From an uncultured virus (IMG/VR IMGVR_UViG_2799112477_000001) (taxonomy: Duplodnaviria; Heunggongvirae; Uroviricota; Caudoviricetes): DNA of 64,000 nt. How positions within the stretch are numbered: the stretch's first letter is position 1; each line of letters starts with the position of its first letter. The position numbers and the translations under genes were made by a program. The stretch lies in IMG/VR virus record IMGVR_UViG_2799112477_000001; one strand, given 5' to 3'. This document shows positions 1 to 64,000 of the stretch, piece by piece. The notes beneath the pieces are model-generated. The model saw only the letters and a program-made list of their open reading frames with translations. It had not been told where the DNA came from and ran no database searches.

Positions 1-793
1 TTAGACTGCAGTGTCTGCACTCCATTGACGGAGTTCTGCATCCTGCTCCCTGAATTCCCAGTCATCTTCTTTTTGCCACTTTTTCAATACGGCATAATCG
101 CTTGCGTATTTGTATCCGTATATCTTTTTCTGTTCTGACAGACGATTTATCTGTTCAAGATAGGTGAAAGGAAATTCGTTTTTTAATTCATCAAATTCAT
201 CGGGAGAGAGAGAAACATTTTTATAGGTTCCGATTTTAACCGGCCCTTTGGGTGAGTCCTTACTCTCTCTCCTCTTATCTCTATCTCTAGTATCTGAACT
301 CTTACCTCTACTCTCTTTACTCTGTGTCACATCCGGGTCACATTCTGTAACATTGTGGTCACATTGTGACCCTGACTCTGGAAGTGCTGGTTTTTCAGGG
401 TTTTCACTCATTTTTTTTAAGGGCTCTGCTTTTACGCATCTTCCTTGCGGACTCTGTTTCCTTGCCGACAAGCTCCTTGATCTGCGCCATATGGATCGCT
501 CCGCTGTCGAGAATCTCTATGAGTCCTATGGAGCTGAACAGATCGATCGCTGATCTGACTGTATCGATATCCGAGCCTGTCATTGAAGCGAGACTTTTCG
601 CGTCATAAGGCAGCAGAGTGTTGCCCACAATGCGGATAACTATTCCTTCAGTGCGAAGACTTTTCAGGCAAAGAATAAGATAAATAATCAGGTATTTGTC
701 TCCGTTTTGCTGCTCGCGGATATATTTGATCGTATCTTCTTCAAAGAAGTCTTCGTTCATCTTCAGCCAATAGTAAGTTTTGTTTCCACTCAT
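1..793 (-). pseudogene. Phage replisome-organiser-type replication initiator, split by a frameshift at an A8 tract (411-418)
   Basis: ORF 404-793 (MSGNKTYYWLKMNEDFF..KYLIIYLILCLKSL..ELVGKETESARKMRKSR, RBS GGAGG) has the Phage_rep_org_N pattern. The expected C-terminal part (..GTYKNVSLSPDEFDELKNEF..ASDYAVLKKW) is in ORF 1-471. Removing one A from the A8 run fuses them. Confidence 0.7.
326..370. repeat. Short 10-11-bp-period repeats GT(C/A)ACAT inside the initiator gene (phage-type internal origin candidate)
   Basis: GTCACAT at 326, 337 and 358, GTAACAT at 347, inverted TGTGAC at 365-370. Confidence 0.5.
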
Positions 794-819
794 TACGATT
801 CCTCCGTGTTGTTTCCGTG

Positions 820-3800
820 TCACTGCGGTTTCATTCCGGACATTCCTATGTACGGCTTCGGATCGACGGATTTCCCGTTTATGCGCACTTCGAAGTGAAG
901 GTGGTTTCCGAAGCTGTGGCCGGTGTTTCCGACTTCACCGATCTTCTGGCCTGCCTGTACGGTATCGCCCTTCTTAGCGATGAGCTTGGACTGGTGGCCG
1001 TATCTTGTGACCATCCCGCCTCCGTGGTCTATGTCTATACAGTTTCCGTAGCCGGAATAGTATTCCGATCTTACGACTGTTCCTGCTGCTGCCGCATAGA
1101 TTGGGGTGCCTTTGGCTGCACCGAGATCGACTCCTTCGTGGAGCCTGCCCCATCTCCAGCCCCTGTCTGATGTGAATGTCCATGTTCCCTTAGGAAGCGG
1201 GAAGGTAAGTTCGCCTCCGTTTGAATATCCGCCGAATACTACATCCTGCATCGAGCTGCTGCCCATATTTATTGTGCGGACCTCGGTCTTCCCGTTGAAG
1301 AGAAGCTGCGCAGTGTTCTCGGCAAGGGTGTATCCTGCTTCGCCGTTTGTCGCAGTGCCGCCCGTAAGACCGGTATATACTTCGCCGTCACCACCCTGGA
1401 TGGCTTCAACACCTTCCATGCCGTCCTTTGTCTGTACGACCATAGCAGTGTGATTGTTGCCGTTCACTCTCATTAGAATGTCGCCAGGTCTCAGCTTCGA
1501 GGTGGACTTTGTATAGTCTTCGCTCGAATAGACGGTGAACTCGCTCCTCTTTTTCAGCGTGTTGTATAAAGATTTCGAGTCGACATAGTCATTCATGTCC
1601 ACACCGAGGTAACGGAGTATAGCAGCTACCATCTGCGAGCATGCTGTGTCACAGTTTTCGGAGATGGCTGAAGCATCTCCTTTGTTTGCAACCAGCTGTT
1701 TGTAGAACGATGTAGACTTGGCTTTATTCTGGTTGTTGTAGCCTACGTGGTCATTCTTGCAGGCATCGTACATGATCTTCGACGCTGCAAGTGCCTTGCT
1801 TGCGTCGCTCCATCTGATGACGTAATCCCAGTTGGTGCCGCACTTGCTTACCAGGACTTCTTTTCCGTCCTGGTCGCCGGACTGTGACATGTTCTTCGTG
1901 CTTGCTGCGTTTCCGAGGTAGCACTCCCCGTTACCGGATTTTCCAGTCCAGCCGCCAATACTCTGAACGGTTGATCCGGAAGATGATGTGCCTGAGCCGC
2001 CGCCAGTGCCGATGTACCGCATCACGAAGTTCTTGCTTCCCTTCTGATAGCTTTGGAATCTTTTCTTTGCGCCTGATTTTCTGTCCGTTATTCCGGAGCC
2101 GCTTGTTGCTTCTATAAGCTCATCGCCGCCGCCATAGATGCAGGCGTGTCCGCCTACTCCCGAGGCGTACTGGATGAAGATGTCTCCCGGCTGGATGTCT
2201 GGCCAGCTGAGGTCCTTGCAGAGACCCACCTTTTTCCATATCTTCGAGCGGTTTCCCTCGAAGTTCCAGTCTGAGGTCCTCACCTTATGATTCCCGTGGT
2301 TCATCAGAAGTGGATCGCCTGTGCCGTGGGCAAACGCTGCCGCAACGAACGGGTTGCAGGTGTATTTCAGCTCGGACTTTTTAGTGCTGCCGTGACAAAC
2401 AGGACAGTCATAATAGTCCCCGTAGCCTTTTCCATATGTGAACCGGTCGTCCGCAGCGATATTCCTTGCCCATTCAATGGACTTTTGGATCCCGTCCTGG
2501 GTGCTGCTGGCACTGCCGGATCCGGAGATAGACCCTGTAGCCGAGTCTGAATCGGATCCCGTTATCTCCGTGGCTGTCATCTTAGTAGTCGCGTTGACAT
2601 ATGAAGCGTTCGGGTCGAGTCCGAAAGCGTCACGCATTATCTCGTGAGCTTTTCTCTGCTTGAGCGTGATCTTTATGGAGTCTCCGCTTTCGGATATCTC
2701 GTATTCGCGGTCGTAGAGGACTGCCCCTTTGAGTTTGCGTTTGAGGTCGCCCTCATAGTCGGCTTTGCCCCTGTCTTTCCCGAACCAGTAGAGCTTTACA
2801 GGCTTGCCTGCTTTTGATCCGAGCTTGCTTTCAAGCTTATTGAAGTAGCGGCCCGTGATCGCATCATCCGCGGTCGTCTGCTTCGCATCTTCCAGGAAAA
2901 CGAGTTCCGAATTGGCAAGGGATACTGAATATGCCGAGAGGATCTCAAGGTCGGATTTACTTATACCCGTCGTTCCGGCAAGGGCTCCGGAATCAAATCC
3001 GAAACCGCCTGCTCCTTCCCCGCCTAGTACATTTACGCCTGTCCATTGTATGAAGCACCGTCCTTCGCCCTTTACATGGATTAGGAGTACCAGTTCGCCT
3101 TTTTCGATAACACAGCTTTCAAGTTCTCCGTAGTTCAGAAAATAGCTTCCTAGATATGCTCCGTCTGATTCACGGAAAAGATCTACGTAGTTCTCTCCGG
3201 TTCCGTTTTTGAGGTTGCCCTTTTTTACGCTGTGGCAGGCATAGATTATGCCGCCTCCGGCACCTACATCCTGATAGGCGCTGCCGTGTTTTTTATATGT
3301 CTTTCTTTCGCAATTTTTTAGAGATGAATCGTATATTCTTATTGTGCCGCCTGCGGCAAGAATGTACTTTCCGGTCTGCCTGTCATAGGCAAGGCCGGAT
3401 GAATTTCTGGCGGGAAGAGCTTTTGTCCCGTTGCTTGAAAGAGATTTTCCTGTCGCTGTCAGAGATGCAACTTTATTGCTTGCACCTGTAAGCCAGCCGC
3501 CGATCCATATCTCACCGTCTTTTGAGACCGTGCTGGCGTTTGCGTGGTATCCGTTGACGTATTTATCATCAAGGTGTTTTCCGCTTGAGTCGTAAAGACT
3601 TGCGCATACTTTTGTTGTAGACGGCTGGGTCGCCCAGGCGACTACAAAATTACCATTATCTGTAAGTGCAAAGCTCTGTCCTATCTGGTATGAGCCTCTT
3701 CTTTTCAGGTGTTCAGTTTTCCCGTCGCTTTGCTTTATCTCGCCCAGAATGTGGACGCTTTTGTATGATGGAAGATCGTTTGCCGATCTGGTAGTTCCCG

Positions 3801-6087
3801 AGAGTCCCGCTGTTGCGAACGCTGTAGAACTTACATTTACAGGTGTGGATGAGCCGGCTCTGCTGATAAATGCCCATTTTTTACTGGATGCGCCGAGTTT
3901 TCCGCCTGAGCTGAGCTTGGCTTTGTGTCCGTAGTAGCCAGAGTGTCCCGCTTCGGCTACAATCCCACCGCCGAGGTATATAAATACATGGCCGCCTCCG
4001 CTTTTTCTGGCGTAGGAGATTATGTCTCCTCTCTGGAGGGAGGACTGCTTTCCGTCCCATTCGGTCACGGTGAAGCCGTACTTTGAAAGAGTATTTGTCA
4101 GAGACTTCTTTGCCTTGCTCTTGATGTCTTGATCCGGCAGAAGCGTATCTCCGACTTTTCTGCCTATTGCTTCCGTCAGACAAGTTCTGGCATAGTGGCA
4201 GCAGCAGGTTCCTACGGCGACTGATTTGTCCGATGATTTGGATGCGTTTGGATACCACTTCTTATATATCTCGGAAAACGGTCCGTATGCTTTTCCGCCG
4301 GACTGCCGTTTGTATTTGCTCGATGCTGTGCCGAGTTTCCATGATGTAGCATCTGCGCATCTTGCAATAGCTTCAGCTGCGTTCATCCCGCCGGATGTGG
4401 CAGAGGCTGAGCTCGTGCTAGAATCAGAGCCGCCCTGGCCAACATAGCGCATCACGTAGTTTTTACTTGTATTGCCGTCTTTTGTGCCGTATCTTTTAAG
4501 CCTTTGAGCTGCATCGCTTTTTACGCGGATCCCCGCGCCGCTGGTTGCCTCGATGACATCATTCCCGCCGCCGTACATCCATGCGTGGCCTGATTCGTTA
4601 TTGCTGGACCATTTGATGACGACGTCGCCCGGACGAAGGTCGCTTATAGTGAGATTCTTGCAAAGCCCTACCTTTTTCCAGATTTTGCCGAGATTTCCCT
4701 GGAAGTTTCCGTCGTGAAGGTTTATGACGTGCTTCCCGTTGCCCATCATGATAGGGTCGCCGCCGCCGTGTGCGTATGCCGCAGCAACGAAAGGCATGCA
4801 GGTGAACTTCTTTATTTTCATATTGTTGCAGATGCAGCATTTGAAGGATCCGTGCCCGTATGTCCACGAGTCATCCGCGGCTATTTTTCTTGCCCAGGCA
4901 AGAGCTCCGTTTATCACCTGCTGATTCGCAGCCGATCCTGACGTGGAAACTGTTTCGGATCCACCGCCCGTATATCTCATGGCAATGCGCGTTCTTTTTC
5001 TGGTCCAGGTGCCTTTGTGGTAATAGATGCCGCCTTTGCCGCCATTCATCGATCCGCCGGAGCTTTCAACTACTTTCCCGTCCCCGGCGTACAGCGCCAT
5101 ATGACGACTTTTTCCGTTTTCATAGCAGAGAAGAATGTCCCCAGCCTGCAGCTCGGAGTCTTTTAAATACCCGCTTGTCAGGCTTCCGGTGGTTATCATC
5201 TCCCAGTTTTCGCCGTTCCTTTTTTTCCATTTGCGGAGTACGTCATCAGGATTTTTTCCATCCAGAGTGCCTCCGCCGCCTCCGCCGCCTCCCGTGCCGA
5301 AGCCGCCGAGATGGCAGTAGGTGGTGCTTCTGTGTATGTCTGACGGAACGCCTGCCCCGTGGAAGTATGCGGCAGACACAAAACCGATGCACTGCCACCC
5401 CTGTGATGCGGAGTTCGGACTGCAGATAGGACAGTTTGTCGATTTCTTTACTCCGTTTTTGCCTGTTCCGGAGGTGCCGTAATATACGTAGTACCATTTG
5501 CCCTGCTCGGATTCTTTTGCTTTTTCTATTGCCCAGTCTACTGCGGCCTGAGCCGCTGAAGCTGACGAACCGGAGCCGGATCCGCTTAAAGCGAATACGT
5601 CCGAAATATAGTATTCCTCGGTGTCAGTATCGCATTCTATCGTCAGCGCTTTATCCGGGTAGGTCTTCTGGAGCTGTGCTTCCAGTGCTCTTCTGTCCTC
5701 TTCCTTTACCTCGTGAATTATTGATGCAAGGTTCGATGTCTTCTCGACCGAGTTGTATTCGGACTCAACGGACGTAAGCTCATCTTCAGTCTTCGGGCTG
5801 TTTGCTTCGTTATCTTTGTCTATCGCATTTTCTGCTGTCAGATACCACGTCTCATCCATTGAGGTCGAGCTGGTACCGCCGACTATGACTGCTGCGAACA
5901 TGACTATGACCAGAGCAACGGCAATGCCGATCTGTACCGGCGCAGGAAGACGCATAAAGGTCTTTCCTGCCTTTACCGCGGTCTTTCCTGCACGGTATGC
6001 CGCTTTACCCCCACGCACGGATCCCCGGCCTGCGTTTATGGCTGTATTCGCGCCCTGCTGCATTGATCTGTTACTCTGGTCTGACAT
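820..6087 (-). CDS. Giant conjugation-associated peptidoglycan hydrolase: N-terminal TM, several NlpC/P60-like domains, C-terminal M23 peptidase
   Basis: Repeated C..FV.AA..HG / L.PGD / GH motifs; C-terminal HEGVDLGA..YGHQS..GNTGHSFGNHLHFEV is an M23 signature; located in the T4SS operon. Confidence 0.85.
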   Translation of the reverse strand: MSDQSNRSMQQGANTAINAGRGSVRGGKAAYRAGKTAVKAGKTFMRLPAPVQIGIAVALVIVMFAAVIVGGTSSTSMDETWYLTAENAIDKDNEANSPKTEDELTSVESEYNSVEKTSNLASIIHEVKEEDRRALEAQLQKTYPDKALTIECDTDTEEYYISDVFALSGSGSGSSASAAQAAVDWAIEKAKESEQGKWYYVYYGTSGTGKNGVKKSTNCPICSPNSASQGWQCIGFVSAAYFHGAGVPSDIHRSTTYCHLGGFGTGGGGGGGGTLDGKNPDDVLRKWKKRNGENWEMITTGSLTSGYLKDSELQAGDILLCYENGKSRHMALYAGDGKVVESSGGSMNGGKGGIYYHKGTWTRKRTRIAMRYTGGGSETVSTSGSAANQQVINGALAWARKIAADDSWTYGHGSFKCCICNNMKIKKFTCMPFVAAAYAHGGGDPIMMGNGKHVINLHDGNFQGNLGKIWKKVGLCKNLTISDLRPGDVVIKWSSNNESGHAWMYGGGNDVIEATSGAGIRVKSDAAQRLKRYGTKDGNTSKNYVMRYVGQGGSDSSTSSASATSGGMNAAEAIARCADATSWKLGTASSKYKRQSGGKAYGPFSEIYKKWYPNASKSSDKSVAVGTCCCHYARTCLTEAIGRKVGDTLLPDQDIKSKAKKSLTNTLSKYGFTVTEWDGKQSSLQRGDIISYARKSGGGHVFIYLGGGIVAEAGHSGYYGHKAKLSSGGKLGASSKKWAFISRAGSSTPVNVSSTAFATAGLSGTTRSANDLPSYKSVHILGEIKQSDGKTEHLKRRGSYQIGQSFALTDNGNFVVAWATQPSTTKVCASLYDSSGKHLDDKYVNGYHANASTVSKDGEIWIGGWLTGASNKVASLTATGKSLSSNGTKALPARNSSGLAYDRQTGKYILAAGGTIRIYDSSLKNCERKTYKKHGSAYQDVGAGGGIIYACHSVKKGNLKNGTGENYVDLFRESDGAYLGSYFLNYGELESCVIEKGELVLLIHVKGEGRCFIQWTGVNVLGGEGAGGFGFDSGALAGTTGISKSDLEILSAYSVSLANSELVFLEDAKQTTADDAITGRYFNKLESKLGSKAGKPVKLYWFGKDRGKADYEGDLKRKLKGAVLYDREYEISESGDSIKITLKQRKAHEIMRDAFGLDPNASYVNATTKMTATEITGSDSDSATGSISGSGSASSTQDGIQKSIEWARNIAADDRFTYGKGYGDYYDCPVCHGSTKKSELKYTCNPFVAAAFAHGTGDPLLMNHGNHKVRTSDWNFEGNRSKIWKKVGLCKDLSWPDIQPGDIFIQYASGVGGHACIYGGGDELIEATSGSGITDRKSGAKKRFQSYQKGSKNFVMRYIGTGGGSGTSSSGSTVQSIGGWTGKSGNGECYLGNAASTKNMSQSGDQDGKEVLVSKCGTNWDYVIRWSDASKALAASKIMYDACKNDHVGYNNQNKAKSTSFYKQLVANKGDASAISENCDTACSQMVAAILRYLGVDMNDYVDSKSLYNTLKKRSEFTVYSSEDYTKSTSKLRPGDILMRVNGNNHTAMVVQTKDGMEGVEAIQGGDGEVYTGLTGGTATNGEAGYTLAENTAQLLFNGKTEVRTINMGSSSMQDVVFGGYSNGGELTFPLPKGTWTFTSDRGWRWGRLHEGVDLGAAKGTPIYAAAAGTVVRSEYYSGYGNCIDIDHGGGMVTRYGHQSKLIAKKGDTVQAGQKIGEVGNTGHSFGNHLHFEVRINGKSVDPKPYIGMSGMKPQ

Positions 6088-6095
6088 TTTTCCCT

Positions 6096-7856
6096 TTACC
6101 TCTTCTTCTTAGTGTTTGTTCCGCCTCTTCCGCCGCCGGCGATCCCGCCCGGCTTTTCCGGCTTCGCTGCAGGAGCTTTTTTAGGTGATACAACGAAGTG
6201 TGCACCATCCTGTCCTGCTATCTTTGCTTCTGCGAAGGCTGATACCGACACGTTCGGGTTGGTATTCAGTATGTTGTTATATGCTGCCTTTGCGTCGTTT
6301 ACGTTGGTGTAGATATGCGCCTGTGCTCCGGTGTCGGTAGTTGCTATCGATCTTTCTCCGCTGCCGCCCCGAACAGGTCCGCTTTCTATGTTGCTGACCC
6401 GGCTGGAATCGAAGATAGGTCTTCCAGCTGCGTCAGTGCCTGCAGCGCTGGAAACCTGATCGAAAGCCGCCTTGTTGGCCTGTGCTACTTCTGCAGCTGA
6501 GAGGGTTTCGCCATTTTTCTCTGACGGTGCCGCCGGAAGCTGGCTTATTGAGCCTCCGCTTACCGGATTGTCAGGACTGCCGATATTGGAAGCTGATGCA
6601 TCTCCGCCAGGTTTCGGACTGACGGGTTTAGCGTCATTCTCTGCCAGCTTCTTTTCCGGTCCGCCGCCAAAGATCCCGTCAGAGACCTTTGATACCCCTT
6701 TTGTTGCGGACTGCACGCCTTTGGCTGCCACTCTTCCTGCGCTGTTCGCTGTTCTGAACGCTGTCATCGCTACTCCGGCTCCGCCTGCGAGTGCTCCGTA
6801 TATGCCGGAGCCTGTCTGTGCAGCGGAGAGGCCGAGGCTTCTTAGGTATTCGTCCATCTTCTGGCCTGCCAGAAGCCAGCCGATCATTATGAACATGGTA
6901 GTGAGATATTGCTGGGAGCTTTCAAACACATATCCCGTTGATTGCAGGTTCTTGTATATGTTGAACCAGGCACCCATGAACCCTCCTATGAACAAAAGGT
7001 TTGTGCACATGAGTATGAACTGGCATACGAGCATGATGCACCAGTTTCTGAATACCTGTGACTGCTTGCTCACCATCGTTGAGAATGCGAGCGGCGCAGT
7101 TATGTACATAACGCCAATCACAACGTATCTTTCGTAGCATTCAAGTACCAGTCTGAAGAGACATATCATCAGGGTGCATCCTATGATGACCTGAATGATC
7201 ACAAGACCCAGAGTTATATTGCCTGCGTTGTCAGGGTTGATCAGGCTGTCTCCTCCGAATAGGTTGAATACGTCTTCGCTTTGCCCTGTTGCGGTTTTTG
7301 CCGCCTGAAGTGCCTGATCGCCGGATACGGGGTTGTTTCTTCCCTGAAGGCTCTGGGGAAGGCTGTTAAGAGCCTGTTGTGCCTGCTCACGTTCTTCCGC
7401 AGAAGGAAGCCAGCTGCCTGAGTTGAACTCTTGTGAGAGGCCTGTGTATACCCCGACAAAATTCTGGTACAGCTTGTTGAAGCCCTTCTCTACCAGAACG
7501 AAGATCTGGTACGAGAGGATCACGCCGACTCCCGCGAAGATCGTTCTTATCGCGATGACTCCCGGTTCCTCAGACTGCGTAAAGGGCCCTCCCATCGACT
7601 GATAGAGTTTCAGGACGGCTGTCATTATCACGATGAACATCGCGAGCACAAGAAACGGCTTCTGGAAATCGGACACGGTGAATGTCGATTCAAAAAGTGA
7701 GCCCTGCTGGGGGCCTGCCGCGTTTGCTGCTGTCTTGGCAGCCTCGCCGGTCCCTATATTAAGCTGGAACCCCGTCATCAGCTGGGTCGTCCACAGAAGC
7801 ATATCGTTCAGCGCTTCCAGAACGACGTTCGCCAACGCATTCATGATCCATTCCAT
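6096..7856 (-). CDS. VirB6/TrbL-like polytopic T4SS membrane protein
   Basis: Multiple TM segments, YERYVVIGVMYITAPLAFS..FRNWC motif, Gly/Ala-rich tail; T4SS context. Confidence 0.75.
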   Translation of the reverse strand: MEWIMNALANVVLEALNDMLLWTTQLMTGFQLNIGTGEAAKTAANAAGPQQGSLFESTFTVSDFQKPFLVLAMFIVIMTAVLKLYQSMGGPFTQSEEPGVIAIRTIFAGVGVILSYQIFVLVEKGFNKLYQNFVGVYTGLSQEFNSGSWLPSAEEREQAQQALNSLPQSLQGRNNPVSGDQALQAAKTATGQSEDVFNLFGGDSLINPDNAGNITLGLVIIQVIIGCTLMICLFRLVLECYERYVVIGVMYITAPLAFSTMVSKQSQVFRNWCIMLVCQFILMCTNLLFIGGFMGAWFNIYKNLQSTGYVFESSQQYLTTMFIMIGWLLAGQKMDEYLRSLGLSAAQTGSGIYGALAGGAGVAMTAFRTANSAGRVAAKGVQSATKGVSKVSDGIFGGGPEKKLAENDAKPVSPKPGGDASASNIGSPDNPVSGGSISQLPAAPSEKNGETLSAAEVAQANKAAFDQVSSAAGTDAAGRPIFDSSRVSNIESGPVRGGSGERSIATTDTGAQAHIYTNVNDAKAAYNNILNTNPNVSVSAFAEAKIAGQDGAHFVVSPKKAPAAKPEKPGGIAGGGRGGTNTKKKR

Positions 7857-7952
7857 ATACGGTTCTCCTTTTTAGAAAAATTGCGCAGAGATCTCCAGAC
7901 CGTGTGCCTGAAGAATCCTGCGCCAGAGTTATATCGGTTTTGGTGGTTCCCG

Positions 7953-8381
7953 TCACGGAAGTGTCGACTGACCTGCTGTAAGGTTCTGGATCAGTCTGAA
8001 GATTCCGCCGAGGAGCATGATGCATGCGTATGCGACCAGTACTCTTTTCAGCCATTCAAGCGGTGTTCTTGCTCCGTTCGCTGTCGGCGAGATAGCGATC
8101 CAGATGAGGCAGATGATAGCAGCGAGGCCAGCTACGAATGTTACGATGCCGAATATCTTGCCGTAGTATTCTTTCGCCGTGTCTCCTGCCTGGCTGATGA
8201 TGTCGCCCTCGGCAAAGCAAGTGCTGAACGCCAGAAGAAGCATGAAGCATGTCATCACTGCGATAAGGAAGATCCTGTCTCCCTTAGTCAGGCATGCTGC
8301 GTCGCCTGTTGACAGTCTCATACCGAAGGCTGTCAGCTCCTTTCTTACCATTCCGGCTCTTTCCCTGATTCTCTTTACCAT
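7953..8381 (-). CDS. VirB2/pilin-like small membrane protein
   Basis: Signal-like segment ending CFA followed by two hydrophobic helices; directly upstream of the VirB6-like gene. Confidence 0.6.
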   Translation of the reverse strand: MVKRIRERAGMVRKELTAFGMRLSTGDAACLTKGDRIFLIAVMTCFMLLLAFSTCFAEGDIISQAGDTAKEYYGKIFGIVTFVAGLAAIICLIWIAISPTANGARTPLEWLKRVLVAYACIMLLGGIFRLIQNLTAGQSTLP

Positions 8382-8432
8382 TTTGATTCCTCCTGTTTTT
8401 GTGTGTATGTCATGTATTTGTGCTTGGCTTGA

Positions 8433-9773
8433 TCAGTCGCTGTAGTCCACTACCGTGAATATCACCTGATCTGCGTCAGGCTCTTTCACGTTGACGATGT
8501 GCGAGTAGAACGAGTGCTTGTCCCTGTTCTTGTCGACGATCCTGATCTTCACATCGCTTCCGACTTCAGGGATGACTCCCCTTCCTGCGCCCGGCCCGAG
8601 GTCTGCCATCGATACGATCTGGTCGTTCACGTTGCAGATGTAGAGCACCTTGCCTGTCTCTTCGTTTTCGACGATCCTGCTGATGGTCGCCGGAAGAAGA
8701 TCTCCTTCGTCGTATTTATCAAAGTTGACGATCTGCGGGTCTGCTGTCGCTGCTCTTATGGAAGCGTCGAACTTGACCGGATAATCGAATCTTGCAAGGG
8801 CGCGTCTGTCCTGAGGTACAGGATCGCGTCTTATGTTGGATACGCGTACAAGTACTTCCTTTCCGGCCTTGTACTTTTTCGTGTTTACTTTTTCTTCGTA
8901 GAAGTGAGATATCTGTTTTATCGGGATCGCTGCTTCAGCTCCGAAGACCTCGACTATGATGTCGTATGGCCTTACTCTCATGATCCTTGCGTTCTGCAGG
9001 CTGTTTTCACCGATGCACCACTCGCCGTCCGATGTCTTCGCGTACCAGTTCTCGCATCTGTCGATCTTGGTAGCATAAAGCCTCGTGCCGTAGATATCGG
9101 TCGTGACGCCCTGCTCTTTTCTGAACATGTTGAACTCTATCTCGAGCCCTTCCATAGCAGCTCCCTGCTCGTAGAGCCTCTTTTCCGGGTGCTCATCCTG
9201 GTCGTACCAGTTGTACCAGAACTTGAAGGACGGGATCAGGATGATGTACGGTCCGTACGAGACCATGTAGTTCACAAACGGGATCCTCTTCCCGTCTATG
9301 ATGCGTTCTTCCGTGCTCTTGGAGCCGAGCATCCTGCCCTTGAGGGTGTGACGCGGGTCGACTCTTGATGCCGCGAGCTCTCTGTCTATGCGGTCTATGG
9401 CTGAGGTGTCAGGCTTGCCTTCTATAGCCTTTTTTCTGACTGTCGGCACAAGGTCGTCCATCGGGATGTCTGAGTACTCATCGAGAAGTGCTCCGGACTG
9501 CTCCTTCCTGGCTTCCTTTTTCTCCTGCTTTTCTCTCGCTTCCTCCGCTGTCTGTCTGCGGCGTCTGCCTGCACCGGCTCTTGGGGCTGCGGGTCTCCTG
9601 TTTCTTTTAGGAGCTGTATCTGCGTCTGCTTCTTTCGGTGCAGATTCCTTGTTGTTGAGCTTGTCTATAAGGATCTGCCTCGTGTCCTTCGTGTGGACCT
9701 CGATCCCGAAGAGCGTGCACATCTGGATGAGCTCCGCTTTCTTCATTTCTTCGTATTTCTTAAAACCTGCCAT
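8433..9773 (-). CDS. S1 (OB-fold) RNA-binding-domain protein with small N-terminal helical (Rho-N/SAP-like) domain
   Basis: ARIMRVRPYDIIVEVFGAEAAIPIKQISH..YKAGKEVLVRV is S1-like and a second S1-like segment lies at the C-terminus. N-terminal MKKAELIQMC..GIEV..TRQILIDKL. ATG 9773 has an AGGAG RBS. Confidence 0.6.
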   Translation of the reverse strand: MAGFKKYEEMKKAELIQMCTLFGIEVHTKDTRQILIDKLNNKESAPKEADADTAPKRNRRPAAPRAGAGRRRRQTAEEAREKQEKKEARKEQSGALLDEYSDIPMDDLVPTVRKKAIEGKPDTSAIDRIDRELAASRVDPRHTLKGRMLGSKSTEERIIDGKRIPFVNYMVSYGPYIILIPSFKFWYNWYDQDEHPEKRLYEQGAAMEGLEIEFNMFRKEQGVTTDIYGTRLYATKIDRCENWYAKTSDGEWCIGENSLQNARIMRVRPYDIIVEVFGAEAAIPIKQISHFYEEKVNTKKYKAGKEVLVRVSNIRRDPVPQDRRALARFDYPVKFDASIRAATADPQIVNFDKYDEGDLLPATISRIVENEETGKVLYICNVNDQIVSMADLGPGAGRGVIPEVGSDVKIRIVDKNRDKHSFYSHIVNVKEPDADQVIFTVVDYSD

Positions 9774-9925
9774 GTTTCTTCTCCTGTCTGCTGGAAATAA
9801 AGCAGCGGGCTTCAGGCTTTCCGCCCTGCCCGCTTTAAAGTTACAACTGCTTTTTCTGTTTGTCTGTATCACCTACTGCATCGTTTGATGCATTTTGGGC
9901 GCTTTTTGTTGATGGTTATTGGTTT

Positions 9926-12010
9926 TCACACCAGAAAATCGTCTTCTGTTCTTGTGTCGTTACCTCTGATGACCTTCTGTGCCGGCTTTTTTCTGGTGCC
10001 CGGCTCGATCCTGTAATATCTTGAGGTGTTAGGCTTGCCGCCCTTTCTTACAGGAATGTGCTGCGAAGTAAGGAATCTTGTCTCTCTGCCTGTTTCCCTG
10101 TCCACTGCATATGCTCCGAACAGAGGATGCATCGACCACTGATACTTTCTCTCCATGACAGAGTTGTGTCCTGAAGGAGAAAGAAGGATCTCTGTCGGCT
10201 TTATTGCCTGTATCGCATCAGGAGGATATACAAGCTCTTTGTCTGTGGATATCATCTTCTTCTGGTCGAGGACGAATGCTTCCTGTACTGATTCAGGAAG
10301 AGGCTTGAATCTGTTCTCTGTCACTCTTTCCTTGATGACTTCCTTGTAGCCGGCACGGGATGAGAAATATGTCGCCGTGTCGCCCTTTACGTCAGACCCG
10401 ACGCCTTCGTTGGCTCCTACGCACAACTGAAGAGCGCAGGAGGATTCTATTACGGATCTGCCCGACGGTTCTGCTTTCGTGTTGTACTTGTCAAGCTGGT
10501 TCATCGTCTGGATCGAGATCAGGAAACTCATGTTGTAGGATCTGTTCTGCGACAGTATCTTGTGAAGATTGTCGAGCCTTCCCAGGTTACTGAACTCCTC
10601 GAGCATGACAAACAGCATGTGTTCAAGGCTTCCTCCCCTTCTTTCAGCTATGGTCATGTTCTCGTCAAGGACCATATTCACGAACAGCGTCATCGCCTGT
10701 ATGTATGTCTCCTTTCTGCCTGAGCAGGAGATGTAAATGGTCGCATCGCCTTCTGAAAGCGCTGAGATGTCTATCTCGTCGGAACTCAGGATGTCCACTA
10801 CTGCAGGTGACATCAGTACGTCCAGTGCGTTGGCAAGGGATGAACGGATCTGCTTGTAGTTCTTGTCTTCCTTCCATGTCGTGAAGTAACGGTTAATGAG
10901 CCTTCTGTCATGCGGATCTTCAAGAGCTGTCTCAAGGATAGCTATGAGTTCGTCGGAATCTGTTGTGACAAGGTTAATGAATTCCCGCCAGGTCCTCCTG
11001 TCGTCATAGTCCTCTGAACCTCCCATATCTTCGTCAGGTGAAAGGTCTATCTCGACCGGGACGAAGCTGTCACAGTGCGTGACGTATAGAAGGAGCAGCT
11101 TGAACAGGTTCTTGTTCGTGTTGGTCCAGTATTCTTCATCACCGTTTTCGAGGATAGTTCCCGCGAAGGATTCCGCGAGCTCTATCGCTGTCGATTCTTC
11201 GGCTTCTCTTATCTGCTTAAGGCAGTCCCAGCCGTCGCTGTTCTGAAGCTCGCCGTCCTTGAAGTTCAGCAGCCATGTCCTTCTTCCGAGGCCTATATCT
11301 ATCGGTTCCGTCGTCTGATACAGCTCTCCTTTAGGGTCGAATATAAGGCCACCGTGTCCCATGCATGCGTGCTGCACATATGCTCCTATCAGAAGGCCGC
11401 TGGTCTTACCTGCACCGGAAGGGCCGACGACCAGCATGTTGTCGTTCGCAAGGTGCCACTCGATGTCTGTCCTGACACCCGGCTGCTTGTTTATGAGCTC
11501 GCCGCTCGTCTTGTTTATGGCGATCGGGATGCCTGTCGGTTTGTCTATGTCGGTCAGCTTGAAGATCCTGCGCTCTTCCTGCTCTGTGAGAATACCGCGT
11601 CTGCCTGTCGAGGAGTTGAGGACCACCCTGTCGCCCATCTCGTCCGTGACGATCTTCGGCGCGTCTATGCTGCTCATCCGGAACTTTGTTATGAGTCTCG
11701 AGGCGAAATATGACGCCACCAGGATAAGCGCGATAGTAAACGGTTTTTCCATGAGCCCGCGGAAAAAGATCGCTACGGGATTGTAGGTGCGCTGGTAATA
11801 AGCACCCTCAAAAAGTGATCTCCCGCTGTCAAAAAACTGCAGGAGTGCGAAAAGCACCAGAAGAAAAGACCCGACCGACCATCTCGTGCGGATCTTTCTT
11901 TTCTGCTCCGGTGTTACTTTCAGCGGGTTCTCCGCTGCTTTCTCGAGCCTGCTCCATATGCTGAAGCGGTTGCGCTCGCCTCCGTCTGTTTCAGTTCTTG
12001 CCATTTTCAT
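9926..12010 (-). CDS. virD4: Type IV coupling protein (VirD4/TraG family)
   Basis: Two N-terminal TMs, Walker A GPSGAGKT, DPKGEL, LEEFSNLG, ISIQTMNQL. Confidence 0.9.
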   Translation of the reverse strand: MKMARTETDGGERNRFSIWSRLEKAAENPLKVTPEQKRKIRTRWSVGSFLLVLFALLQFFDSGRSLFEGAYYQRTYNPVAIFFRGLMEKPFTIALILVASYFASRLITKFRMSSIDAPKIVTDEMGDRVVLNSSTGRRGILTEQEERRIFKLTDIDKPTGIPIAINKTSGELINKQPGVRTDIEWHLANDNMLVVGPSGAGKTSGLLIGAYVQHACMGHGGLIFDPKGELYQTTEPIDIGLGRRTWLLNFKDGELQNSDGWDCLKQIREAEESTAIELAESFAGTILENGDEEYWTNTNKNLFKLLLLYVTHCDSFVPVEIDLSPDEDMGGSEDYDDRRTWREFINLVTTDSDELIAILETALEDPHDRRLINRYFTTWKEDKNYKQIRSSLANALDVLMSPAVVDILSSDEIDISALSEGDATIYISCSGRKETYIQAMTLFVNMVLDENMTIAERRGGSLEHMLFVMLEEFSNLGRLDNLHKILSQNRSYNMSFLISIQTMNQLDKYNTKAEPSGRSVIESSCALQLCVGANEGVGSDVKGDTATYFSSRAGYKEVIKERVTENRFKPLPESVQEAFVLDQKKMISTDKELVYPPDAIQAIKPTEILLSPSGHNSVMERKYQWSMHPLFGAYAVDRETGRETRFLTSQHIPVRKGGKPNTSRYYRIEPGTRKKPAQKVIRGNDTRTEDDFLV

Positions 12011-12016
12011 TCCTCC

Positions 12017-12334
12017 CTAAAGGCCCTGGAGTCTGAAGCTTTCGGGGAGCCTCGTTATCGACTCCTTCTCGGTTATAATGAGAGTGTAGTTCGTGCCCGG
12101 TACTCGCATGCCGAGCTGGGATGACATAGGTACCGTCAGAGAGAAGCTCAGTGCGTCGTCTGTTGCCGCTGCATCCGGCTTTATGCCGAGCTCTGTGAAT
12201 ACGCCGTCTTTTATCTTTTCTTTGAACATGGCTATGGCCGGATAGCTTTTTACTTCAACATTTGTCTCATACACTGTTCTGTAGACGCCTATGCCTATGA
12301 GGTCCCTTTCAAGCAGGGTGAATTTTATCTGCAT
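12017..12334 (-). CDS. Hypothetical protein
   Basis: 105-aa ORF with AAGGGGAG RBS, abutting virD4. Confidence 0.55.
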   Translation of the reverse strand: MQIKFTLLERDLIGIGVYRTVYETNVEVKSYPAIAMFKEKIKDGVFTELGIKPDAAATDDALSFSLTVPMSSQLGMRVPGTNYTLIITEKESITRLPESFRLQGL

Positions 12335-12463
12335 TTTTCTCCCCTTTCGTTTTAATAGAGTGTTATATTTTTTCAGCCTGTCCGATTATATCGCTCCGGA
12401 CTGTATTATTTTGCACATTCGGAGATGATCTCGTCTCCGGTTCTCATCAAAGAACTTTCACAG

Positions 12464-12551
12464 ATTTTTCAATTTGAAAAAAATCGCGGAAACCGTTGAT
12501 ACAGCTTTGTTTCAGCTATACTTAAGGAACGCGTTTTTGCGATGGAAATCA
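12464..12551. repeat. 88-bp intergenic repeat R1
   Basis: ATTTTTCAATTTGAAAAAAATCGC..CAGCTATACTTAAG..GCGTTTTTGCGATGGAAATCA; aligns without gaps to R2 and R3. Confidence 0.9.
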
Positions 12552-13016
12552 GTCTCCGTATCTGTTCTTCTGCCTCTTCTGGAATTCTGTCTGCTCCCAG
12601 TCGGGTACGGCTCCATCAGCCTCAAGGCACATAAGAGCTGTTTCTATGAGAAGCGACCTCTTTCCTTCCGAAAGAGCTTTCAGTATAGGTGCGAAGATAG
12701 TCAGCCCCGTCCTTTCCCAGTCGTTCATTTTCGGGTAGCCCTTTTCGGAGAGCTCGATCCGCTTTCTTCCCCAGAGCTGATCAAGGGAGATGTCGAGAGC
12801 GTTAGCGATGTCCTTGTCTTTGACATCCCTTTTCCCCGTACCCGGGAGCCTGCTTCCGTTCTCTATAGCTACGATACCTGCCTTTGTCTCATATCCGGCC
12901 TTCTCCGCAAGTTCAGCCTGGCTCATGCCTTTGCTTCTTCTGATCACGCTCACGTTGAGTGCGAGCCTCTCTTTTTTCTTGCGTTCAATGAAATCCTTCT
13001 TCTCTTTGTCGTTCAT
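12549..13016 (-). CDS. XRE-family HTH transcriptional regulator
   Basis: RRSKGMSQAELAEKAG..IENG..IANALDISLDQL. Confidence 0.85.
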   Translation of the reverse strand: MNDKEKKDFIERKKKERLALNVSVIRRSKGMSQAELAEKAGYETKAGIVAIENGSRLPGTGKRDVKDKDIANALDISLDQLWGRKRIELSEKGYPKMNDWERTGLTIFAPILKALSEGKRSLLIETALMCLEADGAVPDWEQTEFQKRQKNRYGD

Positions 13017-13018
13017 TG

Positions 13019-13630
13019 CTATGCCTCCCTTCCGCTTTTCTGTTTCCTGTCCACTTCACTTTTCAGCTCACTGAGGCGTTCTTCGCATGCTTCGAGCACT
13101 CCGCTCTTGGACAGATAGTATTTTGCGTACATGCACATAGTGCACCGCCCTTTGTTGTCGAGATGGTTCCTGTCATTGAACGAGCAGCATGTCTCCGATG
13201 TCATGATCTCTCCTTCTTCGGTCACATGGGTGTCTGCGAAGACCAGAGCTGCGGTGATAGGGTTCCAGCCGTAGGTTTCATCGTAGTTCCTGTACTGCCT
13301 TACACAGGAGACTGCGTCCTGTTTGAAGCCTGCTTTCGTCATGAGTGATCCGAGCACCACCCGGTTCTGATCAGCATAGCCTATGTCCCACATGTCCGGG
13401 ACCCGGTACAGCAGTCCCGTGTTGTACCAGGCATCGCTCTGCCCCTTCGGGGCTATCCGTGCCATTATCTCTGCTACTGCAAGATTGTGGTTGTACCAGT
13501 CTTCAGAGCTCCTTAGAGCGGTGCAGATCTCGTTCAGAAAGATGCATGCGGTCTTGTATGATCGTCCGTTTCTCCTCATTCTGGTCAGGTGGTCCAGCAT
13601 TTCTTTTGATGATAGGTCGCTTTTACTCAT
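13019..13630 (-). CDS. HD-domain-like protein with degenerate metal-binding motif
   Basis: H.LAVA..GLL(YR instead of HD)..ALVFAD pattern; ATG 13630 has an AGGAGG RBS. Confidence 0.55.
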   Translation of the reverse strand: MSKSDLSSKEMLDHLTRMRRNGRSYKTACIFLNEICTALRSSEDWYNHNLAVAEIMARIAPKGQSDAWYNTGLLYRVPDMWDIGYADQNRVVLGSLMTKAGFKQDAVSCVRQYRNYDETYGWNPITAALVFADTHVTEEGEIMTSETCCSFNDRNHLDNKGRCTMCMYAKYYLSKSGVLEACEERLSELKSEVDRKQKSGREA

Positions 13631-13652
13631 ATCATCCTCCTGTAGTGTCAAA

Positions 13653-13740
13653 TTTTTTCAATTTGAAAAAAATCGCTGCAGCCCTTGCAATGCAACGGTT
13701 ACAGCTATACTTAAGAGTCGCGTTTTTGCGATGGGATCTA
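13653..13740. repeat. 88-bp intergenic repeat R2
   Basis: TTTTTTCAATTTGAAAAAAATCGC..CAGCTATACTTAAG..GCGTTTTTGCGATGGGATCTA. Confidence 0.9.
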
Positions 13741-14079
13741 TGACAGTACGTCGTCCATCCTCTTAACGCTCCCTTTTCTCATTTCTTCAAGTGCCTTAGT
13801 GTACGGCTCAGGCAGGAAACTGCTCTTTCTCCCGTATGCAGTGATAACAGTCGCATCCGGGAATATGATCGTGAGTCTGAGCCTGCCGGATGCATCATCT
13901 GCAAGCTTCCCCGTCACGATGCAGTTTTCCCATTTTCCGTTTCTGGAGGCTATACACTTTAGTGATGACGGCCTGAGGACACTGTTGATCCCAGCGAACC
14001 ACTGGCTCATATCTCTGAGTTCCCTCTCTCTTACAGTCACGTTCTTTACTATCAGCTCAGTCAGTATTGGCTTTCTCAT
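13738..14079 (-). CDS. Hypothetical protein
   Basis: 113-aa ORF whose stop codon forms the edge of R2. Confidence 0.55.
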   Translation of the reverse strand: MRKPILTELIVKNVTVRERELRDMSQWFAGINSVLRPSSLKCIASRNGKWENCIVTGKLADDASGRLRLTIIFPDATVITAYGRKSSFLPEPYTKALEEMRKGSVKRMDDVLS

Positions 14080-14124
14080 GGTTTTTCCTGCTTCCGTCCT
14101 TTTCCTGTTATTGCCATGCGGGAT

Positions 14125-14673
14125 CTATCTCATTCCCGCAAGCTTCTGTTTCACCGTTATCTTTACTCCGTTTTTCTCTATGCGCTTGCAGAGCCACATG
14201 ATGTTGTTGCTGAGACCGTCTACAAACATCACGCGTCTGCCTTTGCTGTATAGATCAAGTCCCCCTCGTTTCATTACGCAGCGGTCTATGTCCTTAAGGA
14301 GCACCGTCCGCTTTATGCACCACAGCCTGTATGCCGTGATGCTGTCGTCTGTCACTCGCTGGTCCCAGAAGTGTTTTACAGGAGCCAGCATCAGAAGGAC
14401 GCTGATAACTATGAATGAACCGTATATTGCGAGGAGCGGTTTATCAAGCTGCCCGCTTACGTATGCGCCGTATGCACACGCTGTTGAGAATCCCCCGAAT
14501 AACGCACCTGTGAATGCAAGTGATGAGTTCGGTCTCACGTCGAAGTTTTTGCCCGGCCCGCCTTTTTTCCTGTTTGCACTTACAAAGATCAGGTCGAGCG
14601 AAAGGGGAACTATGTATATGACGAACAGTATCCCTATACCGCTGAATATGTTTTCTATAACCTTGACGATCAT
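14125..14673 (-). CDS. Membrane protein (3 TM plus small soluble C-terminal domain)
   Basis: Three hydrophobic stretches; AAGGGAG RBS. Confidence 0.6.
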   Translation of the reverse strand: MIVKVIENIFSGIGILFVIYIVPLSLDLIFVSANRKKGGPGKNFDVRPNSSLAFTGALFGGFSTACAYGAYVSGQLDKPLLAIYGSFIVISVLLMLAPVKHFWDQRVTDDSITAYRLWCIKRTVLLKDIDRCVMKRGGLDLYSKGRRVMFVDGLSNNIMWLCKRIEKNGVKITVKQKLAGMR

Positions 14674-14889
14674 ACTGCTCCCTTCTTGTTTTTGTGTTCT
14701 GTGTTTCTGCCCGCCCCGGGGAGCGCTCTCTGCATAGCGTTCAAAGCGGTTGTTTTTGGCTGTGCGCGTCTTTTTGCTTTGTTTCGTGGAATTATGCGTT
14801 GCGGCCGTAAAAATCGCTTAAATCGCAAATTTTGACCTTTAGTAGCTGCGCTTTCCTTTCTTTTCTTCCGGATGAGTTTGCCACACCAA

Positions 14890-14977
14890 TTTTTTCAATA
14901 TGAAAAATTTCTCTGTAACGCAGTCAAATCAACGCTTTGGGGCATACTTAAGGATTTGAAAATTGCGATGGAAATCA
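14890..14977. repeat. 88-bp intergenic repeat R3
   Basis: TTTTTTCAATATGAAAAATTTC..CATACTTAAGG..TTGCGATGGAAATCA. Confidence 0.85.
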
Positions 14978-15631
14978 GCTGACGAATCCCTTATGCTGAT
15001 CACTGTTGCCCGCCTCATCAAAAATGTCGTCGTAAAGGCCTTTCCCGTACGCGGCTACTTCTATGCCTTCGACGTGTACACTAAGCGCCTCAGGCACAGC
15101 GGAGACAGCTCTTTTTATCATTTCCACCTTGTCTGCGCCATTTTCCATCGCTACATCGGTCACCATAGCGATTCCCCTTGCCAGTATCTCTATTACTGCA
15201 GCTTCGACCACATCTGCACTTTTCATGACATGATCGCCGGCATAGCTTACAAGACACTCTCCGTCGACATTGAGCGATAACTCTCCGTCTCCGCCGTACA
15301 GGCACACGATGGAATCTCTTGCCCTGTTCGCCAGGCATTCAATGAATTCCACTTTATCCTCTGGTGCATTCGTGACCGTAAGAAGGTCTGCCAGTGTGAG
15401 CAGGAGCCCGCCTGTCACCTGTTTTGCGACATTACCGATGTCGCAGCCGTTTTCATCAGAGAAGCACTTGATCCTGTCTGCGAGCACATATCCTGCAAGT
15501 GTCATTGCGAGTTCTTCGTCTTCTGCGTTCTGATCTGCACCTATCAGTTCAATGGCTGTTATTCGGTCTGTCACTCTTAGCTTTATGTTGCTTCCGTCAT
15601 AATCGATCGACGCTATCTGTTTCTTTTTCAT
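14975..15631 (-). CDS. Hypothetical acidic protein
   Basis: ATG 15631 (MKKKQ) with AGGAG RBS; stop codon forms the edge of R3. Confidence 0.6.
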   Translation of the reverse strand: MKKKQIASIDYDGSNIKLRVTDRITAIELIGADQNAEDEELAMTLAGYVLADRIKCFSDENGCDIGNVAKQVTGGLLLTLADLLTVTNAPEDKVEFIECLANRARDSIVCLYGGDGELSLNVDGECLVSYAGDHVMKSADVVEAAVIEILARGIAMVTDVAMENGADKVEMIKRAVSAVPEALSVHVEGIEVAAYGKGLYDDIFDEAGNSDQHKGFVS

Positions 15632-15781
15632 TTGCGTTGTTCTCCTGTTTGCTGCTTTGGGAACGGAAAGGCACCTCACATAGCTCTGTGGGCGCCGTAT
15701 TTTTGTTCTGAAGCGTTTTTTGTAGTTTTCGGGGCATTTCCCCATGTTGGTGTTTTTGTCCGCTCTAAGGCGGGATTCCGG

Positions 15782-16927
15782 CTATTCTCTTTCTGCAGCG
15801 AGCAGAAGCCCTCTGAAGTGAGAAGGGGAGAGCACCATCGCGTCAAGCCCTGTATCATACACACTTTCCAGCACCTCTTTCTGCCAGTCATGTACTATGA
15901 GTCTGCACCTTTTGCGCCTGATGCGTGATTCTATCTCCTTGATCCTGCCAAGATTGCAGCACAGAAGGTTATATATCGGCTTTCCGGACTCTGTTCTTCC
16001 ATCTTCATCGTTTCCCGGAGAGGAGGAGAGACCGAGAATCTTGTTTATCTTGTTCCTCCAGTCAGGTATCGTGAGCATTTTTGCAACATCCATAGCGTGG
16101 CTTTCGTCCTCCGTCGGGATAACGTAGCACAACCTGTATATCGCTGTGGGGTCCATTCTGCTTTCTTCCTTGCCACTCATCTTAAGAAGGTCTTCCGCAA
16201 CTTTTCCTGTCTCAGCGAAGATGACTGCCTTGAGTCTCCGGTCTCTGCTGCGCTCAATGTCCAGAGCGTCCTCGTACATACGCCTGATGTCGATTGCTGT
16301 CTGTGTCTCGGATGCAGCATACCACCGGAACTTTGGGGTGGAGATAATATAAACACATATCGGGCCTGTTTCGCTGAAGATCGTGCCTGACTGTATGGAC
16401 ATTTCGCGCCGTGTGTGCTGCATGTCCTGTGTCTTTCTTTTGAGGATCGGACCGCTTATGTATAGGGGCATTCTTTTTGGTGCACTCCGGATTATCTCCG
16501 TGGCATCGGTAAGGGTAGGGGAGTAGAACAGATGTTCCTTATTCTCGAATCCGGCTCCGTCTACATTGAAGCCCGCGTCCAGGAACGCATTTATAAGCAT
16601 GGCCTCCCTGCGCTTTTTGAGGCGGTATTCTTTTCCCCCGGGATATCTTGCCCCTTTTTTGCCGGCGAGAACTTCCACATGTTCCGAGAGCCGCGGGTCC
16701 ATATTATCTATCCAGTCAAAGCCGGCGGGGTCGCAGATCCGGTACGTTCTCTTCCTGTCCGGGTGACGGAAGTAGCGTATAAGATCATCAGCGAGCATGT
16801 GCCTCAGTTCGTCGCCTGCCGACGACGGTGGGGCGGGGGCCCTGTCCCGAACCTTAAGCGAAAGAATCTCACCAGACATACCAAGTCTAAACATGTAATG
16901 ATTTCTTACTTTTTCATTCATAACCAA
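15782..16927 (-). CDS. Conjugation-region protein of unknown function (possible atypical relaxase or accessory factor)
   Basis: 381-aa basic ORF in the T4SS operon; no HUH motif recognised; function is inference only. Confidence 0.5.
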   Translation of the reverse strand: MVMNEKVRNHYMFRLGMSGEILSLKVRDRAPAPPSSAGDELRHMLADDLIRYFRHPDRKRTYRICDPAGFDWIDNMDPRLSEHVEVLAGKKGARYPGGKEYRLKKRREAMLINAFLDAGFNVDGAGFENKEHLFYSPTLTDATEIIRSAPKRMPLYISGPILKRKTQDMQHTRREMSIQSGTIFSETGPICVYIISTPKFRWYAASETQTAIDIRRMYEDALDIERSRDRRLKAVIFAETGKVAEDLLKMSGKEESRMDPTAIYRLCYVIPTEDESHAMDVAKMLTIPDWRNKINKILGLSSSPGNDEDGRTESGKPIYNLLCCNLGRIKEIESRIRRKRCRLIVHDWQKEVLESVYDTGLDAMVLSPSHFRGLLLAAERE

Positions 16928-17034
16928 AACCCAACATGATCTAAGGTTTTTATTTTTATTCTTCCTCCTGTTTGGTTTAACGAGGTATTGCTTTCAGCAA
17001 CCACCTCTACCAAACCCTTTAGGATGAGGCGGGT

Positions 17035-17113
17035 AAAAATCGTGGTCAAACCATTGGAATTTCAACGGTTTCAGCTAACTGATTTTTTGATTTTTGCAAA
17101 AAGCAGAAAATCA
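17035..17113. repeat. Partial fourth copy (R4) of the 88-bp repeat core
   Basis: AAAAATCGTGGTCAAACCATTGGAATTTCAACGGTTTCAGCTA matches the central part of R1/R2; ends GAAAATCA next to a stop codon. Confidence 0.5.
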
Positions 17114-17114
17114 G

Positions 17115-17822
17115 TTACTTTTTTGACTGATTTTTTGTGATTTTTACAGCCGAATCCGAGCTTCTTGCAGCAATCATTTCGTAGATGAAAGGCTCTTTTC
17201 TGTCTGCAATATAGATGTCGCAGTAGGACTCATCCGGATCTTTGACTGCCATGTTCATCGTAATGAGAGAGAGGGCGTTATCGTCTCTTATGAAGGTGCC
17301 CTGAAGTGCATCCAGGGCTCTTTTTGAATCGATATTGTCGAAGTCAAACACCTTCTGAAAGCTGCTGCAAATGTGATGTTCAAAGACAATAAGAGGTTCT
17401 TCTATCTTCTGGATCTTCCCGTTTTCGCGTTCGTAATCTGCCTGAAGATTCATCACGAGATAGAATATGTGCTTACCTGCATTTGACGGCCCTCTGTCAG
17501 AAGACTGGACGGAGTAGAAGGGAGGGAGATGGAATTTCCAGAGTCCCGGCTTCAGCTCCGTGAGGCATGCATCAAAATAGTCGGTAGTGCCGATCATTTC
17601 ATGATTGTTGCCGATCTGCCTGTCCTGCATGTCGTACACAAGTCTTTTCAGTTTCAGGTAGATTTCTTCATTGTCGATCGCGAAACTGTTTGTTAATGCC
17701 TTCACGCTTTCATCCTGCTCGGTGTATAGCGCGTACGCAAGGTCGCTGATTTTTCTTGTCTGCAATTTGACCAGTTCCTGGTAATCCAGGAGGCTCTTTA
17801 TGCTTCTATCTCTGTCTATCAT
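17115..17822 (-). CDS. RusA-like nuclease-fold protein
   Basis: DFDNIDSKRALDALQGTFIRDDN resembles the RusA DxDN..K..D..DD motif. Confidence 0.5.
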   Translation of the reverse strand: MIDRDRSIKSLLDYQELVKLQTRKISDLAYALYTEQDESVKALTNSFAIDNEEIYLKLKRLVYDMQDRQIGNNHEMIGTTDYFDACLTELKPGLWKFHLPPFYSVQSSDRGPSNAGKHIFYLVMNLQADYERENGKIQKIEEPLIVFEHHICSSFQKVFDFDNIDSKRALDALQGTFIRDDNALSLITMNMAVKDPDESYCDIYIADRKEPFIYEMIAARSSDSAVKITKNQSKK

Positions 17823-18432
17823 TTTTTCCCTCTGTGTCTGTGAGTATGCATGTTGCTATGCCTGTTTCCGGTGACTTTCTCACTATGCCAAGTCTGTGGC
17901 TGCCGAAAAGGACCGGCTTTTTGCCCCTCAGTTCCTCGGACGGTATCCTTGACGGATACACAAATAAAGTGATTTCACCTTTTTTTCTTTTCTTTTCGAA
18001 TTTTTCCAGAAGCCGCAGTTTCTGTGCGCCCCGGTCATTATTTATGATCACATCATACATAAGTCCGGTCGTCGTATAGAAAATGTAGTCCTCAGGAAGG
18101 TCTGTGCGAACAGCAGCGACCTCGTTCTCTTCTCCTTTTTCCTTTTCTTCTTTCATCACCGCAAGGTACACATCAAAGGCATCAAGTTTGTCGCTGCTTG
18201 CTCTTTCTTTCTTGTCTGCCTTGAGGATATGTGTGTCTGCATATTTCGCCTTTGTGATGATGCGCGCCTGCAGAAATTTTTCCGTCAGATCCTCGGCGGT
18301 CTCCTTGCATATGCCGAAATAAAGGCAAAGATAGAGAAGAAAAGAATCGTATCTGATCGCACCGAACACCTTTATAAGCTGCGATGTGTCAGAGAGAAAT
18401 CGTCTTGTTATCTTTATTTCTTTTCTGCCCAT
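17806..18432 (-). CDS. Hypothetical protein, probable N-terminal winged helix
   Basis: 208-aa ORF directly downstream of virB4, overlapping the next gene; GGAGGA RBS. Confidence 0.55.
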   Translation of the reverse strand: MGRKEIKITRRFLSDTSQLIKVFGAIRYDSFLLYLCLYFGICKETAEDLTEKFLQARIITKAKYADTHILKADKKERASSDKLDAFDVYLAVMKEEKEKGEENEVAAVRTDLPEDYIFYTTTGLMYDVIINNDRGAQKLRLLEKFEKKRKKGEITLFVYPSRIPSEELRGKKPVLFGSHRLGIVRKSPETGIATCILTDTEGKNDRQR

Positions 18433-18440
18433 GTTTCCTC

Positions 18441-20975
18441 CTATGAGTAGTTTTCCATACCGGCACGAGCCTGTTTTTCAAGTTCCTCGCGCTGAGTCGT
18501 GAACAGCATGTGCTCAGACGGGGAGGCTTTGACCTTGATAGGAATATGACTTGCTCCTGCGCAGAAAAGGGCTTCGCCCTTATCCTGGCTCGGGATGGTC
18601 ATCATTTCCTCTCTTGTAAGTCCCAGTTTGGCGGAAATATTATCGAGGTCGGTCTTTTCCATTCCGAGGATCAGCTTTGAGTGAGAGCAGGAGAGGATGG
18701 CATTGCCGTAATTGTCTCTTCCGTTGAAAAGGTCGACGATAGACTGTGTAGCGAAGATCGCTCCTCCGCCGAATCCTCTTATGACCTTGAAGATCTCCTG
18801 AACGAACTCTCCTACCTGACGGTTGTTTCCGTCCAGAAGCTGCCATCCCTCGTCGATGGTTATCATCTTTTTCTTGGTTCTGTCCTGCCTGCATTTTGCC
18901 CATATGAATTCCAGTATGATGAACATTGTCGGTGCAAGCATATCGTTTTTGATATTTTCAAGGCCAAAGACTATATACTTGTTGCCGAGATTCACATTCG
19001 TATGACCGTTCATGTTCCTGCAGGCACCATTGATGAAACGGGACATGATTATCACGATCTCCTTGCGGATCTTTCCCTCATCGGATGCTGCCTTGATCCT
19101 GTCGTAGAAGTCGGAAATTATAGGCATCTTCTTGAGCGTGGTATGCTCAGCGTCTTCGTAGATGCTGTTGTTATCCTCGTTCATGCCGAAATCTTCGTAA
19201 AGATGCAGCAGGATCGTCTCAAGCTGCGTTTTTTCAGCAAGTGTAAGGTCAGGGATGAGATACGTCAGCCATATCTTGAGGTTGTCTATCTTGTCGATGA
19301 CCCATGATTTTTCTGAATATGAATTTCCTCCGAGAAATGCAGTGACAGGGGAGGACATAGGCCTTATCTCGAGAGGATTGATCCTCTGGTTCGATGTGGC
19401 TGCTATGTCGACAAACTCTCCGCCGACTGCGTCACATATCCTTCTGAACTCGTCCTGTTTGTCCGGTGCGAGAATAAAGTTCTGCACGCCGTGATATCTG
19501 AGCCTTGTCGTTATGGTCATGAGAGAGTAGGTCTTTCCGTGTCCTGATGCTCCGTAAATCGACATGTTTGCGTTCGCATATCTCGAGTCGAACGGGTCGT
19601 AGAGTACCATCGACGCATTCTCTCTGTGATATCCGACTGCGATGCCGTTTTTATCCGAAAGGGAAAATGCCGTGAACGGATATGCTGCGGCAACTGCGCT
19701 GGTAGTGAGGTTGCGTCTGCCCACGTTCAGGAGTTTCGGCCTTAGATTCATAGTGTATCCGGTCGAATAGAAGGCTTCTTCCTGATATCTTTTACACTCA
19801 AGAATGTCTACGTCGAGAGTTATGGCAGCCTTTTTCATCGCTTTCTTACGAAGATCCAGCTCTTCAAGAGTGTGTGCCCAGACGGTTATGAGGACTGTGA
19901 TATCGTAAACGGACTCTCTTCCTCCCTTAAGAGCCTGCTTCATCCACATCGCTCCGGAGTAGTTTTCAGCTATCTCTTCTGCGTTTTCCTGCTCGGCCTC
20001 TGTGTTCGTGAGCTTGTATTTCTGCCACTTGAGGGTGTTTTTTATGCTGCTTAGCTTCTGTGAAGAGTCATCTTTGATGAAATAGATGTCTATATCGTAA
20101 CCGTATCCGAAGTTTATGATCCCCGAAAGCCAGCCGCCCTGCGTCAGCATGTAGTTCGGCATCGTGTTTCCTCTAACGAAGAAGTGGCTCCTGTACATGC
20201 CGTCGATGACCATGTAGGAAGGGGACTCGTTAAAGTCTATCGACTTCGGCGCTATCAGATTCCTGATGTCGAACGGGATATCTGCATCAGGCAGCATCTC
20301 GAGCACCTTTGCGCGGTCGTCCCTTATCCTCAGAACTCTTTTGTTGTAAGGCTCAGTGTTCTTCGTGGCTCTGTTATAGTAGTTATACAGAAGTTCAGAC
20401 AGCTTTCCGTCTTCGTTCGAAGTAAAAAGAAAAACGTCGTTTCCGAGGCCTTTGAATCCGGAAGCGATCTCTTCTGCTTTTCGGTTTATTATATTTATGC
20501 CTTCTTCTTCAGTTTGGATGCCTTTTACTTCCTCGCCCTGGAGCTGGAAGATGAAGTAGTAGTGCTTACGATATGTATCTAGTCCTCCTTCGTTCTGGAG
20601 ATACTGTATATACTGCGAAATAAGTGATTTGCAGGAGTCATCCTTTTCTTCCTGATAAGCGGCCCGTGCCATAGCTACGTATTCATCGATATTTGAGAAG
20701 GTCGTGATGACTTTGATGTGGAAATCAGCATAGATCGTTTTGATGAGAGCCGCGTATTTTCTTATGGTCGAATCCTGCTCTTCATCAGACATGATGTTGA
20801 AGTTGATGGCCACGATCTCCATTATCTTGATGAATTTCCGGTTTCTGCCGTTCTCATCTTCGGTAATGACGACGCCGTCCTTTATTCTGCTCTCCTGAAT
20901 GAAGTCCTGTGTCCACTCCGGGACTCTTGTGCTGTTAAATGACAGTCCGAGATCCCTCCCGAGATTTATATCCAT
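18441..20975 (-). CDS. virB4: VirB4-family T4SS ATPase
   Basis: GASGHGKT, INPLE, IDEGW..RGFGG..ATQS; ATG 20975 with AAAGGAG RBS. Confidence 0.92.
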   Translation of the reverse strand: MDINLGRDLGLSFNSTRVPEWTQDFIQESRIKDGVVITEDENGRNRKFIKIMEIVAINFNIMSDEEQDSTIRKYAALIKTIYADFHIKVITTFSNIDEYVAMARAAYQEEKDDSCKSLISQYIQYLQNEGGLDTYRKHYYFIFQLQGEEVKGIQTEEEGINIINRKAEEIASGFKGLGNDVFLFTSNEDGKLSELLYNYYNRATKNTEPYNKRVLRIRDDRAKVLEMLPDADIPFDIRNLIAPKSIDFNESPSYMVIDGMYRSHFFVRGNTMPNYMLTQGGWLSGIINFGYGYDIDIYFIKDDSSQKLSSIKNTLKWQKYKLTNTEAEQENAEEIAENYSGAMWMKQALKGGRESVYDITVLITVWAHTLEELDLRKKAMKKAAITLDVDILECKRYQEEAFYSTGYTMNLRPKLLNVGRRNLTTSAVAAAYPFTAFSLSDKNGIAVGYHRENASMVLYDPFDSRYANANMSIYGASGHGKTYSLMTITTRLRYHGVQNFILAPDKQDEFRRICDAVGGEFVDIAATSNQRINPLEIRPMSSPVTAFLGGNSYSEKSWVIDKIDNLKIWLTYLIPDLTLAEKTQLETILLHLYEDFGMNEDNNSIYEDAEHTTLKKMPIISDFYDRIKAASDEGKIRKEIVIIMSRFINGACRNMNGHTNVNLGNKYIVFGLENIKNDMLAPTMFIILEFIWAKCRQDRTKKKMITIDEGWQLLDGNNRQVGEFVQEIFKVIRGFGGGAIFATQSIVDLFNGRDNYGNAILSCSHSKLILGMEKTDLDNISAKLGLTREEMMTIPSQDKGEALFCAGASHIPIKVKASPSEHMLFTTQREELEKQARAGMENYS

Positions 20976-21183
20976 TAAAAATCTCCTTTCGCTTCGATGT
21001 ATTTTGCCCGCCTGTTTCATACCTTTCTTTTCACGGTACGAAAAAAGGGCAGGGGAGTATCCCTTGCCCGAATCAGTCTAGGTTCATGTTAACATGATAG
21101 CACTGCTTGACACGAATGTCCGTATCACTTAGTGTCGTTTTTGATGCATTTTGCCGTTTTTTTGGATGAAAATCGCCGGTTTT

Positions 21184-21771
21184 TTATTTTTGTTTTTTCC
21201 CAAGTTGCCAGATTATGTCTACCAGATGTGAAATTTCCTTCTGTGCATTGCCGTCCTCGTCGAAGTTCGCCATGCTGCACATATACTCATAGAGGCTGTA
21301 TGCCGCCTGCTCGAAAAAGTAGTTGCAGTTGTTGAATGTGAAGTATTGCTTCAGCATTTTGCCGAACAGTTCAGCCCTGTCTTTGGGTTTGATGCCTTCA
21401 AAGAATGATCGTGCAGCCAGTTGATCAGGATCATTATTTTCCAGATCGAAGACGATGATCCGTCTTTTGGCTTCACTTATTGGATCGGCTTTGGCATCGC
21501 TGTGTAGTTCAGGGTGGCGGACAGCATAGCTAATGTCCTCTTTATACTCAATTCTGAATATATCAGTAAAGACCTCACACAGCTTTTTTGTGTAGAAAAG
21601 ATCCATAGCTTCAGCCGGCATGGTTTCATCGTAACTCAGGTAAGATTTCGTGAGCATATCGGCAGCATTTTGAAAACCAAGTCTTTTAGGGAGTCTGATC
21701 GACATGGCGACTATTTTTTCTTGTTGATTCGCGGTATCCCTGATCGGGAGCTCAAGATTTATTGGTTGCAT
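21184..21771 (-). CDS. Hypothetical protein divergent from rep (possible ribbon-helix-helix-like DNA binder)
   Basis: 195-aa ORF with GAGG RBS; segment KRRIIVFDL..PKDRAELFGKMLKQYF is reminiscent of ParR/StbB-type proteins (weak). Confidence 0.5.
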   Translation of the reverse strand: MQPINLELPIRDTANQQEKIVAMSIRLPKRLGFQNAADMLTKSYLSYDETMPAEAMDLFYTKKLCEVFTDIFRIEYKEDISYAVRHPELHSDAKADPISEAKRRIIVFDLENNDPDQLAARSFFEGIKPKDRAELFGKMLKQYFTFNNCNYFFEQAAYSLYEYMCSMANFDEDGNAQKEISHLVDIIWQLGKKQK

Positions 21772-22092
21772 TTCCTACCTCGCTTCACTGCTTTGTGCGG
21801 CTTTTAGTCCGCTTAGTTTATTCGTTACTCACGCTTTATAAGATATTACCATTTTTTTACACTATTCGATATGTTTTTTACACTATATTGCAAGTAAATA
21901 ACATAAAACTGTAATGTGTTGTAGCTATATGATAATATCTAACAGGCTTTTGATGCTATAGAAAATTGTTCTTTTTGAAATAAAAGTCAATGAGTAAACC
22001 GCTGGGTTTTTATATTAAGTTTATTTTTCAATTTATTTTTTAATTTATTTATCGGAGCAGCCAAGCCCAGTGATATCAACGGGTTCACGAAA

Positions 22093-22607
22093 TCAATCGT
22101 GACATTTTGGGGTCAATCGTGACATTTTGGGGAGTAAACGAGACAAATTGGGAATTTAATCGTGACATTTTGGGGAAGGGCGAAATTTCAATCGGGACGT
22201 TTTGGGGCGCATAGCACTTCGATCCATGAAAATGCATTTAAAACCCCTGCGAAAGGCTGATAATTCAAGGATTTTGGGCAGAAACGGCGATATGGGGCCA
22301 TATAATAGATCGATATGAGGTAAAAAGTCCCGTTATTTCAAGGCTTTTGTTAACGGATAAAATGAATGTGTACAGTTCAATCGTGACATTTTGGGGCGGT
22401 TTTTATTTCAATCGTGACATTTTGGGCAAGAGCGATATTTCAATCGTGACATTTTGGGGAACGTTGAAATTTCAACGTTTGCAGTCTCTTTGAGGCTCGT
22501 GAAAAGCAGATTTTGCATCTCCAATCGTGACATTTTGGGGAAGTCTTATATTTTCAATCGTGACATTTTGGGGACGATAGCGATAGTTCAATCGTGACAT
22601 TTTGGGG
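22093..22607 (+). repeat. Iterons, consensus TCAATCGTGACATTTTGGGG (20 bp)
   Basis: Copies start at 22093, 22113, 22156, 22188 (degenerate), 22377, 22408, 22440, 22521, 22554 and 22588; many are spaced 31-34 bp apart. Confidence 0.92.
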
Positions 22608-22650
22608 AAGAGGGTGTTCGCAGTAAAACCACAAAATAAGGTGCGCCCAC

Positions 22651-22699
22651 CTCAATCGTGACGCAATTTATTGACATGTCACGATTGAGCCCTTATAAT
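22651..22699 (+). promoter_or_regulatory. rep promoter overlapped by an inverted-iteron operator
   Basis: TTGACA (22671-76), 17 bp, TATAAT (22694-99); inverted repeat CTCAATCGTGAC..GTCACGATTGAG brackets the -35. Confidence 0.88.
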
Positions 22700-22742
22700 C
22701 AAGCTGCAACTATGGCAACGAAGTATAGAGGTGCTTTCAATA

Positions 22743-23999
22743 ATGGCTAACGAAATTGTAAGATATCATAACGACTTTGCTTCAGTCAGCCTCGTCAGCT
22801 TTTCTGCGGTTGAGCAGAACATGTTTGCGGCAGTACTGTATGAATGTCGGGGAAAGGGTTCACAGAAGCACTATCTGTCTCTTGAATATCTGAGAGAGCT
22901 TTCAGGATTTTCGGCAAAGGATAACGCGAGATTTATGTCTTGTGTCAAAGAATTTGCAAAGAAGATGCACACTCTTTTCTATATGGAAGATAAAGAGGAC
23001 GGCGGGTTCAAAAGTTTTGTGTTGTTTCCCCGGTTTGAGACAGTGGATCTGGACACGGATGATCCTAAACTGGAAATAAGGGTGGATGAGGATTACGCTT
23101 ATATAATCAACACTGATCCGGAGTTTCTCCCCGAAGGGACACTGAAGCTTTTGAGTGCTGGTTATACCACGTTCGAGCTGGCTCAGCATAATGCTCTGAA
23201 ATCAGGCTACAGCAAGAATGCATTCAGACAGCTCAAACGGTTCAAAAAGACAGGCTGGTGGGAGGTATCCATTGAGGATTTCAGGCGGCTTTTAGATGTA
23301 CCTGAAAAGTACAGGATGTCTGAGCTAAGAAAGCGCGTGCTTGTACCTATCAAAGAGGAGCTTTCAGATCTGTTCGAAGGGCTTACTATCACCGAAAAAA
23401 AGGGAGGGCCGTCAGGTAGGAAGGTTCTTGGTTTGAGATTTGATTTCAAGCCGCAGCTGGAAAAAGGGATCTGGCACGATGATGATATCTACGGAGAGCT
23501 GCGTGAAGAATACAACTGTCCTGTATGCGGAGAACCTTTGTATGCAATAGTCAAGAATACAGGTGACGTGTTCTACGGTCATAAAGGAGGGTGGAATACG
23601 TCGGCTCCTTGCAGACAAACATTTGGAAGTCTCAGAGAGATACTCAGACAGAAGGGCAGCCCAATAATTAAAGAAGCTGAAAAGCATCCATATATTGAAA
23701 GGGATAAGCCTAAAATAGAAAAAACGGGATTCAGCTGCAGAGCGTGCGGAAAGCCTCTGTTCAAACTTTACAACGATAAGGGGGAAATGTTCTACGGACA
23801 TATAGACGGATGGAAGAAAGATGCTGTCTGCAGAGAGACCTACAGCAGCGTTGCTGAGATAAGAGGGTACAGCGAGACACCGACGCGATCCGATCATGCA
23901 GATTATGATTTGACCGAAGGAGATCCTAATACAGCAAAGGATATATACGGGATATTCGAAACGATAACCAACGATATCATGGACAAGGAGCAGGAATGA
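22743..23999 (+). CDS. Rep_3-family plasmid replication initiator with duplicated C-terminal Zn-ribbon-like domain
   Basis: EIVRYHNDF..YTTFEL..LKSGYSK..LKRFKKTGWWEVSIEDFRRLLDVPEKY..RVLVPIKEEL; adjacent iterons. Confidence 0.9.
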   Translation: MANEIVRYHNDFASVSLVSFSAVEQNMFAAVLYECRGKGSQKHYLSLEYLRELSGFSAKDNARFMSCVKEFAKKMHTLFYMEDKEDGGFKSFVLFPRFETVDLDTDDPKLEIRVDEDYAYIINTDPEFLPEGTLKLLSAGYTTFELAQHNALKSGYSKNAFRQLKRFKKTGWWEVSIEDFRRLLDVPEKYRMSELRKRVLVPIKEELSDLFEGLTITEKKGGPSGRKVLGLRFDFKPQLEKGIWHDDDIYGELREEYNCPVCGEPLYAIVKNTGDVFYGHKGGWNTSAPCRQTFGSLREILRQKGSPIIKEAEKHPYIERDKPKIEKTGFSCRACGKPLFKLYNDKGEMFYGHIDGWKKDAVCRETYSSVAEIRGYSETPTRSDHADYDLTEGDPNTAKDIYGIFETITNDIMDKEQE

Positions 24000-24271
24000 T
24001 TCTGAAAGGAAGAAGAGATTTCGGAGATGGGTGCTATACAGCCATCTATGAAGATGATAAGTACAAGTATACGCTGAAAGTAAGCGACGGAATCAGGGTG
24101 GTATCTGCTGAACCGTTTGACCCCTGCAGGCCGGTAATAACCATCACGGACAAGGAGCCTGCACGACTTGAGTTCTTCGGCGGCGTTCTGATGGAAGAGA
24201 TGCTTGGGTCATATATGGCGGCGCTGAGCGAGGTACCTGATATCACCGAACAGATGAGAAAACTTGTGTGA
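23996..24271 (+). CDS. Small hypothetical protein coupled to rep
   Basis: ATGA overlap with the rep stop codon; AAGGAG RBS. Confidence 0.6.
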   Translation: MILKGRRDFGDGCYTAIYEDDKYKYTLKVSDGIRVVSAEPFDPCRPVITITDKEPARLEFFGGVLMEEMLGSYMAALSEVPDITEQMRKLV

Positions 24272-24313
24272 AAAAATAACTCCCCTGACAAAAGTCAGGG
24301 GAGCATTTTTTTA
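24272..24313. terminator. Bidirectional intrinsic terminator
   Basis: CTCCCCTGAC-AAAA-GTCAGGGGAG with flanking A and T tracts between convergent genes. Confidence 0.8.
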
Positions 24314-24314
24314 T

Positions 24315-24776
24315 TTAGGCTTTTGCCTTCAGAGAGAATCTTCCTTCGGCCATTACGGCGATAGTGTCATCGATGCCGGTGGTTACCTGATCATAGACAA
24401 CATCCATCACTATCCTGGCACAGAAGTTAGCTGCTTCTCTGCGCGACGCCGGATTCTCACCATCTATGAGGTGAGGGTGTAGCGGCTCGCAGTGTAGGGA
24501 AAGCGCAAGTCTGTACAGAAGATTCATGCTCGCAATGGCTGCGTTATGGCAGCTTTTTCTATTGCTGTCGAGCTTTACTGTATAGTCTCTGAGCGCGTCG
24601 CCATCAAGTCTGAAGCGCTGGATAGGAAGGAGGACTTCCATCGCGTAAATCGAGTTTACGTAATTTGAAAAGTCCATCATTCCGCTTTCAACTGCATTCA
24701 GATCAGTTTCTCTGAAAGCTTCGTCCTCGGCTCCGATCGCAGTGACCAGAGCCAGATACTTATTCTTTAGTTCCAT
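24315..24776 (-). CDS. DUF3232-like helical protein
   Basis: LDSNRKSCHNAAIASMNLLYRLA..RREAANF pattern recalled for this clostridial family. Confidence 0.55.
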   Translation of the reverse strand: MELKNKYLALVTAIGAEDEAFRETDLNAVESGMMDFSNYVNSIYAMEVLLPIQRFRLDGDALRDYTVKLDSNRKSCHNAAIASMNLLYRLALSLHCEPLHPHLIDGENPASRREAANFCARIVMDVVYDQVTTGIDDTIAVMAEGRFSLKAKA

Positions 24777-24805
24777 TTGTGTTGTTTCCTCCTTCTAATT
24801 CTTGA

Positions 24806-25291
24806 TTAATGTTTTGATGATGAAAGAATGGTTTTTACGATCATAACCGGATTCATCTGAGGATTAATGCAGTGAGCATGCTTTGCCCGTTCCTTCTGCA
24901 TATCCTTTTCATCCCGGGAAACCTTCACGTATGCGCCCGGCCAGTTTCTCGTATTTACTCCGTAATCGTCTACGAGAATGTCGCTTTCTCCGCAGTTCAC
25001 ATAATCTGCCTTGTTCATTCCGCAAGGGACGAAGATGATGTGGTCCTGAGAAACGAACGGAGCGTAAACCTTAAGCCACCGAAGTTTTTCCTTCTTTGCT
25101 GTCGGATGGTCCTCGAGCACGGAGGTCAGAACATAAACATCCGTATCTGGCATTTCAGAAAGACTCTTCATTGCCTTCAGGATGTTCCTGTGCGGACGGA
25201 GAAAAAGAAAGTATCCCCATATGTACAGGACAAAGAGGGGAACATAACGGAATTCAGCAAGGACCCCGTCCTGATCAAAGTAGATTTTCAT
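24806..25291 (-). CDS. HAD-superfamily 5'(3')-deoxyribonucleotidase-like protein
   Basis: IYFDQDGVLAEF (DxD), EKLRWL, ILVDDY..N..W. Confidence 0.75.
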   Translation of the reverse strand: MKIYFDQDGVLAEFRYVPLFVLYIWGYFLFLRPHRNILKAMKSLSEMPDTDVYVLTSVLEDHPTAKKEKLRWLKVYAPFVSQDHIIFVPCGMNKADYVNCGESDILVDDYGVNTRNWPGAYVKVSRDEKDMQKERAKHAHCINPQMNPVMIVKTILSSSKH

Positions 25292-25587
25292 TTCTGCTCC
25301 TCCTTTTCCGCGGCGGCGTGTGCCATTGCCTCTATCAGTTCGAGCGCAGCCATATCTGCTTTATTGAAATGGCTGTAGTACGAATATGCATTCTGGATAT
25401 GCTCTGCTATGAATGTCTTCTTTTCTTCAGCCGGTGAAATGAGCTCCGATGAGCGGATCGTCCTTATGAAAGAATCGATTTCCGATATGAGACACATTTC
25501 CTCCGGTGTCAGCCTTTCTCTTGTTAGGGCCGCGATCAGGTAAGGGGGTTTCAACATTGGTGTCATCCTCCTTCCTACTACGCACAC
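25288..25587 (-). CDS. Hypothetical protein (start uncertain)
   Basis: ORF fills the gap between operon genes and has an ATGA overlap at 25288-25291. Confidence 0.45.
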   Translation of the reverse strand: MCVVGRRMTPMLKPPYLIAALTRERLTPEEMCLISEIDSFIRTIRSSELISPAEEKKTFIAEHIQNAYSYYSHFNKADMAALELIEAMAHAAAEKEEQK

Positions 25588-26525
25588 ATTGTGAATGTGT
25601 CGGATCCTTTGTCAAAGTAGAAAACGTTGTACGAAAGAAGCTCGTGCGGTTCTACTACGCTTTCGTTGGCCTGTCTTACCAGTTCTTTAAGGTCCGCTGG
25701 TTCGATCATCTCCGAGTCCGGGACCAGTATGAACTCGTGCAGGCTTGACGGAAGGATATAGTAGCTGCAGCCGATAACATCTCCTGCCTTTTCCATGACG
25801 CCCGGATAGAACAGGGCAGCTGCGCCGTGTTCTCCGGTGCGGTTGCTCAGGATATACATCTGGCTGTGGCCATCAGTATCTGCTCCGACCGTCAGCAGGT
25901 TGGTGCTGCTTCCGTACAAAGCATCTTCCATGTCAACGAGCTTTGCTGAATCCAAACGTGATGCACTTTTAAGCGCCTGCCTGAACAGGGTGGCCTTGTC
26001 GACATCCAGACTGCTGAAAATAGAATCGTTTATAGTGACTGAGAGCGAGCCTATCTTCGGTTCTTCAATCTGGACAATCGCAATAAGCGCAAGTCCGTTT
26101 CCGACATCGAAGAATGGCTTGTCTTTAAGAAAGTCACCGTTTCGGCCGATCTCCAGAAGGCGAACTGAAAGGCTGTCTTTTACAGCATCCCAGTTAAAGG
26201 CGATTGCGTCATCTGCTATTCTTTGCATGTCTGCGCCGGATGCGTACTCCATAGCAGAGTCATACTGTGACAGGATCTCCATCGCCTGATAACGGACCGG
26301 TTCTCCCTGCAGATAATGCATCTCATATTCGCCGTTTATGTAGATCGTCGGAGCTGCCGTCTGGTCTGCAAGCTTGAAGGTGAGGCCTACAAGCTTCTGG
26401 TCATTGACCTTATCCACGCTCATAATGCGGATATCCAGATTGCTCTTCTGCTTCTCGGTCATAAGGGCAATAACTTCTTCTCTCATTTTTTCGGCATAAT
26501 CGCCTATATTCATCATTGTGTTCAT
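25578..26525 (-). CDS. DUF5688-like protein
   Basis: KVND..APTIY..MYILSN..GAAALFYP..YYILPSSLHEFILVP..LLSYNVFYFD. Confidence 0.75.
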   Translation of the reverse strand: MNTMMNIGDYAEKMREEVIALMTEKQKSNLDIRIMSVDKVNDQKLVGLTFKLADQTAAPTIYINGEYEMHYLQGEPVRYQAMEILSQYDSAMEYASGADMQRIADDAIAFNWDAVKDSLSVRLLEIGRNGDFLKDKPFFDVGNGLALIAIVQIEEPKIGSLSVTINDSIFSSLDVDKATLFRQALKSASRLDSAKLVDMEDALYGSSTNLLTVGADTDGHSQMYILSNRTGEHGAAALFYPGVMEKAGDVIGCSYYILPSSLHEFILVPDSEMIEPADLKELVRQANESVVEPHELLSYNVFYFDKGSDTFTMCA

Positions 26526-26601
26526 GTGTTGTCTCCTTTCTTAAAAAAGAGACGGGCATAAAAAAGCCCGTCTCATATAACATCAGATATTGATTTTCTT
26601 T

Positions 26602-27447
26602 CTAGTGAAGGTATTTGGTCACAGCTGCGAGCAGTACGGGAACTGATATCGCTCCGATAGGGGCGGACGGCAGATTCTGTACAGGCTCATCTTCTGATTT
26701 CTCTGTCATGGAGACAGGCTCAGACGGGATCTTTGCTGTGTCAATAACTTCATCTTCAGCCTTTTCTTCTTCAGCAGCGAGATATTCATATTCCGGTGTC
26801 ACGGTATCTTCTGCGTCATCGCAATATCCATCTTCACAGTCTTCCTCGCAGTCACAGTCGTCATAGAAAAGAATGACGCCTGCGAGCGTTGAGTTGTTCA
26901 TTCCTCCTGTGCTGATCAGCGCAAAACCGCATGAACCTTCCATGTACACGCCGCTCATGATGCAATCAACAAAGCCGGGAGTATCCTCGAACTTGATGTC
27001 GAGGTCCTTGAGGCTGACGTATTCGCTGCCTGTTTTGACCGCGCTGCCGATCCTGTCTTTAGCAGTAGCAATAGAATTCCGCTTTACGGCTGCCGGAGCA
27101 GGGGAGTATTCTATGACTTCCTCGTGTTCCGCTTCCGGTTCTACAGCAGGAGCTGAAGGTTCAGAAGGTGCAGGGACCTCATCCTGTTGAAGGTCCTGAT
27201 CTGACGGAGGCTCGCTGGAAGGTATGTCCTGCGTAGCAGGATCATCTTCCTCTGACGAGCCGTTATCAGCAGCATCTTCCTCCGGGAGAGTTTCTGCATT
27301 TTCGGCTTCAATATCTTCTGTTGTTTCCTCGCTGACTACGGTCACCTCTTCGCAGTCAGCTTCTTCAGTAATGATTTCATCTGCATATACGCCAACAGGC
27401 ATGAGTGCCAGAAGCAGGATAGCAGTGATCGTTAAGACTCTTTTCAT
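26602..27447 (-). CDS. Acidic secreted/membrane-anchored protein
   Basis: Signal peptide MKRVL..VYA, Glu/Asp/Pro-rich body, C-terminal hydrophobic tail; AGGAGG RBS. Confidence 0.6.
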   Translation of the reverse strand: MKRVLTITAILLLALMPVGVYADEIITEEADCEEVTVVSEETTEDIEAENAETLPEEDAADNGSSEEDDPATQDIPSSEPPSDQDLQQDEVPAPSEPSAPAVEPEAEHEEVIEYSPAPAAVKRNSIATAKDRIGSAVKTGSEYVSLKDLDIKFEDTPGFVDCIMSGVYMEGSCGFALISTGGMNNSTLAGVILFYDDCDCEEDCEDGYCDDAEDTVTPEYEYLAAEEEKAEDEVIDTAKIPSEPVSMTEKSEDEPVQNLPSAPIGAISVPVLLAAVTKYLH

Positions 27448-27458
27448 GCCGACACCTC

Positions 27459-27836
27459 CTACCACATCTTGCGAATGAACTGGTTGGTGATGTCAGTAAT
27501 CATGGCTGTTCCCGAATCTCCGGCTACGTGTATGTCATAGTAGCCGTTTCGGCCTGCGCCGTTGGCGAAAACAGGACGGACCTTTTCTTCGTCAGGCATA
27601 TACACCAGATCGACGAGCGGGTTGCCTTCGGCGGCGCCACCATTTTCGGTAAGGCGGATCGCGTCGCGCATTGCGCTGCAGATCATCTGCCTGTCGTCAA
27701 GGGTGAGGTCGTAGACATCTCTGTCCAGCAGTGCGCGGGCTGCAGCCTGCAGCGCTGCCGGTGCATCGTTCTGGCTTATGCCGTAGTCCATCAGGATTTG
27801 TTCGGCTTTGCCGAGTCTTGCTTTGATCGTGTTCAT
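27459..27836 (-). CDS. Hypothetical protein
   Basis: 125-aa ORF with the shared AAAGGAAACAACAC leader. Confidence 0.6.
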   Translation of the reverse strand: MNTIKARLGKAEQILMDYGISQNDAPAALQAAARALLDRDVYDLTLDDRQMICSAMRDAIRLTENGGAAEGNPLVDLVYMPDEEKVRPVFANGAGRNGYYDIHVAGDSGTAMITDITNQFIRKMW

Positions 27837-27919
27837 GTGTTGTTTCCTTTCCCCCGCTTTGCGGGAATAAAAATAGGACGGCCGATGGTCGTCCGGTTAA
27901 TATATGAAATGCTGATCTC

Positions 27920-29062
27920 TCAGCGTTTCATCGCGTTGAGATAGTCATCAAGACCCTTATAGGTCGGATCCCATTTCATGGTGGAGTGGGAGAGACCGAG
28001 CCTTCTTCCGCATCTCGGACACATGCCGTCCTTGATCTGATCGCGTTTGTCGGCACGAACTATAAGACTGCAGTGTGTGCACGTAGCGTTGAGTGTAGAG
28101 ACAAGCTTGTCTTTGGCTGCCTGAACGTGCTCGTTTGTGTCTGCATCCATGTCATAGGCGATACGAATCTTGCGAAGTCCCTTAGGAAGGAGAGTCTTGA
28201 ACGCGGTAGGAAGGTACTTCTGGGAATTTACTCCCGGAACAGACAGTACGGAATATCCTGAAAGGGCACATATTACATCTGCCTTCAGGGCGCCTTCTGT
28301 CAAAATAACTTCCGAGACACCGCGTGCACCGCGCCGGAAATGCACATATGCATGAGCCGGAGCGCCGCCTTCCTTATCTCTGCTTGAAAGAGAGATGTAC
28401 CTCGGCCCATCTGCGAGTTTCCTGTCAAGTCTGATCTGAAAACCCTGGATCTGACCTTTCGAGTTGCGCTGCGGTATAAGGATGCCCGACCCGGTGTACA
28501 ACATTGTCCACGAACCGTCTTTGTCCTTATAAAATCCCGGCACATTCTCAATGGTGCATCCCATTCTCAGCAGTTTTAAAGCTATCGCTTTCGGATCGGA
28601 AGGCATTGACCTGTATGCGAACTTTCGGATCTGCTCCTCTGACAGTCCTCTTGCCATCAAATCCCCGGCATGACGCTTGTGGAGATTTGTAAGAGATAAG
28701 AGAGCGCGGTATGTTGCGTCTCTTACGGCTAAAGGCGCCAGTTTCTCTTCCTCCACAGGTTGTGGGGGTTGTGGCTTCGAATCGGGGGTCTCCTGAGTAT
28801 AAGCGTCGCCGCTAAAGGCTCTATATGCGTCGCGGATATCTGAGATACCCATGAACAGCATATAGAGATCAAGCGGACCGCCCTGTGTGTGGATTTCTTT
28901 GTCTCCGCATTTATTACAGCGGAATACGTTTTTTCCGTAATTGAGGTTAAGCTTACGCTTTCCGTTACAGTTAGGACAATCCACATACAGGGAGTTCTTA
29001 TCTGCAGGAAGGCCAAGTCTCAGGGCCACATCAAACAGGGTGATTGTCTGATGTTCGCTCAT
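27920..29062 (-). CDS. Primase-like protein (Zn finger plus DUF3854/Toprim domain)
   Basis: CPNC..FRCNKC; ILTEGALKAD; IAYDMD; KGLDDYL. Confidence 0.8.
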   Translation of the reverse strand: MSEHQTITLFDVALRLGLPADKNSLYVDCPNCNGKRKLNLNYGKNVFRCNKCGDKEIHTQGGPLDLYMLFMGISDIRDAYRAFSGDAYTQETPDSKPQPPQPVEEEKLAPLAVRDATYRALLSLTNLHKRHAGDLMARGLSEEQIRKFAYRSMPSDPKAIALKLLRMGCTIENVPGFYKDKDGSWTMLYTGSGILIPQRNSKGQIQGFQIRLDRKLADGPRYISLSSRDKEGGAPAHAYVHFRRGARGVSEVILTEGALKADVICALSGYSVLSVPGVNSQKYLPTAFKTLLPKGLRKIRIAYDMDADTNEHVQAAKDKLVSTLNATCTHCSLIVRADKRDQIKDGMCPRCGRRLGLSHSTMKWDPTYKGLDDYLNAMKR

Positions 29063-29065
29063 GGA

Positions 29066-29860
29066 TTATGCCTCCTTTTTCTTCTGCTTCTTCATGTTGT
29101 CGATCTTCCGCTTTCTTTCCTTAAGATTCAGAAGGGCGTCGTTGTAACGCTTTTCTGTTTCAGCGAGTTCACTAAGATCCTTGATCCCGTAGTGCTTGAG
29201 CATATTCTCCTCCGAGTACTTTGCTTCAGCCATTCTGGTACGGAGTTCAGTGACCCTCTCTGCGACATCAGCGGAGACCTCCTGACGGTACTCACGGGTG
29301 CCTTTGTTCACATACTCGTGAACGATATCGCCGGTCTTTTCTTCGGCAATGGTCATGGCCTTGATGAAATCACCGGCAACACTTGTGCCGAATGAGATAC
29401 TCAGAACCTTGAACTTTGCGAATCTGAGAGTGTCCTTCAGAGTCTTCTCGGGTCCGAGATCAAGAGCATCTGCAACATCATTCTCATTGATCCTGAGAGT
29501 CGGGACAGTTCCCAATGCGCGGAATGCCGGTACGATATTCATCGCAGCTCTCTTGAGAGCGTCTGAGGCTGCTGCCTTTGGGCTGTCGCCTTCACCGGCG
29601 TCTTCACGGAAAAAGTCGACATCGTCTGTATGGACATGAATCCTGCAGATGCTGTAGAACGGCGTGTCTGCGGACTTCTTATCCATCGTGACTGTCTTAT
29701 CCCAGTTTCCTGCGCCATAGAGCTCGTCGAGATAGTTCCATGCAGTCTCCTTCTTGATATACGGGACGACTGTGAAACTCTTCCCGGACTTGGAGATGGA
29801 GTCTACTCTTATCTCCACTTCTTCAGGCTGGAGTGACCTGTTCTTCACGCTTGCTTTCAT
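29066..29860 (-). CDS. Rad52/Sak-like single-strand annealing protein
   Basis: VVPYI..LDELYGAGNW..REDAGEG..KAAASDALKRAA. Confidence 0.75.
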   Translation of the reverse strand: MKASVKNRSLQPEEVEIRVDSISKSGKSFTVVPYIKKETAWNYLDELYGAGNWDKTVTMDKKSADTPFYSICRIHVHTDDVDFFREDAGEGDSPKAAASDALKRAAMNIVPAFRALGTVPTLRINENDVADALDLGPEKTLKDTLRFAKFKVLSISFGTSVAGDFIKAMTIAEEKTGDIVHEYVNKGTREYRQEVSADVAERVTELRTRMAEAKYSEENMLKHYGIKDLSELAETEKRYNDALLNLKERKRKIDNMKKQKKKEA

Positions 29861-29953
29861 AGTGTTGTTTCCTTTCGTTTGATGATGTGAGTGCTTTCAA
29901 ATAAACAGAGGCGATGATGTCGCCTCTGTTATCTGACATATCGGGCAGGACGT

Positions 29954-30742
29954 TTAGAACTCGTCGAAGTATTCTTCGTCGAATTCATCAGGAAGGGCAA
30001 CGAATCCCGTGGATTCGAAGTCGTCTTCCTTTGGCTCTGGTGCCGCCTTAGGTGCCGGGGCTTCATCGGCTGCTGCCACAGCCTCAGGTTTCTTTCCTTT
30101 GAGGAAAGAAATGGCGTCCTCGTCTGCCGAAGGGATGACGTCCCAAGTGTAGACCGTCGTTCCGTCTGAGCGTTTGTAGCTTCCGGTGTCGACTCTTCCC
30201 TTGATAACGACTCCCTTGCCCTTTGTAAGATATCTGGCCAGCGCCTCGCCGCGCTTTCCGTACATCTTTACAGGGATGATGTCCGGGTTCTCCTTGTCCC
30301 ATGACTTATTGACAAATACGCGGAATTCCACGATAGCTGTCTGCGAGTCCTGGATATAGGTAGTTGTGGCATCAGCAGCAATGTTGCCTCTGATTACCGC
30401 TGTGGACATTCCGGCTGACCCGCCGTCTTCGATAAGCTGGAACCCCTTCGGGTCGGCTATCAGCACTTTGGTGTACTGTGTCTTGCCGTCCTTGTTCTTG
30501 TAGCTCCCTGTCTGGACTCTTCCGGTCACGGAGACAGTCTTGCCTGCCTTGAGGTAGTCATAGACGTTCTCGTTACCGTAAAGCTCTACCGGGAAGAAGT
30601 TGCTCTTCGGATCGTTGCCCGACTTGGTCTTCCTTCCGTAGTTCCAGACGAGAGTGAACTTGGCTACAGGTTTGCCCTTTGCGGTCAATCCAGTGTCAGC
30701 GTCCTTGACGATGCGTCCGATAATAGTGAAATAGTTGCTCAT
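29954..30742 (-). CDS. ssb: Single-stranded DNA-binding protein with two tandem OB folds
   Basis: Two SSB units (IIGRIVKD..GRVQTGSYKNKDG; IRGNIAAD..GRVDTGSYKRSDG) and acidic tail EEYFDEF. Confidence 0.85.
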   Translation of the reverse strand: MSNYFTIIGRIVKDADTGLTAKGKPVAKFTLVWNYGRKTKSGNDPKSNFFPVELYGNENVYDYLKAGKTVSVTGRVQTGSYKNKDGKTQYTKVLIADPKGFQLIEDGGSAGMSTAVIRGNIAADATTTYIQDSQTAIVEFRVFVNKSWDKENPDIIPVKMYGKRGEALARYLTKGKGVVIKGRVDTGSYKRSDGTTVYTWDVIPSADEDAISFLKGKKPEAVAAADEAPAPKAAPEPKEDDFESTGFVALPDEFDEEYFDEF

Positions 30743-30913
30743 GGTGTAACCTCCTTTAAATAAAAGAATGGTTTCACGTCACCGGCATGAAACCATCGCT
30801 TGCTTAAATAAAAAAAGCACCTGCCATGTCTGTGGACATACAGGTGCTCCATTATCAAAGCTGGGAATACGTTAATATGTTTATATTATATATACAAGTG
30901 CCGTCAAATACAA
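30743..30913 (-). promoter_or_regulatory. Conserved operon leader, copy A (promoter, terminator, hairpin, RBS)
   Basis: TTGTAT-17-TATAAT; ATATTAACGTATTCCCAGCTT; GGAGCACCTG..CAGGTGCTTTTTTT; ATGGTTTCA-(CGGTGAC loop)-TGAAACCAT; homologous to 43683-43855. Confidence 0.8.
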
Positions 30914-30922
30914 GCCGTTTCT

Positions 30923-31924
30923 CTACACATTCGCTTCTGCAAAAGCTCTGATAGCTGCCTTGTAGTACTCGGCACGTTCTTCAGTCGGAAGTTCTTTTAC
31001 TTCCTCTGGAACCGCGTCAAGGAACATTGCTTCGGTGACCGACTCTTTCTTGGCTTTCTTCTTCTTTGTGCGCGGGTTCAGCTTTCCTGCCAGAATGCTT
31101 TCGGCCGTCTCTCTTGTGAGTCCGCGGGCTGCAGCTTTCTTAAGCTTCTCCGCTTCCTTCAGAGATATCGCGATCTCTTTATCTGCTACGATATCTGTAA
31201 TGACCTCCTGATGCGAAGCACTTAGGTCTGCAAGGATGACGCCGGCTGTAACAGGCAATTTTCCTTCATCCACTTTGTCAAGAAGAGCAGGGGAGAGGTC
31301 GTTCAGCTTGAGATATCTTCTGACGTTCGAGTCAGAATCAGAGCTTTCCTCGGCAATCGCCTTTAACTCATCTGCCTGTCTCTTGCCCTGCCTTACGGCA
31401 GCTTCAAGGCGAACTTTGTAAGTTCTGGCTTTTTCGGAAGGGAGTATCGTTTCTCTTGCGATGTTTGTATCCGCCATGACGATATCTGCCATGTCATCAT
31501 CAAGGTCAAGTACGCGGCACGGAACTTCACTGAGGCCAAGCTTTTCGGCTGCGAAGCGGCGCCTGTGACCGGATATGATCTCATATTTCCCACCGTTAAG
31601 CTCTCGGACGATGATCGGGAGAAGTATCCCGTAGTCTCTGATGGAGTCTACAAGAATGTCCATGTCTTCATTGTCCAGGACTTTGTATGTGTGGTTATGG
31701 TAGGTGACGAGATCTTTAAGGGGAATGCTTCTGATATCTCCTTCGCCGGACCTGGCGATCTCTATTTCCTTCTTTGTTGGAGCTAATGTTCCCCCGAAGG
31801 GCGTATTGAGGATATTGACTGCACCATCTAACAGCCTGCTAAGTGCATCAGGATCATTGATTTGCTCTACCTGAGAGGAATCAACGACATTACTGAGGTC
31901 ATATTTTGGTTTTTTCTTTGCCAT
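30923..31924 (-). CDS. parB: ParB/Spo0J-family partition protein
   Basis: LVDSIRDYGILLPIIVR..YEIISGHRRRFAA. Confidence 0.92.
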   Translation of the reverse strand: MAKKKPKYDLSNVVDSSQVEQINDPDALSRLLDGAVNILNTPFGGTLAPTKKEIEIARSGEGDIRSIPLKDLVTYHNHTYKVLDNEDMDILVDSIRDYGILLPIIVRELNGGKYEIISGHRRRFAAEKLGLSEVPCRVLDLDDDMADIVMADTNIARETILPSEKARTYKVRLEAAVRQGKRQADELKAIAEESSDSDSNVRRYLKLNDLSPALLDKVDEGKLPVTAGVILADLSASHQEVITDIVADKEIAISLKEAEKLKKAAARGLTRETAESILAGKLNPRTKKKKAKKESVTEAMFLDAVPEEVKELPTEERAEYYKAAIRAFAEANV

Positions 31925-31927
31925 CGT

Positions 31928-32986
31928 TTATATCTCCTCTCTTTCAAGAAATTCATCACACAGCATACTGTAAGCGAGTCTTGTCGGACTGTTTTTCATG
32001 AAGTTCATCAGTGGCATTCCTGCAAGCTGTGCCTGGTTGACCACGGTGGATCTAGGTATCTGCGTGTTGAATATATACATGTTGCGCTCGATCAGCGGCT
32101 CAAACTGGCTCATTACTTCCTTTACAGCCGACCTGTTCTTCTCAACCATAGTATACACGAGGCCGGAGAACTCGAGTGGTGGATTTACCGTCGCCTGCAC
32201 CTTCTGCACTGTAGATACGAGATGGACGATTCCGGATACAGAATAAGGGTCAGGTGTTGCAGGAACCAGAACTCTGTCGGCCATGTTCAGTACGTTGAGT
32301 GTTGTGGCCGAGAGGGCAGGAGGGCAGTCCACCAGGATATAATCGTATTTATCGGTTATGCGTGAGAATATGCTGCGGAATATGGTCATGCCGTTATCTT
32401 TTTTCTTGAGGAGACCGACTTCTCCCATTCTTTCGTAAAAGGCGTTTTCAGACTGATGATATACGTCTACGATCTTTGCAAATCCTTCTACGTACTGCTC
32501 AGCACCCGCTTCCCTGACCTTCTCCTGAAGATTATCATAATCGTCGCGGTAGTTTTTCAGAAACGTTTCCGCAGGTGTAGGCATAGGCGTGATAGAGTAC
32601 AGGATCTCATCCATACTGGCCATTGCTACACTACCCGGGATGAGATCGACCCCGTAGTCGGTATGCACGATTACTCCGCTCAGGTCCTTTTTATATGGCC
32701 TGTCGTAGATTTCTGCACACAGAAGGGTATAGAGTGTTGCTTTGCATCTGCTTGGCATGACACCGAAGGATACTGACAGGTTTTCCTGCTGGTCCGCGTC
32801 GATCATAAGGACCTTCTTGCCTCTGGAATTAAGTTCTCTTGCGAGATTGGCAACTGCTTGTGTCTTTCCTGCGCCGGACTCATCACCTCTTTCCTTCAGT
32901 TCCATCGCAAGATTTGCGACTGTAGCGGTTTTTCCGACGCCGCCTTTCTGATTGAATATCGCTATTATTTTAGCTCTTCTTGACAT
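31928..32986 (-). CDS. parA: ParA/Soj-family ATPase
   Basis: NQKGGVGKT, IDADQQ, YDYILVDCPP. Confidence 0.92.
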   Translation of the reverse strand: MSRRAKIIAIFNQKGGVGKTATVANLAMELKERGDESGAGKTQAVANLARELNSRGKKVLMIDADQQENLSVSFGVMPSRCKATLYTLLCAEIYDRPYKKDLSGVIVHTDYGVDLIPGSVAMASMDEILYSITPMPTPAETFLKNYRDDYDNLQEKVREAGAEQYVEGFAKIVDVYHQSENAFYERMGEVGLLKKKDNGMTIFRSIFSRITDKYDYILVDCPPALSATTLNVLNMADRVLVPATPDPYSVSGIVHLVSTVQKVQATVNPPLEFSGLVYTMVEKNRSAVKEVMSQFEPLIERNMYIFNTQIPRSTVVNQAQLAGMPLMNFMKNSPTRLAYSMLCDEFLEREEI

Positions 32987-33143
32987 TTTTCTCGCTCCCT
33001 TCGTAATGATTCCTAAGAAACTCCTCGATGGCGACTTCTGTGGCGTTCGAGATGCTGCGCTTCTCTTCCTTGCAGAAGGCTAAGAGTGTTTCAAGCAGAA
33101 CCGGATCGATAGTCAATGACAGCTTCTTTTTCTTGTTTGACAT
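32970..33143 (-). CDS. Ribbon-helix-helix (CopG/Arc-like) regulator, 57 aa; not in the ORF track
   Basis: Translated by hand: MSNKKKKLSLTIDPVLLETLLAFCKEEKRSISNATEVAIEEFLRNHYEGSEKNVKKS; GGAGG RBS; overlaps the parA start. Confidence 0.8.
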   Translation of the reverse strand: MSNKKKKLSLTIDPVLLETLLAFCKEEKRSISNATEVAIEEFLRNHYEGSEKNVKKS

Positions 33144-33173
33144 ATTTTCCTCCGGATGTAATGAGTATCTTTG

Positions 33174-33238
33174 CGTATTAGATGCGTATTGATACGCTTT
33201 TTACGTATTGATTGTAGCACATACGGACTCTGCTACAA
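33174..33238 (-). promoter_or_regulatory. par operon promoter with CGTAT repeats/palindrome (operator or centromere candidate)
   Basis: TTGTAG-16-TACAAT with extended TG; CGTATT at 33174, 33185 and 33204; palindrome GCGTAT-TG-ATACGC at 33184-33197. Confidence 0.6.
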
Positions 33239-33368
33239 AGAGGTTCGGTACTTGAGAAAAAAATACTTTTCGGGCAGTTGTCCGAAGACTCTTTAAAACA
33301 TCGGGTGTATAATAAAAAATTTTCGAAAAAAAGAAAGCGCCGCACTATGGCGACGCTCTCCAGGTTCG

Positions 33369-33560
33369 TTAATTTGCGCATTCCTTCCATTTGCCGACCT
33401 TGCGGCCTTCTATGAACAGAAATCCTTCTGTATCGCCGTATGCGACACTCGGAACCATCTGCTGCTGCATCAGTTCCAGAAGGTACTGAGCTTTTGAGTA
33501 AGGTGTGCGCTGGCCGTCATCGGCCAGAAAGGTTGATGTATCTATCATGATCTTAAGCAT
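33369..33560 (-). CDS. Small hypothetical protein
   Basis: 63-aa ORF overlapping the recD2 stop; AAAGGAG RBS. Confidence 0.55.
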   Translation of the reverse strand: MLKIMIDTSTFLADDGQRTPYSKAQYLLELMQQQMVPSVAYGDTEGFLFIEGRKVGKWKECAN

Positions 33561-35376
33561 TACGGAGTCTCCTTTCGACTGTGTCTGCGAAATCGTCTAT
33601 AAGCTCTGCCAGACAGCTGATTCTTTCGTTGAAAGCCTCGCTGACGTCATCCGTGCCTGTAAGTATGACCTTTTCAAGGAGTTTCTTCTGTCCGACGCAT
33701 ATGCATTTCTTCTTGCTGCGGCTTATCGCAGTATAGATGATCTCCCGTGAAAGCATATTGGAGTGCTTTTCATCGAGGATGATGATACAAGTCGGATATT
33801 CCAGTCCCTGAGACTTGTGCACCGTCTGGACAAAAGCCGGTTCGATGAACGAAAGGTCGTCGCCATGCAGGACAATCTCTTTATCTCCGAATCTGCATAC
33901 CGCCGTATCCGGGTAGCACTTTACTGCGATGCCTGTTTCTCCGTTTACGAGACCGTCACGGTTTCTGAGAAACGTGATCTTGTCTCCAGTGTAAACTCTG
34001 CCGGATTCATTCTCGCAGTAGGTGAGTCCTTTTACATCTGTCAGTACTTTTCTGAGCTTGCTGTTCAGCTTGTTGACACCTGTTTCAGTGCTTCTTCTGT
34101 ACGGAGTAAGCACTACTACTGAATCGACGCCGTTTTTCTCTGCTTCCCTTCGGTAGAGATCAACGACCTGCCTGCAGATCGCTTTGGAAGAGCGCTCTTC
34201 TATGAATTCAAAACTGTCGTCTATATCCAGACCGGGATTCCCGGCCTGGATCTTGGCACAGTTGAATGCGATCGAATTGTCTCCCTGTCTGAAGATCTTG
34301 GTGAGCCTTGTCACCGGGACACTTTCAGACGCGATAAGCTCTGCAAGAACGTTGCCCGCTCCTACAGATGGAAGCTGAGCGACGTCACCCACGAATACGA
34401 TCGTTGAGCCTGAAGATATGCTCCTCATCAGGTCCCTGAAAAGATATGCGTCTATCATTGAAGCCTCATCGCAGATGATAAGGGTCTCAGACAGTGTGCA
34501 TTTCGATTCGGTGCTGACTCCCGGAATGATCTTCAGTGCTTTGTGGATCGTGGTAGCGGGGCAGCCTGTCGCGTCGGTCATCCTTCTGGCGGCCTGCCCG
34601 GTTGGTGCGATGCACCTCACCGTGGCTTTCGGGTCAAGATTTTTAAGAGCCTGTATAAGAACAAGCTCAGTCTGAGTCTTTCCTGTACCCGGTCCTCCTG
34701 TAAGAACAGACATCTTATTCTGAAGTATCATGAATACCGCATTTTTCTGTTCCTGCGACAGTATCTTCCCGGTCATTGCCATTGCCGAGTCGATTGCCTT
34801 GTATACAGGTTTTAATCGGCCGTACTTCAAAGGGGAGTTAAGCATCGATGCGGCTATTTCTGCAGCCTCCTTTTCGGCGGAATAAGCTCTTTTCGTTGCC
34901 AGATATATCTGATCGCCTATGCGGTTCACGGATATTTTTCCGGCAAGGGAAAGATGCTTTATGCATTTGTCGAGAAGAGGCTGGTCTATAGTGTCTTCTT
35001 CAAATCCGAGTAGGGATTCAAGAAAGTCATATATCCGGCTTTTCGCGATGCAGGTGCTCCCTGCGTTGTGCGCGATCATCTCATCGAATGCGTTCCTGTT
35101 GTCTTCAGCGCTCCTGGCTGCTCCGCTTTCGCAGGTGCTCAGCGTGTAGAGCAGCGCATAGGCGATCCTCGAAGGACATAGTGCATTGACCTTTGTCTTT
35201 GCAAGAACATAGCTGTCTATCACTGAAAAATCTGCGTCCTGTTCCAGCGTTAGCTGATAAGGGCAGAGCCTCAGGATATCGAGGGATCCATACAGGCCGT
35301 ACTTGTCGATCATGCTTTCGCATTCAGTCTCCGTGAGGCCGAATGGAGCCAAAGCTCTGTATAAATCGTTATCCAT
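33553..35376 (-). CDS. recD2: RecD2-like SF1B helicase
   Basis: TGGPGTGKT, APTGQAA, DEASM, GDVAQLPSVGAG, TVHKSQGLEY, YTAISR. Confidence 0.9.
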   Translation of the reverse strand: MDNDLYRALAPFGLTETECESMIDKYGLYGSLDILRLCPYQLTLEQDADFSVIDSYVLAKTKVNALCPSRIAYALLYTLSTCESGAARSAEDNRNAFDEMIAHNAGSTCIAKSRIYDFLESLLGFEEDTIDQPLLDKCIKHLSLAGKISVNRIGDQIYLATKRAYSAEKEAAEIAASMLNSPLKYGRLKPVYKAIDSAMAMTGKILSQEQKNAVFMILQNKMSVLTGGPGTGKTQTELVLIQALKNLDPKATVRCIAPTGQAARRMTDATGCPATTIHKALKIIPGVSTESKCTLSETLIICDEASMIDAYLFRDLMRSISSGSTIVFVGDVAQLPSVGAGNVLAELIASESVPVTRLTKIFRQGDNSIAFNCAKIQAGNPGLDIDDSFEFIEERSSKAICRQVVDLYRREAEKNGVDSVVVLTPYRRSTETGVNKLNSKLRKVLTDVKGLTYCENESGRVYTGDKITFLRNRDGLVNGETGIAVKCYPDTAVCRFGDKEIVLHGDDLSFIEPAFVQTVHKSQGLEYPTCIIILDEKHSNMLSREIIYTAISRSKKKCICVGQKKLLEKVILTGTDDVSEAFNERISCLAELIDDFADTVERRLRNA

Positions 35377-35435
35377 TTGTGTTGTTTCCTTTCCCGGAGC
35401 AGGGGAGAGTTAAGATCTCCCTCTGTCCGATCCAT

Positions 35436-36638
35436 CTAAACTGCTTCTTCTGGGGCTTCCTCTTTTGAGGTGTACTTGAAATCGCAGCGGAGGGTCGGTT
35501 TGAGATTGCTGATCTCCTCCCAAAGCTCCGGATAATCTTCCGCTACTTTCTGCTTGACATCTTTGTCAAGGCTGAAGCTGCGTACTACGTCGATCTGGTA
35601 GATCGCTCTTGACGTCTCAATGATTCCGCCTGGCGCATTGCCGATGTGCGGAAGAAGGGAAGAGCGAAGCTTCTTTTCTTCTGCCTCGATCTGGCGGATG
35701 AGCTTAGTGGAATCCTTGATGTCGTCGTTCAGAGCGTCCTTGTCCTTTGCGAGCTTTTCAAGTTTGTTCAGGGTGCCGAGGGCTTTGCGCGGAAGCTTTA
35801 CATAGCCGAGCGTGTCGTCGACAGTCCTGTAAACATGGGCGGCCTCGTCAGGAAGGAGGACCTCATCGTACTCGATCCCCGCTGCTGTCTCTGCAACGAA
35901 TCTTGCACAGTCCTCAAGTATCTTGATGGCACGTTCTTCATCGCGTGCAACGTGGAGGTAGACAAAGTCTTCTGCGCTGTCAGCGTGCTTGCTGTGAGCA
36001 AGAACGTAGCAGTCATCGATTCCGAGGACCTGCATGTAGGCCTGCACCTGATCCTGATAGTCTTCAGGTACGTACCCGGCACTGAATTCATCTTTCCATG
36101 TAGCAGCGCTCTTGTGCGAGGATTTGACCTCTGCCAGAGCAACGATTTTTCTGGTCTTTCTGTCTCTCAGAAATCCATCGGGATGAGCGAGGAATGTCGG
36201 CCAGTTTGTGTTGATATATCCGTAGTCACACGGTTCATAAACAACATCTATGCCGTTTCTTCTCATCTTGCCTGCGCAGAACCTTCCGATGTCGGTCTCG
36301 AAGATGTGGCCGTAATCGTAGATGAACTGCTGGCTCGGAAGGGTGGCTTTTTCGACATGCCCGAGCTTCTCAAGCTGAAGAAACCTTCTGGTCTTGAAGC
36401 TGCTGTGTCCCTCGATGATCCCTGCGTCAGATCCACCCGTGAAGAACGGTATCATATCGCTGTATTCAGCGAGAAACGCTTCTCCTTCCGGGGTGTTGAA
36501 CTTGCCTTTTCTGAATTCGTTTCCGAATGTCGCGTCGAATTCTTCCTGTGTGAGGTATCCGCTGTCCAGGGCTTCTGCATAGCTGCTCATGTCCTGAACG
36601 ATTATGAGGTCGCTCCCAGTTATTGTTGTGTCCTTCAT
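35436..36638 (-). CDS. YqaJ/lambda-exonuclease-like recombination nuclease
   Basis: GGSDAG, YGHIFE, LAHPDG, AEVKS, YQDQVQAYM. Confidence 0.85.
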   Translation of the reverse strand: MKDTTITGSDLIIVQDMSSYAEALDSGYLTQEEFDATFGNEFRKGKFNTPEGEAFLAEYSDMIPFFTGGSDAGIIEGHSSFKTRRFLQLEKLGHVEKATLPSQQFIYDYGHIFETDIGRFCAGKMRRNGIDVVYEPCDYGYINTNWPTFLAHPDGFLRDRKTRKIVALAEVKSSHKSAATWKDEFSAGYVPEDYQDQVQAYMQVLGIDDCYVLAHSKHADSAEDFVYLHVARDEERAIKILEDCARFVAETAAGIEYDEVLLPDEAAHVYRTVDDTLGYVKLPRKALGTLNKLEKLAKDKDALNDDIKDSTKLIRQIEAEEKKLRSSLLPHIGNAPGGIIETSRAIYQIDVVRSFSLDKDVKQKVAEDYPELWEEISNLKPTLRCDFKYTSKEEAPEEAV

Positions 36639-36699
36639 AATAATTCCTTTCCGGCAGGGAAGGAGCCGTTGGGCCCCTCCTCGCCTGTGCTTGTTCCTG

Positions 36700-39657
36700 T
36701 TAAGCCTTTTTCCTTGCTTTACGCTCGGTTTTTTCGGCTACTTCCTTGATTCTTTTTTCGCGTTTTTTGTCGCTTTCCTTCTTGCCCTCTTCCTTGACAT
36801 CGGAAACGTCAACTCCGGCTATCTTGGCAGCCTCCTTGACGAACTCGTTATACGCGAATCCTGATTCAGCGGTGCCCGAGAGTCTGACCTGTCCGGTTAT
36901 GAACAGTTCATCTCTTGCTCGTGTTGCCGAAACGAAGAGGAGCCTTCTGTTTTCCTCTCTCTCATCGAGGCTCATTCCGTCCTTCTTGTCATATTTGGTG
37001 ATTGAGTTGATGATGACCGGCCACTCAAGACCTTTGGACGAGTGTGCTGTGGAGAGTACTACGCCAGAATAAAGACCTTCTCTTTTGAGTTCTTCGCCGT
37101 CAAAGCGGATGAATGCGTCAATGTAGCTGACCATTTCATCGGTAGTGACGAAGCGAACGAGCCTCTCGGCGAGGTTTACAGCGACATCATCCTCTGCTGC
37201 GATCTCCTTAGCGAGCGCTCTGAAAGCCTCGGATCTCTTAGGCTCGTAAAGTGAACGCAGGTGAAGGATCGTCTGCTGACCTTCATCGATGATCTCATTG
37301 ATTTCCTCATCCGTGTTGGAAAGGACCTTTCCACCTTCAAGGCAATTCTGGAAAATCAGGATCTCTTTTGTGGCGGTGTAGTCTTTGTATGCTCTGGCGA
37401 GAGAACATATTCCCTGAACTCTGGAGTTCTCAAGCATCTTCTGAGGTGCCTGAAGTGAGGATTCGATGCCTTCGTCTGTGAGCTTTCCTGCGATCTTGAC
37501 GATCTCGGTCTTTGTTCTTGCAAGGATAGCGATATCTTCAGGGGCATAACCCTCTTTGATTTTCTCCTTGACGACGGAAACGATGTAGTCGTATTCCTTG
37601 TCGACCTTATAGAATGCCTTGACGGTCACCGGCTTGCCGGATGGTCTTGTTGCAACGAGGTCTTTTTCGACTCTTCTTATGTTGAGCGCGTTGACTTTGT
37701 TGGCAAACTCGAGGATCTCCGGTGTTGAACGATGGTTTTCGACGAGATTGACGTCCTTTACGGGCTGACCGATGCGGTCCTCGAACTCGATGATGTTGCC
37801 GGAGTCGGCATCACGCCAGCTGTAGATAGCCTGGCTGTCATCACCGACTACCAGAAGCGATTCAAATGCAGCAACATCGAGAAGCTGTTTTATGATCTCC
37901 ATCTGGTTTTTCGAGGTATCCTGGAACTCGTCAATGATGATGTGCTTGTAGCCCATCTTGTCGAAGTAGTAAGGGTCCATGTCGAGAATATCGAAGATCA
38001 TGGCTTCCTGATCAGCAAATTCGATCAGGTTCCTTGACCTTAATGTCTCGTCGTAGTCCTCATACAGCTCGAGAAGAGCCTGATAAGCATCTTCACTGTC
38101 AATGGACGAATACCATTTCACATTCAGCTTTCTTCTCAGCTCATCTACATCGTAGACCGAGAGCCTGTCGCGCTTGATGATTTCGAACGCAGCTTCCGTT
38201 ACGAGCCTTGCTCCGCCGAAACCTTTGAACTTAAGGTTTATGTTCTCGTAGTAAAGACCCGGAACGGTCTTTTTATCGAGAAGGCGGGCGATGATGGCAG
38301 ATCTTTCCGTGGCGTCGATAGGGCGGGGCGGAGCGGTGAATCCAAGACGTCCGAACTCAGTGTTCAGAATGTCCTGTCCGAACTCATTGAATGTGACGAT
38401 ACGAATATCGTTTACATCCATGTCTATACCCAGTCCTTTGAGGTATGATGATGTCCTGTCTTTCATCTCTCTTGCTCCTGCGTTGGAGAAGGTGATGAGA
38501 AGTATGGATGCGGGATCAATCCCCTCAGCGATCATGAACGCCGTGTTCAGAGCTACCACTGTGGTCTTTCCGGAGCCTGCTCCTGCATTGCAGCGCATAA
38601 TACCGTGTCTATGCCTTACGACCTCGTCCTGCTTGTCGGAAAGCGAGATGCCTGAAAGAGGCTTTTCTCTTCTTTCGACCTCAGTTTTGAGAGGTGCTTC
38701 GGCAAAGTGGCACAGCTGGTACCAATCGCAGTCAAGGCAATCATCTCCGTCGCAGTCGTGGCCGATGATGTATTCCTTGAACTGAGGCTCATAAACCTTG
38801 TCTATCTCGACTGCCATGCCGGAGAGTGTGCAGATATGTCTTCTTTTCTCGTCTGAGAAGAAGCCCGGGACAAGATGATCCGTGCGGTCTGAGTCCTTGC
38901 GGAGAAAGTAATAGCTTCCCTTTGCAGCCCAGTCTTCCGGATCTTTTTCCTTAGCAGCTTCGCTTCTGGCATAAGCGTATATGCCGTAAAGCTCTTTATT
39001 GTTAAGAATATTTCTGTCCTGTGATCTTCCGCGTGCCGAACAATCAGGCTTGCCACATCTGATACGGATAGCTTCGATTGTTTTCGTACGTACATTTCTG
39101 TACAGAAGATCAGGTCTGGCCCCCTTGACTTCCTGTCCGAAAAGAACAAGGTCTTTAGGTGCCGGAACTGTGAGGCTTCTTTCTTCTTCGTCGAGATATC
39201 TGAATATTCTCCTGGAAACTGTCTCGCCGAGAAGGCGGGCGGTCTCTCTTGTGTCGAAGCTGTAGCTTCTGTACGTGCGGAGGATCAGATCTTTTACATA
39301 GTCCTTGCGGCTTGCCAGCTTGACGACCATAAACGCCTTTGTCTCGTTGAAAATTCCGGTGATAAGGTCGAATCTTCCGTCTGCACGAAGGATCGACTTT
39401 ACTCCGTCATAGACGTAGAGCATATCGTCTTCGACAAGATCTCTTTCAAGTTTGTCCTGAATTAGCATGATTGCTGTTTTCACGTCATAGTCGCGGTCAC
39501 GGAGTGACTTGCTCCAGAACCAGTTTTTGATGACTGTTTTCTGGAATGCGAACTGTTCGTAGCGATCATCCTTTCCGCTTGAAAGGTTCAGATCTCTTGA
39601 ACGCTTGGAATAACAGGAATTATTTCCTTTGAGTTGTGAAAGTCGCACTGATTCCAT
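36700..39657 (-). CDS. UvrD/Rep/PcrA-family helicase with N-terminal nuclease-like extension
   Basis: AGAGSGKT, ITFSN, DEFQD, VGDDSQAIYSWR, NHRS, STAHSSKGLEW, FVSATRAR; ATG 39657 with the shared leader. Confidence 0.9.
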   Translation of the reverse strand: MESVRLSQLKGNNSCYSKRSRDLNLSSGKDDRYEQFAFQKTVIKNWFWSKSLRDRDYDVKTAIMLIQDKLERDLVEDDMLYVYDGVKSILRADGRFDLITGIFNETKAFMVVKLASRKDYVKDLILRTYRSYSFDTRETARLLGETVSRRIFRYLDEEERSLTVPAPKDLVLFGQEVKGARPDLLYRNVRTKTIEAIRIRCGKPDCSARGRSQDRNILNNKELYGIYAYARSEAAKEKDPEDWAAKGSYYFLRKDSDRTDHLVPGFFSDEKRRHICTLSGMAVEIDKVYEPQFKEYIIGHDCDGDDCLDCDWYQLCHFAEAPLKTEVERREKPLSGISLSDKQDEVVRHRHGIMRCNAGAGSGKTTVVALNTAFMIAEGIDPASILLITFSNAGAREMKDRTSSYLKGLGIDMDVNDIRIVTFNEFGQDILNTEFGRLGFTAPPRPIDATERSAIIARLLDKKTVPGLYYENINLKFKGFGGARLVTEAAFEIIKRDRLSVYDVDELRRKLNVKWYSSIDSEDAYQALLELYEDYDETLRSRNLIEFADQEAMIFDILDMDPYYFDKMGYKHIIIDEFQDTSKNQMEIIKQLLDVAAFESLLVVGDDSQAIYSWRDADSGNIIEFEDRIGQPVKDVNLVENHRSTPEILEFANKVNALNIRRVEKDLVATRPSGKPVTVKAFYKVDKEYDYIVSVVKEKIKEGYAPEDIAILARTKTEIVKIAGKLTDEGIESSLQAPQKMLENSRVQGICSLARAYKDYTATKEILIFQNCLEGGKVLSNTDEEINEIIDEGQQTILHLRSLYEPKRSEAFRALAKEIAAEDDVAVNLAERLVRFVTTDEMVSYIDAFIRFDGEELKREGLYSGVVLSTAHSSKGLEWPVIINSITKYDKKDGMSLDEREENRRLLFVSATRARDELFITGQVRLSGTAESGFAYNEFVKEAAKIAGVDVSDVKEEGKKESDKKREKRIKEVAEKTERKARKKA

Positions 39658-39740
39658 TGTGTTGTTTCCTTTCCACCACAAAAGGAGAGACTTGCGGCCT
39701 CTCCTCTCGTGGATTTAATAATATTTAACTATATCTTTTC

Positions 39741-42284
39741 TTAGTGAAAGTATCTCTGCAGGATGCGTGTAAGCTCGTCTTCGATCTCGTCGAGAGAAGC
39801 GAAGATGATCTCTTGGCCGTACATTTCTCTGAAAACTGCAAAGTCTTCATCGTCTTGATCGTGGTACATATACATGCCGATCGTGCGGATGCCTGCCTTG
39901 CGAGCGTCTTCTACTGCTGATTTTACATCCTTGATGCCTTCTTTGAAGCCACCTCTGTAGTCAGTAGGGAAGCCGTCTGATGCGATGATCAGGATCTTGT
40001 CCTTCTCAGGTCTCATTGAGAGCTGCTTGGCTGCGACACGGATGCTGTAGCCGTCCTTGTTGCCCCAGCCGGATCTTCCGAGGTCTCTGAAGTTGTATGA
40101 CAGATTCGCAGGTGCGACCTCGTCAAACTCCTTGATGACTTCGTGCATGACTCTGTCAGAACCGTTTGCGTCGAACGCAGCGATCTTGAGAGGCATGTGA
40201 TCCTTGAAGCCTTCCTCCAGAACAGCGAATGCGTTGCAGCATGCAAATCTTGTTGAGCCCGGACCATTTCCCATCGAGCCGGAATTGTCCATAAGGAGGA
40301 ATCCGGCTACGTCTGACTTTACAGGCGCTCCCTTTTTCTTGAACACGTCGATATCGCCCATCGCGAGATTAGCGATCCTTCTTGTGTCAAGCATACCGGA
40401 TCTTAAGAACCTCAGATCTGGCTCCTGCTTATTCTTGATAAGCTGGTCGATCTTGCGGTCAAGAGACTTGCCCTTGTTTTCAAGTTCCATAGGGAGCCTT
40501 CCTGTCGGATCGTACTTTCTTACGGATTCTGTGAATTTCACATTGCCTGCGTATCTGGCATCGATATCTCCCATAGGGATCGGTGTCGAAGTAACAGGTT
40601 TGAAATTCTTAGCCGCCTTGCTGAAGGCTTCATCGAGCTTTGCGTCTGCTTCAGCAATCTCAAAGTCTGCAGATGCCTTCTTTGCAGCTTCTTCCATAGC
40701 CTCTTCGAGGCGGGAAGTGAATTCCTCTTCCGACAGGCTGCTTTCAGAGGCGCTCTCAACGACATTGTTGCTTCCGGTATCGTTGTTCTCTGTGAACAGG
40801 CCGTCTGCGGATTCAATGCCGTCAGTTTCATCGGAGCCGCCAGAAGATTTGCCTGATTTCTCTCCGGATCCGGTTGCGCTGTCGGAGCTGCTTTCTGAGG
40901 AGGAGTCGAAACCGTCTCCGTTTCCTTCTTCTCCGCTGTCGGATGATTCGCTTCCGGCATTATCGGCAGGTTCTCCTCTCTTATCTGAAGCAGAGGAGTC
41001 TTTGCCGGATTTGCCAAGCGATATCCCGCTTGCTGCAGCTTCGTCTGCCTCATCAGATCCTTCGCTGTCGGAATCGTCTTCTCCGTTTTCGGAAGAATTG
41101 GTATCGGCTGCCTTGCCGGAGCTTTTACCTTTTTCGGAATCTGAAGGGTCGTCGCCGTCTTCGCTGTCGCTTTTGACTTTGAACTTTACACCCGGTGCCG
41201 AGTCGTCGTCGAGCTCAGACTCTTCCTTGAGCTTTTCGTAAGTTTCTTTATCGACTTCCATCTCAAGTTCGGTCTGTCCGAAGACACTCTCCGCAGGTGT
41301 TCCGTCGCCCTTTTCCTCAGTGGAAGGGGAGGCGGACATCTTGGTCTTGTCAAGATTTTCAAGAAGCTTATCGACAAGCTTCTCGAGGAACTTCTTGAAT
41401 GCTTTTGCATCAGCCTCAACTGAGCAGACGTCAACGATCATGTCCAGAAGGCGATCGAATATGATGCGTCCCTGGTCCATGCATTCCTTGCAGGTCTTTC
41501 CGAGTACTGCTGCTGCGATCTCCGGTATGAAGCTGGCACACAGATCATGCGCGTCGGTTCCGCCGTATGCTGCGAGGAATCCACGCTGGTAGATACCAAG
41601 TGTTGCAAGCGGATACAGCTGCCCGAGGATCATTACCAGCTTATCGAAGTCGTTAAGGTCAGCAGGGTCTTCTTTGAAGCCGTCCATGTCGCGGAAATCG
41701 TCTTCAAGCCATCTCTTACCGCGGAATGTTTTGCGGTAATTGCCGAAGCCCGGATGGAGCTGCGTGCGGATGTTCTCGATCCTGCCATCCTCGAGTACGT
41801 TGAGCACATACTTGATGTACTCGAAAAGAAGCTGCTGATTGACGAAAATGCCTTTATTGGCCAGTTCTGCGAAGAACTTTTCGTAATCCGAGTCCTTTGT
41901 GAGGCGACGCGGCTTGCCGAACGCCTTGATGGCGAGCTTGTCGCAAGCTCTGTTGAAGCACATCTTCTGTGCTGCCTCCCAGTCCTTCGCGGTCGTTGAT
42001 AGCATATGCTGAAGCTCGTGACCGAGAAGGTGATGGACCTGATCGAAAAATTCCTGCGGAGTGTCCGCATCAACCATTCCATATCCGATGTGAATCGTGC
42101 AAGGGTAGGTTCTGCCTGTCTTTTCGTCCTTGAATGCAGGATGCTGATAGCTTCCGTCATCAGGCTCAAGCTCAAATACAGGAATCTTCTTTATGGTGTG
42201 TGCAAGGCACTCAACATATATAAGCGATTCGAAGTGTCTGCGCCATTTGAGCGCAAGGTTGGTCTTTTCTTTCATAGTCAGCAT
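39741..42284 (-). CDS. vWA (CobT/NorD-like) domain protein with N-terminal HExxH domain and acidic linker
   Basis: HELQH, NVLEDGRIE, MIDAS DNSGSM, IIASDGFP. Confidence 0.85.
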   Translation of the reverse strand: MLTMKEKTNLALKWRRHFESLIYVECLAHTIKKIPVFELEPDDGSYQHPAFKDEKTGRTYPCTIHIGYGMVDADTPQEFFDQVHHLLGHELQHMLSTTAKDWEAAQKMCFNRACDKLAIKAFGKPRRLTKDSDYEKFFAELANKGIFVNQQLLFEYIKYVLNVLEDGRIENIRTQLHPGFGNYRKTFRGKRWLEDDFRDMDGFKEDPADLNDFDKLVMILGQLYPLATLGIYQRGFLAAYGGTDAHDLCASFIPEIAAAVLGKTCKECMDQGRIIFDRLLDMIVDVCSVEADAKAFKKFLEKLVDKLLENLDKTKMSASPSTEEKGDGTPAESVFGQTELEMEVDKETYEKLKEESELDDDSAPGVKFKVKSDSEDGDDPSDSEKGKSSGKAADTNSSENGEDDSDSEGSDEADEAAASGISLGKSGKDSSASDKRGEPADNAGSESSDSGEEGNGDGFDSSSESSSDSATGSGEKSGKSSGGSDETDGIESADGLFTENNDTGSNNVVESASESSLSEEEFTSRLEEAMEEAAKKASADFEIAEADAKLDEAFSKAAKNFKPVTSTPIPMGDIDARYAGNVKFTESVRKYDPTGRLPMELENKGKSLDRKIDQLIKNKQEPDLRFLRSGMLDTRRIANLAMGDIDVFKKKGAPVKSDVAGFLLMDNSGSMGNGPGSTRFACCNAFAVLEEGFKDHMPLKIAAFDANGSDRVMHEVIKEFDEVAPANLSYNFRDLGRSGWGNKDGYSIRVAAKQLSMRPEKDKILIIASDGFPTDYRGGFKEGIKDVKSAVEDARKAGIRTIGMYMYHDQDDEDFAVFREMYGQEIIFASLDEIEDELTRILQRYFH

Positions 42285-42296
42285 AAGATCACCTCC

Positions 42297-43682
42297 TTAG
42301 AATGTGATCTTGTCACGGACCATGCCGCCTAAGACCATGCGCTCTTCAGGCAGACAGCCGTTCAGGACCTGGATCGTGATACGGTGTGCAAGGCTTGTGG
42401 CTTCAGGGAACCTCTCAACGTCTGCAAGAGCTCTTACGAACCCTCTGATGTTGAGGCATCTTTTAGATACGCGGCCTTGTTCAACAGCACTTTTGAAATC
42501 CTTGTAGACTCTTGAGCATGCCTTGAAGTGTTTCTTGCTGAGCTTGGTATCTTCAGGGAAGTTTGCTCTGAGGAGGCTTTCGATGTCTTCCGGCATCTCG
42601 ACCTGGATCCTCGCGAGTCTTGAAGATGTAGCCTCGTTCAGTTCTCTTGTTCCTGCGTAGTCTGAACCGACCGGGTTCATACCGCCCGCAAGAACGCAGT
42701 GAGGGTGAAGCTTGATAGCTCCTTCTCCGCCAGGGAGTACAAGAACGCGCTCTCCGTCAGCAAGAGGGTGTACCAGAGCCTGAAGGAAGTTGGCTTCTGC
42801 CATGTTGATCTCGTCAAACAGCAGAACGCCTCCGTCCTTTGCCCAGTCTACGATCTCCGCCTTGTTCTGGATGATCCTCAGGGATGCACTCTGAGCTTTC
42901 AGCAGCTCGAACTTTGCCGCATCAGCGAGGTAGTTTTCGTATTTCACCGGATCGGCGGATACGAGGACCTTTGCCATTGCGAGCTCAAGGTCAAGGCCTT
43001 CAGCTGCAGAGTTGTCTGTGGACTTTCCTCCGAAGACGGAGTCCATGTCCATGCCTGCGGACATTCCGATCCTGTAGTACGGTTTGCAGTTGAACCATGC
43101 AAGTGTAGTTGTCAGAACGTTCTTGCCCGTTGACTTTTCTCCTTCAAGAAGGAGACCTTCTCCATTGAGCATGCAGATGATTGCATCGTTCATGTAGGAA
43201 AATTCAGTGCTAGGGTTTCCATCCTGATAGATCGGCATTCCGTTAGGCTTGAAGCGCTTTTCAGAGGCATTTGCTACTCTCTCTCTAAGCACGCGTGCTA
43301 TGAGGGTAGGGTGCACTCTGTTGTCCTCCATGCATTTGATCATGGCGTCGACTTCTTCTTCCGGAACGGATTCAAAGTCGATGAGGGCTTTTTCAGCTGC
43401 GTAATCGCCGCCGTTTGCAGATGTCTCTGCGCAGTCAACGTCGATGATGAACGAGAGGGTCTCCGCTCCCGGCCCTACGAGCTTAGCCTCATAGAGCTTC
43501 GGGATCTCGAAGCCGTCTTCTGCGTAGCCGATCGACAGATCGTCAATGACGGCCTCAACCTTATTTCCCGGAGCTGGTCTGAAGAATACCGGAGTCAGTA
43601 CCGACTTGCCGTCATTCAGAAGCTCTGAGAAGTGATTTGCTCCAGGCTGCAGAAATGTTCCTTTTACTGTGATAGTTTTCAT
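42297..43682 (-). CDS. MoxR/CbbQ/CobS-type AAA+ ATPase
   Basis: GEKSTGKN, LFDEINMA, GMNP..YAGTRELNEATSSR. Confidence 0.85.
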   Translation of the reverse strand: MKTITVKGTFLQPGANHFSELLNDGKSVLTPVFFRPAPGNKVEAVIDDLSIGYAEDGFEIPKLYEAKLVGPGAETLSFIIDVDCAETSANGGDYAAEKALIDFESVPEEEVDAMIKCMEDNRVHPTLIARVLRERVANASEKRFKPNGMPIYQDGNPSTEFSYMNDAIICMLNGEGLLLEGEKSTGKNVLTTTLAWFNCKPYYRIGMSAGMDMDSVFGGKSTDNSAAEGLDLELAMAKVLVSADPVKYENYLADAAKFELLKAQSASLRIIQNKAEIVDWAKDGGVLLFDEINMAEANFLQALVHPLADGERVLVLPGGEGAIKLHPHCVLAGGMNPVGSDYAGTRELNEATSSRLARIQVEMPEDIESLLRANFPEDTKLSKKHFKACSRVYKDFKSAVEQGRVSKRCLNIRGFVRALADVERFPEATSLAHRITIQVLNGCLPEERMVLGGMVRDKITF

Positions 43683-43855
43683 GGTGTTATCTCCTTTCGT
43701 TAAATAGAAAATGACTTCGCGTCACCGCTGCGAAGCCACCGTTTGCTTAAACAAAAAAGCACCTGCAATGCCCTAAAGACATACAGGTGCTCCGATTGTA
43801 AGCTGAGAATACGTTAATATGAGTATATATTATAGCATTCCGGCTGATTTTACAA
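43683..43855 (-). promoter_or_regulatory. Conserved operon leader, copy B
   Basis: TTGTAA..TGCTATAAT; ATATTAACGTATTCTCAGCTT; GGAGCACCTG..CAGGTGCTTTTTT; GTGGCTTCGC-(CGGTGAC loop)-GCGAAGTCAT. Confidence 0.8.
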
Positions 43856-43866
43856 GTAGAACTGGG

Positions 43867-44145
43867 CTACTTGTTGACTGCGTCCTTGAGTCCCTTTCCG
43901 GCCTTGAAGGAAGGTACAGTCGCTGCAGGGATGACTACGGTCTCTTCAGGATTGTGAGGGTTTCTTCCGGCCCTTTCCTTACGCTGTCTGGTTTCGAATG
44001 TACCGAAGCCGATAAGTCTTACGCTGTCTTTCTCCTTGAGCGCATCTGTGATTGCTGCAAATACAGCGTCTGTTGCGGCGGCTGCATCTTTCTTGGACAG
44101 AAATGCTTTCTCTGCTACCTTTTCTATAAGTTCTGCTTTGTTCAT
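43867..44145 (-). CDS. hup: HU family DNA-binding protein
   Basis: MNKAELIEKVA..LIGFGTFE..GRNP..PSFKAGKGLKDAVN. Confidence 0.95.
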   Translation of the reverse strand: MNKAELIEKVAEKAFLSKKDAAAATDAVFAAITDALKEKDSVRLIGFGTFETRQRKERAGRNPHNPEETVVIPAATVPSFKAGKGLKDAVNK

Positions 44146-44201
44146 ATGAGTCTCCTTGTTTTCTGCTGAAGTATTAGCGTTTTTATTAACACCATCTGGC
44201 G

Positions 44202-44744
44202 TTATCTGCTTTGGTATTCGGTGTCGTCGCTATCAATAGCTGTATAGCCATAGACGGTAGGAAAGTACTTTCTTCCGCTGTATTCGGCAGGTTCTATGTC
44301 CGAAGGGACATATACGTTTACGAGCCAGCCGGGAAGGGGGATCGCCTTTTTCCCGGATACAGCTATATGGTATTCTCCCCGGTCGTTTTCTGTTTCGGGA
44401 TCGGCTTTGATCATAATAAGTCCGGTCGGGTTTCTGCTCAGCCTTGTCAGATATGTGTAGTCAACGATTTTGAACAATATCTCCCTGTATCCCCGCGAGA
44501 TGACGTCATATCTTTGCCAGGTCCCGTATCCCAGAAGAGACAGGGCTATAAGAGCCAGAAAAGGAGCAAGTCCTCTTGTGGATGGAACGACCAGCGTTGT
44601 GACCGCAAGAAGAAGCGCTACGGCGCCTATCGTGAGGAGCGGGTTGATCCTGGCTGCGATCGGAGGAGGGAGAGCTTCCGTGTAGATTTGTCTCAGGCTG
44701 ATACGGTTCTTCTTTGCTTTGAATCTTTTCTTTTTCTTTTTCAC
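44202..44744 (-). CDS. Membrane protein
   Basis: Basic N-terminus and two TM helices. Confidence 0.55.
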   Translation of the reverse strand: MKKKKKRFKAKKNRISLRQIYTEALPPPIAARINPLLTIGAVALLLAVTTLVVPSTRGLAPFLALIALSLLGYGTWQRYDVISRGYREILFKIVDYTYLTRLSRNPTGLIMIKADPETENDRGEYHIAVSGKKAIPLPGWLVNVYVPSDIEPAEYSGRKYFPTVYGYTAIDSDDTEYQSR

Positions 44745-44762
44745 TTTTCTTCTCCGTGTTTA

Positions 44763-45368
44763 TTAGAATACGAAATGGAAATACAGTGCAGATGCCACAA
44801 GGAAGAGGACGAGAACTCCGATGAGTACGATCAGCGCAGTATTGACAGGCTTTTCTTCTTCGTAATCTCCGTTAGCATCTTCCGGCTCGATCTCGTCGTA
44901 ATATCCGTCTGAATTCACCAGCTCGTTGATTTCGTCCTCTATCTGCTGCTGTTCTATTTCTGAATAGTCAAAGAGGGCGTTAGCTACTTTCGTGGCGACC
45001 CGGTTTCTGAATCGCTTGAGGCGGCGAGGATTTTCTGCAGTTTCCTGTCCATCATTTTCTTCGAACTCCGCTTCTATGGAGTCTTCTATCTCGCTCTTAC
45101 TGAAGCCCGCGTAGGCTGGTGAGAATTCGGACAGGGCGTTTGTGTATTCTGCATGCACGCGGTCCTCTGCTCTTCTTTCCTGCATCAGTACCCTTGAGGC
45201 TCCGGCAGCTCTCCGCTCTTTCTCTCTCATCTCGGCAAGAAGCGTGGTAGTTCCATCGCTCCTCGGGTGGAGTCTGACCTTTCTGACCTCATCAAACGAG
45301 TATGTGCTGCGTGACAGCGGTCTGCACCACAGGCTTATTTTAGTGTAATGCTCCTCTATTATGCTCAA
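44763..45368 (-). CDS. Protein with C-terminal membrane anchor
   Basis: Acidic region (NSDGYYDEIEPED) then a C-terminal TM helix. Confidence 0.55.
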   Translation of the reverse strand: MSIIEEHYTKISLWCRPLSRSTYSFDEVRKVRLHPRSDGTTTLLAEMREKERRAAGASRVLMQERRAEDRVHAEYTNALSEFSPAYAGFSKSEIEDSIEAEFEENDGQETAENPRRLKRFRNRVATKVANALFDYSEIEQQQIEDEINELVNSDGYYDEIEPEDANGDYEEEKPVNTALIVLIGVLVLFLVASALYFHFVF

Positions 45369-45464
45369 GTTCCTGCACCTTTTTTCCTTTCTGTAGGATA
45401 GGATATTACTTTTACTGTTAAAAAATCAAAGGGTTCGCGCTTATGAATTTAAAAAGTTGAATAA

Positions 45465-46733
45465 TTATTTCAGTTTGAGGCTCTGGATCGCCGCCTTCGC
45501 AATCTTCATCGCGGTCTTCTCCTGCGGTGCCTCATACATAATGGCGATCATGTAGTTATTGCCTCCGCGTTCAACGATGAACATGTCCACGCATCTGATG
45601 CCCGGGTTGCCGTAAGGGTTCTCGGCGCTGGTATAGTCGTAGAGATTGGTCGGCAGGTTCACATATCCTCTGAAGGCAGCCTTTTCATCCGCCAGGGGCT
45701 CACCTTCATAATCGGTGCAGCTTGCTGCAGGATAGTAATGTTTTGAATAATCCGGGTCCAGGAGCAGTGATATCACGCCGTCTATATAAGTGCCCTGCAC
45801 GTATTCAGCCGAAAGATCCTTGACGGGCTCTGAAACGCTGAAGACGCCAACGGCCATGCTGGAATCAGCTTTTATATCCATGCTTGATGTAAGGAACACA
45901 TTTCCCTTGTTTGCTGCGGCCTGCTGGAACTCTGAAGGCAGTTCAAGAGACAGCTTTCTGTATTCATATGTAGCAAGAGGCGAGAGCTTGGGCTCTTTAT
46001 ATGCCGCACTTGAGATCATGTAATTAATCATGTCCTGTGCAGTCGTTACCCAGTCAGTAGGCACCACTGTCATAAGCATTGCCGGAACATCGTTCCATCT
46101 GAAGTAACCTGCCACAAGATCAAATCCTTCGATCGAGTATGTGTCGGCAGTAGTCTTGTCTATCAGGACGACATCGTTCGTCACCTTGAGGCTTGCTGCT
46201 GTTTTATCTTCTGTGAACGGAGGGGTCTGTTCGTCGTCTGAAGCAGAGTAGCTGTTAATCCAAACATTTCTTCCTTCGTTATACGGGAACGGCAGGCCTG
46301 TGATAAATATGCTCATCCGTTTTCCGAAGTCAGACGCTACGTGGTTGAACGGGTCCTGTTCGCTCTCCAGTGCAGAGCTGTCAAGATCGCATTTCAGATA
46401 GAACACGGCACCCGGCAGGTTCTGGTCATCGCCGGGAACATCGTATCTTATACATGTGTGGTTTACGATGGTCTGCTTCCATGTCTTTGGCACATCGAAT
46501 GTCATGCAGGCGCTTTCGAAGTCTACGGTCTTATATGTGTATTCCTCAAACGGGTTGTCTGTCCTTGTGAAAGGTGTTTCCGCAGAGCTTTCCGCAGGCT
46601 CGCTATCGGTAATGTCTGCGTCACCGATACCGCCGTATTCACCGTCGTTGTTTCCACAGGAAGAGAGCGGGACGATCATCAGAGCGGCTGCAAGAGCAAA
46701 TACGATCAGTTTCTTCAGTTTGGTAGCTATCAT
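45465..46733 (-). CDS. Lipoprotein
   Basis: Signal peptide with lipobox LSSC; ATG 46733. Confidence 0.7.
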   Translation of the reverse strand: MIATKLKKLIVFALAAALMIVPLSSCGNNDGEYGGIGDADITDSEPAESSAETPFTRTDNPFEEYTYKTVDFESACMTFDVPKTWKQTIVNHTCIRYDVPGDDQNLPGAVFYLKCDLDSSALESEQDPFNHVASDFGKRMSIFITGLPFPYNEGRNVWINSYSASDDEQTPPFTEDKTAASLKVTNDVVLIDKTTADTYSIEGFDLVAGYFRWNDVPAMLMTVVPTDWVTTAQDMINYMISSAAYKEPKLSPLATYEYRKLSLELPSEFQQAAANKGNVFLTSSMDIKADSSMAVGVFSVSEPVKDLSAEYVQGTYIDGVISLLLDPDYSKHYYPAASCTDYEGEPLADEKAAFRGYVNLPTNLYDYTSAENPYGNPGIRCVDMFIVERGGNNYMIAIMYEAPQEKTAMKIAKAAIQSLKLK

Positions 46734-46869
46734 GTTGAACCTTCTTTCGCATATATGCACAATTGGCACTGCTAACTTGTTGGGTTTTTTCTTTTTTGAT
46801 GGTATGATATCAGAATAACACAAGAAAATACCATTCTTTGAATACTACAATGACGCAAGGTGAAGGAAA

Positions 46870-47826
46870 ATGTCAACAAGAAACACCGAAAAAAGGAAAA
46901 AAAGACGCCGCAGGCGCAAGGTAAAGACTTCTGTCAAGCTCATAACGGCTGTTGTTGTTCTGGTCCTGAGTCTTGGCACTTATACGGGTATCAGGATATA
47001 TCAGCTTCGCAACAACCCAGATCCGTACGGAGATATCAGTTCGCAGGATCTGGCGGACGATGATTCCTTTACCGTGGCTGACGGGAGTGCGAATTATACA
47101 GTCCTGAACCTGGGGCAGGGAGAAGCGATAATAGTCAAGGTCGGCAATGTCGAGGCTCTAATAGATACGGGACCGGCGGATAAAAGCAAGGAGCTTATGA
47201 AGGCTCTTAAAGAAAATGTCTCAGGGCAGCTTGAATATCTTGTTATCACCAGCCCGGCTCCGGGAAGAACAGGCGGCATAGGCGCGGTCGTGGACGGGAT
47301 GAGCGTAGGAACGTGCGTCTACTGCGACTTAGGCGAGGAGGGCGGTGAGATCCGAGAAAAGCTTTTGAAATGCAAAACGGCGTTCCCGGGCAAAGATATG
47401 TCTCTTGATATGGGCGTGGACGCAACCTTGTCGATCATAAAGCCTGAGGTATCGTCAAGCGATGCAAGAGATCAGTCTCTTGTCACGTATTTCACATACG
47501 GGACAACAGGATTTGTAGGTTTGTCGGATGCAGGAAAGGAAGAGATATCGAGGGCGTTCGGGGATATAGTAATGAGCAACGTAGTGGTGCTTTCGCAGTA
47601 TGGAGCGTCAGAACCGAATATGGCTATCCCTGAAGGTAATTACAGCACAACATTCATTGCATCTGCTGCAAAGGACTCGGGCGTTCCGACTGAAGAGCTG
47701 ACGGATCATCTCAAGGGCTCGGTCCTGACTACAAGCAGCGAGGGGAACATAAACCTTGTATCTACTGGCAGTGTCGTTGAGAGAGTCCTTCCGGCAGAAG
47801 AAGAAACGAAGGACTCTGAGGAATAG
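46870..47826 (+). CDS. Membrane-anchored ComEC/Rec2-type metallo-beta-lactamase-fold protein with degenerate active site
   Basis: LNLGQGEAI..LIDTG..LEYLVIT(SPAPGR)TGG..SLV..GLSDA; the His ligands are missing. Confidence 0.7.
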   Translation: MSTRNTEKRKKRRRRRKVKTSVKLITAVVVLVLSLGTYTGIRIYQLRNNPDPYGDISSQDLADDDSFTVADGSANYTVLNLGQGEAIIVKVGNVEALIDTGPADKSKELMKALKENVSGQLEYLVITSPAPGRTGGIGAVVDGMSVGTCVYCDLGEEGGEIREKLLKCKTAFPGKDMSLDMGVDATLSIIKPEVSSSDARDQSLVTYFTYGTTGFVGLSDAGKEEISRAFGDIVMSNVVVLSQYGASEPNMAIPEGNYSTTFIASAAKDSGVPTEELTDHLKGSVLTTSSEGNINLVSTGSVVERVLPAEEETKDSEE

Positions 47827-47841
47827 CTTCAGGTCGATAGG

Positions 47842-47870
47842 GCCGGGGATAATGCATCCCCGGTTTTTTG
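47842..47870 (+). terminator. Intrinsic terminator
   Basis: CCGGG(G)AT..ATCCCGG followed by TTTTTT. Confidence 0.6.
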
Positions 47871-48076
47871 TTGCTTCCGTACGCTGCATATATTTGCGAA
47901 GAAAGTGCACGCTATCGCTATCATACTGCAATAATATAGCAGATTATGTATATTTTAGATATTATACTGATAAAATGTTGCGGATAACTATTGCATTTAC
48001 GCAACAAAGTGAAGTATAATTTCAACATAATAAAGACCAACCAACACAAATTGAAAAACATAGAAAGGCATAGGTT

Positions 48077-48574
48077 ATGAATCAGGTCATATTAATCGGA
48101 AGACTGACAAGAGATGTTGAGCTGTCATACACACCATCCACACAGCAGCCGGTAGCAAAATTCACCCTCGCTGTAGACAAGCCGAGGCGAGAAGGACAGG
48201 ACCAGGGTGCTGATTTCATCAGGATCACGGTCTGGGGCAAGCAGGCAGAGACCTGCGAGCGATATCTGTCAAAGGGAAGACAGGCGGCCGTACAGGGAAG
48301 GATCCAGACTGGAAGCTATACAAAGGACGGTGTGACTGTATATACGACTGACGTTGTTGCCGACAGGGTAGAGTTCCTCGGCGGTGGACAGGGCGGTCAG
48401 AGCGGTCAGGAACGCGGACGCGGAAGTGCACCGAGAGACAACGGCCGCACAGGCGGCAGCGGGAACTCGCGCGCAAACAACAGCTATAACAATCCGGACA
48501 GCAGATTCGGATTCAACGACTTCGACGATCTTCCGGATACTTTCGAAGCAGCAGAAGATGACATCCCGTTCTAA
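48077..48574 (+). CDS. ssb: Single-stranded DNA-binding protein
   Basis: MNQVILIGRLTRD..GRIQTGSY..C-terminal DDIPF. Confidence 0.95.
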   Translation: MNQVILIGRLTRDVELSYTPSTQQPVAKFTLAVDKPRREGQDQGADFIRITVWGKQAETCERYLSKGRQAAVQGRIQTGSYTKDGVTVYTTDVVADRVEFLGGGQGGQSGQERGRGSAPRDNGRTGGSGNSRANNSYNNPDSRFGFNDFDDLPDTFEAAEDDIPF

Positions 48575-48611
48575 GCAGACGGGAACCGGATAGGAAGGAG
48601 CTACGGTCGGC

Positions 48612-48860
48612 ATGAATGAAAATGTAACACTTTCTCTTTACGCCGCTCGCGTTAACGCTGGGATGTCAAGGGCGTTTGTGGCGGATGAGCTTGGTATTTC
48701 CGCCGGTACTCTCGGAAAGTATGAGAAGGGAGAGATCGAACCGGGATCGATCGTGTTTGTACAGATGTGCAAGCTTTACGGCGTGCCGTGCGAGATGATC
48801 CGGTTCGAAGAGCGCCTGATAAAGCGCAGAGAGAAAAAGATGAAGAAGGGAGATATCTGA
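48612..48860 (+). CDS. XRE-family HTH protein
   Basis: ARVNAGMSRAFVADELGIS..YEKG..LYGV. Confidence 0.8.
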   Translation: MNENVTLSLYAARVNAGMSRAFVADELGISAGTLGKYEKGEIEPGSIVFVQMCKLYGVPCEMIRFEERLIKRREKKMKKGDI

Positions 48861-48861
48861 T

Positions 48862-49107
48862 ATGAAGGAAAGGCTCATGGTAAGGGGCAAGCGCCACTGG
48901 GTCGCCGACAAGGACGGTAAAGTGCTCCTCGGCAATTATGACACCTATCAGGACGCAAGGAATGCCCTGGTCGAAATGGAACGCGTTGATAAGGAAAATG
49001 GTATATATGTCGCAAGATTCTATACCGTAGTGGAGGGATTTCTCAACACGCTGAGGCTTAACGGCTACACTGCGATAGAAGACATTTACCTCTGTACGGA
49101 CCTTTAG
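48862..49107 (+). CDS. Hypothetical protein
   Basis: 81-aa ORF in operon spacing. Confidence 0.5.
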   Translation: MKERLMVRGKRHWVADKDGKVLLGNYDTYQDARNALVEMERVDKENGIYVARFYTVVEGFLNTLRLNGYTAIEDIYLCTDL

Positions 49108-49118
49108 GAGACAAGGCA

Positions 49119-49979
49119 ATGTTCGAAAAGATTTATACGGTAGACAAAAGCGGAGCTCAGCACAAGCTGTCAGCTCAGGACCTCAGAATCATGGTCAACA
49201 ATGATCAGGTGTCCGATCTGAACCTCATATACAGGGCGAATACGAAAAAGGCCTTCGCAGCGTTCAGACTTACATCCTGGCTGGACAGGGACAAGGCCGA
49301 AAAGGGCATCCGCGAGCGCGTCGTGAAGTTCCTTGTAGAGGTAGGCGCGTATGATCCAAGCAAGCCGAAGGGGCAGCGACAGAAAGAGTATATCCAGATC
49401 TTCATGGATGAAGATGAATTCTCTTACTTCTGCGGGCTTCTTAAGGGCGGAAGGATCATGGATGTAATGGAGAGAAAGGAGAGGAGCGGCGACAGGGTCC
49501 CGTATCTTCTTCATAACGGAAAGGGCGATGCCAAGAGGCTGAGGATCTACAGGGGCAGCAAGATGCCTGTGATCCTGGAGGCCGCGCAGGGTCCCGGAAA
49601 ACTCGGTGAAAACGGACAGACGCTTCCTGATGCCTGGGAGGGCGCGAACAAGGATAAGGTCCGCAAGACAATGATAGGCCTTTCCGAACAGGAAATCGGA
49701 AAGATCGGCGCTGCCGGGGAAAGAGCTCTGTCGATCCTGGACATGTGGAGAGCTTTCGGCAGAGAAGAGGAAAATCTCAGCCTTATCAACATAAGAAAAG
49801 AGGGGCGAAAAAACGACAGTGCCGGGCGCTACGATGGACGCAGCTCCTACAGAGAACAGGGGAGCGGACAGTCGGGGCAGGGCTACGGCAGCTATGCTGC
49901 AAAGGGTTCAGGCCCACGTGGCGGAGCCCGGGAAAGCAGCTACTACGAAAACAGCTATGCCTCCGGACAGGGCTGGTAG
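49119..49979 (+). CDS. Hypothetical protein
   Basis: 286-aa ORF with AGGAG RBS and a Gly/Ser/Tyr-rich tail. Confidence 0.6.
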   Translation: MFEKIYTVDKSGAQHKLSAQDLRIMVNNDQVSDLNLIYRANTKKAFAAFRLTSWLDRDKAEKGIRERVVKFLVEVGAYDPSKPKGQRQKEYIQIFMDEDEFSYFCGLLKGGRIMDVMERKERSGDRVPYLLHNGKGDAKRLRIYRGSKMPVILEAAQGPGKLGENGQTLPDAWEGANKDKVRKTMIGLSEQEIGKIGAAGERALSILDMWRAFGREEENLSLINIRKEGRKNDSAGRYDGRSSYREQGSGQSGQGYGSYAAKGSGPRGGARESSYYENSYASGQGW

Positions 49980-50030
49980 CAATTCTTTTCCATAGTACAC
50001 GAGTTTGCGGTCTCGTCAAAACCGCCTTGT

Positions 50031-50071
50031 GGTCCCGGTGGATGTGAGCAGGTTCGACTCCTGCAGGGACA
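50031..50071 (+). ncRNA. Minimal tRNA-like element (acceptor-like stem plus T-arm only)
   Basis: GTCCC..GCAGG-TTCGACT-CCTGC-AGGGAC. Confidence 0.45.
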
Positions 50072-50086
50072 AATGGGGCATAAAAG

Positions 50087-50542
50087 ATGAAGAAGAAAAA
50101 GAAAAAAAGCAATAAGAAGGTTATTGACAAGACCACTGTACTTAAGACAAGGGCTGAAATGACGGATGAGGAATATTCAAGGCTGTCAAACAAAGCTGAG
50201 GGCAGACTGCAGGAATACCTCTTCTCTGTTTCTTCCCCTGATATGTCAGTGTCAAGCAGGGCCAAAGTGACGGGTGTGATCGCTGAAGAGTTCAGGATCA
50301 GGCTTGCAACCGACGAAGCGTTCTTCAATAAGATCAACGGTTTTGTGAACGGCAGGCCGACTGCCACGCCTGCGGAGAGGACGGAGTTTTTCTTCGGTGT
50401 CGTGCAGGAGATCTGCAGACAGAACAGAGTGAAACAAAAGCTTGCCGAAAGATACCCGGATGCCTACAGGCTGCCGGAGAACAGAAGAAAGGCAGGCAGA
50501 AAGCGCAGGGTCTTCAAGGACCTTTCGGGCAGCTATCGCTGA
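50087..50542 (+). CDS. Hypothetical basic protein
   Basis: 151-aa ORF on the operon strand. Confidence 0.5.
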   Translation: MKKKKKKSNKKVIDKTTVLKTRAEMTDEEYSRLSNKAEGRLQEYLFSVSSPDMSVSSRAKVTGVIAEEFRIRLATDEAFFNKINGFVNGRPTATPAERTEFFFGVVQEICRQNRVKQKLAERYPDAYRLPENRRKAGRKRRVFKDLSGSYR

Positions 50543-50677
50543 TAGCTGATATGGTTTCAACTGGCGGGGCGGCATATATTGTCGTAATTAATTCTCCAAA
50601 ATAACGAAAAGCGCATATATCTAAAAAATATCAACCCAACACCGCTGCCCCGTCACGCGAATATATGCAAATGCAAA

Positions 50678-52435
50678 ATGGTAACAATACAGCAGATATC
50701 CAAAGAGTATATAAGGCTGAGTTTTGTCAGTTACTATCACTATGTGATACGTGACAACAGGCTTGAGGATATACCGGGCGTTGTAAGGTGTGACGCCAGG
50801 AAGTATTGTGTTGTTCCTTTGAGCAGCCTGCCCTTCATAAGAGCAGAGTTCGATGGGGAAATCTATTACAAGACTCCGTTGTGGAAGCTCCTCGGCCAGA
50901 GCGAGCCTGAAAAGGCCGAGATAAAGTTCTTCGGACCGGAGCCTGATGTCCCTTCTCTCGCTCTTAAGCCGTATGAGTATCAGAACGAGGGAATAAAGTT
51001 CATGATCGACAGGCTCAATAATGAAGGCTTCGTACTGAACGGCGATGGGGTAGGGCTTGGCAAAACACTCCAGACTATCGGAACGATCAAGTGGTTCGTG
51101 GAAAACAGGGGCGCGAGAAAGATACTCATCATCTGTAAGAAGTCCATCAAGACTCAGTGGTCAGAAGAGATACGGCGTATTGCTGACTGGCAGAAGGTGC
51201 CTATCTTCGTCACGGGAAGCACCAAGAAAAAACGCAGTGAAGCGTATGAGGGAATAAGAAATTCCAGGACGGGGATACTTATAACGAATTACCATAGCTT
51301 TCTCAATGATTCGGAAGAGATCAACACGGTCAACTATGACATCTGCGTGATTGATGAAGCGCATTGCATAAAAGGCAAGGACGGTAAGATGAACAACCTC
51401 ATCGCAGAGACCGTAAGCGGAAAGAGAACGATCCTTCTCACGGGCACTCCGATAATGTCAAGACCCGAAGATATCTACGGCATCGTGAGCATGGTATCAC
51501 CAAACTTCTTCGGGACGTACGATGCATTCGAGGCCAGATACATGCGAATGGCTGACGGCAAGTTCGGAAGGCAGATGTTCGGCGTTTGGCACCTTGATGA
51601 ACTTCAGGAGAAGATACAGCGCTTTCTGATAATGCGCAGTGCTGAAGATGTGGCTCTGGAACTTCCGAAGAGGAAGCTAAAGTGCATAACCTGCGAGATG
51701 GATTCCCTGCAGAAGCGGATGCATGAGATCGTTTCAGAAAGGATAGAACGTATAAACGAGGAGCTTGATAAGGTCGAGCTCAGCGGGATGCCTCATGAAG
51801 AGAAGCTTGCAATGAAGGCAGAGATCGCAAAGAAGATCAATGCGTACAACGCGCCGCTTCAGTTCATAGCCGACGATCCATCCATCTTCCGTTACAGAGA
51901 CTGGAAAAAGGGGACTGTAAATTATCAGCTGGCCAGGAAGCTTCCCGCGAGCTACAGGATGTCCGAAAAGACCGCAGCACTTCTGGATCTTGTCAGCGAG
52001 ATAGTAAATGCGGGCGAGAAGGCTATCATCTTCTGTCACTGGGAAACTTCCACGAAGATGCTGTGTGACAGGCTGGAGCAGAACAAGATAACAGTCGTGA
52101 GGTATACAGGCAGAGAGGACGATGAGGAACGTGCTGCGAATGTTGATGCGTTTAAAAGCGATCCTTCCGTAAATGTCATGATAGGCACAGACGCTATGGC
52201 CGAGGGTCTGAACCTTCAGGTCTGTCCGTTTCTCATCAATTACGAACAGGCAGATACTGACGCTCTCAAGGACCAGCGCTCGGGTCGTATACGCAGGATC
52301 GGGTCCAGATATGAGTCTGTATATATCATCGACCTTGTGACAAAAGAGAAGGATTCAAAGGATGTAAAGAAAATGCGGAAGATGACGAGGGATGGGGATA
52401 TGTCCTCGGGGATCCTTGTTCAGGCGACCGCATAG
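50678..52435 (+). CDS. SNF2-family helicase/translocase
   Basis: DGVGLGKT, DEAH, LTGTP, EGLNLQ, QRSGRIRRIG. Confidence 0.9.
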   Translation: MVTIQQISKEYIRLSFVSYYHYVIRDNRLEDIPGVVRCDARKYCVVPLSSLPFIRAEFDGEIYYKTPLWKLLGQSEPEKAEIKFFGPEPDVPSLALKPYEYQNEGIKFMIDRLNNEGFVLNGDGVGLGKTLQTIGTIKWFVENRGARKILIICKKSIKTQWSEEIRRIADWQKVPIFVTGSTKKKRSEAYEGIRNSRTGILITNYHSFLNDSEEINTVNYDICVIDEAHCIKGKDGKMNNLIAETVSGKRTILLTGTPIMSRPEDIYGIVSMVSPNFFGTYDAFEARYMRMADGKFGRQMFGVWHLDELQEKIQRFLIMRSAEDVALELPKRKLKCITCEMDSLQKRMHEIVSERIERINEELDKVELSGMPHEEKLAMKAEIAKKINAYNAPLQFIADDPSIFRYRDWKKGTVNYQLARKLPASYRMSEKTAALLDLVSEIVNAGEKAIIFCHWETSTKMLCDRLEQNKITVVRYTGREDDEERAANVDAFKSDPSVNVMIGTDAMAEGLNLQVCPFLINYEQADTDALKDQRSGRIRRIGSRYESVYIIDLVTKEKDSKDVKKMRKMTRDGDMSSGILVQATA

Positions 52436-52451
52436 GCGGGAGGGACCGAAT

Positions 52452-52745
52452 ATGCTGCCACTCGGAAACAATATAAGGCGGATGCTCAGGAAAAAGAAGA
52501 TGAGCAGGCGTGAGCTCGGTGATCTGCTCGGGGTCTGTGAGGGCTCGGTATCACGGTACATCTACGGTGAGCGTGAGCCGAATCTTTCCCAGCTTGTAAA
52601 GATGGCAGATATATTCGGGGTCTCTCTTGACTGGCTCATCACAGGGAAGGAGGCTGCGGACAGAGAGCGGCTTCTTCCTGCGAAAAAGTATGTGTTGACC
52701 GTTGAGGGAAGCATGTTTCTCGAAGAGGTTATACACGAACAGTAG
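52452..52745 (+). CDS. XRE-family HTH regulator
   Basis: MSRRELGDLLGV..GEREP..MADIFGVSLDWLITG; GGAGG RBS before ATG 52452. Confidence 0.85.
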   Translation: MLPLGNNIRRMLRKKKMSRRELGDLLGVCEGSVSRYIYGEREPNLSQLVKMADIFGVSLDWLITGKEAADRERLLPAKKYVLTVEGSMFLEEVIHEQ

Positions 52746-52780
52746 AAGCCGCGCCCTATTCGGCAAGGGGCGCAAGTTTT

Positions 52781-52849
52781 GACAGGCGCCGGTGTGGAGA
52801 CTCTTTTGTCTGATCTCGTCTCCTGCGGTTCGACTCCGCAGACTGTCCA
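52781..52849 (+). ncRNA. tRNA-like element lacking a canonical D/anticodon arm
   Basis: GACAGGC/GACTGTC acceptor-like stem, GGAGAC/GTCTCC stem, TGCGG-TTCGACT-CCGCA T-arm. Confidence 0.5.
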
Positions 52850-52891
52850 TGCTTTAGAAGCCCGCCGCATGCGCAAGACGGCGGGCGATAC

Positions 52892-52960
52892 GGCGGACGC
52901 AGGATTGCCATCCCTTCGTGGTGTCTTTCATAATGCGGGGTTCGATTCCCCGGTCCGCGA
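52892..52960 (+). ncRNA. Degenerate tRNA-like element
   Basis: GCGGAC/GTCCGC stem, GGAT/ATCC mini-arm, CGGGG-TTCGATT-CCCCG T-arm. Confidence 0.5.
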
Positions 52961-53048
52961 ACCCGGCGGGAAAGCTGCCTTATGGCTGCAGCTCCCTGCT
53001 AACAAAGGGCATTTCGCCATAAAACGAAATAACCGCCGGACCCCTCAT

Positions 53049-53123
53049 CGGGATGTGGCGCATCGGATGCGCTCCTGGTCGGGGACCAGAAGGGAGCAGG
53101 TTCAACTCCTGCCATCTCGACCA
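53049..53123 (+). tRNA. tRNA-Pro (GGG), atypical
   Basis: Acceptor CGGGATG/CATCTCG, A73 and encoded CCA; D stem GCGC/GCGC; anticodon stem CTGG/CCAG with loop TCGGGGA; T-arm GCAGG-TTCAACT-CCTGC. Confidence 0.8.
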
Positions 53124-53217
53124 TCCGGTTTGATCGAGCCGGAAATCATTAGTCATAAGGATCGCATATTCAAAAGTCTTCTGACTGACATACAGCAAAA
53201 CTCACAACCTTTATGTT

Positions 53218-53520
53218 GTCAACTACCCACCGCTTAGACTGACGTCTTGAAGCGGGGGCTTGTGAAAACAAGTCAGTTGATTAGCCTGAGTGCTCAGGGC
53301 ACTACGTTATCTGCGAATATACAGGTACCCCGGGATGCTCCACAAGTCCCGGGCACTACGGATATGCGTTAAACATCGGTGAGGGTAGCCGAAGTGCGTA
53401 TATCATCAAACCGCGGAATAACATTGGCGATGTGGACACCGCCCTTCGGGGCGAGGATCCGTATACACGCCTCTTCGGAGACACGGTATGCGGAAAGCCG
53501 TAAGGCAGCATGTTAGCACT
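53218..53520 (+). ncRNA. omegaRNA (HEARO-like) scaffold of IscB 1
   Basis: Structured non-coding region between the element end and iscB (AGTTGATTAGCCTGAG..CTACGTT..AACATTGGCGA); 3' limit approximate. Confidence 0.75.
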
Positions 53521-53543
53521 AAAAAAACAGAAAGGAGGAGCAC

Positions 53544-54893
53544 ATGACGACTTTCGTTATATCGGCAGAAGGCGAAAAGCTGATGCCGACAACAAATATC
53601 AAAAAAATCCGAAAGCTCCTCCGATCAGGAAGAGCCAAGATCGTGAAGCACGCGCCGTTCACCGTGCAGCTTCTGTACGAGAGCGGAAACGCCGTGCAGC
53701 CAATCGAGTTTACGGAAGATACCGGCTATCAGTATATCGGAGTCTCTCTCAAATCGGAGAAGCACGAATACGTGAGCGCCGAGTATACGCTTCTTAAGAA
53801 CGAGAAGCAGCATCACGACGATCAGCGTCGCGAGGTAAGACGCCCGCGTCGCAACAGAAAACGCTACCGCAAGGCGCGCTTCGACAACAGAAGAAAGTCT
53901 GAAGGCTGGCTCGCTCCGTCGCTCAGAAACAAGGCGGACCGCCATGTAGATATCTTCAAGATGTACTGCGAGGTATGCCCGATAACAAGCGTCACGCTCG
54001 AGATTGGACAGTTCGACCCGGCGGTGCTCGATGCTGTAGAGCAAGGCAAGCCCTTGCCGGAAGGCGTTGATTACCAATACGGGCCGCGTTACGGATACGA
54101 CACGCTGAGAGAAGCAGTCTTCGCAAGAGACGGTTACAGATGCCTCTGCTGCGGTAAATCAGTTATAGAAGACGGCACCGCTCTCAGGCTCCATCATGTG
54201 GGCTTTCGCACGGGCGACAGATCGAACAGGCTCGGCAACCTCGCATCAGTATGCGAGAAATGCCACAGCCCGAAGAACCATAAACCCGGCGGAAAACTGT
54301 GGGATATGGCACCTCCTAAAGGCACGGCATCCGCAGCGTACATGAACATCGTCAGGTGGCATATCTACGAGGGAGTCAAGGCGTTTGGCGTAGACACACA
54401 TATAACCTATGGTGCCGTAACGAAGCGCACAAGACGTGATCTCAACATCGGAAAGTCACACGCGAATGATGCCTACTGCATCGGCAGCATGAGACCGAAA
54501 CGCCGCACGAAGACGCAATACTTTGAAAAGCGCCGCCGCAACAACCGCATACTCGAGAAGTTCTACGACGCGAAGTATCTGGATATTCGTGATGGCAAAA
54601 CAAAGAAGGCGGCGGAGCTCGGGTGTAATCGCACCTCGAGATCCATACCGCGAAGCAATCCGCAGAACGAGCGCGTCTTCCGCGGGGAGAAGGTGTCGAA
54701 CGGCAGACGCAGTATACGCGCTCAGAGGTATCTGTACCAGCCGGACGACATTATCATCTTCGGCGGCAAGAAGCGCATGGTCAAGGGTACGCATAACAAG
54801 GGCTCGAGTGTGCAGCTTATTGGAGGAGGCGATATTTCGCCGAGAAAGATAAAACTTCATCACCACGCTGGTGGCTGGAGACAAGTAGTTTAA
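53544..54893 (+). CDS. iscB: IscB RNA-guided endonuclease
   Basis: KLMPT (PLMP), PFTVQL, RuvC-I EDTG, RRxRR bridge helix, HNH (CLCC..HH..NL..CEKCH), HANDA. Confidence 0.93.
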   Translation: MTTFVISAEGEKLMPTTNIKKIRKLLRSGRAKIVKHAPFTVQLLYESGNAVQPIEFTEDTGYQYIGVSLKSEKHEYVSAEYTLLKNEKQHHDDQRREVRRPRRNRKRYRKARFDNRRKSEGWLAPSLRNKADRHVDIFKMYCEVCPITSVTLEIGQFDPAVLDAVEQGKPLPEGVDYQYGPRYGYDTLREAVFARDGYRCLCCGKSVIEDGTALRLHHVGFRTGDRSNRLGNLASVCEKCHSPKNHKPGGKLWDMAPPKGTASAAYMNIVRWHIYEGVKAFGVDTHITYGAVTKRTRRDLNIGKSHANDAYCIGSMRPKRRTKTQYFEKRRRNNRILEKFYDAKYLDIRDGKTKKAAELGCNRTSRSIPRSNPQNERVFRGEKVSNGRRSIRAQRYLYQPDDIIIFGGKKRMVKGTHNKGSSVQLIGGGDISPRKIKLHHHAGGWRQVV

Positions 54894-55123
54894 TATCATG
54901 GGCGCATTCCTCCCCGGCTTAAAGAAGCCGTGGTCTCCTGCGCTACGTAACGAGAAAGGTTTATGATGAAAAATCGATCCCTCAGCAGAGCCGAGGCTCA
55001 GGACTCTGCAGCGTGCAAGCTGCTAAGTGCTGCCGGGCCGGCTGCGGTTTCACCAGGTATATGCTGTGGCCGGCTGTTAACGACAAATTCAACCATTTAC
55101 ATATATATAAGGAGATGCCGAAG

Positions 55124-55834
55124 ATGCTGAGACGGCTTAGGCGCAACGAAATAGAGACATTCTATACGGATCGGTATTCCCCGTATGTGCGAGAGCTTTC
55201 TCAGTACGGAAGTACCGACGGGATGCAGGTCTTTAATATGACGAAAAAGGCAGCCTCCGGAGATCTTGGCATATACGTCTTCTCGGACGATGAATGTGAA
55301 AAGGGATTCGTTATCGTCGAGCTGAAAGGAGATCTTCTCAGACCGAGACTCCTTCTTCATGCATTCTATGTGAATGAGGATTTCAGAAGGAAGGGCACCG
55401 GAACGATCATGTTCGGTGAGCTTCTCGGAATGGCCGATGCTCCGCTTGTATCTACAGTTCTCTATAAGAACAGACCTGCGGTGAGGTTCTGGAGAAAGAT
55501 GATAGCTGTCTACGGACTTCAGCCGGTATCTCTGGATCAGGACATCGTCTGTGGCCCGGTACGTGAGCCGGTATTCTGCGTGAGAAAGCCGGACGGTGTA
55601 GGCTGCGCTGACAGGATGCTCTGGCCTGTAGATATGCTTGGCCTTGCCAACAGGACCAGGTATGGGCTCCTCAGGAGCGGGATTCGCACTGTCAGTGATG
55701 TTCTTAAAACGAGGGAGGAAGAACTTATAACGATACGTAATTTCGGGCAGATCTCGATGGACGACCTCAGAGAAGCCCTGATCGACATCGGAAATGCCCC
55801 GAACTGGTCAACTACCCGCCGCTTAACTCGCTGA
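55124..55834 (+). CDS. GNAT acetyltransferase fused to an RNA polymerase alpha-CTD-like domain
   Basis: FYVNEDFRRKGTGT..NRPAVRFW (GNAT); LGLANRTRYGLLRSGIRTVSDVL..IRNFGQISMDDL (alphaCTD). The last 8 codons come from the inserted IscB element. Confidence 0.75.
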   Translation: MLRRLRRNEIETFYTDRYSPYVRELSQYGSTDGMQVFNMTKKAASGDLGIYVFSDDECEKGFVIVELKGDLLRPRLLLHAFYVNEDFRRKGTGTIMFGELLGMADAPLVSTVLYKNRPAVRFWRKMIAVYGLQPVSLDQDIVCGPVREPVFCVRKPDGVGCADRMLWPVDMLGLANRTRYGLLRSGIRTVSDVLKTREEELITIRNFGQISMDDLREALIDIGNAPNWSTTRRLTR

Positions 55835-56005
55835 CGCTTCGTTAGAAGCGGGGGCTTGTAAGGCGAGAGTAGTTGAGCAAGAGCGTGATGTATCTCACAC
55901 TGCGGGATTTTCCCAGTCCCGCACATACTGGTCTGATGCACCAAGCTCAGGGAAACATCACCCGCCCATCGAGGCGGAGACTAACAGTTATAACTCAACT
56001 AGAAG
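55807..56005 (+). ncRNA. omegaRNA scaffold of IscB 2
   Basis: Structured region between the element end and the iscB RBS; 3' limit approximate. Confidence 0.7.
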
Positions 56006-56020
56006 GAAAGGAGGACGCAC

Positions 56021-57484
56021 ATGACATACGTATATGTGCTGAGCAGGAGCGGCAGGCCGCTTATGCCGACAGCAAGATGCGGCCATGTGCGCATCCTGCT
56101 GAAGGAAAAGAAAGCCAGGGTCGTATGCGGCAGGCCGTTCACAGTGCAGCTTCTGTACGATACAGACGAAGCAGAGCCATATCTCTACGGAGGAACAGAC
56201 CCGGGCAGGACGAACATCGGCAATGCCGTCGTGACGGAAGACGGCGAGTGCGTTTACCGCGACAAGGTCGAGACAAGAAATGATGAAGTGGCGAAAGGCA
56301 TGTCCGACAGGAAGAAGAATCGTCAGGCTCGGCGCAGAGGTGAAAGGCTCGTAAGGAAGCGCCGGGCGAAAAGATGCGGCACCCTGTCGACAAAGCTCGG
56401 AAGCGGCAGACTTATCCCGGGGACGAAAAAGCCTACGCTCGTGAAGGATATCATCAATCAGGAGGCGCGGTTCCGGAACCGGAAGAAGAGGCAGCTCATA
56501 ACACCGAGTGTTAAACAGCTTGTCGACACGCATCTGAACCACGTCGATCAGATAAGAAAGATACTTCCGGTCAAAGGCTGGTGCCTGGAAGCTAACCGCT
56601 TCGCGTTCATGAAGCTGGAGGACGGATCGGTCAGAGGTATCGACTTCCAGAACGGCAGACTGAAAGGCTACGCCTCGGTCGATGATTTCGTGTACGAGCG
56701 TCAGAAAGGCAAGTGCTTCTGCTGCGGAGCCCCGATCGAACACTACCATCATGTGAAGGAGCAGAACGACAACGGCTTTGACGGACCGGAGAACAAGGTG
56801 GGTCTGTGCAATAGCTGCCACACTAAGATACATATCGGTGAGCTCGAGCTCGATGTCGAGGGCTTCGGCAAGAAGTATCAGGCGCTGAGCGTGCTGAACC
56901 AGGCAATACCGTACATTTATCTGGGCCTTGTCGAACGCTTCGATGAAGAGAATGTCTTCATCTGCGCCGGATACGACACGAAGGAGATACGCGAAGCAGC
57001 CGGCCTTGACAAGGACCACGATATCGATGCTCTGTGCATCGCGTCGATGGCGACAGGCGTGATACCAAAGCAGCCTGAGGAACAGGCCTTCAGTGTGAAG
57101 CAGTACAGGCGCCACGACAGAGCGAAGATCAACAATCAGCCTGAACGCACATACAAGCTTGACGGCAAGACCGTTGCGAGGAACCGAAAGCCGCGCATCG
57201 ACCAGAAAGGCCTCGCATTGTCACAGTGGTACGAAAAGCAGGTCAGACTTTGCGGCAGGAAAGAAGCTGACCGCATGCTGTCGAGGCTGAAGGTAAGGAA
57301 GTCCTACAGACGCTACAACAACCTGTACCGCGTCATGCCGGGTGCGATCGTTCGCCATGACGGCAGGATCGAAGTTATGGAGAGACAGCAGAACAACGGC
57401 TATTACTTCAACCTTCGATGCGGGAGAATAAAGGCTTCAGAATGCGAGATCCTGCACCATAACGCAGGGCTTGTATATATTTAG
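56021..57484 (+). CDS. iscB: IscB RNA-guided endonuclease (OgeuIscB-like N-terminus)
   Basis: GRPLMPTARCGHVRILLKE..PFTVQL..DPGRTNIG; HNH CFCC..HH..CNSCH; HDIDA. Confidence 0.93.
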   Translation: MTYVYVLSRSGRPLMPTARCGHVRILLKEKKARVVCGRPFTVQLLYDTDEAEPYLYGGTDPGRTNIGNAVVTEDGECVYRDKVETRNDEVAKGMSDRKKNRQARRRGERLVRKRRAKRCGTLSTKLGSGRLIPGTKKPTLVKDIINQEARFRNRKKRQLITPSVKQLVDTHLNHVDQIRKILPVKGWCLEANRFAFMKLEDGSVRGIDFQNGRLKGYASVDDFVYERQKGKCFCCGAPIEHYHHVKEQNDNGFDGPENKVGLCNSCHTKIHIGELELDVEGFGKKYQALSVLNQAIPYIYLGLVERFDEENVFICAGYDTKEIREAAGLDKDHDIDALCIASMATGVIPKQPEEQAFSVKQYRRHDRAKINNQPERTYKLDGKTVARNRKPRIDQKGLALSQWYEKQVRLCGRKEADRMLSRLKVRKSYRRYNNLYRVMPGAIVRHDGRIEVMERQQNNGYYFNLRCGRIKASECEILHHNAGLVYI

Positions 57485-57568
57485 CGATTCATCCCCTACC
57501 TGTAGAGGAAGGGGCTTTCTCGCAAAGTGTTGGTAAACGATGTGCAAACATCAGAAAGGAAACGCGAC

Positions 57569-58612
57569 ATGGCAGAAAGTGCAGTAACAAGTTTCAAGAA
57601 GACGCTTGAGGAAACTACCAAAGAAACAGGCTACAACTATCAGGTCCTCCATCCGAATTTCACTTCGGTGCTCAGTAATGGCAGAATCTACGCCCACTGG
57701 TTTGAGCCGGGGACTGTAATCGCTTCTGTTGAGGCCGACGGCAATGTCATCATCTTTGATATTTCCGGAGATCTCAAGGCGGACATCTTTGATCCCGAAG
57801 GGGCTCTCACTAAAACATTTGAGAAAACTCTTACAGAGATCCCTCCTGTAGATGGACTCAAGCTTGTCAGCGACAAGGATGTAAATGCTCTTCTTAGCGA
57901 AGGCGGACTCAACGGGTACAAGATGGACCTGTACGAGGGGAATGTCGTCCGAGTTTACCTTGAGGCACATCCGGAGGTCTTCGTGTATGCGAAGCACCCA
58001 AGTGTAGCAAGGGCTATCGTCAACGTAGAACTGGTCGAGGAACTTCTTTCACGAGTTCCGGAAGAATCAGAAGAAGAGCAGGTGCAGGAAGAAACGGACG
58101 CGTTCGCTCTTGCACATTCTGAAGAAGCTGAGGTGATGGAAGATGCGGAATTTGCAGAAGAGGAGTCCGTTTCTGAAGAAAAGAAGCCTGCAAAGAAGAC
58201 TGCGAAGAAAAAGTCGGCAAAGAAGGCCTCTGAAGCTCCGATGTCTGTCGAAGCCAGATACGATCTTCTTCCTCTCGATGTTATCGGATCGTTCCTGGAC
58301 AAGTTTGGCGTAATGAGTCAGGTCTCATTCTTCTCCGCGATCGAGGGCTATAAGAAGGGCAGCAGCAGACTCCTGGACGCCGCTGTGGCAATAGCGCAGG
58401 ACGTGTATGCTGACGGACCTGAGGCGGTGATGAAGCTTGCATGCATCGCAGCGGGAAAAACTGAGGCAGCAGGAGACGCGCCGCGCGATTCGCTCTACTA
58501 CATCAATGACGCAGTCAATGAATATCTGCTCCATCTGAGAAGTGGAGATGATGAGACGGATCACATCGCTAATATTCTTTGGGACATGATCTGCGGAGAA
58601 GCAGCAGATTAA
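57569..58612 (+). CDS. Acidic protein with C-terminal DUF5664-like (dATP/dGTP diphosphohydrolase-related) segment
   Basis: ARYDLLP..YINDAV..GDDETDHIANILWD; ATG 57569 with AAAGGA RBS. Confidence 0.5.
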   Translation: MAESAVTSFKKTLEETTKETGYNYQVLHPNFTSVLSNGRIYAHWFEPGTVIASVEADGNVIIFDISGDLKADIFDPEGALTKTFEKTLTEIPPVDGLKLVSDKDVNALLSEGGLNGYKMDLYEGNVVRVYLEAHPEVFVYAKHPSVARAIVNVELVEELLSRVPEESEEEQVQEETDAFALAHSEEAEVMEDAEFAEEESVSEEKKPAKKTAKKKSAKKASEAPMSVEARYDLLPLDVIGSFLDKFGVMSQVSFFSAIEGYKKGSSRLLDAAVAIAQDVYADGPEAVMKLACIAAGKTEAAGDAPRDSLYYINDAVNEYLLHLRSGDDETDHIANILWDMICGEAAD

Positions 58613-58661
58613 ATACAACTAAGATCTCAAGGCCGGCTGTCATGCAGTCGGCCTGGAGTGT

Positions 58662-59684
58662 ATGGAAGAAAAAATGCAGAGCAGCCCTTGTGAGCTGCAC
58701 AGCCGAGTAGCTATGGTTAGGAATAAAGCAAATAAAACACACAAGACAGACGACATACAGAAGCTGAAGAAAGAAAAGCTGATCGCTCTTTTGGAGAAAG
58801 GGGCGAGCAGACTGGGTGTTTATGCGTCTTCTGCGGTAGCTATTGGCGGGGAACCGGGGGTGTTCGGCGTCGTGGATTACATGACCTTTTCCCCGTCAGG
58901 GACTGAAGATATATCCGGCATAGAGAAGGGCGTATTTACATGCTATATGGTAAGAACCAGTTACAAGGAACTATATTCAGATGAAAGCCTGAATTTTGTC
59001 GGTGAGAGAAATTATCTTGTAACGACTGCGGATGTCTACGCCCGTATCGTTGATGATGAGCAGGCAGATAAGGAAAAGGGTGTGATGAATGCGGAGGGCG
59101 GGAAACTGCAGAAGCATATCCAGTCCTTGAATCCCGAGGCAAAGTGTCATATCGGGGCAGATGTCGGGATCCTTGTTGCAGTTCGAAAAGGGGAGTCTCT
59201 ATCTGAGGCGTGCTCCAGGCCTGCTGAGTTTGATCCGGATGAAGAATACACTCTCATATGTGCAGAGCCATGCAGCAACAGAGCAGCAAGAAGACACGGT
59301 ATGACCGAGATGCTGTTTCTGATGCTGAGGGCATATAAGATGAAGGCCGGGAGAATCGCTTTGCGGTATGGTGCTGAAGATTTAAAGAATCTGCAGCTGA
59401 ACCAGAGGCTTTCATATGACGGCAGGGGACGGCTCCTTCTTGACGGCGATCCCGTGTCATTCAGAAGGACCAAGACCAGGAAGATGTTTGATTATCTGGT
59501 ATGGAACCGCGGACGTTGGGTGTCAAACGAGGAACTGCTGGATGAGGTCTGGGGCGATCCGAGTGATGCAAATAAATCCAGCCTGCGGGTCAGTAGGTCT
59601 GAGATGGTTGCGATCCTCAGGGCAGCGGGCTGTGAGGACCTTCTTTCCCGTGAATGGGGCTGGCAAGGTATTTTCGAGGAATAG
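58662..59684 (+). CDS. Degenerate nuclease-like domain fused to a C-terminal OmpR-type winged helix
   Basis: VVDYMTF..FTCYMVR..NFVGERNYLV; C-terminal FDYLVWNRGRWVSNEELLDEVW..SLRV..WG. Confidence 0.55.
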   Translation: MEEKMQSSPCELHSRVAMVRNKANKTHKTDDIQKLKKEKLIALLEKGASRLGVYASSAVAIGGEPGVFGVVDYMTFSPSGTEDISGIEKGVFTCYMVRTSYKELYSDESLNFVGERNYLVTTADVYARIVDDEQADKEKGVMNAEGGKLQKHIQSLNPEAKCHIGADVGILVAVRKGESLSEACSRPAEFDPDEEYTLICAEPCSNRAARRHGMTEMLFLMLRAYKMKAGRIALRYGAEDLKNLQLNQRLSYDGRGRLLLDGDPVSFRRTKTRKMFDYLVWNRGRWVSNEELLDEVWGDPSDANKSSLRVSRSEMVAILRAAGCEDLLSREWGWQGIFEE

Positions 59685-59793
59685 AGAAAGGGGGCTTTTC
59701 AATGTCAGGAACGATGGGGTTTGAGTCGGGCAAGGAGCAGATAGACTTTGCCAGGCGATATGCGAAAGAGGTTTTAGAGGGGGATATCTTCAT

Positions 59794-61134
59794 CATAATT
59801 CGCGCAGGATACTCCCGCCTCTATAGGCGGCGAGAGGAATGCGCATTACCCGCCTTTCTCACTAAACGTGTGGTATAATATGTTTAATGAAACAAACACT
59901 GACTGCGAAACTCAAAATAGTTCCGACTGAAGTGGATGCTACGCTGCTGGCAGATACCATGCATGCATATACTTCCGCTTGTAATTTTGCGTCTGAATAC
60001 ATTTTCGAGACCCACGATCTTGTTCAGGCCTCTCTTAACAGAGCGCTGTACCATAATATTCGAACAAACTTCGGACTTCGATCACAGATGGCGCAGTCTG
60101 TTCTGAAAACTGTTATTGCAAGATACAGAACGATCCTGACTAACCAGCATAAGTGGATAAAGCCTGTTTTCAGAAAGCCTGAGCTTGACCTTGTCTGGAA
60201 CAGAGACTATTCGCTTAATGCGGATAAGACGTTATTCAGCGTCAACACCCTTGACGGAAGGATCAAGGTTTCCTTCTTTTCGAAAGGTGCAGACCTGAAC
60301 GGCATGTTCGGTACTGCGAAGCTTGTGCACAGGCACGGCAAGTTTTTTCTGCACGTACCGGTGACAAAAGAGATCAATGCGCTCTCTATGAGTGATGTCT
60401 CGAATATCGTCGGTGTCGACCGCGGGATCCGCTTCCTAGCCGCTACATATAACAGTAACGGGAAAAGCGTATTTTGCTCCGGCAATGCCGTCAAGGAAAA
60501 GCGCGCTCACTATAAGGCACTTCGCAAGCAGCTGCAGCAGGTCGGCACTCCGTCTTCGAGACGAAGACTTAAAGCCCTCGGACAGCGAGAAAACCGTTGG
60601 ATGCGCGATGTCAATCATTGCGTATCGAAGGCACTCGTTGAAAATAATCCCGAAGGCACGCTTTTCGTTCTCGAGGACCTAAATAATATCCGCAAGGCTA
60701 CCGAACGTGTCTGCAAAGACGGACGCTATGTTTCAGTCTCGTGGGCTTACTTTGACCTTGAGCAGAAGCTTAAGTATAAGGCCCTCAAGAATCGCCAGTT
60801 AGTTGTTAACGTTGATCCTGCATACACTTCGCAGACCTGCCCTAAGTGCGGCCATGTAGCTAAAAGTAATCGTGATAAGAAGAAGCATCTCTTCTGCTGC
60901 GAGAACTGTGGCTACACGTCCAATGACGACCGTATCGGGGCTATGAATCTGCACCGCATGGGAATCGAGTACCTGGTGCAGTGCCAGGGGAGCAACGCTC
61001 CTCTGGCCGGGTAGCAGTCAATCTGCCCTGATGTGACGACAGCTCTCCTTTGAGAGTTATAAACGTGGGAGGCTTATGCCGGACACCACGGGTCTGTCAC
61101 AAGCTCCCGCCTCTATAGGCGGTGAGTAGTTGAC
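59794..61134 (+). mobile_element. IS200/IS605-family TnpB-only (IS1341-type) element
   Basis: Near-identical subterminal hairpins CTCCCGCCTCTATAGGCGG(C/T)GAG at 59812 and 61104; preceded by TCAT; ends TGAC. The left boundary could be 59797. Confidence 0.9.
59887..61014 (+). CDS. tnpB: TnpB RNA-guided endonuclease
   Basis: VGVDRG, VLEDL, PAYTSQTCPKCG, CENCG..NDDRIGAMNL. Confidence 0.93.
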   Translation: MKQTLTAKLKIVPTEVDATLLADTMHAYTSACNFASEYIFETHDLVQASLNRALYHNIRTNFGLRSQMAQSVLKTVIARYRTILTNQHKWIKPVFRKPELDLVWNRDYSLNADKTLFSVNTLDGRIKVSFFSKGADLNGMFGTAKLVHRHGKFFLHVPVTKEINALSMSDVSNIVGVDRGIRFLAATYNSNGKSVFCSGNAVKEKRAHYKALRKQLQQVGTPSSRRRLKALGQRENRWMRDVNHCVSKALVENNPEGTLFVLEDLNNIRKATERVCKDGRYVSVSWAYFDLEQKLKYKALKNRQLVVNVDPAYTSQTCPKCGHVAKSNRDKKKHLFCCENCGYTSNDDRIGAMNLHRMGIEYLVQCQGSNAPLAG

Positions 61135-61769
61135 TCAGATATCTGCATACATAGATTTTCTGAGGATATCTATGACGACAGCGAGACTATCCTGCGAGCT
61201 TGATGAGGCTATAGAGCATTACGATTATGCGGAATGGCTGGTGGGTGCAGGCTGCAGTGAGGTCGCTGAGCTGGACGGGTGCCTCGGACGGGCATCTGTT
61301 CTTTTGGTCACGGTAACAGAGAGGACGCTTGCAAGGATACGTGCCATAATACTGAAATTCCCTGAAACTGCACAGCTTACACTGTGGGGCGGGAAGGTGC
61401 CGGACGATGACAGATTCTTTGAAATGCTCGAGACCTACATGGTAGACTCAGATGGGTTGGATTACACCTATCCGATGGTAGAAACAAACATCTTCTTCTG
61501 TGATTCAGTAAGAGCTGTGCTTGGGATATATGCTGAAACGCAGCGGGAGGCCTGACGAGGCGTATGCAATCAAACATGTAATCTCTACTAAGTCTTGCGC
61601 ACGCGCGTATGATGTAGATATAGTCGTAAAAAGTTGTATGTAACGGGCTGGACTCGTGCATGCGCAAGTATGGTTTGTAAATGCGTATTTATCGAGACCG
61701 TCAATCGTGCATAGTTCGCGCTCAAGCACGCACTGATAGCAGATCGTCTTAAGAGGAGGAACCTTCTTG

Positions 61770-64000
61770 ATGGGGAAAAAGCTGATAATAGCTGAAAAAC
61801 CCAGTCTGATGCGGACCATAATCCACGCCCTTGAGTCAATGGGCGAAAGGTTCAGCGAATCAGAAGATAAAGAGTATTATGAGAGCCCGAGCTATGTGGC
61901 GACAGCCCAGTTCGGACATCTTCTGGAGCTTAAAATGTCGGAGGAATATGAAGGCAGGGAAGGTCTTTCGTGGAACCTTGCCTACCTACCTTTCTTCCCA
62001 CAAAGATATGAATATAACATCAGAAGTGACGCAAAGAAGCGATACAGCACTATAGGAAAGCTTCTTAAACGCGGCGACATAGACGTTGTGATCCATTGCG
62101 GGGACCCTGATCGCGAAGGGCAGATCCTCGTTGATCTTGTGCTCCGTAATCTAGGCAATAAAAAGCCTGTTATAAGGCCTCAGCTCAAGGCACTTACAGA
62201 CGAAGCGATCCTTGACGCTTTCAGGGCCGCAAAACCAAACGCGGAATACAAAGACGTTTTCAACGAGGGAATGACCCGCATGTGTTTTGACTGGGATTTC
62301 GGTATAAATCTCAGCCAGTATGCGACGCTCAAGACAAATGCAAGGCCAGCTCTCAATGTAGGAAGGGTCATAGGTGCTATCGTCACCGAGATATATAACA
62401 GGGATGTCTCTATAGAGAGGTTCGTCCCTGAAGAGTATTTCAAGGTCGTATCTGACGTCGATGGCGGTTTTAAGCTCACATCCAAGCTGAAATTTCTGGG
62501 AGACAAGTTTAATGAGGCAGAAGACTATGCCCGGAAGCTGCAGGCAGGCGATTCTGTGGTCTCCGACATCCAGAAGAAACGCATAACAAAGAAGCCGCCG
62601 AAGCTGTTTTCACAGACGTCACTTCAGGCGGCTATGTCGAAGAAGTTTAATTATAAGCCTGAGCAGACTCTTGATCTTGCTCAGAAACTATACGAAAAGG
62701 GTTTTACTTCATATCCCCGGACCAACACCGAATATATAGCAGAGGACGAGAAGGAGAACATAAAAGGAGTAATAAATAAGATAAACAGGGATGGTCATCT
62801 GGCATTCAGAGACAGCAAGTCCATATTTGACGACAGCAAGATAGACGGGCATTCGGCTATCACTGTCACCGGGAAAAGGCCGTCAGGGTTGTCTGATGCG
62901 GAAAAGAACTGTTATCTCACTATCCTTTACCGCTTTATGGCCGTGTTCTGTAAGGATCCTTGTCTTTATGATAAGACAACTGTTGTTATAGATAATCCGC
63001 TTGAGCAGTTCAAGGTCAGCGGTGAGGTAATGGTGCAGCAGGGATGGCAAAGGTTTGAGCCGCCTGCAGGGAAAAGGGACAAAGATTCTGATGATGACAA
63101 GGATCAGGACGAAAGCCGCGTCCTGCCTCCTGTGAATATAGGCGACAAAGTGGAGACGGATTTCAAGGCGGTTTCTGCGGAGACGAAGCCTCCGAAGCAT
63201 TACACTGTTGAAACTCTCGGCAAATGGATGCAGAATCCGTTCAGAAAGGAAGACTCTACTGACGAGGAAGATTACAAAGATTACAAGAACATACTTGCCG
63301 GTCTTGAGATTGGGACGGAGGCGACCCGTGCCGGAATACTGGCAAAGGCTGCCGATAAAGGTTACATAAGCCTTAAGAAGAAAGCATACCACATAGAACC
63401 GAGAGGGAGGTTTCTTGTGGAGAGCTGCAAGAACCTCGGCATAGACTTCTCTGCGCAGATGACAGCGGACATGGGCAGGAAACTAAAGTCTGTCGGCAAG
63501 GGCGAGATCGGTATCATGGAGGTACTTAATGCCAACAGGAAAGAGATCCTGCGCGTTATAGGCGAGAACAGAGAAGTAAAGGCTGACTCTAAATCGTCTG
63601 GTGGTGAAGGGGAGTATGTAAGGAAAGAGAAGACCGAAGAGGACGTATATGTGCCAACAGGTGAAAAGGTATCGTTTGCAAAGGTTTTCAGCGGGCATTC
63701 CTTTACGTTGCATGAGATAGAGGCGCTTTTAGCGGGTGAAGAGATCTCTTTCGAGGCGGTATCTTCAAAAGGAAAAAGGTATACGGCTACGGGGCGCTTG
63801 TGCAAGCAGAAATATAAAGGCAGGGAGTTCTGGGGATTCAAACTCAATGAGCGAGAGTTTCCTGATGAGTATCTCGGGCATAGGTTCACTCATAGGTTCA
63901 CTGATGAGGAAAAAGCGGTTTTGCTAAAGAAAGGAAAGAAGGCAGATCGAACAATAACTGTGAGTGATCTTAAGAGCAACAGGACCGGGAAGACATTCAG
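61770..64000 (+). CDS. topB: Type IA DNA topoisomerase (TopB/TraE-like), runs off the window; not in the ORF track
   Basis: Hand translation: MGKKLIIAEKPS..QFGHLL..GDPDREGQ..NVGRV..SYPRT..GHSAI..IGTEATRAGI; GAGGAGG RBS. Confidence 0.9.
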   Translation, partial: MGKKLIIAEKPSLMRTIIHALESMGERFSESEDKEYYESPSYVATAQFGHLLELKMSEEYEGREGLSWNLAYLPFFPQRYEYNIRSDAKKRYSTIGKLLKRGDIDVVIHCGDPDREGQILVDLVLRNLGNKKPVIRPQLKALTDEAILDAFRAAKPNAEYKDVFNEGMTRMCFDWDFGINLSQYATLKTNARPALNVGRVIGAIVTEIYNRDVSIERFVPEEYFKVVSDVDGGFKLTSKLKFLGDKFNEAEDYARKLQAGDSVVSDIQKKRITKKPPKLFSQTSLQAAMSKKFNYKPEQTLDLAQKLYEKGFTSYPRTNTEYIAEDEKENIKGVINKINRDGHLAFRDSKSIFDDSKIDGHSAITVTGKRPSGLSDAEKNCYLTILYRFMAVFCKDPCLYDKTTVVIDNPLEQFKVSGEVMVQQGWQRFEPPAGKRDKDSDDDKDQDESRVLPPVNIGDKVETDFKAVSAETKPPKHYTVETLGKWMQNPFRKEDSTDEEDYKDYKNILAGLEIGTEATRAGILAKAADKGYISLKKKAYHIEPRGRFLVESCKNLGIDFSAQMTADMGRKLKSVGKGEIGIMEVLNANRKEILRVIGENREVKADSKSSGGEGEYVRKEKTEEDVYVPTGEKVSFAKVFSGHSFTLHEIEALLAGEEISFEAVSSKGKRYTATGRLCKQKYKGREFWGFKLNEREFPDEYLGHRFTHRFTDEEKAVLLKKGKKADRTITVSDLKSNRTGKTF

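What the first reader, a model, noticed from the sequence alone, without database searches (positions are those of the whole stretch)
30743..43855. Duplicated ~170-bp structured leader (promoter, terminator, covarying hairpin) heads both DNA-processing operons
Seen: 30743-30913 and 43683-43855 share, on the minus strand, a sigmaA-like promoter, ATATTAACGTATTC(C/T)CAGCTT and a strong terminator GGAGCACCTG..CAGGTGCTTTTTT. This is followed by TTTAAGCAA and a second hairpin whose stem differs between copies (ATGGTTTCA/TGAAACCAT vs GTGGCTTCGC/GCGAAGTCAT) but keeps its pairing and the loop CGGTGAC, then the RBS. Compensatory stem changes indicate selection on structure. Known: establishment operons of Bacillus plasmid pLS20 have repeated attenuating leaders. 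Inference: an undescribed attenuator/antitermination switch or cis-RNA motif that keeps these genes off until transfer.
Basis: partly seen in the sequence, partly recalled or inferred. Interest (0 to 1): 0.78.

Follow-up and report, generated by a model that had tools for sequence, protein, structure and literature searches.

The report
Five-copy promoter-terminator leader cassette on plasmid
A large conjugative plasmid of an uncultured Clostridia-type bacterium starts five of its operons, including its DNA-recombination and replication genes, with the same short promoter-plus-terminator leader. This leader probably gates their transcription; the design resembles known plasmid 'establishment' control regions, but the sequence matches no described family.

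Summary
The window lies on a 162.8-kb plasmid-like contig with Rep3 and iterons, ParAB and type IV secretion genes. That contig carries five copies of the cassette, all on the minus strand, not two.

Each cassette has these parts, in order:
- a sigmaA-like promoter (TTGnnn, 17 bp, then TATAAT or TAATAT);
- an almost invariant 18-21-nt 5' segment;
- a 6-8-nt hypervariable linker;
- a strong intrinsic terminator, T1 (about -21 kcal/mol, six or seven U);
- TTTAAGCAA;
- a second hairpin, H2, with two compensatory pairs.

In four of the five copies H2 also has a conserved CGGUG loop and a U-rich tail, and the ribosome-binding site follows at once.

No Rfam family matches. There is no relative in PLSDB, in the phage collection, in IMG/VR or in 400 genomes of the same family. 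The only other copies lie in assemblies of the same plasmid lineage.

The best reading is a shared transcription attenuator that marks a plasmid regulon. This is analogous in role to the EGeRS regions of pLS20 and p576, but built differently. The 5' segment and the T1 5' arm are invariant and flank a variable loop, which suggests a weak antiterminator hairpin that needs a factor. Its energy is no better than chance and no factor was found. The mechanism, and any link to transfer, remain inferred.

The parts
30885..30913 (-). Copy A promoter: TTGTAT, 17 bp, TATAAT
   Evidence: Read from the sequence. All 5 copies have TTGnnn exactly 17 bp from a -10 hexamer in the same alignment column (for A-D, for E). 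Not listed by the consensus scan.
30858..30878 (-). Copy A invariant 5' segment ATATTAACGTATTCCCAGCTT, at the predicted start of the transcript
   Evidence: 1 of 18 columns varies among the 5 paralogs and among all 12 aligned sequences.
30850..30857 (-). Copy A hypervariable linker; candidate apical loop of an antiterminator hairpin
   Evidence: 8 of 8 columns vary. Nascent-RNA folds place it as the loop in all 5 copies.
30810..30849 (-). Copy A intrinsic terminator T1: bulged stem of about 15 pairs plus U7
   Evidence: -21.4 kcal/mol. The 5' arm varies in 0 of 15 columns and the 3' arm in 2 of 14. The sense strand folds better than the antisense strand in all 12 sequences.
30800..30808 (-). 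Copy A TTTAAGCAA; its AAGC can pair with GCTT of the 5' segment and so extend T1
   Evidence: RNAalifold consensus, columns 22-25 with 79-82; these pairs are invariant, so uninformative.
30758..30796 (-). Copy A hairpin H2 (loop CCGGTGA) with U-rich tail TCTTTTATTT; possible second terminator
   Evidence: Fold; listed as terminator-like; 2 compensatory pairs.
30740..30757 (-). Copy A RBS AAAGGAGG and the ATG of the SSB gene
   Evidence: SSB by Pfam at 2.2e-35.
25578..30742 (-). Operon behind copy A: SSB, Erf/Rad52-like, primase-like (DUF3854), 125 aa, 287 aa, internal terminator 26549-26574, DUF5688
43829..43855 (-). Copy B promoter: TTGTAA, then TGCTATAAT at 15 bp or TAATAT at 17 bp
43800..43820 (-). 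Copy B invariant 5' segment ATATTAACGTATTCTCAGCTT
43793..43799 (-). Copy B variable linker ACAATCG
43753..43792 (-). Copy B intrinsic terminator T1 plus U6
   Evidence: -21.6 kcal/mol; sense -20.3 against antisense -12.3 kcal/mol.
43743..43751 (-). Copy B TTTAAGCAA
43702..43739 (-). Copy B hairpin H2 (loop AGCGGTGAC) with U-rich tail TTTCTATTT
43680..43697 (-). Copy B RBS AAAGGAG and the ATG of the AAA_5 ATPase gene
33332..43682 (-). Operon behind copy B: AAA_5 ATPase, vWA-like, UvrD-like helicase, RecE-like/YqaJ exonuclease, RecD/Dda-like helicase, 63 aa, ending at terminator 33332-33361

Best explanation
The cassette is a reused promoter-plus-leader unit that places five operons of one conjugative megaplasmid under common control, and it most likely acts by transcription attenuation. 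RNA polymerase starts at a sigmaA-type promoter and transcribes about 30 nt. It then meets a strong intrinsic terminator (T1), so by default most transcripts should end as RNAs of about 70 nt. In four copies a second, weaker hairpin with a U-rich tail (H2) stands between T1 and the ribosome-binding site. The genes behind are intact and have no promoter of their own, so some read-through must occur. I propose that read-through is set by a trans-acting factor that recognises the invariant 5' segment together with the invariant 5' arm of T1. The likeliest way is by stabilising a weak antiterminator hairpin: ACGUAU pairs with GUAUGU, GCUU pairs with GAGC, and the variable linker forms the loop. 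This hairpin would hold back the bottom of the T1 stem. Shown here: five copies, the anatomy, the fold energies, the mosaic of invariant and variable segments, and the absence from known families. Inferred: that T1 terminates, that read-through is regulated, the antiterminator pairing, the existence of a factor, and any link to plasmid establishment.
For: - Five copies occur on one 162.8-kb contig and none elsewhere in the 2.5-Mb assembly. This holds by BLAST, by motifs and by covariance model, which gives 5 sense matches of 127-170 bits and nothing else below E 0.0006 except antisense echoes.
- The same five copies are kept in two other long assemblies of the plasmid, 156,313 and 154,516 bases.
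- Four copies abut an RBS and ATG of unrelated genes. The fifth leads a roughly 200-nt UTR and a 79-aa ORF.
- T1 is -20.5 to -21.6 kcal/mol with U6-7, about 30 nt after the predicted start site. Its wobble pairs make the sense strand the better hairpin in 12 of 12 sequences.
- Copies C and E have separate terminators upstream of their own promoters, so T1 is not needed to end the operon upstream.
- The variability forms a mosaic among the 5 paralogs. The 5' segment varies in 1 of 18 columns, the linker in 8 of 8, the T1 5' arm in 0 of 15, the T1 loop in 4 of 5, the T1 3' arm in 2 of 14, and the H2 arms in 8 of 20. Invariant against interleaved variable segments gives Fisher p 4e-9; T1 arms against H2 arms give p 0.009; across 12 sequences the T1 5' arm (0 of 15) against the 3' arm (4 of 14) gives p 0.04. 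A stem that only had to pair would drift as H2 does, so the T1 5' arm carries an extra constraint on its sequence.
- The nascent RNA folds into the same two-helix hairpin joining the 5' segment to the T1 5' arm in 5 of 5 copies.
- Gene content behind the cassette turns over: a variant plasmid has an extra XRE-type gene directly behind leader C. The SSB leader of that variant is a chimera of A-type flanks and a D-type core. Both fit a portable regulatory unit.
Against: - The proposed antiterminator is weak, at -6.2 to -7.5 kcal/mol, and no better than dinucleotide shuffles of the 5' part: the fraction of shuffles as good is 0.04-0.46 across the five copies.
- Its pairs are invariant, so there is no covariation for it.
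- No candidate factor was found. No ORF of the five operons on C42 has a nucleic-acid-binding regulator domain in Pfam, NCBIfam or PHROGs. There is no NusG paralogue on the contig.
- If H2 is also a terminator, a hairpin switch at T1 alone would not be enough.
- Gene conversion between copies is seen and can inflate apparent conservation.
- The promoters and T1 are predictions. The consensus scan listed neither.
- All comparison sequences come from one plasmid lineage.
Confidence: 0.4

Rival explanations
1. Promoter-loaded or leader-loaded processive antitermination. In the manner recalled for lambda Q at PR'-tR', AlpA, or cis-acting put, conAn2 or canT RNAs, a factor or the leader itself would modify RNA polymerase within the first 30 nt or so. 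The polymerase would then ignore T1, H2 and later terminators.
For: - Two terminator-like hairpins stand in tandem before the RBS, which a single hairpin switch would not overcome.
- Conservation runs from the -10 box through about +21, as expected for a loading site at the promoter or in the initially transcribed region.
- A strong terminator (26549-26574) abuts the RBS of the last gene of operon A, 28 nt after the previous stop codon, a gap that holds only a weak promoter-like TGTTATAT.
- Processive systems are established on Gram-positive conjugative elements (abstracts of PMC8191782 and PMC11658703).
Against: - No Q-, AlpA- or NusG-type protein was found on the contig by Pfam.
- The 5' segment is unstructured and only about 30 nt long, far smaller than the 'large RNA element' of conAn (abstract of PMC8191782).
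- The 10.3-kb operon B has no strong internal terminator, so processivity is not obviously needed there.
Confidence: 0.13
2. Control at the DNA level by a repressor, as in EGeRS2 of p576. The conserved stretch from -12 to +21 would be an operator, and the hairpins would only damp or stabilise the transcript.
For: - p576 uses four sigmaA promoter cassettes repressed by an RHH protein. One of its leaders carries inverted repeats that raise expression about 2-fold (PMC6294495, section 22 and passages found).
- The 5' segment contains, in reverse, one AATACGT heptad. The same word is repeated in the operator-like cluster before the plasmid's own Arc-like RHH-ParA-ParB operon.
Against: - There is only one heptad per leader, against a cluster of three AATACG words within 40 bp at the par promoter. 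AATACG occurs 82 times on the contig, at the genome-wide rate, so this is a post-hoc match.
- The 5' segment has no dyad or direct-repeat symmetry.
- No TTATCCC motif occurs in any of the 5 cassettes.
- No repressor gene lies inside the five operons of C42.
- An operator would not explain the invariant T1 5' arm or the wobble pairs specific to the sense strand.
Confidence: 0.17
3. No switch at all. T1 would be a fixed, leaky throttle, an insulator, or both, behind a strong promoter. The long 5' hairpin and H2 would protect the mRNA 5' end. One variant: polymerase that has just started nearby passes T1 better than polymerase arriving from upstream (an idea from recalled work on early-transcribed sequences and on NusA/NusG-assisted termination).
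For: - Transcripts from the ParB gene run straight into cassette A with no terminator of their own, so T1 does insulate there.
- In read-through RNA, T1 extends to about 23 pairs through linker:U-tract and GCUU:AAGC pairing, which would make a good 5' stabiliser.
- Leader hairpins raise expression in p576 (PMC6294495, passages found).
Against: - It does not explain why the unpaired 5' segment and one arm of T1 are invariant while H2 drifts.
- Copies C and E already have upstream terminators.
Confidence: 0.2
4. The hairpins act in single-stranded DNA on entry into a recipient cell, as a single-strand promoter or a priming site.
For: - The genes behind the cassettes (SSB, annealase, primase) suit early establishment.
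- EGeRS1 is suspected to act as ssDNA or RNA (PMC8708921, section 9, part 1).
- H2 in copies C, D and E folds better on the antisense strand.
Against: - A normal double-strand promoter is present, and the stems hold no -35 or -10 boxes.
- DNA hairpin energies are small: -9.8 to -11.8 kcal/mol for T1 and -2.2 to -7.7 for H2.
- The transferred strand is unknown, because no relaxase of PF03432 or PF02486 was found on the contig.
Confidence: 0.05
5. The product is the terminated RNA of about 70 nt: a five-gene family of small RNAs whose conserved 5' end is a seed.
For: - Promoter, conserved single-stranded 5' end and terminator with a U tail are the anatomy of a small RNA.
Against: - No complementary target was found. 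The 11-mer of the 5' segment occurs, on either strand, only in the five cassettes and once on contig C26.
- Four cassettes continue seamlessly into an RBS and gene, and the conserved unit ends exactly at the ATG.
Confidence: 0.05

Closest known systems
EGeRS1, establishment gene regulatory sequence type 1 of pLS20-family plasmids (PMC8708921; abstract and section 9 parts 1-2 read)
   Same: Five copies of one conserved non-coding region on a conjugative plasmid, each immediately upstream of the RBS of a different operon. Predicted to be structured, blocks transcription coming from upstream, and defines a regulon whose gene content varies between related plasmids.
   Different: EGeRS1 is 420-750 bp, is GC-rich (51% against 38% for the plasmid), and has many inverted repeats and no constitutive sigmaA promoter. 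This cassette is about 170 bp, has 37-40% GC on a 48% GC contig, and consists of a sigmaA-like promoter, one canonical terminator and one further hairpin. blastn of copy A against PLSDB found nothing except one 31-nt match at E 0.5.
EGeRS2 / Reg576-controlled promoters of p576 (PMC6294495; abstract, section 22 and found passages read)
   Same: Several copies of a sigmaA promoter cassette heading establishment-type operons. One leader (PardC576) has RNA hairpins between the promoter and the RBS.
   Different: EGeRS2 is defined by dual TTATCCC operators and an RHH repressor gene inside the regulon. Neither is present here. EGeRS2 has no promoter-proximal terminator.
Protein-stabilised antiterminator hairpins overlapping a leader terminator, such as BglG/SacY/LicT with RAT (recalled, not read here)
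   Same: A weak, imperfect hairpin with internal loops would hold back the 5' side of a much stronger terminator and would need a binding factor to win.
   Different: No CAT/PRD, ANTAR or other known antiterminator domain was found on the contig by Pfam. The pairing is not statistically supported. Multi-copy use across a plasmid is not a feature of those systems.
Promoter-proximal terminator with promoter-loaded antitermination: lambda PR'-qut-tR' with Q and its 6S RNA (recalled)
   Same: A strong promoter is followed by a short terminated RNA unless polymerase is modified near the start. Conservation spans the -10 box and the initially transcribed region.
   Different: No Q-family protein was found, and no pause element was tested. 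Here the terminator lies at about +30 to +70 and the unit is repeated five times.
Conjugation-operon leader devices of Gram-positive elements: conAn (PMC8191782), zipper-type attenuator cATT (PMC13401043), canT of Tn916 (PMC11658703); abstracts only
   Same: Termination and antitermination in the leaders of conjugative-element operons. In the zipper type, a central long stem is extended by flanking complementary sequences.
   Different: Those are single elements at the head of the conjugation operon and are hundreds of nt long. Here the GCUU:AAGC extension of T1 stops short of the H2 arm, so it would not prevent H2 from forming. T1 itself carries the U tract.

Membership tests
Any Rfam 15 family | A covariance-model match at the family's gathering score | tested here: not met
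   The whole window at gathering thresholds gave only HEARO and a tRNA. The permissive E-value mode on both leaders gave a best hit of 22.3 bits against a cut-off of 105. The copy E region gave none.
EGeRS1 (pLS20 type) | Several copies, each immediately upstream of the RBS of a separate operon on one conjugative plasmid | tested here: met
   There are five copies. Four abut an RBS and one has a roughly 200-nt UTR. Type IV secretion genes, Rep3 and ParAB are present.
EGeRS1 (pLS20 type) | More than 60% identity to pLS20 EGeRS1; 420-750 bp; GC-rich; no constitutive sigmaA promoter (PMC8708921, section 9) | tested here: not met
   No PLSDB match beyond a 31-nt chance hit. I did not check that pLS20 itself is in that collection. 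The cassette is about 170 bp with 37-40% GC and has TTGnnn-17-TATAAT.
EGeRS2 (p576 type) | Dual TTATCCC operator motifs flanking the promoter | tested here: not met
   0 of 5 cassettes contain TTATCCC, or the shorter word TTATCC, on either strand.
EGeRS2 (p576 type) | An RHH repressor gene inside the regulon | tested here: not met
   No DNA-binding domain was found in ORFs of the five operons on C42. The only RHH nearby is the Arc-like gene of the par operon. ORFs under 50 aa, and three ORFs that straddle locus borders, were not scanned.
Leader attenuator (intrinsic terminator between promoter and RBS) | A stable GC-rich hairpin followed by a U tract, downstream of the start site and upstream of the RBS | tested here: met
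   T1 is -20.5 to -21.6 kcal/mol with U6-7 in 5 of 5 copies.
Leader attenuator (intrinsic terminator between promoter and RBS) | A mutually exclusive antiterminator structure | tested here: inconclusive
   The same candidate forms in 5 of 5 copies, but its energy is within the range of shuffles and no covariation is possible.
Leader attenuator (intrinsic terminator between promoter and RBS) | Termination and conditional read-through observed | not testable with these tools
   This needs transcription assays or 3'-end mapping.
Zipper-type attenuator cATT (PMC13401043, abstract) | Flanks of a long central stem are complementary, so that extending the stem consumes the downstream terminator | tested here: not met
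   The extension (columns 22-31 with 73-82) ends before H2 (columns 87-118).
Processive antitermination with a NusG paralogue (RfaH/LoaP type; recalled) | A NusG-like gene on the element | tested here: not met
   PF02357 matches only one gene, on contig C36, and none on C42.

The most novel reading that the evidence does not exclude
The cassette would be a third, structurally distinct type of plasmid establishment-regulon control region, one that works at the RNA level. In this reading, a roughly 40-nt factor-dependent antiterminator hairpin (or a promoter-proximal loading site for an unknown antitermination factor) opens a strong terminator placed about 30 nt after the start site of five operons at once. 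It would also be one instance of a promoter-then-terminator design that earlier notes of this scan report in several conjugative elements of uncultured Clostridia and that has no described mechanism.
Probability: 0.3. Interest if true: 0.7.

Novelty: new variant of a known kind. Interest (0 to 1): 0.5.

Why it matters
Little is known about how conjugative plasmids of anaerobic Firmicutes time the genes that process incoming DNA. The only worked examples are the two EGeRS types of Bacillus plasmids. This cassette suggests another solution: one small unit of promoter, terminator and hairpin copied in front of five operons, among them the plasmid's SSB, annealase, primase, exonuclease and helicase genes.

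If read-through is regulated, a single unknown factor would switch on about 20 kb of genes. The invariant 18-21-nt segment and the terminator arm would be its recognition site. Together they form a compact, portable control part that can be tested with a synthetic reporter.

If read-through is not regulated, the cassette is still a clear natural example of using a leader terminator to throttle and insulate operons.

Tried and rejected
- **Relatives for covariation.**
  - blastn against PLSDB and the phage collection found nothing.
  - 400 genomes of the same family gave 2 partial matches of 26-29 nt near the RBS, taken as chance.
  - The exact 18-mer scan of 185,579 species genomes gave 29 stretches. 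Only 3 loci, all of one record, are real, and they are identical to copies D, E and C.
  - Two IMG/VR scans gave 53 and 81 stretches (80 read), with 0 real.
  - The metagenome scan gave 23 stretches. Fifteen are real and all belong to the same plasmid lineage; 8 are chance.
- **Relatives through the first gene of operon B.** PLSDB tblastn reached at most 30% identity. None turned up in 400 genomes of the order at E 1e-20. None turned up in IMG/VR.
- **Covariance model R1.** It found no extra diverged copy on the contig.
- **Leader peptide.** An ATG-started frame across T1 exists in copies A and C only. Rejected.
- **Antisense or trans RNA from copy E's transcript.** Duplex energies were no better than shuffles (one search timed out).
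- **Regulator candidates.** The 79-aa ORF behind copy E has only near-identical homologues (2 clusters), and its single-sequence AlphaFold model is unusable (pLDDT 44). There were no NCBIfam or PHROG hits for the small ORFs.
- **Recognition by the par RHH.** This rests on a single heptad and is only a weak lead.
- **Relaxase and leading region.** PF03432 matches five other contigs but not C42; PF02486 matches none.
- **H2 loop compared with an ops-like motif or an extended Shine-Dalgarno.** These are resemblances from memory only, and there is no NusG paralogue. Dropped.
- **ACACC before the ATG.** Other genes of the plasmid share it (repeat families D5, D6 and D12), so it is not specific to the leader.

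Full report
**Observation.**

On the minus strand, window 30743-30913 (copy A) and 43683-43855 (copy B) align from the -10 box to the start codon, while their flanks are unrelated. Copy A retrieves copy B at E 1.3e-24 within the 2.5-Mb assembly. The leaders fold much better than shuffled controls: z -5.7 and -4.7, with 0 of 200 shuffles as good.

**Context.**

The window is G000:C42:30396-94395, on a contig of 162,836 bases. The contig has these features:
- a Rep3 initiator behind ten iterons;
- an Arc-like RHH-ParA-ParB operon;
- two VirD4-like coupling proteins and a VirB4-like ATPase;
- a giant cell-wall hydrolase;
- sortase-dependent adhesins;
- Cas12a, a type I restriction-modification system and GmrSD.

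I read it as a conjugative megaplasmid. No relaxase of PF03432 or PF02486 was found on it. The transfer origin, and so the 'leading region', remain unknown.

**Five copies, not two.**

BLAST, motif counts and a covariance model built from 12 distinct sequences all find five sense-strand copies on C42, and none elsewhere in the assembly.

| Copy | What it heads |
|---|---|
| A | SSB, Erf/Rad52-like annealase, a zinc-finger/DUF3854 primase-like gene, two unknowns and DUF5688 |
| B | AAA_5 ATPase, vWA-like protein, UvrD-like helicase, RecE-like/YqaJ exonuclease and RecD/Dda-like helicase |
| C | At least six ORFs without a Pfam family except one DUF1281_C-like |
| D | Two small unknown ORFs |
| E | A roughly 200-nt structured UTR and an orphan 79-aa ORF |

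Operon B ends at a strong terminator (33332-33361). It lies ahead of the par operon, which has its own promoter and AATACG repeats. Pairwise identity of the cassettes from +1 to the end of H2 is 73-92%.

**Anatomy.**

All five copies have TTGnnn exactly 17 bp upstream of a -10 hexamer in the same alignment column. The hexamer is TATAAT in A, C and D and TAATAT in E. B offers TAATAT at 17 bp or TGCTATAAT at 15 bp. The sequence between the -35 and -10 boxes does not align between the A, B, E and C/D types. The consensus scan did not list these promoters because their -35 boxes are weak.

The predicted transcript then runs as follows:
- It begins with ATATTAACGTATTC(C/T)CAGCTT (TATTTAACG... in E).
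- A 6-8-nt linker follows.
- Next comes T1, a bulged stem of about 15 pairs at -20.5 to -21.6 kcal/mol, with six or seven U.
- After T1 comes TTTAAGCAA (TTTGGCAA in C).
- H2 follows. In A-D it has the loop CGGTG(AC) and a U-rich tail, and then the RBS and ATG.
- In E the H2 stem is kept, but the loop, tail and RBS are not.

**What the variation says.**

Among the five paralogs, the number of variable columns per segment is:

| Segment | Variable columns |
|---|---|
| 5' segment | 1 of 18 |
| Linker | 8 of 8 |
| T1 5' arm | 0 of 15 |
| T1 loop | 4 of 5 |
| T1 3' arm | 2 of 14 |
| H2 5' arm | 5 of 10 |
| H2 3' arm | 3 of 10 |
| Tail | 12 of 13 |

- Invariant and fully variable blocks of 5-18 nt alternate (Fisher p 4e-9). 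Recent copying alone does not explain the invariance.
- The T1 arms vary less than the H2 arms (p 0.009).
- Across all 12 sequences the T1 5' arm (0 of 15) varies less than its 3' arm (4 of 14; p 0.04).
- H2 behaves as a hairpin selected for pairing. Two pairs switch on both sides, C-G to U-A and G-C to A-U, and several switch through wobble. However, 25 of 500 column shuffles reach two such pairs, and three of the five copies carry an A x C mismatch.
- T1 shows no compensatory change at all. Its wobble pairs make the sense strand the better hairpin in 12 of 12 sequences, as expected for an RNA terminator.
- For H2 the strand preference is mixed.

**Mechanism.**

Copies C and E have separate terminators just upstream of their promoters, so T1 is not there merely to end the preceding operon. 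No room for another promoter exists between T1 and the RBS. The genes behind are long intact ORFs, kept in at least three assemblies. T1 must therefore be read through at some rate, which makes it an attenuator, either fixed or regulated.

When the nascent RNA is folded before the T1 3' arm exists, all five copies give the same structure. ACGUAU of the 5' segment pairs with GUAUGU of the T1 5' arm, and GCUU pairs with GAGC at the base of T1. A pyrimidine-rich internal loop lies between the two helices, and the variable linker is the apical loop. This would explain three things:
- why the 5' segment and the T1 5' arm are invariant;
- why the linker is free to vary;
- why the 5' arm is more constrained than the 3' arm.

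The structure is worth only -6.2 to -7.5 kcal/mol against about -21 for T1, so it would need a stabilising factor. Its energy is not better than shuffles (fraction as good 0.04-0.46) and it has no covariation. It is therefore a hypothesis, not a finding.

If H2 with its U-rich tail also terminates, a modification of RNA polymerase near the promoter would fit better. That rival also suits the strong terminator that abuts the RBS of the DUF5688 gene.

I found no candidate factor:
- No antiterminator, Q-like, AlpA-like or NusG-like domain turned up on the contig.
- Nothing turned up in NCBIfam or PHROGs for the small ORFs.
- The 79-aa ORF behind copy E is an orphan with an unusable model.

These scans left out three ORFs that straddle locus borders and all ORFs under 50 aa.

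**Distribution.**

The cassette was found only in this plasmid lineage:
- One public MAG record titled as an uncultured Clostridiales bacterium holds copies D, E and C, all identical to ours.
- Two metagenome contigs of 156 and 154 kb hold five copies each.
- Four short contigs come from a more diverged variant.

In that variant the SSB leader has A-type flanks and a D-type core, which shows recombination between copies. An XRE-type gene with no homologue on C42 sits directly behind leader C. The unit therefore behaves as a portable head for exchangeable gene sets.

**Comparison with what is known.**

The closest published concept is the establishment gene regulatory sequence of the pLS20 plasmid family.
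- EGeRS1 has five copies of 420-750 bp, is GC-rich, has no constitutive promoter and blocks read-through.
- EGeRS2 of p576 consists of sigmaA promoters with TTATCCC operators for an RHH repressor.

These descriptions come from PMC8708921 (abstract and section 9, parts 1-2) and PMC6294495 (abstract, section 22 and found passages).

The present cassette shares the role and the multi-copy layout but fails the defining features of both types. It is also unlike the single, long leader devices of conjugation operons (conAn, cATT, canT; abstracts only).

Two full-text searches for an equivalent description found none. This covers only the open-access library searched.

**Earlier notes of this scan.**

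Word look-ups returned several AI notes on other genomes. They describe promoter-then-terminator cassettes heading operons of conjugative elements in uncultured Clostridia. One heads a YqaJ-helicase-annealase-primase operon and has a second terminator. I could not check them. A look-up by sequence found no look-alike of this cassette. They suggest that the design recurs with unrelated sequences. That raises the interest of the general question and lowers the uniqueness of this instance.

**Verdict.**

This is a real, five-copy, uncatalogued promoter-attenuator leader that defines a plasmid regulon. Its kind is broadly known and its build is new. Its switch mechanism and any tie to transfer are unproven.

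Noticed in passing
window 53049-54893: tRNA-Pro(GGG) at 53049-53123 is followed at once by a full-length HEARO RNA (53218-53442, 140.7 bits) and an RRXRR/IscB-like ORF (53544-54893). A second RRXRR ORF lies at 56021-57484 and shares a 27-nt repeat with the first. A third lies on C42 at 107818-109167.
   Followed up: partly
window 22077-23999: Ten iterons with the core TTCAATCGTGACATTTTGGGG lie upstream of a Rep3-family initiator gene: the plasmid's likely replication origin.
   Followed up: partly
window 12462-12545, 13651-13734, 14888-14971 (+): A second repeated promoter-like module, in three copies about 1.2 kb apart. It has the palindrome TTTTTTCAATTTGAAAAAAA, TTGATA-17-TATACT and a shared GCGTTTTTGCGATGG start. 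It is unrelated in sequence to the five-copy cassette.
   Followed up: no
window 30923-33361 (-): A separate par operon: terminator, promoter with a cluster of AATACG words (33174-33210), a 57-aa Arc-like RHH, ParA and ParB. One AATACGT word also lies, inverted, in the cassette's 5' segment. This is a weak lead that the RHH could touch the cassettes.
   Followed up: partly
window 26549-26574 (-): A strong terminator hairpin whose U tract runs straight into the RBS of the DUF5688 gene. It starts 28 nt after the preceding stop codon, and only a weak TGTTATAT promoter-like word lies upstream.
   Followed up: partly
window 55013-55834 (+): An ORF that fuses a GNAT acetyltransferase domain to an RNA polymerase alpha C-terminal domain.
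   Followed up: no
window 8433-9872 (-) and 48077-48574 (+): A 479-aa ORF with an S1 RNA-binding domain sits among the transfer genes. A second, shorter SSB gene lies on the opposite strand.
   Followed up: no
L013 17505-17975 (C42 131900-132370, -): Copy E is followed by a roughly 200-nt UTR that folds somewhat better than shuffles (z -2.2) and matches no Rfam family. An orphan 79-aa ORF follows; its protein cluster is recorded on 112 contigs.
   Followed up: partly
L193 1632-2306: In a diverged variant of the plasmid, a 224-aa XRE-type HTH gene is inserted directly behind leader C, ahead of the gene that follows leader C in this genome.
   Followed up: partly
L014 11882-15535 and L015 935-6062 (C42 146277-149930, 155330-160457): The same contig carries a Cas12a gene, type I restriction-modification genes (HsdM, HsdS) and a GmrSD-type nuclease, plus three tandem tyrosine recombinase genes at C42 91-3270.
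   Followed up: no
L020, L032, L033, L043, L048: Five contigs of one Desulfobacteraceae MAG share the 18-mer used as a probe, inside a repeat of their own (…TTAACGTATTCGCAGCTTTGGCA…). It is unrelated to the cassette.
   Followed up: no
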